In this document: positions 1-64,000 of the stretch, in pieces | Position numbering within the stretch: the stretch's first letter is position 1 | Layout: every line of letters starts with the position of its first letter | Origin: Lingula anatina | Lineage: Eukaryota; Animalia; Brachiopoda | Direction of reading: 5' to 3' | Assembly: GCA_051362555.1 (NCBI GenBank) | Contig: CM120648.1 | Span: 2,705,721-2,769,720 of the forward strand | DNA: 64,000 bases | Notes under the pieces: model-generated | What the model was told of the DNA's origin: nothing | The model's database searches: none | Seen by the model: the letters and a program-made list of their open reading frames with translations, nothing else | Made by a program: the position numbers and the translations under genes

Positions 1-653
1 CAGATGGTAACCTGAATATTCTGATAGTAAAAATGATTACAGAATCACTAGTTCAGAAACATACGTTAATTATATACTAGTACAGTATATGTATATTATA
101 TAGTACTTTTATTAGTCCGAAACCGAATATATTTTCATATTTATATTGTCAAGCCATAAATGTACCTGTAACATGTTGCAAAGTTATATAAGTAAAAAAT
201 AAAAATAAGAATATTCTTTATCAATGTCATTCCATTTTTCTCTTTCAAAATGGTGTTGAATTCATAAGTCGACAGAAAATTCAAAATACGGCATTCTGTA
301 CAGACACAGATGAAATAAAGACATGCACTATCAAATTTAATTTTAAAAATGCGATTGTCTTAATTGAGTAGTAAACCTGGTTTTCTCTCCCTGAAAATAG
401 TAAGTTTCAGATTGCAATGTTTGTTAAAGATTTAATTTTATAAAACTGTATATCCCTAACTATAGAAGTTGCACCTCTCACTATGTCGGCGGATTTCTAG
501 TCCAGTAAGTCCTAACAGGTCTTTAAATCACGTTTCTTTGTAATGTTGGACTTAAGGACGGAAATTTACCGGGATTTTGTCAGTAGAGAGGGTCAAATAG
601 CCAAAATTCGAAAGAAAACCCCCTGTTGCAGTTATTTCACCACATCTTGAGTT

Positions 654-3600
654 CTAGTCAGATTTGTGAGTGGACAGTTTGGCGTTCCTGCCGAACACAG
701 AGCGCACGAGCCTCGTTCCAAACGCTCCGTAGACGTAAATATCCTGACTTGGATGCCCGCCTTCGCGCAGAATCTCCAAAATGGTGACGACAACTTGCGG
801 ACCAGCACATATCACAAACTTATTTTTATGCCCATTATGGACTGGCAAATACGGTGACAAGGTAGAGCGGTCGATCAGCCCTTCCAATCCGGTCCACTTG
901 TCGTCCCCCTCGTCAACACAGAGTGCAACGTTGATGTTTTTCTTCTCCGCGGCGTACTTTGTGAGCTCATTGCGACAGAGGAGCTGTTCGATGTTGCGCG
1001 CGTGGTAGAAGACTGTCACGCGGGTGAGGTCATCAGGATTCTGCGCAATGCAGCGGACGAGTTGGATCACGGGGGTGGCTCCGATACCTGGGAAAAATTG
1101 AAGATTAGCTTGAGTCATAAACAACAACTCAAGTTTCAGATTAAGTTCCACATCCGCACGTACATTAGTCTTACTTTCTAGTCCTGGTAACTATATATTT
1201 TATTTCAAGGAGGTTGTGTTTTATCGACGTCCTATGTAGGCATAACTTATATTCATATTTACACACTTAGCAACAATTAACGTGCTATTTTGGGCACAGA
1301 ATCAGTGATTCGAAAGATTCTCTCCTATTTCAGTATGATTTACTGAAGAGTGTAACAAATAAGAGGACAAAAGTCAGCCTGTAAAATGTGTTACCCGTGG
1401 CAATCAGGACCAGGTTGTCCAGAGTTCCAGGAATATACTCAAAGCCACCACAGGGCCCGCGGCATTCCAATATGTCGCCTGGGAAATATGCAAGAAAAAA
1501 AAATCATGTACGTTGCCGTCATCAGGGTAATATTCTTACAAATGCCGCACCAAATCAATGACACAATAAGACTAATTAGTTGGCTACATTTCCGTCTCTC
1601 TTTTGTATACTGCAAGCAGTAGAAACACTTTTGTTTAAGTGATGCATGCTTCTATCAGATGTGTAGTAGGCCCCTGTCAAACTGACTGACAGACAGACAA
1701 ACTCCTACAAACATAGGCCTAATTACCTTTCTTAAGTTGCCTGAAAGCGTCGGAGATTAGACCGTGACTTTCAAGACGCATCCCCACCTCCATCACCGGG
1801 CTGTCAGGGCGGGACATGGGTGACAGGTAGCGCTCCTGTATCTTCCCCTTCACCTGAACTTTGACCTGGACATATTGTCCGGGCAGGCATCCGGTGTGGG
1901 TGGCCTGTCTTGGCAGCTGAAACAGGAAGCGCTCAACGCAATCCGTTTCTGGTATCCTCTCGAGCAAGGTCAAAGGGGCGTAGACGTCGGGATCCAGGCC
2001 TGGGCTCGTGGTGACCTTGGCTCTACGCGGAAGGCACGTGGCGAACGGGTTATCAAACTGCACGTCTTGGTTTGCGTCCAGACCGGAAGTTCCGTTCTCT
2101 TCCAGCTCCACCTCCGACAGGAGTCTCTCCGCAAGTTTTCGCTTTTCGTCCAACGTCATTTTCTTGACTTCGGCGTGGACCAAGCCTGGTTTAACCTTCT
2201 GTGCCCTGAATTGTAAGAAATCTACAGCGTTTTTTTTTTTTTTTTCGACAATTTGTTAGGCCCGATCTCCTTTTTCCACCAAAACCATTTTACTTTTTAA
2301 AAAATCATTTTCAGTAGGCTACTTTTATTAGTAAGAATTAAAATTTTGACGGCCACCTTTGACGGCAAACTTTCCACGAGGTGCTCCTGATAACATTGCA
2401 ATGTCGAACGTGGGCCATAGGCCTATAGACCTAAGTGCATTTTTGCTACAGCTAGGTTACAGGGGTATCTATAGGCTTATTATAAGGGCTACTGTAAATT
2501 CCGTTGGCATCTAAGTTCTGAAAGTAATTGCGGCGACGAGATTCAAATGTCAGTATAAAAGAAGCATCATAAACGTAATTCTGACGTAATTGTAGTGTAG
2601 TTGTGACCTTACGTGACGTCAATTCAACGTCATAATGGCGTCATAAATTGCCACCTACCACAGGTCAAACACGTCCATGCCGAGGAGAGCGGACTGACCA
2701 ACCCACTGGCGTATTACTTCATTTGTAGGACCCATCACGCTGCCAGCTTTACTGTCTCTCAGAAGGCGTTCCAACCCTGACGAGAGTGGTTAAATTGTAT
2801 TATCATGTTGAAATATTTCAGAACCAAAATATTGTAAAACAGATTTTTCTCCTTGAGATAAACTGCGATTGCCATTTGTTCTTCTTTGCGTCCAACGCAA
2901 TTATTACACTCCAAATGCTTAAGTATCGTCCGGTTTGTAGTTAAGTAATACCGTTAACTTTCCAACTAATGTTTATTCATTCATTTATTTATTTTTTTAT
3001 TCATTTATTTATTTTTTTTGGGGGGGTGGGGGGGTGGGGGGGTGGGGAGCAAATTTCAGCAAAAAAATTGAATGTGAATAAACAACCACCAAAGCCATCA
3101 AACGTGGACATGGACAAACATGGACAAAACTTGTTATCATATCCAAGTATCAAAATATTCATGTATCAACCCATGTCTGTTTTGTAGCCGGCCCCGCCGC
3201 ACGCGTGCAGCATCTTGTCGGACACCTTGGCCGCGTTTCTGGCCGCTTGGTACTTGCTCTGGAACCCCCAGTGGATGACCTGTGACCTGGAAATATGTGG
3301 GCGCTACATTAACCACATATGTTAAGTACTAGTGATATGATAGATTTAAGTAAAACTCAGTATTGAGTCCTAGGTTTATTTTAGAATTACTCAAGCCAAG
3401 AAGGTCTCCATTTGTCAGTTTATCCGTTTGTCAACAGCCTAACTCAAGACGCAATGGATAGACATTGATAAAATTTTCGGGAAAGGTCAAAAATGGGTAA
3501 AATTTAAAGTGATTGAAATTTGGTGAAGATGCATGTACGCGATCCCGATCCCCATAATTGTGAGAAAGGTCTAATGACCTTGCCCTTGTGCAATGGATCT

Positions 3601-6600
3601 TGCTTCATCTAGCACAGTATATCAGTGGGGAGCTGTCTTATTAGGAGCCGCACTGAACTCTGAGTACTTTTATAGTTCGTATACGATTTAGAACGATAGA
3701 TGGCAGCACTATCCCGTGACGCTACAGAGCTAGCTTACGTCGATCATATTGAAACCATCATAACAAAGTATATACTGAGTATGTTAAGTTGAAGGAATTT
3801 ATTTATTTATTTTACTTGAATTGAAATGAGTGTTATTCATTCCAAGGTTTCAATAGGTCCTCTTCAAATCAGATAAGCCACATGTATAGTTTTAAATAAA
3901 AGAACCTATATAATATAGGCCCTATGTAAATTGAGAACAAAATGATAAAAAATGTGATTTCCCTCAACCATGAGTCAACTTGATGGTGAAACAAACGTTT
4001 ATACTTTAGGCCTAGGCCTACCTTTGTTTGATGTCAGCATCTGTGTATTTCGTCCAGTCATTGTTGTTGGTGGCCTTGTCATAGAACCGAGCCGCGCTGT
4101 ACACTGACATGCGACAAGCATTGGTGGAAAGGACACAATCTCCAAAGTAGTCCTAAAAAGGACAAAAATGGAAAGGGATGGATAAATAGGTCCTATACTC
4201 TTCGATAGGGCCTAGACGGTTGACATTTTATGGACAGGGGCGGATCCAGAGATATTTTCTGACAGTCTTCTAAATTATCTTTGTTAATCCATCCTCCATT
4301 TTTGACCGTCTTCCGACAGAAAACATTAGATACCCGTCAATGTAAACTTAAAAATCTGACCGTCTTCCGGAAGACCCAGAAGACGGCCTAAATCCGCCCC
4401 AGATGGAGGTGTTTATATGGTTACGATCCAAAGGCTGAGTGCATGTATGAAAGCTTTAAACCTCGATATCTGTCAAAAATTTGCATGTCAAATTCGACTG
4501 GTTGTCATTTCCCATTTTCAAGCGACAAACGATTGAAAGATGTCGCATGCCAAGAATCACATAAAAAATTCGGATGTAATTGTAGATCTATGGTCTATGT
4601 GATTATATGGCCTATCTACATATCCATTCCTACCGGTATATATCAACACTCAGCATATGGTATAGTCTGCATGTAATTTTTGAATTTCTTAGGAAATGTC
4701 AACGCGTGGGCTAATAGGTGTTCTGTTTGTAACATAAAAGGAAGTACCTGGATAGTCGGGTAGTCACATACGCGCATGCCCACATCAGCATGTCTCTTAT
4801 CAGTCACGTGTTTCCGGGCTATATCAATGCACCCCATGGCAATCCCGCTCCAGCAAGCAGAAGACACCAACACGAAGTACGCCAGAACAGACTCGTCATT
4901 TAGATATGCCCCCTCACCTGAGTTTACCAAAAATTATTTTACATAATAATAATAAAAGAAGAATGATAATAATGAGCAGAAGGCGGTTACGTAGACCTCT
5001 TTTTACGTGTATGTCCTCGGCATGTGTCCTTAGTTGGTGTAACTTGTAGCCTATTTTCCGTTCACTAATTAATCGTATTTTAGACTTTCACCAATTTGGT
5101 AATAACACACAATTAATTATTATGCAGTCTTAATGGCATATCCCAACACTGACAAACCAATAATATACGGTACTTTACCGATTCTGCCAATGATCCTGTC
5201 TGGGCCTAGGATCCCCTCAGAAATCAGCATACCGGATTGGTTGCCATGTACACCAAGTCCTGACCAATCGCTGGTGTGCGCACGCACTTCGTCCTATATA
5301 TAAAGCGTTGTATACATAACACTGTGTAAACAATTGCTTTTTTCAAAAAGTATTAAAATTCAAATATTTGATTATTCTCCCGAATTTTCCAGTGTAACAG
5401 CATCTTAGAATGTATTTTTCTTCTCACTTCATCATCTTTTTGTGAAAAGCATAAAACATTCTTGATTGCAGATTTTACTAACTGTAAACTGACTTTTTCA
5501 GCGGGGAAAATACAGGGTAGTTCCAAAATGGTGACGTTAGTGGCTACTATTTGGATTGGCTGGATTTGCAAATGGATACCCTTTGAATCAAAAGTCAAGT
5601 ATTCTCGGATGAGTTCCATATTTAAGTACTAGCTTCAACATGCCCGGCCTGAGAATACTTACAAGGATTTCGGCACTGTAATACTAACTACATAGGGGAG
5701 ACCGGGGCTAGTTGGACCCCCGGGGTAAGTTGGCCCCCCATCAAGTCTCTTTAATAAAGTTACTTTAAGATGTTAAATCATTTCATTTGGACTCACTGCC
5801 CACGCTCTTAGCACTATTGGATACGGTCACTTTACAAAATGATGTGATCAATTCTTTTACCCCATAGTTACTTTGTCATACGTTGATGGGGGTCCAACTA
5901 GCCCCGGTCTCCCCTACTAACTATACCCCGGTAGAAAGTCCGCGAATATTTGCCTGATTGTACCAGTATACCAAGTAGCGAACATTTAGGCTTTATGCTC
6001 CCCATAATACTCCCGTCTCCATGGTGAAAATGCACCTTGCAAGTGTTTGTTTTCATAAAATATTCAATTCAAAATACAGGGTAGATCAAAATATGCCCAG
6101 CACGTGTGACTTACTGCAAACAGCAACATGGCCGTCATATTAGCCATGTCGTCCTTGACCCCCGGGCTCAGCGTCTCTACCACATAGAAGTCGGCAAAAC
6201 CTGCGCTGGTAGTCCATGACGAGAACTTCAGCATCTGGATATTACCGTCCGCAGTGTAGTCTGATTTGGACGAGAGGACGTACCAGAAATGGCCCCCTTA
6301 AAGTTGACATTTTCAACATATACTGGTTAGTTTTATTGCAGAAATAAGTAAAAGGTTTGCACTATCCGGATGACGCGTGAAGTGGATGAATAATGCTGCG
6401 ATTTTGAATCCTAACGTTTTCACTATCTAGAGGCAAAGGATTTTAGATACATTATGGTCATACTGTACGTACATGTAAATATCAGCCGTTTTAAAAGCGA
6501 TCTACCGGGTATGTTCAAGTACTTCAAATAGTTTTTCATTATTGAATTAAATTTCATGTAGATTTAGACAATAACAGATAAATGCTTTTTAAAAAAATAA

Positions 6601-8204
6601 ACTACCAGAATTATCTCTTGGAAGTTTTCCTGCAAACTGACACTTTGGTGAGTCATTTTGGTTGTGATTCTTTTATTTAGTCCACAATGGAGCTAAGTGA
6701 TAAAATGTATTTCGAAACTTCTAATAAGTTGCACGTACTTGAAGCATATCGGTAGTTCATTATTTTTATACGACAAATAATTACTCATAAACACAGTGCA
6801 TGCTTTTTAAAGTGCAAATGTTTTGATAAGATATGCATGCTAAAATAACTTTTTTGCGTATTTTTCCCCTAAAACTTGTAATAAACATACTTAAAGACGA
6901 ATTTGTTTAAAATTGTACGTTTTTTCCGTCTTTCTAGTTCGTGCTGTACTGACACTGATACAATGAAGTCAGGGATATTTCTCACCGGACGCCGGATCAC
7001 TGTATGAGAGCGTGCCGATCAGCTTGTCTTGATCCAGCCTACGGAGGACATCTTGGATCAGTTGGCTGTCATGGTAACGGGAGCAAAGGCCGGCGACAGC
7101 AGAAGTGTGCATGCCTGTTACAGAAATGGGGAAGTAAATATGTGTTAAGGATTGCTTGCTACCTCGTTCATATAGGCGCATGTGCGCGCCCACACACAGT
7201 CACACACACACTATCTAGAGACCAAATTAAGTGACATGTTTTGATTTAATTTTGTCAGTTTTGTTACAAGTGTGTACTAAATAGGTACTTTCTAACTGCG
7301 TCAAAACAAGATTACCTGTTGTTAAAAAAATGAAAAATCGTGCAGCATGAAAAAACATTTTACATGAAGTTGACGGGATTAATTGGATACGCACTGGGAA
7401 CTAGTGCATCTTACTGAAAACTTTTAGGCTTTGTTAATTATTTAAATTTTTGACTACATACCAACAAGGAATGAAATAACACTTACAATATACCATTGCC
7501 GTGCTAGGGCACCCATATCTCGCGATAGTCTCGACTACCATGGCAACGCACACGTGATTCTGACCACGCCCTCCCAACTCCTTGGGAACAATCAGACTGA
7601 GAAGCCCCATACGAGCCAGCGCGTCCATATTAGCTCTTGGAAACTCGTACGTCTCATCAGAAACCACCTACAAGTATATATATATAAAGACTGGCAGAAA
7701 TGAACGTATTTTTTTTATCAGTCTACGTCTCTTTTAAGTCGAGTATATTTTAGTGCGAACCTATGTTTTGCTAACAATGAATACTATGACGACAAAACCC
7801 ATTAAATGGGCTCATTTCCCTCCCTCCCTTTCACCAAAGCTTTTATTATTTATGCCAGAACCTATAATTCGACCGTCACGGAGTGTTAGCCAGCGGTATA
7901 AACCAGTGTTTCTTTGTATCTGCTGTGCTGTATGATACACATGTAGTATAATTCTGTTGCATTTTGCAAGATCATCATGTATACATTTACACGTTGTTAT
8001 CGTTCTCCATCAGCGGGCAACTTGCTTTTCATTGCCACAAAGCAGGAGTTGCTGATAATATAAGACAGCTAAAATAACTGGCCCTTCCAAATATAATATA
8101 CAACATGTCCATGTAATCGAGACAACCTGGCCAGTTTTAACAAGTATTTTAATAACAATCATTTCGGTCCATATGAATGTTTGTTAACATTCAGTCAATG
8201 CGTG

Positions 8205-8260
<56 letters not shown>

Positions 8261-11237
8261 TAAGTCAGGTCACCTGACTAAGAGCTTAATAACCAAGGTT
8301 ACATGGTCACATGGGCACATCTTACCCTATCAGGAGTAGTGTAACAGCACTCTCATGGAATCCTAGTCAACTAAGCCAGAGAATTTACTTAGTTTTTTTT
8401 TGTGTGTGAAATTGCAGCCAGGCATTGCTATTGGAATTTGTCATTTTGTCGACATGAATTGTGTCTTGGCAAATCGTATTTGAAAACTCGCTCTTTTGAA
8501 AGAATGGGATAATGGCACCATGTCAAAATGCCATTCATTTTTGATGACCCTTGCTGATATAGTCTGCATTTTATATGTAAATCTATGCATTCTTTCAGCC
8601 TTTGCTACAAGTCACCTGGATTTCAGACGGTAGTACATGTTGTGGTGCATAGGCCCTACCAAACATTAAAAGCAACATAAATCATTAGTGTTAAAATTTG
8701 ACATTCAAAATGGCGTAAGTAGCGTTTAAATGTATCCTTTATGGCATTTAAAACGCTGGAAATACCGTCAAAATGCATTCTTATGTTTAGGGTGTTAGCG
8801 TTGTTGGGATCTAGCCATCCAACCACCGCGTACAATACCGGTGGTACAATAAAGATCATACAATATGGTTCGCATATTTTTCCTGTCTGAATTCATTACA
8901 CCATCAGCCATTGCAACCACATAGATGTAAGGTGGTTGAGGTGGCGGAGGTTGACCGTCAAGATAAGTTTGTTATCAGAGATCAGAAAGGTTGAATAATG
9001 GTAGATCTATTCCTTTTCTTCACACTCCCAGGCACTTTTTTCAAATGTTTAAACAGCTGTAGACCAATACAGGTGATCATGAGTGATGACCTCACCTGGA
9101 AAAATCGTAATTTAAACACACTCGACCTTCTCATATTTCAACCCGCCAAACAGGAGCTATCTAGCAGGGTCTGGGGTTGTGAATAAGACACCAATAAAAG
9201 GATTTTCTGCTCAGTAAGTGTTCATTATATTGCAATATTTTACATAAAGAGAAGTACTGTACATAAACCTAAGCGGGAAAAGTTGTATTGGTAAATGTAT
9301 GTCTTTATGACGTACGGATCACCTTCCATAACACAACCTCTCCGTTGACATTGACGACACATTTTTGGGGACTTGTTTTTCATTTGTACAAGGACGTTGA
9401 CTTATTCAAAGTCAAAAGAATTAAATAAATGATAAATAATAAAGACTTTGTGCATGAAAACAAACCAAATCTTCACGCAAGTTAACTGTCATTACAAAAA
9501 ATCTTCTCTTAAATTATCAAAATAATGCATAACGAAAAACAGTTTGCGCTGAAAACAAACTGTATTGAAATGCAATCATAAAATCTGGCCATAAGCCTTT
9601 CACTGGGTGTGTTTCAATACCCACGGCTTAGTTATCCCAGGCGCGTTCCGTATCATTCAGTGTAGAGAAATGCCACTTAACGTGATTTTATTCATCTATG
9701 CAAATCTTTAACTTTAATATCCGTATTACGTCTATTTTTTTAACTATATAAAGTGAAATGGTTATTGCGCATGTCTTATTATCATCAGCTCGGAACATGG
9801 CAGAATGTTTTTATCGGGTGTAACCCCAGACGAAAATAACTTATACAAATTATGAGGCCATGCATTCCATACTTACATTATCTTGTGAAGGCTGATGTCA
9901 GTAGTGTGAAACAACCGGTTTTTCAGCCACATTTGTACTTTTATAAACATTTCCAGGCACGGCCCTATCACGCTTATTATCACATCCCGCATCTCAAATG
10001 AAAATGCTCTGTTAGACATCAAAATAGAGGGGAATAGGCTGTCCTGAATGGAGGCTATTCACCTGGATAACCCCATTCCCTGATGAAGATGCTCTGTAAG
10101 GCATCGAAATATTGGAGGTAAATTATTTCAATATTTATCTGTTGATTGAAGAAGAAAAAAAAATTGTTCTAGTAACTAAACAGGATTTTGTTCATGTACT
10201 TGATCTAAAATGAATGCATGTATTGGTAGATCCCCTTTGCCAAGATGTCAAGAAACGTTGACTTAAAAATGATTTTTTATTTGAATTTTACATGTTCAGC
10301 AAAACCGTTTATATCGATTGAAATGACAATAGTCAAAACCCTAGAGGCACTCTGGCAATTGTTATCATTAATATCGATAGCTGTTATATGGCTGCGAAGA
10401 TAAAAGAATAAAAACATTTTTGTATATTTTTCCATATTTTGTCCCAAATACGTTTCACGTTTTCACGGGACTGACTTTGACAACTGTCCATTTAAATTTA
10501 ACCACTTCAGAGACCCCCAGCTAATGAAATTATTCAGCACCATGAAACCGCGTGTTTCATTTTTGTTAATCTTTCCTAACGTGCTTTGTCCATTTGTCTG
10601 AAGTACACCATATATGCTTTGCTTTCGACATTTTTACCTCCGCCAAGGAGGTTATGTTTTCACCCCTGTTTTTCTGTCTGTCTGTCTGTTTGTTTGTCAT
10701 CAACATAACTCAAAAAGTTATGGACCGATTTTGATGAAATTTTCAGGGTAGGTGTGAAATGGGTTAACTTAGAAGTGATTAGTTTTTGGTGGTGATCCGG
10801 ATCAATAATCAATCAATAATCAATGATAATAAAAAATTGCTGCCTTGGCGGAGGTAGGTCTGCGCTCTCGGAGTGCTTTTCTAGTTGTTAATCTTTCTTA
10901 ACCCGCTTTGTCTATTTGTCTAAAATAAGCTGTATATATCCTTTGCCGTCGATAAAAATAAGTCTCCTGACTTAAAGTACATAAACCTGTCCTACATATA
11001 AAATTCATTGTGCGAAAAAATTATGGAACGGAATAAGAAAGAAAAAATAAACAAACTAACAAAACTAAACAAATAATAAAAAAGACTTACTGCATTAGGG
11101 CGCAAAGTGGTTCGACACAGTTCAATAAGGTCCCGCTCGATTTGCTTCTGCTCCTCAGTAAGAGTGTAGGGAGGATCGTAATCGCTGCCAACTCCCCAAA
11201 ACTGTCGCTCGCCCCACATCTTCTGCGCCGCGGCCAT
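654..11237 (-). CDS. Acyl-CoA dehydrogenase-fold protein fused to C-terminal FAD/NAD(P)-binding (cytochrome b5 reductase/FNR-type) oxidoreductase domain, 12 exons, 761 aa
   Basis: Exons (minus): 11237-11091, 7667-7487, 7114-6986, 6296-6115, 5293-5179, 4917-4748, 4152-4022, 3286-3171, 2776-2659, 2205-1727, 1478-1395, 1087-654. All introns are GT-AG, phases match, total 2286 nt with no internal stop. ACAD-like motifs: GLLSLIVPKELGGRG, ETIARYGCPSTAM, SWTTSAGFADFY, DWSGLGVHGNQSG, HACGGAGYK, LERLLRDSKAG. Reductase motifs: PGQYVQV, RYLSPMS, GLIS, RGPCG, LIATGIGATP, ICAGP. Confidence 0.9.
3392..3678 (+). mobile_element. Degenerate copy of the Helitron/Helentron-like element at 10633-10884
   Basis: Shares GCCAAGxAGG, TTTGTC..CAACAxxxTAACTCAA, AAATTTTC-GG-AAGGT and AAGTGATT blocks and a similar 3' end (CTCTGAGTACTTTTTATAGTT) with the 10.6 kb element; boundaries approximate. 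Confidence 0.5.
4235..4402. mobile_element. MITE with CAGGGGCGGAT terminal inverted repeats and 5-bp TSD (ATGGA)
   Basis: ATGGA|CAGGGGCGGATCC...ATCCGCCCCAG|ATGGA; the internal sequence recurs at 15491-15656. Confidence 0.85.
5693..5916. mobile_element. MITE with ~28-bp perfect TIR (TAGGGGAGACCGGGGCTAGTTGGACCCC), possibly pogo/Tc1-mariner-derived
   Basis: TAGGGGAGACCGGGGCTAGTTGGACCCC at 5693 and its reverse complement GGGGTCCAACTAGCCCCGGTCTCCCCTA ending at 5916; TA at both ends. Confidence 0.8.
8206..8258. repeat. poly(A) tract
   Basis: About 53 consecutive A in intron 1 of the ACAD-reductase gene. Confidence 0.95.
10051..10150 (+). ncRNA. Hammerhead-ribozyme-like motif in a dispersed repeat remnant (possibly Penelope-like element terminal repeat)
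   Basis: CTGATGA (10080-86), stem II GATGC/GCATC, GAAA (10106-09), stem III TATTGGA/TTCAATA, then TT; second copy at 45711-45810. Confidence 0.5.
10633..10884 (+). mobile_element. Non-autonomous Helitron/Helentron-like (DINE/HINE-type) element
   Basis: Subterminal inverted repeat ACCTCCGCCAAGG / CCTTGGCGGAGGT, internal (CTGT)n microsatellite, 3' hairpin GCGCTCTCGGAGTGC then TTTTCTAG, T-rich insertion site with no TSD. Confidence 0.75.
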
Positions 11238-11294
11238 TGTGTTGGGTCAGATTGTCAACCAGGCGTCTGCTGGCGAGACGCGGGTCGTGTCGGC

Positions 11295-11300
11295 TTTATA
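11295..11300 (-). promoter_or_regulatory. Putative TATA box of the ACAD-reductase gene
   Basis: TATAAA on the minus strand about 60 nt upstream of the ATG, in a GC-richer context next to a GGGCGG box. Confidence 0.4.
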
Positions 11301-11997
11301 AGTGTGGGCGGAAGTCGAGATGACTGATGACGCCATTACTATGCAAAATAGTTTTTATTTCTGTGATGAAATGTTGAACGAAACCAGTTGCTTCTGTCCA
11401 AGAGGAAAACGTGTGTCTTAGCGCAAGAAGCAGATGGCCAGAGCTCGTGACGTTATCTGCACTTTTAAAAAATACAGAAATGTACACAGAATGAGAATTA
11501 TCAGTGAACATCTGATTAAAAAAAAAAAAAAAAACTCCCAGCGTCCCTGGTCAGGGGGTAGACAGCCGCAGTGTGGCGTGACAGTTGACATAGCTTACAT
11601 ACCGAGGAGACAATTCATAGTCACAAAGAACATCTGAACCGTCTAGGCATTTGCCTGTATTTCATGGTAAAGTTCATCACGCTACTGTCGAAAGTCACTG
11701 CATAGAAATGAGAAAAGTATAATTTTTTTGTCATTTTGAAAAATAAACTACGCAAGCTTTGTATGGAGGTCAGACATCTTTCTCTCATGATGGCCTCTAA
11801 TGGTTCGCCAAGTTGGAAATCACACTGTAAATCTCCCCATTATTCGTGAATCAAATAGACAGTAAACACGGGGTGGAAGTTTGGGGTCATATCCTAAGCA
11901 AAGTAGAGCATGTGCAGGTCACACAAGCACGTGACTAGCCTTCCAATCCGACAAAAGACCAACATTTATCCCCGACTTCTAATCCCCTGGGACCAAG

Positions 11998-12167
11998 GGC
12001 GCATTCAGAACAGATGATCCGCGGACTAAATATGGCCGACCCCCTTTAAAAGCAGGTCGCCTAATCCCCTGATGGTCTCCCCGCTTCCACACGCGCTATT
12101 AAATGGATTACATCTCGGCTCCGAGGTTTAAATGCTAGACCCCTGCAGCAACATGTTCTGATTGCGC
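11998..12167. mobile_element. MITE of the GGxxCATTCAGAA-TIR family
   Basis: GCGCATTCAGAACA ... TGTTCTGATTGCGC imperfect TIR; core CCGCGGACTAAATATGGCCGAC shared with 25775 and 61470. Confidence 0.6.
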
Positions 12168-13269
12168 TGTAGCTAATCTGCTGTGGCTCAAAACTAATCA
12201 ACTGTAGTCCAGCAAATAAACTTGAATATTGCAACTATTTTTCTATTCTTTACATAAAGACGTGGTCTGTGGTACTAAAAAAATGGTTCGGTGGACAGCT
12301 ACAATTTTATTTCGAATTGCATTCGAAGAAGACCCAATTTTTACGTCTCATAGTTTAGACCAATTTTCGTTCTTGAGTTCTCCTGGAAAGCAGGCCCGTG
12401 GCTTTGTCTTATTTTGGAGTCGCTTCTCTAACCACTGTTTTCTCCAGGGCGGAGATCAGGAGACGTGAGCTAACGATGAATCAGCAGCAACCAGGAGAAT
12501 TACAGGGGTTGTTTAATGGGCCCAGTTCCCATTACTTTTTTTTTGCTATTTTTATGTCTTTAACCTCAAGTTTCGAAAAAATTAAATAAAAATAGAAACC
12601 AGTGCTATTGCAAGAAGATTTTCAACGTTACATGTGGTTTTGGACTCGTAAAAGCGTACATTTCTATAACAAAGCATTTTTATGCTCCACGGTTTCTTTA
12701 CTTAGATTTCGTTGACTTTAATATGCAAAGTTACGTCAAGTTGTCTATGTCTGTCTCAAAGTTTCGACCAATTTTTGACATTCAATGTATTTGTGCAGCA
12801 TTCCCTTGTGGATTCTGAATTTGGAGTAGCATTAACACCCAGAGTGCTGTATTTCTGCAGGTCGTTCACGTGAAATTCGAGGCCGCAGAAGTCGTTATTT
12901 GTAATTGCGTTGCGTATCCCATAATGTATTCTGGTATATAATTGTTTGTGATTTGTATGTGTAATAACGACACCTATTATGTTTTTGTACAAAACAAGTT
13001 ATCCAAAATGCCATCACCACGGAATGCTGAATCCCATTTTATCGTTAATCTTGTATCCAGCTTTACGCGCACTGAATTGTGGTGTATACTTTTTTCCTCC
13101 TTTATGTCCTTTATCTGCATTCATTTTATAGCGAACAACATCATTAAAAAGAAAGCCATGCCAATTATATTTTACCATGGTCTGTTAACAAACTTTAATT
13201 GTTATTTTACGTGGTTTGCCTCCCCAGCATGTAAAAGTACATCTGATTACATATTTTAACATCCATTTT

Positions 13270-14750
13270 TTGTGTTTACGTATTTAGTCCGTTTACACTT
13301 AATTTATTACATTTAAGCTTTAAAAAATAGGCTACAAGATAACCCCTATCCCGTGTTATGTGGTGAACCATATAAAAATGGTTGTCGTGTCTGTGATAAG
13401 CCTGTTATTAGTCAAACAAGGCATTTTATCCCTGACCCACGTTCTACTACTGTATTGCATATTTATTTAGTAACTGCCTTTGTGATATGTCTGTTATTGG
13501 ACGAACAAAGCATCTAAATAAGCCTCTTGAATGCGCGATGAAGTTTGTTTTTTATTTGCAGACAGTCCCTTTTTTTCTTAGAAGAGTTTACTTTATATTG
13601 ATTTAATCTTTCAAATAAAGCCACAGACCAGCGTTCTGTAGCATGAAATATTTATTTAGTAGCTACCTTTGTGATACGCCTGCAATAGACGAACAAGGTA
13701 TTAAAACAAACTGTAAATACCGCACTTTTTATTTAAAAATAGAAACGAATAAAACCAACTGGTCGGTTTTTCGATGTATGGACTTGGTCTCAAGCGCATA
13801 CTTCGTTATAATATATAACATGGTCCGTAGTTTGAACCAAAGTTAATTCATTTCAGTGGACAGCTACAATTTTACCTCGAATTGCAAGTAAAGAAGCCCA
13901 AATCTTTCCGTCTCAAAGTTTTGACCAGTATGCGATATTGAGTTTATTTGTAAAGTGGGCCCATGTTGGAGTCTGTAAACATTGCCGGGGACAATGTACG
14001 TGCATTGAATTGTGGTGTGAGGCCTTTTCTTCAAAATTTTCCTTTATTTCTACACCTAAAAAGAAAGGCCACGTTCACAACCAGTTGATCCTCGTACTAA
14101 CTAGTCCGCGGAGCAAATATGCTGCGAACCACTTAAAAGCGTGCTGAGATTCAATTGCTCTGCTCCTGAGGGGACGGTGCGCGTGGGAGGCAGGAATCCA
14201 TTGTCAAGTGCACGCCATATCAAATACGAGGAACAGTTAGTCAGCGAATCAACTGTTTTTTTTATTTGATCTCGGTCTGTTAGCAAACGCTCATTGGTTT
14301 TATTCCCCTCGGTCGGCCTTCCCAGCAGTCCAAAACAACAGCTGATTAAAAAAAATCGTATTGCTGTTAATTAGTACTCACGTTCTTGCAAATTTGCAGC
14401 AAATTTGCTGCACATTGCGGCAAATGTACAGCAAATTTGCAAGAACTTCTTTCAGATTTGCAGCATACTTGCAGCAACCTTGCAGCAAATATGCGAGAGA
14501 GTTTGCGGCAGGCCTAATATGTTGCGAAGGGCAGTGACATTTTGTAAATATCCACAGAAACAAAATCTGTGGTAACCACGCTATACGTCCGAACAATTGA
14601 AAGCCGTGCTGCCTTGTTTCCTATTTTTTCATGAAACACAAAATACATGCAGTAGCAGTGGATGCAAGCAGGATTGCGTTAGTTGAGAAATGAAACGTGC
14701 AACTGGAGGAGGAGGGGTGTGAATAATATCTCTATCGCAATTCCAAAGCA
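13270..14750 (+). repeat. Non-coding duplicated block, copy A (paralogue of 18005-19800)
   Basis: Collinear matches, e.g. TGTACGTGCATTGAATTGTGGTGTGAGGCCTTTTCTTCAAA (13995/19028) and the TTGCAGCAAATTTG array (14390/19440). Confidence 0.85.
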
Positions 14751-15490
14751 AAAAACGCGAAGCTTCCAAGGATTCAAGAGAAGAAAACTTAAGACTGGTT
14801 CAGGCCTTGGTGTATCTACAGACTGGTTTGTGCCTGGGATTTATGTATTTGATATAATGCATGTTCAGAGTTTGCAAATACTACGTACTGTAGCAACCAA
14901 GAAAGATATATGCACTAAAATTACGTATAGTTTTACATTTGCATTACATGCAAGTAGTTTGTGGCATCAGAAATGATGATTCTGTATTTAAGGGTACATC
15001 AATGTGATTATGTAAATATCTTGAAGCTGATATTTGAAATATTGTTTGTCTTTGTACGCAAAAAAAAAAGAGATTATATTTTACAGTCAAAGTTATAGAT
15101 TACATAACAGTTCATATTATGTGTTGGGACACAGGTCGCTGCCTTGACAAGGTGAAAGTTTTGCCTGACAAGATCTTATCTTCCTACCGTAGTGAAGAGT
15201 CGATTCCTTGGAGAGGTATGCTTAGTTGAGGTATGCTCTATGAGCCTCTGCATAATTTATTCCCTCCATCCCTTAACAGGATAAATTTAAATATTTCACT
15301 TCTCGTCCACGTCAAACGGCTCTTGAAAAGGTGCGAACGTTGAATCGTAATTTATACAGCCCACTGTATTAATCCATCATTTTGTTAAGTAAACCCTTTT
15401 AATAGCATTTACCATGGGTGTTTGGGAAAACCTTGTGATATATCAGACATACTGTCGCCGCTCAGTTCTCATCGTATTATGCATCATATT

Positions 15491-15656
15491 CAGGGACGAG
15501 TCCAGAGATATTTTCTGACAGTTTTCCAAATAATCTTTGTTGATCCATCCTCCATTTTTGACCGTCTTCTGACAGAAAAATTGATACCCGTCAATGTAAA
15601 CTTGAACAACTGACCGTCTACAGGAAGACCAAGAAGACGGCCACAATCCACCCCTG
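15491..15656. mobile_element. MITE, same family as 4235-4402, 5-bp TSD ATATT
   Basis: ATATT|CAGGGACGAGTCCAGAGATATTTTCTGACAG...ATCCACCCCTG|ATATT. Confidence 0.85.
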
Positions 15657-16269
15657 ATATTATGTCACTACTTAAATTCGCTCTCCAACTTTACTCCATA
15701 TGTATCACATGTGTTTTATACTTTGCTCATTGCTTTTATCTTTCGTGGTAAAATCATAAAGAAATTCTTAACCTAAGCTTAAAAAAACGGATTTGAAAGA
15801 TAATTTAAAAATGGTGAATTACGAGTGTGAATGTTTGACGAAGCGGATGGTGCTCGCTATTTTATTAGTACTGTCGTGAAAACAATACTTTCAAGGTCCA
15901 TGATATTGCAGGCCTTACAGTAAGAACAGCCACTAAAATCCTTATAGATTTGAACTGATATAAACCTGCAATGGAGGTGCACTCAGCCAAACCACACGCT
16001 GGAAAAATAAACGAATACACAACTCCAGATATCTGATAGGAATGTGTTTTATTGTGGATAGGAATGTGTTTTATTGTGTAACCATTGTGGGTAGAATTGA
16101 TTTTCTGTTGCATGACGTAAAAACACCTTTCCCTACCTGCATTGACAGCTGTGTCGCAGGACTCCGTGTGCAAAAGCATTTGAGCTAATTTAGGACAAAT
16201 AAAACTCGAGTCTTTTGGTAATACTTACGGCAGAGAGGCCTACAGGTAAAGCCTGTTGAACCCGAAGCA

Positions 16270-16935
16270 ATGTGTAACTGGGGTATATTAAAGGCGGGGA
16301 TATTACTCGGCATCAGTTCTGCTGATGTTTATCTGGACTGGAAAGCACGTAGTACATTATATGAACAATATTTTGGCGAAACCCCAGAGAAAATTGACCC
16401 TCCCCCTGCTGCAGCAGTCCAAGCACTGCTGGTGTTCAACATCTTTGGTACTATATTGTACCTTTTTGAAGTTATAAACGAATGGAGTGACTGTTGGCAT
16501 TGTTGTTGTGGAGCATGTACCCCAGGCTGTTGTGACATACCATGCGAAGATTATTGCGATGACGAGTGTGGTATAAGTTGTTGTGAGGACGGTGCATGTT
16601 GCGGAGTGTGTAAAACGACGACCCCGTCTTTAATGGAGCCTCTTACTCTTCAGCTGGTGATTCTTATCCTGGAAGAATTCCCAATGTCCGTGATTTACTG
16701 GAACCTAGATTATACTACCTGTTGGCAGATGCCAGCCTCTTTGACCGGTATGGCGTCGCCCGGGGCCAGGTGGATTTGGGCAATGATTTCACGCAGAATG
16801 TGCGAAAGGGATCAGCAATGCTGGCGCAAGTGGGTTTTCTGTGTGATGTCACTACCGTTTATTGGCATCACAGTGTTCAACGTGTTGGCATGGGAAACTC
16901 TCGAACACACTCAAAAACTACACAGGTTCTGCTAA
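16270..16935 (+). CDS. Uncharacterised multi-pass membrane protein with Cys-rich loop (221 aa, single ORF)
   Basis: 666-nt ORF with ATG in GCAATG context; about 4 hydrophobic segments; 15 Cys in 40 residues between segments 2 and 3; LEEFP motif. Confidence 0.65.
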   Translation: MCNWGILKAGILLGISSADVYLDWKARSTLYEQYFGETPEKIDPPPAAAVQALLVFNIFGTILYLFEVINEWSDCWHCCCGACTPGCCDIPCEDYCDDECGISCCEDGACCGVCKTTTPSLMEPLTLQLVILILEEFPMSVIYWNLDYTTCWQMPASLTGMASPGARWIWAMISRRMCERDQQCWRKWVFCVMSLPFIGITVFNVLAWETLEHTQKLHRFC

Positions 16936-18004
16936 AATCCTCGACGGACATTTTCAAATGGTCAAAATGATATATGGACAATTGCTTGACCCAAAACGTT
17001 AGTAAGTAAAATATGCATTTCATTGTTGGAAATACATGTAATGCAAGGCAACCGAAGAAGGCATCAAGTACGTTTGTATTTTTGATTTTAAATAAAAGTT
17101 GCATACATGTTTAAATTCGAGGAGAAAAGGCCAGCAACTAAGTGAAGTAGCAAATACCACGGAACATATCGTGTAAATTATCCCATCAGAGAAACGTTGT
17201 ACTCCAGTCACTGTTTAAATATTTTTCTTATATAATTGAGACCACTTTTTTCATAGATAAACAATGCTAATCCGTTCAGCTAGTAATCAAACTCATCAAA
17301 AGTTCTTCGTGACGTTCAGAGCTTGCTTATCACTTTGCAGTACAGCATTATGTGTAATCAAAAAAACGATTAATTGCATGGGCTCCGACTGATTACGTAG
17401 TATTCCAGAGAGATGTTTTTTTTTTTTTTTTATAATATCTCTGTTTAATCAAAGCTGCACTGTTAATTGCTTGAAATACCTATTTGTGATTTGTGCAAAT
17501 TTTCAAGTTAAGCTTATAATGTGTGGGCCATTTAAAGCGGCCTTGATTGGCCAGATCTGAAACAACCATTGCTCTGCGTTTGTTTGCCAATTTTGTATTT
17601 TTGTCAGATTTGGTGACAGCAATAATTAAAATTGGGGAGTCTTCACTGAGGAGATTTAAAGAACAACTAATAATATTAAGAGGTAAACAAAGGATGTCAA
17701 AAAATCATTAATAATATCATTTTAACAATTTCTCAAACTGGGGATTATAGCGTAAGTAGGTTCTCATGAATTTATGCGGTAACTCAGAAATTAGTTAAAT
17801 TTCTAAAGGCAGATAAAGTGACTGGGCTTATTACATGTACATGTAGCAGGCTTTGCTCAGGGCGTTCCTTTTGTGAAATCGATTATAATTAAAGACAGGC
17901 TTAATATCAAATAGATTCTGTATATGTTAATAATATTCGATCTCCAAGCGTGATGAGGTAAGTCCTTCTTTCATAGTCAGTTTCACTTTTCTTGGAAGTA
18001 TTTA

Positions 18005-19800
18005 CTTTATTTACGTATTTAGTCACGTATCAATCAATTAATCTAATTTAAGCTTTAAAATACTGGCTTTAATCTAACCCCTACAGGCCCGTAGCCAGGG
18101 GGGGTTCGGAGGGTTAGAAAGAACCACCCCTTTTGCTGGAAAAAGGTCCACTCTGGGTAAAATGTAATCTAGGTACATAAAGTTTTTATGGGAAAAGGTC
18201 CACTTTTTCAAAAAAAGAACCTCCTTTTGAAATTGCTGGATACGGGCCTGCCCTAACCCGTGTTATGTGGCGTACCCTACTAAACTGGCTGTTGTGTCTG
18301 TAATAACCCTATTATTAGACAAACAAAGTGTTTTAATGCTTAAAAAAACAACCAAAAAGAAACAGACAGGTGTATAGTAAAATAAAAATAACCACAATGT
18401 TTGTTTTATCACTGGGATGTTTCTTTAACAATTCAATTTTAATTGGAATTGGGAGGGTTGGTTTAATTTGTAGAACACGCGATAAGGTTCGAGTTTACAT
18501 TTCTTGGAAGTATTTACGTATACTTTATTTGAACGTTCAGACATAGACTTCAGTATAACCCTGACACTTTCAACATTATTTTTTTAGTAACTGCCTTTGT
18601 TATACGTCTGTTATTAGACGAACAAAGCATCCAAACAAATTGAAAACTATATCCTTTTGATATACGGGTAAGATAAATGGGAAAATTAAGCAGGTCTTTG
18701 TTTTTCACGGATTGAAATATGCAATATTTTGTTATAAAATTTGGATTGGTTGAAGCGTTGATAAAATTAAAACAAAAGGTTAAGCTTTGATTGGTCTGTG
18801 GAAGAGTAGAGTGGGAATATTTATCTCTTGAATGTATGTTGAGGCTTGCTCTTTATTTGCAGGCAGTCTCTTTCTTTCTGAGAAGTGTTTATTTTATATT
18901 GATTCAATCTTTCAAATAAAGCCCCAGACCCGCATTCTATAGCCTGACATATTTATTTAGTGTCTTTGTTGCATTACCTCACCACGAAACGATACATTTC
19001 TTTTAATCTTATATCGAGTATCCGGTTGTACGTGCATTGAATTGTGGTGTGAGGCCTTTTCTTCAAATTTTCCTTTATTTCCACATCTAAAAAGAAAGGC
19101 CACGTTCACAACCAGTTGATCCTCGTACTAACTAGTCCGCGGATCAAATATGGTGCAACCCACTGAAAGCATGCAGAAATTTAATTGTTCGGGCCTGGTT
19201 GGGACGGTGCGCGTGAGAGACTGGAATCCATTGTCAAATGCACGCCATATTTGATCCCAGGAATAGTTAGTCTGCGGACCAACTGGTTGCAAACACGACC
19301 ACAATCACGCCATTTTTTTATTTGATCTCGGTCTGTTAGCAAACGCCGATTGGTTTTATTCCCCTCGGTGGGCCTTCCCAGCAGTCCAAAACAACATCTG
19401 ATAAAAAATCGTATTGCTGTTAATTAGTATTCACGTTCTTGCAAATTTGCAGCAAATTTGCAGCACAATGCGGCAAATGTACAGCAAGTTTGCAAGTCTT
19501 TTTTCAGATTTGCAGCATACTTGTAGCAACCTTGCAGCAAATGTGTGAGAGAGTTTGCGGCAGGCCTGATATATTGCAAAAGGCAGTTACATTTTGTAAA
19601 TATCCACAGAAACAAAATATGTTGTTAACCAAACTATACGTCCGAACAATAGACAGCTGTGCTGCCTTGTTTCCTATTTCTTCATGAAACACAAAATACA
19701 TGCAGCAACAGTGGATGCAAACAGGATTGCGTTAGTTGAGAAATGAAATGCACAGCCTGAGAGGGTTATAAAGGATCTCTCTACCGCAATCCCAAAGCAT
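18005..19800 (+). repeat. Non-coding duplicated block, copy B
   Basis: Collinear with 13270-14750, with extra insertions including the MITE at 18084. Confidence 0.85.
18084..18250. mobile_element. MITE with CAGGCCCGTAGCCAG TIR and 5-bp TSD CCCTA
   Basis: CCCTA|CAGGCCCGTAGCCAG...CTGGATACGGGCCTG|CCCTA; the paralogous site near 13340 is empty with a single CCCTA. Confidence 0.9.
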
Positions 19801-20303
19801 TGGTCGCAGACTTGCATACGCCGCAAAAATTGTCAATTTCTCAAACACATTCCTCCTTCGGGATTTCCCTGATTTTTGCTGTGATTGCTCCCCACAGTTC
19901 ACCCATCATTTGAGGGTTGTTTAGGTACACTGAATCGTTGAGATGCCCCCACAAAAAATCTGGGGGAGAGGGGGTTTAAGTCCGGTGAATCACGTGCCCA
20001 CTGAACATCACACTTCCTGCTGATACCTATACCAACGCAACAAAGGTAAACATATGATAAGATTTTGGGCATATTTGTATCTTATTGAATAATTGCCTAT
20101 ACCAACGCTTTATTTATACATATGCCTATCAATTCAGATAACAACCACTTAGACTAACCTTTAATACACACATTTGGTTTAAGGCACACCACGCGCGTGA
20201 CACCGTGATAAAGGACACTTTCTCCTGGAAATTTCAGCATATCACTCAGTTAAAATGGCAATATTCATGACGAGAATGGCTGCCACCAACGACTTAAACC
20301 CAC

Positions 20304-20336
20304 GTAACGTAACGTAACGTAACGTAACGTAACGTA
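20304..20336. repeat. (CGTAA)n pentanucleotide microsatellite
   Basis: Six-plus perfect units; the paralogous site near 25662 has only CGTAACGTA. Confidence 0.9.
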
Positions 20337-21605
20337 GTCCATGGTTTGGATATAACATACCCTTGTGAAGGGGAAAGTGATCGCATTTATAGAAAAAAAT
20401 TTAACTCTCTAGCCGACTCACAGAGTCAGCTGCTATCAAAACCTCCCGAGATTTCAGCTGCCGATGGACTGGGGGAATTATGCTGAGTATGCGCGATAGA
20501 GAAAGAGTTTGTGTTTACTCGAAGCTAAAGGTCGAGAGGTGCCCGAACAGCCACGTGCATCGGCAGCTGAGGAGGGAAGGCGCCCTAACAACCACCGTCA
20601 GCTAGCTTAGGAGGGACCGGATCACGGCTCTGTGGACGATCTGATCGGTGAGTTATATCTAGGGATAAATAAGGCTGCCTCGTAGGTCTTAATTTTTGGG
20701 GTGTGTGCGCGCGTGGCGTGTGTGTGTGCGTGTGTGTGTGTGCACGTGGCTGTCTCCTTGACATATTTACATGTATGTGTGTGAGGGGGGGGCTTAGCTG
20801 AAACTAAATGGGACATCGTATTGTTGTGCGTATGAGGGGAGAGCATAGTGGAAGACATGGGACCAGCTTGATCGTGTTATTGTAACAATATAGCTATGCA
20901 CTTGTTGATGAACACATCTATGTAACTAACCTAACATTATTATAAGTTGTAAGATAATTCCAAGATAACACTACGACCTCAAATCATTGATCTCGGCATC
21001 CTGGCTATAACCTAAGTCCTTGTAACTCGGTGGTCAGCTCATTAGTTCAGTACTGGCCACAAGCTGACCTTTCGATTCTATATATACTTCAGCTACTTGC
21101 TCAAGCCATCTGCAGGGTATACAAATAAAATCCATGCAACTCCAGCCGATGTGTGTGTATCCAAGCCGTGTATTCCAAACACAGTTTATATTTACACTCT
21201 GTGTAACAGTGTCACGTGTCTCGCCTACTCCAGTGTAAGGGAGCGTTGAGATAAGCCCATCGCATTTGCTGGATCGATCCAACTTTGCGAGAGATTCTCC
21301 GTAAGTGCAATCACGGCAATCGGCTTAAATGTCTGAAACGCTTCCTAGGGTTGCTAGTGAGTAATTACCTAATTAACTACCTACTCAAGTGAATGGGCTT
21401 TATAGCGAGAATCCCCAGCAGAGATGGATCGATTCAGCTGGTGCAATGATTGAGCTTTCAAGAACACGTTCTCAGTGTTCTCCTGGCAATGTTATGTGTG
21501 TGAAGGTGTTCGTTGTAGATTGGCATATCTCATTATTGTAATATTTAGCGGTTTGATCATAGTGATTTTGTAATTATGCGCTAGCATCAATACACATCAT
21601 CATCA

Positions 21606-21649
<44 letters not shown>

Positions 21650-21717
21650 TTAGTACCAACAAAGATTATTATTATTGTTTATATTTGTAGTCAGCCGAAA
21701 AACAAACGAACATTTGC

Positions 21718-24700
21718 ATGGCTGGCGTTAAAAACTCTCCGAACAATTTGAATAGAAACGTTTCGGGAGTCGGAGTAGGGCCAGATCTCACGAAGATGAA
21801 ACCAGACATCCAACCCAGAAACAATATGAGCGTCAGTCTGCCAAATTTGGTATTGGGGTCTTCAGTCATGTCCCTCCCTCGTGTCAAGGAAGAAAAAGAA
21901 GAAGATATCCCGGTGTCAACCCCTGAAGAAGAACTGCGAGGCTTTTGTGATCACGTGGACAGCGGGTGGTCTTGGGTTGTCATGGTAGCAGGAGCAGTGG
22001 GACTCTTCCTTGGCAACGGGTACTTGTATAGTTGCGGTCAGTGATTGGTTTTACTATTTGAGCGACCACTGAAAAGAAGAGGTTATTGTTTATCATATAC
22101 TCGATATCAGAAAATATTAAGAGAGGCTTCTTAAAATATAAGTTAATAAGGTATTAAATGGATGACGATTTGTCCCACCAAAGACAAAGCTGCTTTCACG
22201 TTTAAAAATGGTTATATATTGTTCCTGTGTCTCAGTAACTCGTTGTATTCCAGGTGTGTTCTACCTACCGTTATTGGAGGATCTGGGTGAAGGGGACGTT
22301 CTCACCTCCATGGTGGGTTCTGTGTTTCTGGGACAGACAATTATATCAGGTATAAATAGCGGCGTTGCTGACCGACGCCTAAGTGACTCGGCTTAAAGCA
22401 CACAGTATAGGCTACTATAACAAAGCCTCTTCTCTGTTCTCCGTTGCACCAAACGGTTTACTGGCGCTCCATTCACCTTGCAGCAATTAGAATTGTTTTT
22501 TATTTGGTCCTCATTTCCAGGCTTCCTGGCCAGTATACTGTGTGACAAGCTGGACTGTAGGAGAGGCTGTATGATAGGAGGGCTGTTCACCGCCGCTGGT
22601 CTGGTGGGAAGTTTCTTTGCCAGCAACTGTACTCATCTCATCATATCCTTTGGGGTGTTTACAGGTGCGTTTGCAATATATAGTATGCAGGGTCGATATA
22701 AATATAAATGTATATACTCACAGATAGAGTAAGGTATATTTTCTACTGATGATTCACTGTTGACAAAATCTGATGATTTGTGCGTAACCCCTTTAGCCGC
22801 AGTCTTGGGGATTTCTATATATTCGATCATTTGCCAGAATCTGAGGCATTAAATGTGAACTGATACTTATATTCGACTGCAGTGCCCTGTATTCCACCTA
22901 ATAATTCTGTTTATTGTATGGGTGTACGTCTTTCCAGGGGTAGGCCTAGTGTTTTGTTACCAAGCGGTTCATATCAGCGTATCCCACTACTTCAGCGCCA
23001 GAAGATCCTTTGCCATTGCCATCATGCAAACCGGAGCCAGTGTGGGACAAATGGTTTGGGGACCACTGACACACTACTTCATTGACATCTACACATGGAG
23101 AGGGGCGTTTTTAATGCTCTCGGCTTCTAGTCTGCATTTAATAGCAGTTGGAGCGTTGTTACGACCCCACAGAAATGAGTACCTTCACAAGAAACAGAAA
23201 AGTGGTAGTGTCTTTGACATAAAGGTGTTTCAGAATATTCCATTTGACCTCATAGTATGTAATACCATATTGATGGCTTTGGTGATTGGGATGTTTTTCC
23301 TTCATTTTCCTGCGTATGCCGTTTACTCGGGGACATCAGTGCACGCGTCTTCGTTACTGCTTGGTGCTATTGGAATAACTGGCCTCGTTCTGAAACCACT
23401 TTTTGGCGCCGTTATGAATCACCCGGATGTGGGTATGTGGACGGTTTACAGCATATCGCAATCGGTCACTGGTGTCGTTACATTATTGTGCCCGTTATTT
23501 ATGATTACCTTTACAGGACAGTTACTTTACGCTGTTATATTTGCTGTATACCTGACGCCTTATTTCACTGGAGTTGTTGCTATAACATTGGATAGTGTAG
23601 TCCCCAAACATTATGGAGCCTCGTTGGGAATACTGTCGAGTGCTGTGGGACTTGGACATTTCTTGGGGCCTGTAATAGGAGGTACGACTCTTTTAAAGAC
23701 ATACCTTTTAATAAGCTAGGTCTAGAGGAACTGAAGAAAAAAAGACAGGCAGAAGGACATAGGGACAGACGCAAAACGGACGCACAGACGGACGGACCAA
23801 CAGATAAACGAAATGAATTGACTGAGCTCTTTACATCCCACTGAAACTGAACTATAACTTATGAAAGTGGCAGTGGCATATTATCTAATAAAGTAACTGA
23901 TTTGATTAATAGAATAACATTAGATAATAATGAATATCAAACATGTATGCAGGCATTCGGACAGGTAAACAAATGATTGGTCATTCTAAAATTTTGTTAA
24001 AAACAGCATTTTTATCATTTGACCAACACGTTTATCATTTGAAAATAGAATGCGAAGGAGAGACGTGAAATTAAATAGTATGTTTCGTGATATTTCCATG
24101 TTTTACAAACGCTCTACATCTGTACCATATGATGACGCCAGCAGCAATTTCTTGGTATGAATTCGCGTTACTTGCTGTATTATTTAGACTGGAAGCATCG
24201 GCTCAAAGTGTGATTCCATATTAGCTACTGTTTGATTTTAATTGTTTTCTTATTCCACTAAAGGTTGGACGTATAGCGTTACCGGCTCGTATGCCGCAGC
24301 CATGCAGTTTGCAGGTAAGACTAAGTGCGTGTTTAGTTCCGATGAAAAAAATATGTCATACAATAAAAAGTACAGAACCCCCTGATTATTCTCTCTCAGA
24401 TGCATGCCTTTTTTTAAAGAAAGATAATGTTGCCTTTCCATTAATTATACATGTAGAATAAATGGTCGAAATCCATAAGATATGGTAGATAAGGTTGAGA
24501 AGCATTTCAAAAACGAGTTTGTTCTCATTATATTATTTCACAGGTGGCTGTTTATTTGTTAACACCCTGATTATGTTAGCAATGAAGGTGGCGCCCACGA
24601 AGACTCTCAGTGAGGATACAGTGCAGGATAACAAACTCAATGACGTCACTTCCGGTTACCATGCCGATATCCACTCCTCATCTCATTTTACCAAAGATGC

Positions 24701-24779
24701 CGAGAAGCTTAAGGCAGCGTCTCATTCAGATATTCCTGTTAAATCGAGTAATATTCATACTTATAACCCAAGCAATTAA
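21718..24779 (+). CDS. Monocarboxylate transporter-like MFS protein (SLC16 family), copy 1
   Basis: Exons 21718(or 21796)-22036, 22254-22349, 22521-22664, 22938-23681, 24264-24314, 24544-24779; motifs DSGWSWVV, YFSARRSFA, YTWRGAFL, ALLRP, TGSY. A likely non-coding first exon ends near 20647 (G|GTGAGT). Confidence 0.92.
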
Positions 24780-25774
24780 TTGTTTTCTGTCTTATTGTGA
24801 AAACGTTGGGCGTGACCTATAAACACAAAATATATTCTTCATCAAGTGACTTAAAAATGTACATTGCTTGTGTACAGTATATACTAATAATATTAAAAAA
24901 AAGTGCCAAAGTGGGGTTTGTGCCTTATTCCCATAGATTGTAATATATCTGTGCTTCTTCTGGACTCTCAAATGAATTATATTGAAGAAGATATATCTAC
25001 GTTCCATCCACTGTGCACAAACCAAGAAATTGTGAAAATGAAACTTCTGCAAAGAAAGAGAATCGTTATAACGTGAAAGATGTTTTTCATCATCTCAGCT
25101 GAAATGTAACAAGAAATCGAACTGACGCTGTACTAATGTTTGTGCACAAATGATTAATACATGTATAACAGTTTATTTTTACTTGAGTTGGGGGTTGGGG
25201 GAGGGGTGGGCAAGATTACCCTATTGTACACAGGTTATCTGCGTTCAAGATAAAACACGAAATCAAAACTTGGTAGCCACGCGTCTTTCGTGCCCCTCCC
25301 TGCTTGTATAAAGTACAATGTAAAGCGGAAATAGGACTATATACACTGTTAAACCGAAAGCGGCACCTACGACAAAGGTAAACATCTTAATCCTCCCAGT
25401 ATGATAAGATTTGGGGCATATTTGTATCTTATTGAATAATTGCCTATACCAATGCTATATTTATACATAGGCTATATACCTGTATAAGCATCAACTGAGA
25501 TAATATAGACTAACATGTAAAACATACAGGTGGTTTAAAGCATACCACGCACTTTAGATAGGACAATCATTTTTCCTGGGAATTTCAGCGTTTTCCACCA
25601 GTTAAAATGGCCAGTATTCATAACGAGAATGACTGCCACCAACGATTTAAACCCCAGTTTACGTAACGTAGTCCATGATTTAGATATAACATACCCTGGT
25701 GAAGGGGGATGGTGAAAACATCTATAGAAATAAAAACTGCCGACTTACAGGGATAGAATCAGCTTCTATCAAGC

Positions 25775-26066
25775 AGGCCTTTCAGAATGAGAAAAGCCCA
25801 GTGCTAACTAGGCCACGGCCTAAATATGGCAGACCTAAATGAAGGGAAGATCCCTTAATCCTGTAATGGTCTCTCCGCCTCTCACACGCCTCCCCACTCG
25901 TCGGGGCACAGTAATTAAAGCTAGACTCAATTCAACCGGTCGTGGGACGACGCGTGGGGAGGCGTGTGAGAGGCAGAGATACCACTACAGGATTAAGCGA
26001 TCTTCCGTCCGTGATATTTAGGCCGTGGACTAGCTAGCACCCGGCTCTTCTCATTCTGAATGGCCT
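25775..26066. mobile_element. Fold-back MITE (near-complete palindrome), PIF/Harbinger-like family
   Basis: AGGCCTTTCAGAATGAGAA ... TTCTCATTCTGAATGGCCT with long inverted arms (CTCCGCCTCTCACACGCCTCCCCAC / GTGGGGAGGCGTGTGAGAGGCAGAG); absent from duplicate copy 1 near 20440. Confidence 0.85.
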
Positions 26067-26599
26067 CATTACCTCCCGAGATTTCAGCTTTCGATGGACT
26101 GAGGGCAGTATGCTGAGGGTGCGCGATAGAGAAAGAGTTTGTGTTTACTCGTAGCTAAAGGTCGAGAGGTGCCCAAACAGCCACGTGCATCGGCAGCTGA
26201 GGCGGAAAGGAGCCCTAACAACCACCGTCAGCTTAGGAGGGACTGGATCACAGCTCCGGGGACTGCCTTATCGGTGAGTTATTTCTAGGGGTAAATCAGG
26301 CTGCCTCGTAGGTCTTAATCTTATTTTAGGGTTTGTGTGGGCGTCTTGTTTGTGTGTGTTTGCGTGCGTGCACGTGGTTATCACCGTGTCATATAAACAT
26401 TTATGTATGTGTGTGTGTAAGCTTAGCTGAAACTAAATGGACCATAGCAGTGATGTGTGAGGGCGCAGCAAAGGAGAAGACATTCACAGCTTGATCGTGT
26501 TTTTGTCACAATAGCTTTACTTCTATATACACGTTTATATTAGAATGTTTTTCATCCCAATTGATAAAAATCTGTAACTAAACTGGCGTTATTATAAGT

Positions 26600-26888
26600 C
26601 AGGGGCTGATCCAGGATTATTTGAAGGGGGGGGGGGGGGTCGGCAGACATAAAGCCGACCCCCCCCCCCTTGCGTGAGTCTACGGGGCCCGTTGTAGAGC
26701 CCCGAAAACGTTTGGTATTTCAGAGAGCGAACGGTGTCATTCGGTATGGTTTAGAACTATAATTAAGCTAGCAAAATTCTAATTTCAAGAGGGGACCATT
26801 GGTATGATTTTTTCAGAAATCGAAGAGAGGGTCAGGATCCCCCCCCCCCCCCCCCCCCCCCCCGACACTCCCACTTAATCCGTCACTG
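26600..26888. mobile_element. MITE with CAG..CTG ends and 5-bp TSD TAAGT
   Basis: TAAGT|CAGGGGCTGATCCAGG...ATCCGTCACTG|TAAGT; empty site TATAAGTTGTAAG at 20941 in copy 1. Confidence 0.85.
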
Positions 26889-27847
26889 TAAGTTGTAAGA
26901 TAATTCCAAGATAACACTACGACCTCATGTCACTGACCTCAGCGTCCTGGCTATTACCTCAGTACATGCAAATCGGTGGTTGCCAAGATGGTCAGCTTAT
27001 ACAGTTCAGTACTGGCCACAAGCTGACCTTTCACACTCTCTGTATACACTTCAGCTACTTGCTTAAGCCATCTGTAGGGTATGCAAATAAAATCTATGCA
27101 ACTCCAGCCGGAATGTTGTGTATCCAAGTCGTGTATTCCAAACACGGTTTATATTTACACTCTGAAACAGAGCCGCTTGTCTCGCCTACTCCAGTGCAAG
27201 CGTTCAGATAAACCCATGGTACTAGCTGGATCGATTCAAGTCTGCGAGAGATTCTCCCTAATTGCAATTACTGCAATGGGCTTAAAGGTCTGACACGCCT
27301 CCTAGAGTTCTGGGGATATTTATCTAATTAACTAGCTATACTCAAGTGAATGCACGTGCACTTTAGCGAGAATCCTTAGCAGAGTTGGATCGATCTAGCC
27401 GGTTCTATGTTTGAATTTGAACGCGGTCTTAGTGTTCTCCTGGTTATATTATGTGTGATTAGGTGTTCGTTGTAGATTGGCATATTTCATTATCGAACTT
27501 AATAATGTTTAGATCATTGTCTATTTGTAATAACGCGCTATTAGATGTATTAAGTGTACGAAGTGAAGAAGTAACATTATTAATTTCTAAATTATTTGTT
27601 TTAATCATTTTTTTCCTTTTCTTTTCGTAGCCTTTTAATCATTTTTATTCACGTGCAGGGTAGTGTTGTGAAGTCTCCTGAACAAATTTTGGATTTTAGA
27701 TGCAAAATAATAATAATAATAATAATTATTATTATCTTTATATTTGTATTCAGCCGAAAAACAGGCGAACATCATTTGCCTGCTCTGGCGTTAAAAACTC
27801 TTCGAACAATTCGCAAAAGTTTCGGGAGTTGGCCAGACCTCACGAAG

Positions 27848-30800
27848 ATGAAACCAGACATCCAACCCAGACACAACATGAGCGTCAGTCTTCCAAATTT
27901 GGTATTGGGATCTTCAGTCATGTCCCTCCCTCGTGTCAAGGAAGATGAAGAAGATATCCCGGTGTCAGCTGCTGAAGAAGAACTGCGAGGCATGTGTGAT
28001 CACGTGGACAGCGGCTGGTCATGGGTTGTCATGGTGGCAGGAGCAGTGGGACTCTTCCTTTGTAACGGGTACTGGTATAGTTGCGGTCAGTGATTGGTTT
28101 TATTATTTGAACCGCAAAGAAGATGTTATTTATTATTTACTCGATATTAGAATGCATTAAGACAGTTTTATTAAAAGTTTCATTTATTAAGGCATTAAAA
28201 CGGATCACGATTTGTCCCACCAAAGCTGCTTTACATACACTATATATACACAGTGTCTCAATAACTTGCTGCATTCCAGGTGTCTTCTATCTACCATTAT
28301 TGGAAGATCTTGGTGAAGGGGACGTTCTCACGTCCATGGTGGGTTCTGTGTTTCTGGGGCAGACAATGTTATCAGGTACAAAGAGCAGCGTTGCTGATCG
28401 ACTTTTTTATATTACGGCATATGCATTTATGGCTGGGCGTTGTTATAAATATCCTTGTCACGTGAAATAGTCATATTCAGAGTTTTGTTTTTACACACAT
28501 GCAATACTGCAGATTTCTTTTCAGTTTAATCAACTTCTGAGTATTCTGGGTTGATAGTGGTATTCATAGTCAAAACGGGTAGAAAAACTCACGCTAGGTT
28601 ATCAAGCAATAAGCTCTCTGGATGTAGCATTGGATGTGAGTGAAATACAGCAATATTGGTTATTTCGTCCCTGATTCCAGGCTCCATGGCTGTGTGACAA
28701 GTATAACAAATGAAGCCCTTTCTCTGTTCTTCGTTGGACCAGGGAATTAGATCGTAGACGTCTACGATATACATGTAATTCTCTGGTTGCACCAAACTGT
28801 TAAGTGAAACAACTTTCTGGTAAACCACATGGCAACGTGGATTGCTTTTAATTTGGTTATCATTTCCAGGTTTCCTGGCCAGTATACTATGTGACAAGCT
28901 GGACTGTAGGAGAGGCTGTATGATAGGAGGGCTGTTCGCTGCCACTGGACTGGTGGGGAGTTTCTTTGCCAGCAACTGTACACATGTCATTATATCATTT
29001 GGGGTGTTTTCAGGTATGTATGGAATACGTAAGGCTATCCCATGAACCGTAGTCTTGGCTTTGTATTTTTTTTTTTTTTTGGAAAATTTGAGGCATTAAT
29101 TGTGAATAAATAGTAACGCCTCTGCTATAGTGCCGTGTTCCATCTAATTTTTCTGTTTATATTATGTTTGTTCGTCTTTCTAGGTGTAGGCCTTATGTTT
29201 TGCTACCAAGCGGTTCATAACAGCGTATCCCACTACTTCAGCGCCAAAAGATCCCTTGCCATTGCCATCATGCAAACCGGAGGCAGTATGGGACAATTAG
29301 TTTGGGGACCGCTGACACACTACTTCATTGACATCTACACATGGAGAGGGGCGTTTTTAATGCTCTCGGCTTTCAGTCTGCATTTAATAGCAGTTGGAGC
29401 GTTGTTACGACCCCACAGAAATGAGTACCTTCACAAGAAACAGAAAAGTGGTAGCGTCTTTGCAATAACTGTACTTCAGAATATTCCATTTGACCTCTTA
29501 ATATTCAATACCATATTGATGGCTTTGGTGATTGGGATGTTTTTCCTTCATTTTCCTGCGTATGTCGTTTACTCGGGGACATCAGTGCACGCGTCTTCAT
29601 TACTGCTTGGCGCTATTGGAATAACTGGCCTCGTTCTGAAACCACTTTTTGGCGCCGTTATGAATCACCCGGATGTGGATATGTGGACGGTTTACAGCAT
29701 ATCGCAATCGGTCTGTGGTGTCGTAACATTGTTGTGCCCGTTTTTTATGGTAAACTTTACAGGACAGTTAATGTATGCGGTAATATTTGCTATATACGTG
29801 ACGCCTTTCTTCACTGGAATTGTTGCTATAACATTGGAGAGTGTAGTCCCCAAACATTATGGAGCCTCGTTGGGAATACTGGCGAGTGCCGTGGGACTTG
29901 GTTATTTCTTTGGGCCAATAATAGGTGGTACGACTTTTTTCAGACACACATTTTTAAGCTAGTACTACGTGGAGTAAAGAAACAGAGAAAAAGATTACCA
30001 GACTGACAGCCAGACAGACGGACAGACTCACAGACTGCTGGACCAACGGATAAACGCAATTATTAACTGAGTAGCTCTTGCAAACGTACTAACCCACAGA
30101 ACCCTGAGTATAATAAAACAGTGACATTTTTTCATTTACTGACAAAGAAATGTATTGGTTGAATAGATAATTATGAATATAACATGTACATGTAGACAGG
30201 CATTTGGAGAGATTGAGGGGTTAGCAAATGAATAACCATTCTGTCATTCTTTGCAGTGTATTAAAACATCATCTTTATCATTTGACGATCACTTGTATTA
30301 TTTGAAAGTAGAATACAAAGGAGAAACGCGGGCAAGATTAATAGCATGGACTGTAGACCACCGTGTGTGTGTGTGGATATACATTTTCATTTGTAATATA
30401 TCATAGACGTATTCCATATTTTGAGCACTACTTTCTGTAGTTGAATTCGCGTTATTTGATGTATTTTTCAGACTGGAAGTATCGGCTAAAAGTGTGATTC
30501 CATATTAGGTGCTGTTTGTTTTCAACTGTTATCTTATTATTTTAAAGGTTGGGCGTACAGCGTTACCGGGTCGTATGCCGCAGCCATGCAGTTCGCAGGT
30601 AAGACTTTCTGTTTTGTTCCAAAAATAAAAACATATATAGAACAATAAAATAATAAAAAGAAAAACAGCGTCCTCTTTATTCTCTATCCAATGCATACGT
30701 TGTTTTTAGAAAAAACAATGATTCCATTTTTATTAGTTATAGTATTAAACATACAGGTCATCATTTATGAAAAATTAAGTTGAGAAACATTTCAAAAACG

Positions 30801-31051
30801 AAAGTCTGTTCTCATTATGCTTTTTCACAGGTGGCTGTTTATTTGTGAACACGCTGACTATGTTGGCAACGAAGGTGACGCCCACTAAGAATATCAGTGA
30901 GGATACAATGCAGGATAATAAGCTCAATGACGATACTTCCGGTTGCCATGTCAATATCCGTCCTTCTCCTCATTTTACCAAAGATGCCGAGAAGCTGAAG
31001 GCAGCGTCTCATTCAGATATTCCTGTTAAATCAAGTAATATGCATTCATAA
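27848..31051 (+). CDS. Monocarboxylate transporter-like MFS protein (SLC16 family), copy 2, ~497 aa
   Basis: Exons 27848-28085, 28280-28375, 28870-29013, 29184-29927, 30548-30598, 30831-31051; same internal exon sizes (96/144/744/51) as copy 1; frame intact. Confidence 0.92.
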
Positions 31052-31932
31052 GCCAAACGTTTAATTGTTTTGTGTCTTGTTGTGCAAAGGAAGGGCGTGT
31101 CCTATAAAGCACAGAATGTATATTTCGTCAAGTGGTTTAAAAATGTGCATTGCGTTTGAATACATATAAGAAATCTTGAAAAGAAAACCGTGTGGCGCCA
31201 GAGTCGGGGTTAGCACCTTATTCAGAAGGATTTTAACATATGTGTACTTCTTCTGGACTCTCAGATGAAGGGTTAAAATGAAGAAGATATATTAATGTTC
31301 TATCCACCAAGAATTGGTGAAAAGTATAACACATTTTGTTGTACGATTAAATATTAAACATTAAAACCAGGGACCTCCAAAATAAAGAATGTTTGTTGTG
31401 TAATTTCACACAATGTATGAAGTTACAGATGGATGTTGAGTTTATATTACAGTACGACAACCTAGCCTTTTTCTTTGTATCTTAATTTTGACGTTTGAAA
31501 TGGCATGAAATCGGTGAATTACCATTTCTAAATAATGTCTTGTTTGGAACCTGTTTTGCACGATGTTTTCAATTTCGTGGCCGATAACCATTTACGTAGA
31601 ATGAACAAAATAACCATTAATCTAAGGAAATATGTGACAAACATACGATATACGTTTATTTCATAAATATCATTATTCAAGTTATATGTTATCGATTAAT
31701 TTCACTGAAGGCATATGCGCTGAAACTATCTTACTCCCAGCCGTTGCTTGGACATAGAACTAGTCATATTTGACGTCTTTATGGTCACCTCCGGGCTACC
31801 AGTGAACACATTACTCATAGACTGACAGCTGCCCTGTGGAAACACGTCTGCCAGACCGACGGCTTAAGGCATCCGTTGTTTGTTCCAGACACAAAAGCTT
31901 TCTTACGTTACTTGATTTTCATAATAACCAAT

Positions 31933-32326
31933 TCATAGAGAATTTCTAAAATCAACATTCTCAGAGGAGCCAATGGGTTCACTCGGGCAATAATTGGCGC
32001 GGCCAGAAGTCACGTGATCCAGTTTGCCTACTTCTGCCATTTTCTCTGTGGAATTCCTGCCAGATGAAAGCTTCAACGCAAACATGACGACAGTATTGAC
32101 CAGGAGGCAACCGCCTATATGGAAAAAAATGCACGTGGTTGTTTAAGAATTATCCATTTGCCATACGTTTTTTCACTTAATGTTTAAGAATAATTTTTAA
32201 AAAGTAATGAGCATTCTCGCAATGTGTGAGTTGAAAGAGAACCCCTGCACTTGACTCAGTGGTCTTACCAGCAATCTACACGCCTGCTGCATATTTAACA
32301 TGCCTGTATATATAGACTGAAAAATA

Positions 32327-32362
<36 letters not shown>

Positions 32363-35300
32363 GTACCTGCAAATTGCACGCCTGATGCATAGGACCCTGT
32401 CAAGGAATACACCCAACCTGAAAAACAATAACAAAAAACATAAATAAATAAAAAGCGAAAACGGGGGCATTGCATTCAATTGACGCTGATGTTTTACCTG
32501 ATATATAAGATACTGCATAGATATACATGTAAAATCGATTCTCTTTTTTCAAATGAGAGGAAGCGAAATAAGTTATTTGTTACAGAAAAAAGCGAACCCC
32601 TAAATGTGCCTATTATTCAGATGTCTAAAGACGGGAACAAATAATTGTAGGTCGGGCATTCACCTTTCCACTTATAATTACGCGAATGCGCGGTTAACTC
32701 ATTTCCGCTGGTCGTAGTGTCATGCCTCTTTCTGTGTTCCGGAAAAAGGCAGGAAACCACGGCAAGCGGAAAAGGATTAACCGCGCATTATATGTGGCAC
32801 AGTGAACATCCGCGGGTGTCACGTGAATTGATACCTCCAATGAAAGGTCCTAGGAGTAATCCGACACCTGACCCAGACTGGAAGAGTGCCAGTGCTGTCC
32901 CCTGGTGTTTGGACTCCACACACTCTAACGTCATGGCTGCAAATCCGGCGAAATAAGGAGTGGTGTAGGTGCCGAAAATCAAAACAAATATCACTTGTCC
33001 AGAAAAATCGGTCATAAAAATCGGAGATATGATCATTATGACCCCAACTAGCGTTTGTGAAATGCTGAAAACAGTCCACATGTCAACATCCGGATGATTC
33101 ATGGCTGCTCCAAAGAGAGGCCGTAGGAAAAGACCTGTAAATCCTATGAGAGAAAGAAGCAATGAAACTTTGTGAACGGACGTTCCTGAGGACACTGCAT
33201 AAGCGGGAAGGTGGAACAGTAATAACCCAAGAACCACATTCATCAACGCAGCGTTCAGCATTATAAGTAAGAGAGACACGTTCTTCAGCACCGTTAAGTC
33301 GAACAGGGCACCAGTTTTAAGTTTCTTATGAAGGTGCTCTTTTTTGTGAGGCCGCAGTAAAGCTGCCACTACCAACAGGTGTAAACTGATAGCAGACAGT
33401 AACAACATGGCTCCACGCCAGGTGTATTCATCCACAAAATAGTGTGTAAGTGGAGCGACGACCACCTGTCCGACGCTGGACCCCACCTGAATAAAGGCCA
33501 TGGCGAATGGTCGTCTCTCCTGGAAGTAGTAGGCCACACTGACCTGGACGGCAAGGTAACTGATAATCAGGCCAGCACCTGGGGAGAGGGCGTTCAATGG
33601 ATTAGATGTGGTGATATGACGTATATATGACGTATATATTAGGAATGTTTAGTAGTAATTACGTTCCGTTTTGCAAAATTGCCCGAAAGGCTATAAGAAT
33701 GGCGCAAGTTTTCATCTTTGAAGCAACAGGGAAGAGAGAGAGAAAGAGAGAGCTAAACGGATTTGAATTGTTAACTATAAACAATTTCTTGTGGTACATG
33801 TGCATATGAATTTTACCAGATGTCACGAACACATTTTGCAAGGTATAAACTAATCATTCATTCGGATTTCCAGTTTTATTCAGTACTTTTATCTAAAGGC
33901 TAATTTGCGACACAACCATGTTGCAAAAAAAAAAAAAAAAAAAAAAAAAACGCATTGCAGCTATGTAATTTGGTCATATGTGTTCGTAAATGAGATAAAG
34001 GAATACCTGTAACTATGCCGAACGAGGCTATGAGGAACGCACAGCTTTTGGCAAAGAAGCTTGCGCCAAGTCCAGCTGCAGTGAACACAGCGCCTAGAGC
34101 ACATGTCTGACGACAACCCAGCTTGTCACATAATATGGAAGCGATAAATCCTGAAAGATATGTTCGACATCTCAGCAAACAGAACGTTTTATAATGTGAC
34201 CATATAGTGACCATAACATTTTTTTCCTGATTATATAGAAGTTTAAGTAACGTTGTAATAACATGTAATAAATGTGTTTGTTGGGATGCCTGCCATTCTC
34301 TCAAGTTTCCAAACAGTTAACATGTATGTGCCAATCTACCAACTCGTGATCCTCTCGTATTAATTGCCTTTTTTTACAATTAATGCAGTTTAGATGTCGT
34401 AAATATGGTTTATTTTAGCCTTAGAATGCCACTCAATAACAAAACTCGTATTTAACTACAACGGTACATTAATGAAGATGATACGTTAAATACGGAATCG
34501 TCACTTGTAAAGAAAAAAACTTTTTGTTACATACCGGATACAATGCAGTTGCCCAACAGTACCGAACCCACCAGTGACGTCATGACTTCTCCCTCACCGA
34601 AAGCTTCTAACAACGGTAAATACAGTACACCTATTTTGGAAAAGAATGAATTTGTCCCTCTGAAGATAGGTAAAATAATGCATACATATGATATAATATG
34701 TAAAACATTAAAATTCTGGTCCTTACTTGTTGGACGTAATTGCACGCACACGGTATGTTGTAGCAGCAGAGTCCTCTTCCCCGGGAATGTCATGGCCGAA
34801 TGGCTGTTTTATTAATTTTGCAGAGATATACGGGCTATTATACATAGACCTTGAATAAAAATATAAAAAAATAACTATTTTCTCTTCAAAATGAGAAATT
34901 AAGTGTATTATCCGTCCAGGGTTACCTTTAACCATCCCCCGACCAACTCTCAGTTGTTGTACGCTATTTTGGTTCGAATGGTATTGAGTATCCAATCGTC
35001 ACTTGTTCTCATGCACAGAACGTCTGCCCCTCCACATCCGTGATGCTTCCCCTTGAAATGCAGGCGTATCTACGAACGACATATGTAAAAACCTATGATG
35101 CCCCTTGGCACTTACCGCAGCTAAAAGAATAACCATTCACAATGAAAGGCGCCAGTGCCCCCGCTACCATGACAACCCAAGACCATCCACTGTCCACGTG
35201 ATCACACAGAATCAATCCCGTCAGCTCATTCTTTAGGGACGGCTCTGCGAGGTTCTCTTCAGCTTGCTCCTCGCGAGGTAGAGAAACAAGTGAGGTCCCC

Positions 35301-35365
35301 AGCATCAAATTTGGAAGGCTGACGCTTAAGTAGCCTCTCGATCTGTTGTTGGACTTCTGCGTCAT
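31933..35365 (-). CDS. Monocarboxylate transporter-like MFS protein (SLC16 family), copy 3 (inverted, more diverged), ~488 aa
   Basis: Exons 35365-35116, 34630-34535, 34150-34007, 33578-32835, 32417-32367, 32114-31933; same 96/144/744/51 internal exons; motifs DSGWSWVV, YFQERRPFA, YTWRGAML. Confidence 0.9.
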
Positions 35366-35419
35366 TTTTTCTTTCGTGCCTTTGGACAACTCACCATCAA
35401 GCTAAGGAATGCTTGCAAG

Positions 35420-36840
35420 TATAATAATAATAATAATAATAATAATAATTTATTGTCATATTTATACAAATATAAAATGAAAGTTGGTATGATCTGTCGA
35501 TAAAATGTGATACAGTGGAATTATTAAAATACATTTTGTTCATTAAAAATACGTACTGCTGATGGATAAAAACTATTCTTAGTGCGCGTGGAGGTTGCTT
35601 TTAATGACCGCAGTCGGCTTGTTGACATATGCATAAGTAGGCTATTCGCTGGGTGACCAGGGTCACTCGTGATTGACTTTACTTTCTTGAGCACTCGTCT
35701 CGTATACAAACATTCAATAGACGGCAGGTCCCTACCTACAATGCGCCTGGCAGTTTTTACTACGCGGTTGAGGCGATTCTTGTCCTCTACTGTAGCACTA
35801 CTGTACCAGACGGTGAAAGATTGTGTTAGCACACTCTCAATCACAGCCCGGTAAAACTTTGCCAGCAGTTCTTGGTTGACATAGAATGACCTCAATCGTC
35901 GTAGAAAGTAGAGTCTTTGCTGAGCTTTGCGGACAATATCATCTATGTTAATGTGCCATTTAAGATCATCAGATATATGTATGCCAAGAAATTTGAAATG
36001 TCTGACTATTTCAACCTCAGAACCATTCAGCGTAAGATGGCTAATTTCTGTTGGGTTTTTCCTAAAATCTACAATAATTTCTTTTGTCTTTTTAACGTTA
36101 AGCTCGAGGTCGTTTTCAGAGCACCATGAAACAAGGGCCGAAACTTGATTTCGATAGTCAGACTCGGAAGTGCTAATAAGGCCAGCGCAGGTGGTATCAT
36201 CCGCAAACTTAACAATCAAGCAATCAGGATACGAAGCCACACAGTCGGATGTAAACAGAGAATATAAGAGAGGCGAAATGACGCAGCCCTGAGGCGTGCC
36301 AGTATTTATCTCTATAGTCTTGGAAAAGTTATTGCCGACTCTGACCTGTTGTGTACGATTAATTAAGAAATTTAAAATCCAATTACTTAGTGATTTACTA
36401 AAATGGAGAGAGTTAATAAGTTTTTCGTGAAGTTTAAAAGGCGATATCGTGTTAAAAGCAGAACTATAGTCAATAAAAAGTAACCTTGCATAGTTAGGGA
36501 TTTTACGATCCAAAAAAGTAAGAACATTATGTAGAGTAATAGCAACAGCATCTTCCGTCGACCTGTTTTTTCTATATGCAAATTGAAAAGGGTCGAAGGA
36601 CGTCGGTAATTTTGATTTCACATGTTGCATAACAAATTTCTCAAGCACTTTCATAACAATGGAAGTTAGAGCTACAGGCCTAAAGTCATTAAGACAGGTA
36701 ACAGGCGTGCGCTTTGGAACAGGTATTATCACAGATTGTTTAAATATTTTTGGCACATAGCTAGAGCGTAAAGACCAATTGTAGATGTTGCACAGTACAC
36801 CAGAGAGCTCATCGGCACATAATTTCAGCAACCAATGTAG
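35420..36840 (-). mobile_element. 5'-truncated non-LTR retrotransposon (Rex1/Babar-type, CR1/L2 group): reverse transcriptase ORF, short 3' UTR, (TTA)n tail
   Basis: Motifs IIPVPK, NDFRPVALTS, QFAYR, FIDYSSAFNTI, GTPQGCVISP, KFADD, LNVKKTKE, FKFLG, AQQRLYFLRRL, NSFYP; stop at 35524; 3' end TGACAATAAA(TTA)n. Confidence 0.93.
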
Positions 36841-36918
36841 ATCAATGTAGTTGTTGACGATACTTGAAAAAGGAAACGGAAAAACATATGAATCTCTCCC
36901 TCTCTTCATCTCTCTCTT

Positions 36919-36919
<1 letters not shown>

Positions 36920-36955
<36 letters not shown>

Positions 36956-36973
36956 CTCTCTCTCTCTCTCTCT
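36920..36973. repeat. (CA)n(CT)n compound microsatellite
   Basis: Seen directly; followed by a poly-C run near 37035-37062. Confidence 0.95.
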
Positions 36974-38635
36974 CCCTTAACGCATTCTCTGGACTCAAGA
37001 GATAAAGGTTCAATAGATTTTAAAAGCGCTTTAACCCCCCCCCCCCCCCCCCCCCCGCCCCCCAACCCCTACCGCAAAGAGGCGTCACGCTTCAAACAGG
37101 TTCGTTTTCTGTCAAGGGAATTCTCTCTGGCCAAAACGACAGCAGAAATCTATTCATAGTATGGGCTCACATACAGACTTGAATGTATCATAAAAACCGG
37201 TTAGGTTAATCTTTAGTGTATCTAGTGTCAGCACAGCGGTGTAGGTCAACTACTGTCATCTGTACTCTTGTGTTTGGAAAAGCTAAATGTCAGTGATTTG
37301 AACAGTGGATCGTAACCAGAGTTCACCTTTATGTTTACGATTATCAGGTCACACGAACAACTGTTACAGAATGCTATCAGTTGCGTCCTCATTAAGTAAA
37401 CAGCATCCAGATAAATCGAGACGAGGTTGATGTTGGCTTGCATACTGCAGGGCCATGAGTACGGCCGTATTCACAAGGGACATAAGAACAGAACTGAACA
37501 GAATTAGTAAGTCTCACCTGTACCACGGTCGTAGATTATTTACGTGTACTTTTCTCCAACGAGACTGCAGGAAAGTGCCATGAATGAATTTGAGTCATAT
37601 TCATGCATATCTACTGAAAATTCAATATGTGGCGCTGGTAGAGAGTAATCTGTGCTAGTGTAAATGGCACAGCTCTCGGTCAAATGCATATCACTTACTT
37701 CTATCCTCTCTACCTTCAACATACATTCACAACATGTGCGTCAGTGACCTGGCCATGCGCTATGATAACCTACCATTGGGGTTCATGGCCCTCTGTAGTC
37801 TCAACCATACCACGACCATGACACTGCTGCACGCGTGTGATCTGCATGCATACGGCTCATAATCATATGGAAAGCAAATGCACCTTTTGAAATGCAGACA
37901 GTCCTGGCCGATTGCTTGCACCTGAAACTGAAGAACGCCGTGCGTTTGCTCTATGAAAAAACTGGCTACCGCGTTAACAGATTTAGACATTCGCGTTAGA
38001 CCACCTGAGGTCATGGTCCACAACGCAATGCCGACGCAGAAAAGAAACCACTGCTTGATGCAGCAGGTAAAAATGCGTATACATGTAGCTCATACCGCCA
38101 CGCACTGGGTAATCTACCGTCTATACCCACAGCCCCCTTATCGCTTGTTTTTTTATATTGACAGGAAAATGTAGTACTCGTTGGGAAAAGAGCCAAGACG
38201 TACTATTACCGTAGCCAGGAGTTGTCTTCTAGTGTCTGAAAAGACTTTACTCCAGAACATACTACACTATATATTAAAAACAAAATATAAATATAAAGAG
38301 ATATAAGAATATAAAGAGTTAAGTAAGATACCTGAGCCAGATGCTGGGTGAATGAGCTATTTTATCATGTCTGCGATCTTTCATGGGAACTGACGGCGTT
38401 TAACCCTGATGCTGGTAACCACGTGACCGCACATGAACCGTTTTCAGAGGCTTTGTTTGTCGAGCGCGACTCAGTCCTAACATATTGATGAGGACGTTAG
38501 ATGTATCAAGGAATTCAAGCGATCGTGGTATACATAACCCTTTAAATGGGTACTTTGGGGTATGAGGGACCCATCCTTTCCGTTAATATCTCGCTAACGC
38601 AGTTACTGTGGCTATAGGGGCCTATATATACACTG

Positions 38636-38641
<6 letters not shown>

Positions 38642-38681
<40 letters not shown>
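38642..38681. repeat. (TG)n microsatellite
   Basis: About 20 units. Confidence 0.95.
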
Positions 38682-38682
<1 letters not shown>

Positions 38683-39539
38683 TAAAAAGAAATAAAAACA
38701 GCAGTTATTTTACCCCTACCGGCATGTCAGTCATATGCATGAGGGGCGGGTGGGTCGCATAATACCCATCTATTGACCCGGTCTCCTGGTTTTGTCTACG
38801 CATCTCCACACGAAAGGCCCTTCTTATATCATTTCGTATTTCTTAACCGTGTTAATAAAATGCTGGTAAAGAGTCATATCCTACTTACTTGTATTTCAGA
38901 GAGAATCGAGGTGTCCGCTTGTTTCGCGCTTTTTGTCTTTCACCAACGTTAAGATAAGTTATTAAATCATAGGCCACAGGTGGCAGTTTTGTCAACAGTC
39001 TCAATCTTTGAATTATAAAAAAAAGGTCATGAGTTTATGAATTTATTTTGCATTTTGCCCTTTAACATGTCTTTAGATACATTTTTCTCTATCCCATTAC
39101 ATAAAAAATATCTTGTTGCTGAGTATTGCGGTATGTTGAATCTTCAAATCTACATAATTAATCAAGCGTTTATGTACCGGATATTTTACCGGCATCTTTG
39201 ACTGGCACGATGCAAGGAATGTCGTAAATGTACTTGTAGCACGCCAAACATAATCAGTCAATGTATCTCGTTTACTTGATATTTATATGTTCACCGTGAT
39301 ATTCACCATAATATTACGTTGCTGCATGGGCAACAGTTGATGTCAGTATGATACATAAATAGATAAGTGTTCATAACTGCTATCAAAAGTCATTCCTTTC
39401 ATTAGAACATCACGATTTTTTCCCCATTGATAGACCTTTTAATTTTAAAAGCGTGAATGGTTTGCGGTCGGTTCAGCAATATATTCCCCTAAGGAGAAAA
39501 TTGTTCTTAGTCAAACTTTTTCCTTTACTTGGGTGATCG

Positions 39540-42500
39540 TCAAGGTGAAATGTTTTCGATTTCCGTTTTCTTTTCCGATGTACATGTATGCAGAGATACA
39601 ATGGCGGCGGCATGTTCCCGTGACCTCATACGAAGCTTTGCGAGACTCTCGTCAGCTGACGCTCTAATCCCAGGTGAAGTGGATGGCACTGAATGAAAAT
39701 CATACAGTATATACAGTTTCATTTAAATGTATTTCCCTCACCATGCTTCGTACTTTATAGATGTATCTTAGTACATATGTACGTGTAAAATGGTTTTCAT
39801 TTTAAAACTTATCATCTTTATTTGTATGCAACTTTCGCCGCGCGTATGATCTACCTAGGAGCCCATTAGTTCTTAAGGCAAATCACACAAACACCACATC
39901 ATTTATATAAAGTACCTGCTAAACTTAATGGCGGCTTTGCTTCCGGTGGGACCTGCGCAGTAACTTGGTGTGGGAGTAGAAAACTGTGATTGGTCGGAAG
40001 TAATGCCCATGTTGTCACGGGCTGGGCATGCGCAGTCGAGATGTGCTGTATGGACACTGATGTCTGCAATGATAAAAATTCTAGTGAACACTAGTGACAT
40101 ACGATGAAAAAAAAAACAGTACAATAAGTCAGTGGTAATGCCTTTTTTAAATGTTCAAAAACACTGTGATGAACAACAGTACACGAAATGACGTTTCGCT
40201 AAACATATAACAAACATGAACTTAGTAAGAATTTTCGGTGATTAACCTGTGGCAAAAGCCCCGGATGAATGACGTCCGTCTTGATCCGTTGGGGCAGTGA
40301 GGCGGCACCAGTAGTGGAGACTGTGTGTCCCCAGAACGGTCGGTCTGAAATACAGACCAAGACAGTATACATGTAGTGTTTGAATAAGTGAGCTCAATGT
40401 GTTGATCTCACATATAAACGTCTTGAAGGAAAGATTTCATATGTAGCGTATCATATACCTGCATGTACAGATCGGAAAATCCAGCGTTTCTGGTGCCTGA
40501 CAAAAATTTATACACGCCATTTACTTGCCAGATGCCCCACCCCATGTGTCGAATTATACACCCACCTGTCAGATGCCCCGCCCCATATGTCAGATGCCCC
40601 GCCTCATACATGACGCCAAGTGCTCCACCCACCTGTCAGATGCCCTGCCTCAAGTGTCAGCTGCTTCAACCACCTGTCAGATGTCCCGCCCTTGTGTCAT
40701 TTGCTCCACCCATCTGCCAGATGCCCCACCCCATGTGTCAGAGTCCCACCTTATACGCCAAAAGCTCAACCTACCTGTCAGATGCCCCGCCCCATGTGTC
40801 AGGTGCAGCCCAGCCGGGTCGTGTAGAATGTACGGTGCCGCCATGGGGGTCAAAGGGTAAATCCCGCTGTACGCCGCCAGCTGAGTAGCTCCGATCTGTT
40901 TCCGCCATCTTGCGCGTCTGTTGCTGAACCAGACCTGAAAAATGAAGATAAAAAGCAATGTAGAAGCTGTCATCATCAGATACCCACTGTCAGCCCTCAA
41001 AACATACTGTACGGTGTATCCATAAGACCAAACTCGTGTGACTGTTTTGAAAGTGCTTTCGATTAATTTCTCACATTTATTCTACAGTAATTTCCGAGCA
41101 CAATTTCTACAACAATTCAGGGGCGATGTGACAATCACCTGTACCCTGGCCTCTGTTAGCCGGGCTCTCTGTGCCAGCTCCTCTCGAGTGTAGATGTCCG
41201 GATAGTGCGTCCGCTCGAACGCTTTCTCCAGTATCTCCAGCTGTTCCCCGGTAAACGTGGTCCTGCTGCGTCTCTGCTTGCGCTTCAGTTGGATACCGGG
41301 CTCCGAGTCGCAGTCAGAATCTGAGGAGAGAAGTTACTCCGTATGAAAATTGTTATCAAATCATATAGAAAAATGATTGACGGATCTCTCCGTTTTTTTA
41401 ACATACTACGACTACATTGCTTGCGCTGCTTTTTTAAAAGTAAAACTATGTATGGAGCTATAAGAAATTGGAATTGCTAGTAACGTTTAACGTGTACACT
41501 TGAAAATAAACAATAACTATGCATAACAAACAAATGCACAGCATATTAGTAGTACCGAAGTATTGATGTTGGAAAGCAAAAGACATCGTGTTTCTATGCC
41601 TGAGGTGGATGTTATTGCTTATGTAAACACGAGTGACTTCCATACCCCTCCAGTGTAATGCTTGCAAATATATATATATTTTAAAATTCATTTCCCTTTG
41701 CCCTAACCTATTCGAAATCTTCAATCGTAGCAGGGAAGCGTGTGGGCGCGTAGATTGCTGTTGTTGAGATCAAACAGAAATGTGTTAGCAAATCTTCGCT
41801 AAAGCAATCTCAGCCGGGTGAAGAGGTGCTGGCCATGAAACTGTATAACCTCAGAGATGCATGCGCAAGACATGGTGCATATCATCACGTTTTCAGCTTG
41901 ACAGATTTACGTTGGAATGAAGAAAAATAAACCTTTACTATTTAGTGTAATTAGAGACCGCAATGATTTCTGCATCCTCTTCGCATTATCCCAAAATGAT
42001 TCTGTGGCAATGAAAGACTGCATTTCTAATTTTGGTTCGTGAAAACCTGGTCTGATGCTTGCCACAGTATCAGATCCAAGTGTCCGTTGCAAAGACCACA
42101 TCAATGAACTAAGACTGAGATAAACATCAATATATCTGCAGCAATCAACAGAGGGAAGAATACACACGATCTTCCCTGTAGGCAGATACCTCAGTCTTGT
42201 TTTCAACTGAAGGACGTGCAGGCAGTGAGTGCTTTTTCTCTCCGTGTTATTTTGAAGTACTTGAACGCAGGTTTTAGATAAGCATTTATATTAAAATGAG
42301 GAAGAAAGACGATCAAACATCAAACAGAATGACACAGCTAACGTTTTAACTCGGTGCGAGGCTCACAAAGGGGGTGTAGGCGGCGCGTTGTATCAATTTC
42401 AGGGTTTTACTTATAAAACCGGAAAAAAATTACCCACATTAAAGAAGATTTATGGCGTCCTCGGAACTCTAGCTCCTTGCAAGAATGGCTGATATCAGAA

Positions 42501-45500
42501 ATTTCACAAATAACCATGCCTTGCCGTCCTAACCCGCTAATAAATCATTACCATGTACGTATTCACTGCGTGGATTCCAAATGTTAACAAACAAAAGTGA
42601 CAAGCTCAAAAATGAAACTAGCAAAATTTTACACGAACAAATTGATGAATGACTTAATGAAAAAATGATGTGACACATTCCTTTCTCATCAACTATTAAA
42701 CATACTATTTAAAAAAAGATCCATCATATTTTTGCATTAACGATACATATACGGTATTTTTTTTAAAAAGTCTAGAACTGAAAAATCTACGAAAATTTTC
42801 CCGTGGGCAGCCCCCAGCCACTGAGATCGGTGACTGTTTTAAAAGGCTTCTGGCATGAACTCCCTTTTATTCCGCATGAATGCAGGAGTCAGATCGACAC
42901 AATAGGGAGGTCGAGAGCGTCAGCCGCGTTCGTGTGAGACCCGGCCGCCTTTTCTTCACCCTAACGACTGTTATTAAATTAAACTGTATAATTTGCCATA
43001 TTAATTGAATTTAAATTTGACGCGATATGTTACTCACGTCGCGCGGGGTCCTTTTTTCTTTGGGGAGAAACGGAGGAAAAGAGTGTTAAATAAAGGCGGT
43101 TAGACTATTGAGATCAGAAATGAAAAAATCTGATTTATGTTGTAAGATATATGCTTATGATTCCAAAAAAACCTACTTAAATTTTGGCATTTTTATTCGG
43201 GAGATCATTTAATAAAACAATTATTCTCATTAAATGCACGTTTGTTGAGTGGATTAAAGCCCTTCTCCGCGTCTCAGACGGGGCAACACGCGCTGACGAC
43301 CAGGTGTGCCTGGCACAATACGATGATGAGAAAACCTTTGAGAGAAGATCTGATGTTGAAGGGGGAATAAAGTTCGTATCGAATAGGCCTGTTTTACTGC
43401 CGTTTGATGACTAAAGTTTATTATGCCGAATAAGCTGCATTTATTTCTAAAGGGAGGAAATATGTGTGGGTTTAGCTCTAGGACACTGTGTCCTATACAT
43501 GTGGCATTTACTAAATAACATTTGAAAATTTTGAATGTTTTATAAAAACTTATTTCTTTGAAATCGTGTCAAAAAATAACCATGCCTTCTGCTGGCTATA
43601 ATTCAACATTTGTTTACAGACCACGGTTCCCATAATCTCTCCATAGTTTTTTATTTCTTTTATAAATTTAAAGATTTATTTTACCCATCGCGAAAGATCC
43701 CTGTCATGTAGCTTATTCATAGTTTGTCATTTCAAGAAGACTCTAAGGGGGAATGGGAAATATTTTAACGCATTTTATGCTAAGATGTAAACCGGCGTTA
43801 CAACTACCAGTGTCGCTGGGCCGTTCTCTTTTACAAATCTTCCCGTATAATGTGCAACGTAATTTAATCATTTATAACGAAACGAATAAAATTTCACCCC
43901 TGAGATATGTATCAGGCCCATGCCGCGGAGCCAGCAGGACTCGAGGAACATTATCGTCGACGGAATTTCCATAATTTGTTCTTGAATTTTCCTAATTTTT
44001 ACAGCGTCCCTAACATTACGTCTAATATTACAACGTAACATAACTTTGTAATCAGAATTTCCATAATGACCTTCCAATTTTTCAGCGTTTCAAAGCCAAC
44101 GCATAAATCGTCTGCTCCTAGAACAAAGCGGTAAATTTCAAAATGGTGAGATTGGCTCTTGATCAGGAAATCCGGGGTCTCACATCACCGTCACATGAAT
44201 TTTACACGAGTCGCTTTTTTATCAAAAGGGCAATAAATTAATGAATCTTTCTGGTCTTAGATCGTCATTCGAACGCGCTGAAGCGTGCTGAGATTCAATT
44301 ATACCCACTGAAAGAACATCCCCCTTTTTGCTGACTAGGAGGTAAAAGTGGCTGTAGCGTTTGCATTTTAACCGTACATTAAACTCCAATAGCTATATTA
44401 TACGGCCAGATATCAAATTTCCTTTGATCTTTTCCCTGGTTTTATCTCTGCTCTTACCGCGAATTTTGTTTGCCAAACCTCACGTGAAAAATTGTGACGA
44501 AAAAGTTTCGATGAGACCCACTGACTTTTAAGGAATCTTTTCTTCAATCCTTGTTTTGTTGTGCAGACGTTGTGGCTTATTAAGCCGGTGTGAACAATGG
44601 CGGAGGAGAGCGTTTCTTGTGATCGTCTGCCTGTTGTATTACTCATCACTGAAGGGGTTCTAATTGAAGGTTTTTTTATCGGGAAACCAATCCGGTTGTC
44701 ACACCGTGCAAATCCGAAGGGCCCCTGTTTTTGTCCAATTTTAGAAGTAAACCGTGTGGGACTCAGGGGCTAAAAAGTAACGCAAGTTCTCATATACTGT
44801 AAATGTATCTATACCAATATAATTGGGCAAGTTTATTTTTTAGAAATATCTGCAAGTTTAGTCGTTTAACTACGGGTATTAAATTAGGACTTCAAATTTG
44901 TGCAATATTCTTCAAAGATTCTGAAAGACCAACAGGAAAATGACCCGTTTAATTGTACATGTTGATGTAGGCAATGAAGCCGAAAGAGCGGAGAAGGTTG
45001 AGTGTAAAATCTTTACTACTTTTGATTATATTTTAGTCGAAAAACTTGCTGTCTATCTGTCCTTATGAGCAACTAGTGTAAAAAATAAACAAGTGCAGCT
45101 TACATGTATAATCTAGAAGAACTTGCCGAATGACTATAAGGGCGTTCAGCCGAATTTAAAGGGGCGATAGACCAAAACTTACATGAATTATCGAGAAGAA
45201 ATAAACCTACTTACATTCTCAATATTAGCAGCTGTTAGTTTGCCTTACAATAAAACAGCAGTGAGAAACCCAAGTCAAGTGAAAAAAAAAGATAAATGAA
45301 AATAAACGTCTTTGTATCTCAACCGTGATCATCACCTGCTGCTAAATAAAACTGATGAAAACCGATTCCGGTTGCGGTGGCTAATTTATTTAAATTTGAC
45401 AACAAACCCACATGCTCTCTGTCATTGTATAGATATATCAAATCACCTCCACTTTCCTTCCCCTCTGCAACTGTGTCTGTATCATCAACTCTTTCGTCAT

Positions 45501-45879
45501 CTCTTACATTGTCACCCTCGTCACCAACATCATCATCATCATCTTCCTCATCATCACCTTTACGCTGCGCGCGCAGCACGCGACTTATGGAGCTGACGCT
45601 CGGCGCCGTGTTTCTATCGCAGATCCCTTCCCTGAGGAGTCTACTGGAATTAAACCATATCTTAGTGCATGGGTGTGGTTGTCAGAGAATGCAAGTATTT
45701 CTCCTAAATTGAGGCTATTTACCTTGCTATTCTATGATGAAGATGCTCTGGTAGACATCGAAATATTGGAGGCAAAAAATTTCAATATTTAGCTGTTGAT
45801 TTTAAGAAAAGCACTTAATTCACATGGGTATGGCTGACTGTGGACAGCAGCACATCCAGACCTATTTCAAACAATTTCA

Positions 45880-45934
<55 letters not shown>

Positions 45935-48084
45935 ATGTCGGATGCTTAAACTTTACAATTTTTTTTTCTTTTTTCTTTTCTTTCTTTTTTTTTTTTTGAG
46001 AGGAGATAATTGGGCTTGGGGGCGGTTTCCAACCGTCTCCCGTTTTCACATCTCCATATGTATGGATGAATCTGTAAACTTGAGAGGATAGTTCGGCGAA
46101 AGTAATTTCATGTAGGCTATGCACAGATTTCAGCGTCTGCAAATACTATACTAGAAGACACTGACCAAAATATTATATTGGTTTATATTAATTTTTATTT
46201 CCCCCTCATATGCCCCACCTGTCCCGTATCTCCCAGCTGAAGATTCCTGGGTTCTCCCTCTTGTACTGCTCTATCCTGGACTCGACTTCAGGGGTCGCCA
46301 CTCTCGGCTTAGAACCACCGATCATCCCGGGCCGGATACTGCCGGTTTCTTGGTACCTAGGAGCAACGTTGGGGAATTCAGACTTAGTGATCAAAGACTA
46401 CAAGCATTTTATGTATAATTTAGGTTAAACTCCTATTGTTTACGGTTACTGTTCTATTGGTAATAACAAGTTAGTCCATAGAACTACAAATTTTCAGCAC
46501 TGTCGTGTCTGCAACTCTGGAGTAAATGCTGTATGATAAATGACACCTTGAGCGTATCATTTTCAAACAAAAAGAAAAAAAAAAGATTTTTCAAACTACT
46601 ATATTTATTTCGTTCGCAGCTTGCTCAGTGAGCAAACGAGAAAACACTCTGTTCATTTCAGTGCATCCTGGGTAGGTAGATATGACGCCATCCATTAAAT
46701 GTGACGTCATACTTACGTTATTAACTTTAAATGTGCCTTCTTTGCAGAAAGAATCAGAAGTGTGACAGTTACATCTACGGTTTTGCTGATGTTTTATCAA
46801 ACTATAAGCGATACGTAAGCAGCCAGATTATCTGCTGCGAAATGACCGAATTTATGAGTGTGTGACGTCATGCTTAAGACGTGAGCGAAAGGACTACTTG
46901 GCTTTATATCAATATCGGTTCATTGCTATGTCTGTTCTCTTATTTATGTCTACAGCGACACTGTGCACTGCTTACCTCTGCAGTATCTTGCTAACGCATC
47001 CATGTGACACCCTTAACTGTCTGCTGATGACACACGGTCGGACGCCTTGGGAGGCCAGCTCCACGATCTTTAGACGAATGTGGTTGGGAAGAGGGCGACC
47101 GTTGATGAATACCCCTCCTAGCTGGTTCACGCGCCCTTGACCTGGAACATAATAATCGAGGGCAAAATTATTCCATGGTCTCTTAACTAGAGAAAATCAT
47201 AACTCGTTAAGTCGTTTCTTCCGGGTATTTGGCGGTTCCCGCGTCATCTCCATTTTGGTAAACTCTGAGATAATATACACATAACTTTAATGCTCATTGA
47301 AGTCCTATAAACTTCACGTTTCCTCATTATACCTGGCACTATTTTTTCTTTGTGTGGAAATCCAGAAATATTCGAATTCAACCTTGGCAACTGAAAATCT
47401 CTGTATCCCCCATAAAGGATCTCGACTGCCTCCTTGGACATGTTCTTAATGCACTCTCTATACAAAAATAATTACACGGCCAGATAGATTCAAATTTAAA
47501 CTAATTCTGACTCATTACACACTCTGGCTTTTGTGTTGTCTATTTGAAGAATTAAAAAATAATGTCACAGTCGATGTTTAATTGGTTAAAATAAGTAATG
47601 GTTTTATCAAAAATATTTAGGATTTCACATGAGCTGCCTCAACATTTATCTCTGCTCCCTCTGTCGAACGGGTCTTGAAATCTTGCTATTCAGACGCTAG
47701 TTTGACTTTCACACTGATGTTTTGGCGAAGTTAAAAAAATGCTTGTACATACCATGTACTTTTTATATGATTAAAAATAAATATATGTATATTTAGAAAT
47801 ATTTGAAACGGAAGGCACAATTTACGAATGGGATCCTAAATGAGTCGCCGTCCGAAACGTTGTTATATCATGTATATATTTTTTCAGTTGAAGCAGTTTT
47901 CAACAAACCATAAGAATGAATAAACTTTCAATGATCCGTTTGACGCGGTATTTTCTGTGCTTGGATATTGAGTTTGGTATTCAAAATATTTATTACTGAG
48001 AAGAGAATTTTTGAAGAAAATCCTGTAACTACCTTCTAAAAGACTTAATTCCAATGAATAAGATATACGACAAGCTCCATGTTT

Positions 48085-48118
<34 letters not shown>

Positions 48119-48768
48119 CTTAGAAATCCATAATTTATATTTGAAGTCTCTTTTTGTTATGTTTAACATAAGAATTATATTTTACATTAGTGCGGAATTT
48201 TCTGATATATTTATGTTACACATGCGAAAGTCAATAAAATTGAGTTCAAGGCAAACATAAATCGAAAACGTACACGTTTACTAATGTGTCTCCGGGAATA
48301 CAAAACATTTCAAATGATAGCAGATAAGGGAATATCAATTTTTTTTGCCGCATTCTGGAGATATTTTTCAGATTTATAACATAACATTTTTACTGCTCAT
48401 AAAGTTTGCCTTTGGTTGATGGCGAAGCACCATATTTAGTCCAGTGACATATCTATCTTATCAAACGCTCTGAACTCAAAACTTCTTGACAAGACGAAAT
48501 AACACTGTGGATGAAACTTTACATGTAGAATAACAGATGTATATTTACTTACACAAAATGTATATTTTGAATCGTTGTGCCTTCCATCCCGAGGACGGTA
48601 AAAGTTTACAGTCAAAGACAATATACTGTAACACGCAACACACCCGTCTCAAGAACTACACTGTTAAAATCATATACACGTTCTTAAAAAAACGGCAGTA
48701 CGACAATGACAATTTTATGCATCACAACGGTCCAACAGAAACTTCAATACAGCAAATTACGAGAGTCA

Positions 48769-48804
<36 letters not shown>

Positions 48805-51800
48805 GCACAATTTAATTTGCTTCATATTTTATATAATTTATTTAAACACAACCGCCAAATGTGTTTTTATATTTACTTCTATATGCTTTCCACGCACGTG
48901 GGGGACAGAAAGATTTATTGTTCACAGATATTTTATTACCGTGTTGTAGATACTCACATGAGGTTAATTAAATCGGCTGTACAGATGGACATGTTAAAAT
49001 GATTAAATAAAATGAGTAGAGTTTAGTATTTACAATCGGTCTCAACAATGCACAGGGCTGATGCAGTTCACATTTGTTTCTTTACAAAAAATCTTAACTT
49101 TTAAATCTTGCACTGAAATAACCGTGGTACAAAAATCTTACATGAAAATTACTGAATAGTTAAGACTATGTTCTCTGTCAAATTTATTTTAAATTTATTT
49201 TCGAACAAATTTATTTTTATTTTGCATTTTAGGAAAAGATACTATGTTACATTTTTATTTTTTTTTGTTTTATGAAAGGCATCCAATGATTTAGATGTTA
49301 ACATTGAACTACTATATGTAGCTTTGTTTAAATGTATTTTCCCTTAAAATGTTTAATTCAAACCGCTATTAGTTAAAACCAATGAAAATATCTAGCTCTT
49401 TAATATATTTCGGTGACAATTTATTTTCGGCAAAGTCTTTTTCTATTTATGTTCTCTTTTTGTTGTCAACTTTTTATGTGTTCTCAACGCCTTCCTTCCC
49501 CAGTGACTGATCACTGAATTTTTGACAATATCTTATAGTAACGATCAATTTTCTCTTTAATAATAATAATTTTGTTCTTTGATTTTTTGGAAATATGTTT
49601 CCTTGGATTCACGCGGTCCCTTAGCTCACTGATGTGGACGCCGCCTCTAAAAACACACGCATCGCCCCATCTGCAGCTGCGCTACTTAAGGTTCCATCGA
49701 AAAAGAACAATCATCCTCCGCCAGCGTTGTAAATCAACTACCACTTTAAGGTCTGGGCAGCAATAAAACGAGCTGTATTTAATAACGGTATCAAAATCAA
49801 ATCTCACCATTATAATACCGTTAATAAATGTGCCTTCACCGAGCGGAAGACCCTTAAAGAACACACGAACCAAAGGAGTAATCGGATCCCTTCATTAGAC
49901 GCTGTCGTTCCTTCTTTAACTGTGTAACGGCCAGGCTATATACATGATAAATCGTCTTTTAAATTCAATTATCAAGCTTTGCTTCGCAGGTGATTCGCTC
50001 AACTCTGCTTGTAATACGATGTTATGACAATAAACGAACATCTGTGAGATCAGACCCCCCGCGGGGCCTTACTTGGGTAAGTTTTGTCTCAGTTTTAGAT
50101 ACGGGCTTGGAGCAGCGGTTTGATCCTGAAAATAAATGAATTTGGATTGATCCATGAAAATATATTTTTTATTCAATTTAGCTTCATGTTGTGTTGTACA
50201 GGCTGTGAAAATAATGATGGCAGGTCTGATCACTTATGATTTATGTTCTACGTTTTTTTTTAATTTGAGAAATAAATAATTGTCATATGTCGGTAATGCT
50301 TGACTGTTAGTGCATGGTTAAAGTTTCTGGTTTAATACCGCCTTTCTACTTGCTGTATTCAAAACTGAGGAGCAGAATCTACAGCTACAGTGTTACTTGT
50401 TAACAAGGTTAGGTTCACCGTTAACGTACTGTAGGCTCACCTGGTCAATGGCGTTTTTTTTGTATGTCAGGTTCCTGCCGCACATCCAACGTTATTAAGC
50501 CTTCACTGGCTTACTTTTTCCTCATTATCCACTTTGGCATATTATTGTGATAAATTCTTCATGTGTTCAGATTCATTTGATTATCATTTGGTAGTAAGAA
50601 AAGAACATTTTTCTTAAGTAGAAGGTCAAGATTTTTAGAGTTATTCTCACTTCTTTACGTAGTCGCTAAGAAAAGGATTTGATAACAATATTGAATGTCA
50701 ACGGATTTTATTTTGTATCCACGACCAATTATATATTTATTTTATTTAATGTAATTTTTATTAGATACTTTTACTTTTCTACTTGATTATCAATTAATAT
50801 TGCGTCTCCCGTCCTTCTCACACCGCAACTTCATACAAATAAACTACAATTCATGTCAGGTGCGCGAGCTCATTGTGCCGATTTTCATAACGGTTGTCCT
50901 CCACTGCTGTTACACGGTCTGATGTCACAATATTGGTGACGTTTTTCTACATCACCTCTTTATAATTAATAATATATTTTAATACCTAAAAGTATTAAAT
51001 ACCTTAATATTTAAATAATTGAAATTTTGATACAGCGTGTTTTTAATCCTCTTATATTCAATTTTTATTGCCTTCTCTTTGCGTTTTTTCACATAAACAA
51101 TCGAGTAATAAATCAGGGACGATAAATTGAAGCAGAAACGGGAATTGAATAGATAACTAAACACACAGATAAATACATAGAATGAAATAAACATGGAATT
51201 TCAGGTTGCAGAACGAGATATGTTTACGCATGCCATTGCCTTCGATCCTAACCAAAATTGAATAAAACGAAATAACAGGTGTACTGATATGGTAGTTTTA
51301 AATTCTTTATCCCACAAGTTCGCTACTTTTCACTCCCCAAGATCAAAAATAGAAAAGGATTCAATTTTGATAAAAAAAAGGTGGATGATCCTATACATGG
51401 AGAAAATGTGCTTACTGTTGATTGCGACGTGGTAAAGCATAACCTATTGTATGCAAAACATGACAGAGAAACCGAAAATTAAGGCTTGTCTGATAACCCA
51501 TGGGGAAACACTATAAAAATTCCAATTTCACGCCGAAAACAAGGATCACGGTAAGCGAAACGTTCAGCATGTAGCATGTAATGCATTACGAAGGCCCTGA
51601 AATTCAAACCCGTCGAATTAAACGAAACAGAAGTGGCACGGGTGTAGAATATCCGCACTCTATACAGCTGTGCTCTCCTCCGCTCACTCAAATTGATTCG
51701 AGGCATGAAAATTGCAATTATGGCAAAATGGATAAGTTACGTCGCTGATTTCACCCGCCATTGTTGTCAGCTTCCACATCAAAAAGGCCGCCGCGAGGAG

Positions 51801-54240
51801 GTCCGCAGAGGGAATCGTGCCCTTCAATTTTAATTTATTTTGCATCGGGTTGGGTTCCTATCTTCGGGGGGATAAGCACCAGTGTGCTCTTTACAGAGCG
51901 TGCACTTGTAAGGAAATGAGTCCCGTTTCTATACACGCTGTCTCTTTCTCTGCTACCCGGCAAACAGATATCAACATATAAACCACTACACCTTGTGCAC
52001 GATTTCAATTACGTGCTCGTGGAGAAAAAAAAATCATAATTTGATACAAGCTGTATCTCATACTTACATGACATAAACAACCGAACTGGGACTTAAATTG
52101 AGAATTGAACATTGGCAAAATCAAGCCCAAGGATCACAAACAAATTTCCCAGTTAATTATATATAAACTAAGTGGTGAAGTATGCTACCACATAAGCTCT
52201 CTGTACTTCCACCACGTTGTTTGACCCCGCGCGCTATCTATTTACACTAGCAAAGAAAACAGCCAGATTCCTGATACAAACTATGCCAAAGTCCTATTAA
52301 ACCGATATAAACAAATTAGAAGAAGTGCCAAAAGCTGAAACAGTTTACAGAGCTGTCGCATTCAGTAGAGATCTCCTCTAAGCAGTTCACGTTACAGGTG
52401 TATACTTCGATTAACCCCGGCTTTGAAATTAAACGTATCATTAATCCCGTGACATTCACACGCCTATAATTACATGCCTAATAATACCAATTCCCTCAAC
52501 ACGACGTCGTATCGTACACCGCACTCTCTTAGCAGACACATAGCGGGAATTCTCACTTTTTTGTCCTCGTTTTTATAGTTATTTTAAAATTTACAGCATA
52601 GTGGCTATGAAATAGATGATGTCATTTCTGGCTTGGTCTGATTAGGAAGAAAGGTGCATATCGACACCCTCCTCCAAAGAAAATGTCTACTATACAATAA
52701 AACCTTAACTCTCTTGTGAAATGTTTGACGTTTATATTTAGTGTTGAGTCGCTAGCCTAAGCTGTCTTCGCCTTATTTCGAACTATGGAAATTGTTACGC
52801 AAGATATTTCCCTGTAATTTTTAATTGAACGCTACATGTACAGTTCCAAGATATATAACTCGTATTAATTTATGTACATGAAACAGTACATTTTTAGGAA
52901 AATTTCAACCGATTTCGTCCGTTAAAAAAAGGCCTCCGGCGTTACGTTAAGTTTTGCTCTCCTAGGTCATTGTTATCATGAAAAAAAGAAGAAAAAAAAA
53001 AGAAAAGAAAGAAAAAAGAGACCCGCATTCCCTATAAAATAACACTTAATTTATATATTTTAAACAGTACGTTATCTCCGTTTTTTGGTCTAAACCTATT
53101 GGTTATTCAACTGAAAAAGGTACTTTTTTGTGAAAGTTAGTAAATGAGCGCTTACTCATTTTTATTATTTAAGCAAAGTTTATCCACTGTGTAGAATTGA
53201 AGTAGATAATCAAATTATGAATAAAATTGTTAAATGAATAAATAAATAAATTACTGAAAACTACACAAGTAAATAAATGTGTTTAACGAACCTTTCACAG
53301 CTGTTTGCACCTCGTTATAAAATGTATCCTTAAGCATGTACCGTGGTGACTCAAATAAAGTGCTGAATATCAGAATATTAATTTAGGAATAAATTCACTG
53401 ACAACTTTCTAAGAAGAGAGAGTTTAAGATGTATTAGATGTTTGTAAAGTTATCTATCTTTTATATATCAAATTGATTTTTTTGTATAAATAAAAAGACA
53501 AAAAATATTTCGTCTATGAGATATTATATTTCTTACCCACATAATATAAGGCGTTCGGTAAGATATTTATCTTAGACATTCAAGTAATCTGTGATCGATA
53601 CATTTTAAAAGCTGCTACAATGAAACAATAAACAATAACAACAAAAATAATACATACAGAGATAAGGCAATATTTAAATGCCCGTTCCAATATCGCGCCA
53701 TAATATTTCTGTAACGCTAATGGGGCTTTAATTTTTATTGAATTTTATGCATGAAATAATTTAGTTTTTTTACCCGTCGCACAGTTTCTGTTAAATCATT
53801 GCTTGTTCAATCTGTATGTGTTGCATTTGAAATGTACCATTTAAAAACGAGCCTGCCAATCATATGGTCGAACACCTCATTAACGGCACAACAACACGAG
53901 GATATAACGAGATGTAAAACTACAACACTACTTGAATAATTCACACATTTCTGTTTACTTGGCATCGTTGAACAACAGCTCATAGAATAACATGTAGTAG
54001 TAAAGTATTTAAAAAATCAGCGCGTAACATTACTGAGTTGATCAAAATTATAACTGCGGCACCTACTTACCGGTTCAACAGTAAAACAAATGTCTTAAGC
54101 AAATATAGTAAAATTGGAGATAAAATGTATTAATAAAAAAATCAAAATAGAAGAAAATGAAAGAAGCGCTCGGGCTTACCTTCTATTGGGAATCCTGGAA
54201 TAAACGGGGAGATTCCCAGCGGAAAGATAGGACTCAACAT
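39540..54240 (-). CDS. Pax3/7: Paired box protein Pax3/7 (paired domain, S50 homeodomain, C-terminal OAR motif), 9 exons, 431 aa
   Basis: Exons 54240-54180 ([20 protein letters not shown], cf. vertebrate GFPLE), 47141-46976 ([23 protein letters not shown]), 46356-46219 ([18 protein letters not shown]), 45640-45447, 41320-41139 ([12 protein letters not shown]...[12 protein letters not shown]), 40934-40775 ([12 protein letters not shown]), 40344-40247, 40063-39916, 39688-39540 ([12 protein letters not shown]). All phases consistent, 1296 nt. Confidence 0.95.
40520..40810 (-). repeat. Degenerate tandem repeat of the Pax3/7 exon-6 3' end plus splice donor
   Basis: About 6 copies of (CT)GACACATGGGGCGGGGCATCTGACAG|GT on the minus strand. 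Confidence 0.85.
45711..45810 (+). repeat. Second copy of the hammerhead-like repeat remnant (Pax3/7 intron 3)
   Basis: GAGGCTATT.ACCT...TGATGAAGATGCTCTG.TAG.CATCGAAATATTGGAGG...TTTCAATATTTA.CTGTTGATT matches 10051-10150. Confidence 0.7.
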
Positions 54241-54544
54241 TTCGCGTCTGCCGTGGTCAAGGTTTGTCTTTATAATTACGTGTGACTTCCTAAGTCGTAT
54301 CCGTACACAGAGGCGAAAAAGGCAGGGGATCGGGAAGATCCTCACCCTCTCTCAGAACGTCTGTTTGGCAGGTTCAAAGAAGTTGAGAAGAAAAAATTAT
54401 GAAAGTTAACCTGTCATTTGTTAAAACGCGAGAGTCAACCTTCACAGCATACGTCGCTGCCGAGTCCAGAGTTGGAAAGAGGGGAAAACGGCCCTCCTCG
54501 CCCTCGAGATGCAATGATCGAAAAAAAAGAAATCGCCACCTATT

Positions 54545-54553
54545 TGATTGGCT
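54545..54553 (-). promoter_or_regulatory. Putative CCAAT box upstream of Pax3/7
   Basis: AGCCAATCA on the minus strand about 310 nt upstream of the Pax3/7 ATG, in a CpG-richer stretch. Confidence 0.35.
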
Positions 54554-57500
54554 CGCACACCTGTGAGTTACAGCAGTACAATAAATCCCCGATCAGCTTT
54601 TTATGAGGCCAGGGTCCCAACTCCGGCCTTCGTCTTTTCACCGCGGGTTCAAATTCCCTCCACAGCGGGAATTCAACCCTGTGTGATAATGCAGTTAATC
54701 GTCAAGGGATCAGAATTTCACGAGCATGTCGCATCGGGCGGCGCCTTTGATCTCTTAGGTGTGCAGTCATTGGTCATCAAGGTCACGTGATTCCATCAAA
54801 CCCGGCATTCAAGCCATGAGGATGACAAAAAAGAAACTTTGATTGTTCGGATTGTTCAGGCTTCTCCTTTTATTTTTTATTTTCTTATTTTGTCAAAGTT
54901 GATGGAACAGTAATGAGCAAAGTAATTTGTAAAATTGTCACAAAGAACGCTCAAAAGATCCCGTTCAGTCTTCATGAAATTAAATGCATGGGATTAGCCA
55001 TACGTTAAATGGGGAATGATGCAGCTTACTATATGAAAGGCGCGTTCACACGGTTCACAAACGAGTTCGATATAGGTACTGTCTGTGGTTGGTGAATCAG
55101 TGGCTGTATCTGGCGACCAACTTTTAGTGATTTCTATGAACTTCAGTTGTCCTCAGAAAACACTATCTCATATGTATTGTTCAATATCTTCTTAGGGGCC
55201 CTCAATGTCTCTGAACAGACAGATCGAATGTGTTTTAGCCATCTGATTACTTTTTTAAACATTTCCTAGATCTACCTGGCTTGTATAGTAGTCCGATTCA
55301 ATACAGTTTTGTTTGCTATCACGAGAATCACCAAAAAACACTGATCTAATGTTACATGATATTAGATTTAACCTTCAGTATCCGAGATCAGAAATCCGTA
55401 CCATACGAGTAGAGCTTAATGCGTAGTATTAGCACTCCTAGGGATCCGGACTTGATCCAGCGTCAGCATAACGGACCCCGTCCCCAAGGTCAATTAACAT
55501 AAGTCAAGACTGATGGTTTGATCACAGTTTGTTAAAATATGTACATAGTTTATTACAGCAGAACTTGACGGAGGCTCTAATACGATCTGAACAGAGGAAT
55601 GTAGACAGAACTCTACATGAATTTATATAAGAACCCGTAGCATTATAAACAGGCAACAGACAAAGGGGGATTGCAATTAACAGACGTTTGAATTCTTGAC
55701 ATCGTGCTGAACTCAATGAAGCCCATGAAATTCATCTTAACTCTGGGAAAAACTGAACAACATCAATCGTGGAGGGAGTGAACGCAACCCTCGGAGCCGA
55801 GAGTCGCAGGCAGTGGTGTAGTTTCACCCCTGATTTCTCCCAATGTAATCTCCACTTATCTCCCCCTCTCCCATATCCATTGTTTGATACCTTCTTAAGT
55901 GGCCCTTAATGAAATGTTTTGTGAAAAGGGACAAAATGCGAGCGATATGATTAAACCCTCGTTTTATACAGTCAGGGCGGCGGTGAATTTTTCAAAGGAC
56001 TAAAAAGGCTGAAATCTATTTCAATGCTCAGTTTTTATTGATAAAAACTCATGAGGGGGCTCCATTGTTGCTGTCGTCTGCTCGGGTTACAGCGGGGAAG
56101 CTTATTGGGGAATGAGAGAATAAATGAAGGTACACTGAAGAATTTGGCGCAACCTCCTCCCCTCTGTACGTGGGCTGTCTCTGACTTAGGTCCATAAGGT
56201 ATTTTTATTACTAAAGAACGTAAAAATAATAAGCAATTGACTCTAGCCAACGTAACGTCTACATTGTCACTATTATTCTGCTGTGGATAATTAAGTTTTC
56301 TCCTTACTTTCATTTACAAACCTTGTCCTTTATGCATTGTTAAACAATTTAAACAAATCACTAACGGATTTATAAATTAATACTATTTTTGTTCGAGCTG
56401 TAAATGTTATTGTAACTGCAGTCTTAATATCGTCTGGTACCACTAGGTGGCGCATCTAAGACTGACCTGTGACGGTCAGCACGCGTTGAGTTTTACCTCG
56501 TGACCACAGCAACGCGATATTGGGCTCGAACTGAAGTAAGGGACGGACGTACTTTGTCATTTTATGTAGCAAACAATTGTAAAATGACCTTCGATAAGAC
56601 TGCTGTTGTAATAACTTGTAGCTCTCGAGCCGATTACTCGACAAATCGAAAAACTGAAACCAAACGTACGTTAATTTCAATTAGCAGGTGTTATCTATTG
56701 CTTTACGCTGGTGCCCACTTTTATTGTGTACCCAGTCTCAGAAATGGTGATTAGACATTCGCAAAGTGAGCGACCGTTTTAATGGCATCTGTTGTTTATC
56801 TCTAAATATTCTGTTCTGTGTCTGCCATGCATGTTACTGATTGGATAATAAATATCCAGCATATGAGGGGAGGGCCTTCAGGCGCCTGATTTACTGATAT
56901 AAAATCATTTTTTACTTTTCAAAAGTCTTTATATCATGCATATATAATTAGATTTATCCCGTGAATAAAAATAAGTTAACTATCTTTATACAGCAAGTTT
57001 GAAGAGCTTGTTGCGTCAGGTGCTTGTTTGTGCAGGTAGGCCTACGTATCAGTCACCCAACAGGTCTTTATTAGGAATCAGGAAAATATGAGATAATTTT
57101 TTTCTAGATGGGTTTTGGTATTTCTCGTTTACCAGATAAATATTCAATTTTAAATACTGTTTCGTCCTGGCATGTTATGATAGAAAACTCACCGGGGTGG
57201 TAGGTGTGGCAAAAGAAATATTGCTACAGAGAAGCTGCCGAACATCCTCTACAGCATCAGTGTCAATCTAGGTCACGACTTGACCTATATCTCGTTGTCC
57301 AGGTTGGGGCGAGATATCGATATAGTTCACCCTGGTTGATTAGTAAAGATCCTCAATGATTGTCTTTATATAAGTATATTACGTACAAAGGGTAGCGGCA
57401 GCTGAAGGGGAGGGTCGACCTATATACTGCCTAGAGCCACTATGATCACTATTACTTGTAAGTAGGTCCGACTTAATTAACCTAGGTGTAAGAGAAACAC

Positions 57501-57575
57501 GCCAAGCTGTCAGTTGCCTATACTGTGAATGTATAAAAGCGAGCATTAACAAACTAACAACTTAAGAGCACTGCC

Positions 57576-57752
57576 GGTGTGACAGGAATGATAGTCCTAC
57601 ATGTAGGAATGGAAGCCTGGACCCCATATGATTAGTACAGGTTAGGGTTAGTTGGAGTATTGGGGTTAGTATATTGGACGAATGTCACCTAGCTGTACAA
57701 AGTAATAGGGAACAGACTACGATTCCTAGCGGACTTCCATTCCTGTCACAAC
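57576..57752. mobile_element. MITE with TGTGACAGGAATG TIRs and internal GGTTAG repeats
   Basis: TGTGACAGGAATG...CATTCCTGTCACA; internal GGTTAGGGTTAG and GGGGTTAG. Confidence 0.75.
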
Positions 57753-58057
57753 AGTTTGTTCGCACAGTAGGCTATTTATACCCGTGTAGAATAACAGTTG
57801 CTTGATCACAGCCAACTGAAAATAATGGCCTACAATTGTGCACAAAGACTTCCATTTTGCCATATTTATCAAACAGGGCAGATAATATTTAATGCATGTT
57901 TGTTTCTATCATTCCTTTTATTTATTTATTTATTTATTTATTTATTAGGGCGTTGTCGACCTACTGCACACAAGTAGGCCTATATAGGAGTCGTATATAC
58001 GACAGATCTATATGCGACATATATATGTTGTAGACCATGTGTAGGCCTACAGTTGTG

Positions 58058-58058
<1 letters not shown>

Positions 58059-58108
<50 letters not shown>

Positions 58109-58165
58109 TTATTTATTGTCATGTTTACACAGTATACGTAAAAGTAGGCCTATAAATGAAAATTA
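58059..58165 (-). mobile_element. Isolated LINE/SINE 3' tail remnant (TTTCAT...ATGACAATAAA + (TTA)n)
   Basis: Same terminal signature as the Rex1-type element at 35420-35480. Confidence 0.55.
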
Positions 58166-58237
58166 ATATATGATAGGGCCTATATGCTGGTATATAAACT
58201 TTCTACATCACCGTGCATGGTCTTATATGTACAATGT

Positions 58238-61200
58238 ATGCTCTCAGCCTTCCTGCTCTGGGCGGAACACGTGGTCTTTACCCTGGTCATCCTATGGGCA
58301 GTCCAGACAGCGTTCCTACACGGACTCGGTGGACTAGTCGGTCAACTACTTCGGTTTTTGAAACTGACCGTTCCCGGGGTGGATTCACTGATTAAGTCCA
58401 CGCTCCAGAATGAGGTCCAGGGGTTCATTAACCAGGTGAAGAGTGACCCCTCCCGAACCAGCGGGCAGACGCAGGCGGCCGCCAAGAGGATTGTTGTGAT
58501 ACCAAAAACAGGTAGTACATGTACACCTTTTGTTTTTTTAGCAGCAACCAGACGGTTGAATTTTTAAATAAATAAATTTTAGAAATTCTTCGACCACAAA
58601 ATATTTTTTTCCTCTTAGTAAAAAAATGTTCGTCTAAAATTCTGGTTATAACTTTTATAGGCTACCAGTACATGTACTTCTCTAGCAGAACACGTGTCGC
58701 TTCATGTGCAAAGTAAATTAGATACCCAGGTTTCACAGATGTAAATTCACAACCAGCATAGAACTGTTCATATTGGTAATCAGTTGATCTCTGGTCTCCT
58801 CAGGAATTCCGCCAGCTGAACTGTTAAAGGAAATGAACGCCATGAAGGAGCGGGAGGTGGCTGTGATGGAGGAAGGGAAGATCTTCGCCTATGTCTACAC
58901 ACAGGAGAACGACAAGCTGGAGCAAGTGCAGCTCGAGGCTTTCAACCTTTATACTGGTGAGAGCACGGCGAACAGACAGCGCACACATTTTATAAGACAT
59001 GTACATGTAAAAATAGGAAATGTCGCGGTAGACAAATTAGCAAAACTGAGTATTGCCTTCTCGAGTTCAAAATTGATCTCACACGTACTGTGTTAAGCTG
59101 TTAAATGAACATCCCTTACGTTTGTTGGTGTTTTATGTTTCAGAGCAACCCCAGCTCTCTACTCACCACGATAAACTTGTGCTGGAGGCCCACCACGCTT
59201 TCCTACACGAGAACGCGCTCAGTCCCATGGTGTTCCCCAGTCTACGGTAGGCTGACACGTGATAGTCACGTGGAAAGTAACATACATGTATACTTATGGA
59301 AAAGAGCGAAGAAATATCCGACAACTTTTAAATGACTTAACCTTAAAATGGCTAACCTTAAAATGGCTTCCCTCCCTCTCTTATTCGGACGCACAGTGCA
59401 GGTGCTCTACTGTGTATGTACCGGGTACCTACTTTCTTGTAACACAAACTGCATATACATGTACGCTACTGGTTGCAGAAATAACAAATTATAACTCTAG
59501 TTGTTCGTTCAATTTAACAATGCTATAAGAATATTTTGTAAACTATTTTTCATGAAATGAACATTTCTATACCCACCATATGAGTACAAATTGGCAAAAC
59601 TGAAAACATTGAATAGCATTGTGATTAAATTTGTATCATATGAAAAGATTTATTTCCTAACTGTTAAGTATACTTGCTTCTTGAGGTTTAAAAATAAAAA
59701 ACAAATTAAAAAAATTACTTTTTTCAGAAAATTTGAAACTGAAGTGATATCTATGAGCGCCAATATGCTTCACGGGGATGGTCACGTGGTCGGCTCTCTT
59801 ACGTCAGGAGGCACGGAAAGCATTCTTATGGCGGTAAAAACGTACAGGGACAGGGCAAGAAAACTTTTCCCTCACATCAAAGTTCCAAACATGGTAGGTA
59901 AACCGTAGATATATATATATATTGCAGTATAGATTAAAACAAATGTTTTTTTAAGTCAAAATGATATTAACGCTAAGAATCATCCCAGTATCAACACTGT
60001 TTTGCAATAAAATTGTATTAGAAATTAGTGACGTTATAGCCTTACAAGAAATAAAATGAAATTTATAACGTGAAAATAAATAATAAGAAAAGGTAAAATA
60101 TTCATAATACCTTCCCCAGTGTTGACAGCGCTGTTTGATTGCTGCAGGTAGCACCCGTCACTATCCACCCTGCGTTCGTGAAGGCGGCCCATTACTTCGG
60201 TCTAGAGCTGGTCACAGTGGCCGTAGACCAGAGATCTCAGAGACCAGACATGGTGGAGTATGAACAGGTGAGGTCGTTACATCGGTCTGGAGCTGGTCAA
60301 GGTGACCGTGAACCATCGATCTCAGAGACATGAACACGTGAAGACGGTAGTCAGGGGGCGTGGTCTGTCAATTGAGAGAGTATGAGTGTGTGTTTGGGAG
60401 TGGTGAGTGTGCGTGAGTGTGTGATTGTTGGAGTTCCACCAGTAATATCCCTAAATGTGACTGCCCTGGGGTGCTATCGAGAAAATTCTTAGACCTGGTG
60501 ATTCTGATGCACTGGGGCCCAAAATGGATCCCATACTTGTTTACATTCTTAAAAAAAGAAAAGACTTGAAGAGAAAATATAAATTCGTGAACCTTAAGTA
60601 TCCCTGTATTTTAATTGATTTGTTTTTAATAAACAGTAACTTTTAAACATCGGATGTCCTTTTAATACTGCGTATTGGTCTACCACACATTTTACGAAAA
60701 GAACGTTTAAATTACATTGCAATAAATTATTCATATCTTCATTTGGTTGCAGGCCATCACTGCGCAGACGATCCTCCTCCTGGCGTCCGCACCCCAGTAC
60801 TGTCATGGCATCGTGGACCCTATTCCTGCGATCTCTGAGATTGCCGTCAGACGCGGCCTACCTCTACATGTTGACGCTTGTGTTGGTGGTTATATGTTGC
60901 CATGGTAATCTTCATTCCATATTCACTATAGAGTTGGGTTAGGTTTTGTCTCCATGGCACAGCCATTAGAAAGGAGGACAGTTGTACACTGGTGTGAAGA
61001 AACAAAGGGACATTACATTACTGTACAGTATGTTATAGTATTGACTTAACTAGGATCTTCTTTTGGTCGAGTCGTTACACGTACATGTATCTGATTTACC
61101 CGAACTTTTGTAGGCATTCTAGTATTCACTGTTACATGTGTTATGGTGTTTGCGTACATTTTTTTACACGAATATTGCAGGGTAGAAAAATTGGGTTACC

Positions 61201-61374
61201 AGGTCCCAGCGTTCGACTTTCGCTTGCCTGGTGTGACGTCAATGTCAGCTGACCTCCATAAGTATGGGTATACTTTCAAGGTGTGTATAATTGTTGAGTT
61301 AACTCGCGGCCAGTCTGAATATATTCCTGTCCTATTACAGCAAATCTTCAGTCGCTCAACTGGAAGGATGTGGA

Positions 61375-61445
<71 letters not shown>

Positions 61446-62144
61446 AAGTATGTAAAGGGAAATATATAAGGCCCCATTCAGAATAGGGGACTAACTAGTC
61501 CGAGGGCAAAATATGGCCGACCCACTTGAATACTTCCCCACGGGATATCTAATAGACACTGAATAGATATCTCCACGGGATATCTGTTCAGTGTCTATTA
61601 GGATTATACGGCAAGCTTTTTAGTAGGTCGCCATATTTGACCCTTGGACTAGTTAGTCCCCTATTCTGAATGGGACCTTACAGAAGTTGATGGCATCCCG
61701 TGGACCCCCTTAAATCAAGCTAAAACAGCACACTTTTAACTAAATTAGATATTGTATCCACTTCTAGGGCGCCAGCGTGGTGCTGTACCGTAGTGAAGAG
61801 CTGAGGAAATACCAGATCTTCGCGTACTCGGGATGGCCAGGGGGGTTATTTGGGTCGCCGAGCATGGCGGGAAGTCGGCCAGGTAAAGAAGCAGGTGTAA
61901 TGTTTGATGTCTACCGCTTGAAACTGTGTAAATACAATGTAAGGCAGTGAGAGACAGAATGTTGGTTACACTGTTGAAGATAAATGAATTTTAGTGACAT
62001 AACTGCCCTCTATCCACTGTAGGTGGTACCATCGCTGCAGCCTGGGCAGCTATGAGGGTTTTAGGGGAGGACGGGTACACAGATATCGCCCGTCAACTGA
62101 TGAACGCTAGGGACAAAGTTCTGGACGCTGTGCGCAATATTCCT
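58238..62144 (+). CDS. SGPL1: Sphingosine-1-phosphate lyase-like PLP-dependent enzyme (partial; 3' exons beyond the window)
   Basis: Exons 58238-58511, 58804-58956, 59144-59246, 59728-59893, 60148-60267, 60753-60904, 61181-61280, 61768-61882, 62023-62144. N-terminal hydrophobic anchor; motifs [46 protein letters not shown] (PLP Lys), WPGG, GSRPGG. Start codon uncertain. Confidence 0.9.
61377..61443. repeat. (TA)n microsatellite
   Basis: About 33 units. Confidence 0.95.
61470..61677. mobile_element. Fold-back MITE, PIF/Harbinger-like (TAA/TTA flanks)
   Basis: TAA|GGCCCCATTCAGAATAGGGGACTAACTAGTCC ... GGACTAGTTAGTCCCCTATTCTGAATGGGACC|TTA, with an internal palindrome. Confidence 0.85.
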
Positions 62145-62172
62145 GTAAGTAATGAATGGGAAGCGGACCCTC

Positions 62173-64000
62173 TGTCACGGGGGACTCTCTGTCACGTTAC
62201 ACCGGTCACTAATATACTTTACAAAATACAAAATAAAACTACAGTCTCCATAAATACACAGAATTAAAACAAACCCAAACACTTACGTAACTGTAGAGTC
62301 ATGGAAAGAGAACCATTTTACAGGTACCTCTCCTCTCTGGGTCAGGTAGCAGTATGATCTAGGTGTAGTCTCATGAGTGTCACATGAGTGATTACATTTA
62401 CTTCACACCTGACTGACACAGCGAACACTTATGTTGTGTTCGTGCATTTTCCTACCTTCACCCGGTGTGCTCTCCCTGCGCGGAGAGCGCGCAATTACGG
62501 TAAGTACTGCGCACACCAGGTGGAGAGTCCAACTTCCCTGCCTGATCCCGGTGAGTACAACTCAACCACAGCTACCGTGCAGACGTGTACGGTACAGACG
62601 ACAAAAATAATCAGAATTGAGACACAATACACAGTGATCTACAATCTCACTCCGTAAGTAGAACCAGTGAATACTTTATTGGCGACAAGGCATTCGTAAC
62701 TTGTAATTTTGCGGGCCTAAAGCTTAGTTTTCGCTGCGATCTAGCTGAAAGTGGATTACGCGTTAAATTCCTTTGTCTAACATCCTTTTGAATAATTGGG
62801 TGGAGCGGCGGTCAAAATTGTAAATTCAATTTTGGATCATAAAGGTTACCGCTTCAGGAGACACTGGTATTTGTTGCGTATCTACTGTATTTTCAGTGCT
62901 TACGTGTGTGAATTGTGATATAAAGGAGACGTTGGTCTCATTCCCCTGTGTGTTGTTATCAAAGCTGAATTTACCCCAAGACTGAGGTGCACACATAATA
63001 CTTTAGTTTCTTTGTTTCTTTAGTTTATTTGAAAGAATAAAATATTGACTTTAGTGTTGTTGTTGATTATTCTTTTGTATTTTAGATAGGATTCTGAACA
63101 GAATTTCTGTCTAAATTCAACTTATTGCGTTGTGTGCCGAAGTCTTCTTTCCCCGAATTTGAATTAACTGTACGTTTTTGGATTCTATTTATAGTGAATT
63201 TCGCTATAAGCTTGGTAGTGTATTGTGCTTTGATAGGTGAAATTATTTTGAATCAATTTAATTCTCGCTTACAAATGTACAATGGCGAGTGCATCAAGGT
63301 TGCCAATCAATCGTGCGACTTACGATGAGCTCGTTACGCTGCCGGGTATAGGTCCTAAACGTGCAGAAAGGATAATATACGCTAGAGAGCGAGGGATCCC
63401 CGTGACCAGATCCAACATTTTGGAAATTTGTGGATCCAATACCGGATCAAATAAAATCAAAAATTTCTCTTTTGAGGGTACTCACAGCAGTGAGTTAGGA
63501 TCTGAAGTCAAAATGGGTGACCTAGACCCTAGCGTATTATCCACTCAAAAAGCTAATTGCACAACTTCTAAAGTGACTTCCTACATTCAGCATGAAGGAA
63601 GAGCGGCTGCTGAGAGATATAGGGTGGAATTTGAAAAAATTCTCAAACTGGGTGAAAAAATTCAACACCAAGAACAAATTTCTCGCAGTAAAAATATAAA
63701 AAACGCTGCTAATTATTCACCATCAACGTATTCTAAATTAAAATCTTCTTCAAAATCCCATTTTCACTCAGCTATTGACCCAAAATCTTTCACATCGCAG
63801 CCAGCCACTTTAGCCTCTGAATACGACATTTTTGCTCTGCCTATTGAGAGGCTGCGTGCCAATAACAAAGATAAAAAAGTAACATCTTCTGTGCATGCAA
63901 AGTCTCCAGGCCGCGTCATGAACCCTGATACTGTTACTTCCTTGCCGAATGGTAAGGACAGTAGTCGGCACTTTGCTCCGTCTATCCATAAGGGTGATGT
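62173..64000 (+). mobile_element. Probable LTR retrotransposon (Ty3/Gypsy-like) 5' portion inserted in SGPL1 intron 9
   Basis: PBS-like TGGCGACAAGG at 62680-62690 (near-complement of a tRNA-Ser 3' end), ~600-nt leader, then a long ORF. LTR boundaries are uncertain: TGTCACG at 62173 or 62190, and no canonical CA before the PBS. Confidence 0.55.
63282..64000 (+). CDS. Gag-like ORF1 (partial) with N-terminal helix-hairpin-helix motif
   Basis: ATG at 63282, open for 239 codons to the window end and absent from the ORF track: MASASRLPINRATYDELVTLPGIGPKRAERIIYARERG..., followed by Ser/Lys-rich low-complexity sequence. Confidence 0.7.
   Translation, partial: MASASRLPINRATYDELVTLPGIGPKRAERIIYARERGIPVTRSNILEICGSNTGSNKIKNFSFEGTHSSELGSEVKMGDLDPSVLSTQKANCTTSKVTSYIQHEGRAAAERYRVEFEKILKLGEKIQHQEQISRSKNIKNAANYSPSTYSKLKSSSKSHFHSAIDPKSFTSQPATLASEYDIFALPIERLRANNKDKKVTSSVHAKSPGRVMNPDTVTSLPNGKDSSRHFAPSIHKGD

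Follow-up and report, generated by a model that had tools for sequence, protein, structure and literature searches.

The window analysed here is a 64,000-nucleotide stretch of Lingula anatina DNA, and the fusion gene lies on its minus strand between positions 11237 and 654. The gene consists of 12 exons, all with AG acceptors and GT donors, and has a coding length of 2286 nt that translates into 761 residues with a single terminal stop. The in-frame model of 12 exons and 761 residues proposed in an earlier, sequence-only reading of this DNA is borne out by the L. anatina protein LOC106177115 (P0001, 761 aa), which was retrieved by a sequence search with exon 10 and is identical to the window product at 758 of 761 positions, with three residues differing. 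The GC content is ~0.55 in the exons and ~0.36 in the introns, as computed on an exon model in which a single acceptor was misplaced by 2 nt. The exons are:

Exon 1, 11091..11237, minus strand: residues 1–49; start codon and an N-terminal extension common to the bacterial family, without a mitochondrial presequence.
Exon 2, 7487..7667, minus strand: residues 50–110; N-terminal helical domain of the acyl-CoA dehydrogenase (ACAD) fold; RNA joints.
Exon 3, 6986..7114, minus strand: residues 110–153; invariant H112 and the S148-D149-P150 flavin loop; RNA joints.
Exon 4, 6115..6296, minus strand: residues 153–213; H155-F-W157 loop and the WTTSAG flavin-binding strand (180).
Exon 5, 5179..5293, minus strand: residues 214–252; middle beta domain; RNA joints.
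Exon 6, 4748..4917, minus strand: residues 252–308; helix with E260, F266, and W274.
Exon 7, 4022..4152, minus strand: residues 309–352; assigned from the match to P0001.
Exon 8, 3171..3286, minus strand: residues 352–391; C-terminal domain of the ACAD fold.
Exon 9, 2659..2776, minus strand: residues 391–430; VMGPTNE (404) at the site of the ACAD YEGT motif, and S403, which is tryptophan in most relatives.
Exon 10, 1727..2205, minus strand: residues 430–590; last oxygenase helices, linker, and FAD barrel of the reductase (RYLSPMS); contains the fusion point.
Exon 11, 1395..1478, minus strand: residues 590–618; RGPCG and the beginning of the NAD(P)H-binding domain.
Exon 12, 654..1087, minus strand: residues 618–761 and the stop; NAD(P)H-binding domain, CAGP, and a conserved C-terminal extension of ~25 residues.

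Transcription of the gene is seen in RNA run X7, which holds joints for 7 of the 11 introns (1, 2, 3, 4, 5, 9, and 11), including 21 reads for intron 1, 14 for intron 4, and 15 for intron 11. Two junctions had been singled out earlier for an RNA check. The 2659/2205 junction (intron 9) is found in 12 reads, but 1727/1478 (intron 10) is not among the X7 joints listed, nor are the joints of introns 6, 7, and 8. The depth over the gene is ~5–30 in X7 and mostly below 1 in X1, X4, and X5. The X7 reads are 90–95% alike to the window and carry fixed differences from it, so their source is a divergent individual or lineage. The four introns without joints among the RNA rows listed could be taken to mean that the annotation has merged neighbouring genes or that the DNA is a bacterial contaminant. 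On the other hand, the last oxygenase helices, which the stand-alone bacterial proteins also possess, are encoded in exon 10 together with the linker and most of the FAD barrel. The fusion is therefore no gene-merging artefact, and at least 60 fused relatives are known. The gene contains 11 spliceosomal introns, and its neighbours in the window, a Pax gene, three MFS transporters, and a retroelement, identify the stretch as animal DNA. An artefact is therefore next to inconceivable, the fusion is practically certain to be real, and the earlier view that this is one gene and not two stands.

Four Pfam domains are found above cut-off in P0001: Acyl-CoA_dh_N (27–133), Acyl-CoA_dh_1 (270–420), FAD_binding_6 (515–604), and NAD_binding_1 (614–716). 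The reductase motifs RYLSPMS, RGPCG, IATGIGATP, and CAGP are located at positions 555, 596, 615, and 711, respectively, confirming the predicted ACAD-fold region followed by a complete FAD/NAD(P) domain. The linker between them was described as acidic, which is correct but only mildly so (6 D/E against 3 K/R in 34 residues). The N-terminus is non-basic and aligns with bacterial N-termini from residue 4, which argues against a presequence, and the fusion protein is probably cytosolic.

The reductase half has its closest counterparts in eukaryotic cytochrome b5 reductases: a fragment of the family matches 2EIX with E 6e-41, versus 3e-14 or weaker for bacterial reductases. Its motifs R-x-x-S, G-x-x-S, T-P, and C-x-G-P are conserved across 53 fusions. 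It shares FAD_binding_6 and NAD_binding_1 with NADH-cytochrome b5 reductase and the FAD domain of nitrate reductase, and its best solved match is the Physarum b5 reductase. Unlike b5 reductase, it has no membrane anchor, stands behind an oxygenase-like domain, and ends in the ~25-residue conserved extension. Position 676, which we take to be the site of the NADH-selecting aspartate in b5 reductases, is aspartate in the window copy and in only 2 of the 53 fusions. The reductase is of the b5 type, as opposed to the HpaC type that accompanies the bacterial relatives. The candidate substrate and the conserved fused family in several animal phyla, both discussed below, go beyond what had been read from the sequence earlier.

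The ACAD-fold half resembles true ACADs (SCAD, IVD, MCAD) and Rv1679/FadE16 (NF049984) in fold and at most FAD-contact positions, and NF049984 is the best NCBIfam match of P0001 (188 bits versus a cut-off of 600). However, the residues needed for ACAD chemistry are missing. In alignments to ACADs, from which the following positions were mapped, the YEGT motif aligns with MGPT; because VMGPTNE replaces YEGT, the catalytic glutamate is absent there. The alternative-base helix position aligns with F266, and the arginine next to it is replaced. Across 142 family rows, both base positions (406 and 266) are never E or D, position 406 being G, A, or S and position 266 F, A, V, G, or T. Likewise, position 267 is arginine in 0 of 142 rows, and the helix arginine at this position presumably binds acyl-CoA in ACADs. 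We take position 406 to correspond to MCAD residue 376 (MCAD numbering, partly from PDB titles), so that the family equals the E376G change named in the titles of PDB 1EGD and 1EGE, a change assumed to remove the catalytic base. The MGP sequence also seems to us to resemble a nitrososynthase motif. The invariant flavin-site residues H112, S148-D149-P150, H155, W157, W180, T182, M405, and E410 are all kept in the window copy.

These features bear on the suggestion that the protein is an acyl-CoA dehydrogenase or enoyl-CoA reductase that works without ETF, its fused domain serving to exchange electrons with NAD(P)H. True ACADs are the best matches in both sequence and structure, and the invariant acid of the family, E260, could serve as an alternative base. 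Set against this are the absence of both base positions and of the CoA-binding arginine in all 142 rows, the equivalence to E376G, and the gene neighbours of the bacterial relatives. In the 80 bacterial loci, the frequent neighbours include a flavin reductase and methylamine genes but no CoA ligases, hydratases, or thiolases. This function, which had been offered earlier as one of two options, is improbable. The other option, a two-component monooxygenase in one polypeptide, gains support from the same missing glutamate (142 of 142 rows) and from the presence of a reductase gene in 48 of the 80 bacterial loci. Besides lacking the glutamate, the arginine, and a presequence, the fusion differs from ACADs in its extra N- and C-terminal segments and its fused reductase.

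The same ACAD fold is found in group D flavin monooxygenases (DszC/TdsC, C2-HpaH, HsaA, Dms1-3) and in N-oxygenases (KijD3, DnmZ, ORF36, ChmG). Like group D enzymes, the fusion has no catalytic glutamate, and its bacterial relatives have a flavin reductase partner. N- and S-oxygenation are both described for group D (PMC6165268, PMC10849742, PMC13352529). ChmG and KijD3 are reported as ACAD-fold N-oxygenases, and ChmG in particular, although homologous to ACADs, lacks the catalytic glutamate and turned out to be an N-oxygenase (PMC10849742). The identity of the fusion to group D enzymes is only 18–24%, and it differs from them in its animal host, in its fused reductase of the b5 type, and in its likely substrate, which would be a free tertiary amine. 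Group D systems have two separate components, as do the bacterial relatives, whereas the fusion is one polypeptide. Foldseek finds the ACAD and b5 reductase folds, with an ACAD-fold match at TMt 0.85–0.89. A bacterial relative superposes on VIA with Z 49.7 (rmsd 1.6, 374 aligned residues), and the ACAD-fold model scores Z 47–50 (rmsd 1.6–2.2) against true ACADs versus Z 37–42 against the solved group D oxygenases TdsC, XiaF, C2, DnmZ, HsaA, and 5Z8T. Since the fold is closer to true ACADs than to group D oxygenases, this half looks like a separate derivation from dehydrogenases. The single-chain AlphaFold model of the fusion has pTM 0.81 and pLDDT 82 (17 alignment rows), and the Atlas model of the fusion architecture has pTM 0.58.

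Tmm (NF058570) and the animal FMOs, which are class B enzymes, carry out the reaction proposed for the fusion. Neither the Pfam hits of P0001 nor its 25 best NCBIfam hits include an FMO or NF058570 match. The fold is unrelated to that of Tmm and FMOs, so the fusion would be their analogue and not their homolog. By the features compared, the fusion is neither an ACAD nor an FMO; it would work like a group D two-component flavin monooxygenase, but in one chain and with a different reductase. That it is a flavin monooxygenase of some kind is highly probable.

Among the best 120 homologs listed, 60 combine the ACAD-fold and reductase domains, most of them 45–57% identical over nearly the full length. 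The named fused relatives come from decapods, stomatopods, amphipods (including Hirondellea gigas), an isopod, krill, barnacles, four stony coral genera, and Owenia, and a second Lingula gene is also fused; an ostracod was added by separate searches. The other 60 are ACAD-only proteins of 462–496 residues with 53–57% identity, and these are bacterial where named, except for one barnacle fragment. No mollusc, echinoderm, insect, copepod, or chordate is named among the matches listed. An Atlas cluster with the fused architecture has 142 members, all eukaryotic, and no fused prokaryotic form appeared in homolog searches whose reach was restricted by sequence length and word sharing. A 38-row tree unites the fused proteins in a single clade (89/89), within which corals, spiralians, and crustaceans group separately, and this clade is sister to the main bacterial (tdm) clade (95/94). 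As for a possible gene transfer from bacteria, a quick tree nests the animals within the bacteria, while the careful tree places them as sister to the tdm clade; bacterial monophyly is not rejected in the AU test (p = 0.56). The topology of the fused clade fits one old origin followed by many losses.

The oxygenase half is 53–57% identical to the stand-alone bacterial family (~467 aa), and the match spans residues 4–462. The gene neighbourhoods of this family were examined in the best 80 of 365 genome loci, which cover eight named phyla. The gene for TMAO demethylase, tdm, is found in 51 of the 80 loci and in 37 of the 46 with full flanks. An HpaC-type flavin reductase is encoded in 48 loci, in 47 of them on the same strand and in 22 within 300 bp. 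Other neighbours are mgsC (28 loci), gmaS (17), dmmABC (5), and tmm (1). In Zoogloea, a TMAO permease gene is followed by the dmm genes, the ACAD-fold gene, the flavin reductase gene, and tdm. The ACAD-fold gene directly follows dmmC there, in the place occupied by tmm on a Rhizobium plasmid; no plasmid homologs of the ACAD-fold family are found at E<=1e-40. Next to tdm and dmm, the bacterial relatives take the position that tmm has elsewhere, and the two almost never co-occur, although in Virgifigura the ACAD-fold gene and tmm lie in one cluster.

The same exclusion is seen at the level of whole genomes. When 50 of the 80 source genomes were profiled, tdm scored at least 776 bits in 49 (38 over cut-off), and Tmm was over cut-off in one. 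Even samples not chosen for the gene comprised 300 Alphaproteobacteria and 319 Gammaproteobacteria, with the centres and one unscored genome omitted; many of the sampled genomes are incomplete MAGs. They contain 39 tdm genomes, of which 24 have Tmm only, 7 the ACAD-fold family only, none both, and 8 neither (Fisher p = 4e-4, relatedness ignored). With two centres added, one genome has both (p = 1e-3), and in the gamma sample alone the exclusion is not significant (p = 0.18); these tests also ignore relatedness. Conversely, tdm is present in 7 of the 8 even-sample genomes with the ACAD-fold family (p = 2e-8, relatedness ignored). A close homolog without tdm occurs in two genomes (G090 and G046), and the copy in G046 keeps F266 and W274. 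The simplest reading of this distribution is that the bacterial enzyme would make the substrate of Tdm where Tmm is absent. The distribution of dmm was considered as a means to separate a trimethylamine from a dimethylamine role but did not do so. The dmmC gene is found in 2 of 20 genomes with the ACAD-fold family and in 4 of 14 with Tmm; being scarce in both groups, it leaves the dimethylamine step unfilled in most.

Carrying the bacterial context over to animals means crossing 53–62% identity. Bracketing the animal substrate with the sister clade (~49% identity) failed, since tdm is absent from the sister-clade loci. These loci have a flavin reductase nearby together with aminotransferase, aldehyde dehydrogenase, cyclodeaminase, cupin, and polyamine-type transporter genes. 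A flavin reductase without tdm suggests that the oxygenase-plus-reductase design is general and the substrate varies, and the amine-catabolic neighbours indicate that the clade overall is not tied to trimethylamine. At the 34 positions separating the tdm clade from its sister, most fused proteins are tdm-like at 19, sister-like at 5, and neither at 10. The pair F266 and W274 is retained by 50 of the 53 fused proteins, the window copy among them, and in 77 of 78 tdm-clade loci. It is missing from 9 of 9 sister rows and from two copies of 62–65% identity without a tdm link. These and related residues are inferred to line the substrate pocket from their equivalence to ACAD active-site positions. 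At 18 pocket positions selected post hoc, four fused proteins carry the most frequent bacterial pattern throughout, and 17 of 53 do so when Y265 and T270 are allowed. The tdm-linked bacterial protein shares its pocket signature with its sister, the fused clade. It differs in being a stand-alone protein with a separate HpaC-type reductase and in its catabolic setting; an animal, by contrast, would retain the TMAO or excrete it.

The window copy keeps F266, W274, S148, and L145 of the tdm clade but differs from the family at 17 sites that are conserved elsewhere, including W403S, D263L, P264A, N275S, and T152S, most of which are unchanged in the second Lingula copy (P0003). Of all spiralian rows, its branch is also the longest. 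This branch and the 17 departures speak for a window copy that has lost its oxygenase activity and is only a flavin or quinone reductase, for example one serving its paralog. The natural fusions described in PMC6165268 belong to group E, and such fusions can be mainly reductases according to the same source. The intact, transcribed frame and the retained invariant flavin-site residues make this very improbable.

Deviation at conserved sites such as W403S and D263L makes another amine or a sulfide a real rival to trimethylamine. The protein would then still be a self-sufficient flavin monooxygenase, but its small heteroatom substrate would be dimethyl sulfide, dimethylamine, or some other amine, tertiary or cyclic. 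This could hold for all of the animal family or be confined to diverged paralogs like the window copy. N275S in the window copy points the same way, as does the varied pocket of the crustacean paralogs, since only 17 of 53 fused proteins keep the tdm-clade pattern at the 18 post-hoc positions. So do the aminotransferase, aldehyde dehydrogenase, cyclodeaminase, and polyamine-type transporter genes beside the sister clade and the absence of dmm from 18 of the 20 genomes with the ACAD-fold family. Dimethyl sulfide itself is oxidised by both group D enzymes and Tmm (PMC13352529). Nevertheless, the bacterial family excludes tmm yet adjoins dmmABC in 5 loci, Tdm requires TMAO, and the window copy retains the four tdm-clade residues named above. 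We regard another substrate as the less likely case, though not a remote one.

The reading we prefer, with a probability of roughly 0.55, is that the window copy is a self-sufficient group-D-type flavin monooxygenase that would convert trimethylamine to TMAO. For the chemistry, the flavin transfer, and the substrate of the fusion protein, we infer the following course. In the C-terminal domain, the FAD would first accept a hydride from NAD(P)H. The ACAD-fold domain would then receive the reduced flavin, or the electrons, the fused reductase replacing the separate HpaC-type reductase of the bacterial relatives. There, reduced flavin and O2 would form a peroxyflavin, and an oxygen atom would be transferred to the trimethylamine nitrogen in a predicted aromatic/acidic pocket lined by H112, H155, W157, E260, F266, W274, and W358.

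TMAO is a major osmolyte and pressure protectant in marine animals. A soluble trimethylamine monooxygenase was reportedly found in Calanus copepods by Strom, about 1980. TMAO has been measured in the eggs of Cherax, Procambarus, and Macrobrachium rosenbergii, and it is higher in a hadal amphipod than in these eggs (PMC9511220). The authors attributed its synthesis in crustaceans to FMO1/FMOs by analogy with vertebrates, and crustaceans do possess FMO genes (PMC9511220). All three of the species sampled for eggs carry the fusion. TMAO has also been putatively identified in Acropora (PMC6465396). A wider proposal is that an ancient TMAO synthase of the self-sufficient group D kind, distinct from FMOs, is common to corals, brachiopods, annelids, and crustaceans, and that it would be the missing enzyme behind TMAO in shrimp, krill, and hadal amphipods. 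It would have arisen from a bacterial-type group D oxygenase and a eukaryotic b5 reductase fused before the cnidarian-bilaterian split. Taken as a whole, this proposal is tentative, and we give it slightly less than an even chance. Freshwater and land crustaceans retain the gene, for which a purely osmotic role is a poor fit; this suggests that the fusion may serve there in trimethylamine removal as well as in osmolyte supply.

The sequence-only reading knew of no characterised animal enzyme with this architecture, and literature searches, with subscription journals and supplements outside their scope, returned no paper on the fusion or on its bacterial relatives. If the proposal is true, decapods, krill, and the hadal amphipod Hirondellea have a second TMAO enzyme unrelated to FMOs, which offers a testable alternative. 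The bacterial family appears to replace Tmm in several phyla, and surveys based on tmm would miss such genomes. A natural one-chain group D-type oxygenase would also be of interest for the mechanism of flavin transfer and for biocatalysis. In databases, the fused genes are labelled 'uncharacterized', 'fadE25', 'ACAD9-like', or 'cytochrome b5 reductase 1'. The fusion gene has multiplied in decapods.

The bacterial relatives of the ACAD-fold half include one that is clustered with the genes for trimethylamine monooxygenase (tmm) and TMAO demethylase (tdm):

L001:7001-8401 and the sequence downstream of it, in Virgifigura deserti, tmm and tdm together with the ACAD-fold gene and its flavin reductase

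A second tmm is located elsewhere in the V. deserti genome. Among the genomes seen, that of V. deserti is the sole one to carry both the ACAD-fold gene and tmm. Shorter tdm-like genes, for which the match to the family model does not start until about position 140, occur in L073 and L077-L080 (cyanobacteria, Armatimonadota) and in L071-L075 (Zoogloea). In L077-L080, the short gene is followed by an uncharacterised protein of 163-175 aa in place of a recognisable flavin reductase. A conserved ORF of ~130-150 aa without a Pfam match is also present in the methylamine clusters, at L041:6325-6786 and 26 other loci; it adjoins mgsC and is often immediately upstream of the oxygenase.

The sister clade of the bacterial oxygenase (L096-L124) likely acts on another amine. 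Its neighbours are an AraC regulator, a flavin reductase, a ChrR-type cupin, an aldehyde dehydrogenase, a class III aminotransferase and a polyamine-type ABC transporter, for example at:

L103:5980-7927
L122:5986-8447
L123:5977-8446

The cupin also accompanies the second oxygenase copy of one bacterial genome, G028 (L130).

Among eukaryotes, the homolog listing shows multiple fusion paralogs per genome in decapods and amphipods (Penaeus, Homarus, Macrobrachium, Oratosquilla, Scylla). One type is conserved, and several others have diverged at pocket positions. A second ACAD-fold and cytochrome-b5-reductase fusion of 659 aa, P0266, was seen in the protist Rigifila ramosa (eukprot). It is only ~25% identical in each half, it too lacks the YEGT motif, and it is probably an independent fusion with the same design.

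The window contains other genes and elements:

16222-16935, + strand, Cys-rich, membrane-like open frame of 237 aa, no Pfam match
21691-34316, three monocarboxylate-transporter-like MFS genes, a tandem pair on the + strand and a single gene on the - strand
35524-37068, - strand, non-LTR retroelement, reverse transcriptase domain in an open frame of 514 aa
40677-45681, - strand, Pax gene exons, presumably Pax3/7-like; Pfam finds the paired box, and the homeobox end was identified from the sequence
58160-61469, + strand, exon fragments resembling a sphingosine-1-phosphate lyase; no Pfam match for the fragments

Short repeated elements are present in the introns of the fusion gene, at:

4234-4400
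5690-5810
8270-8400
10630-10860

In RNA read mapping, these repeats draw many reads that originate elsewhere in the genome.
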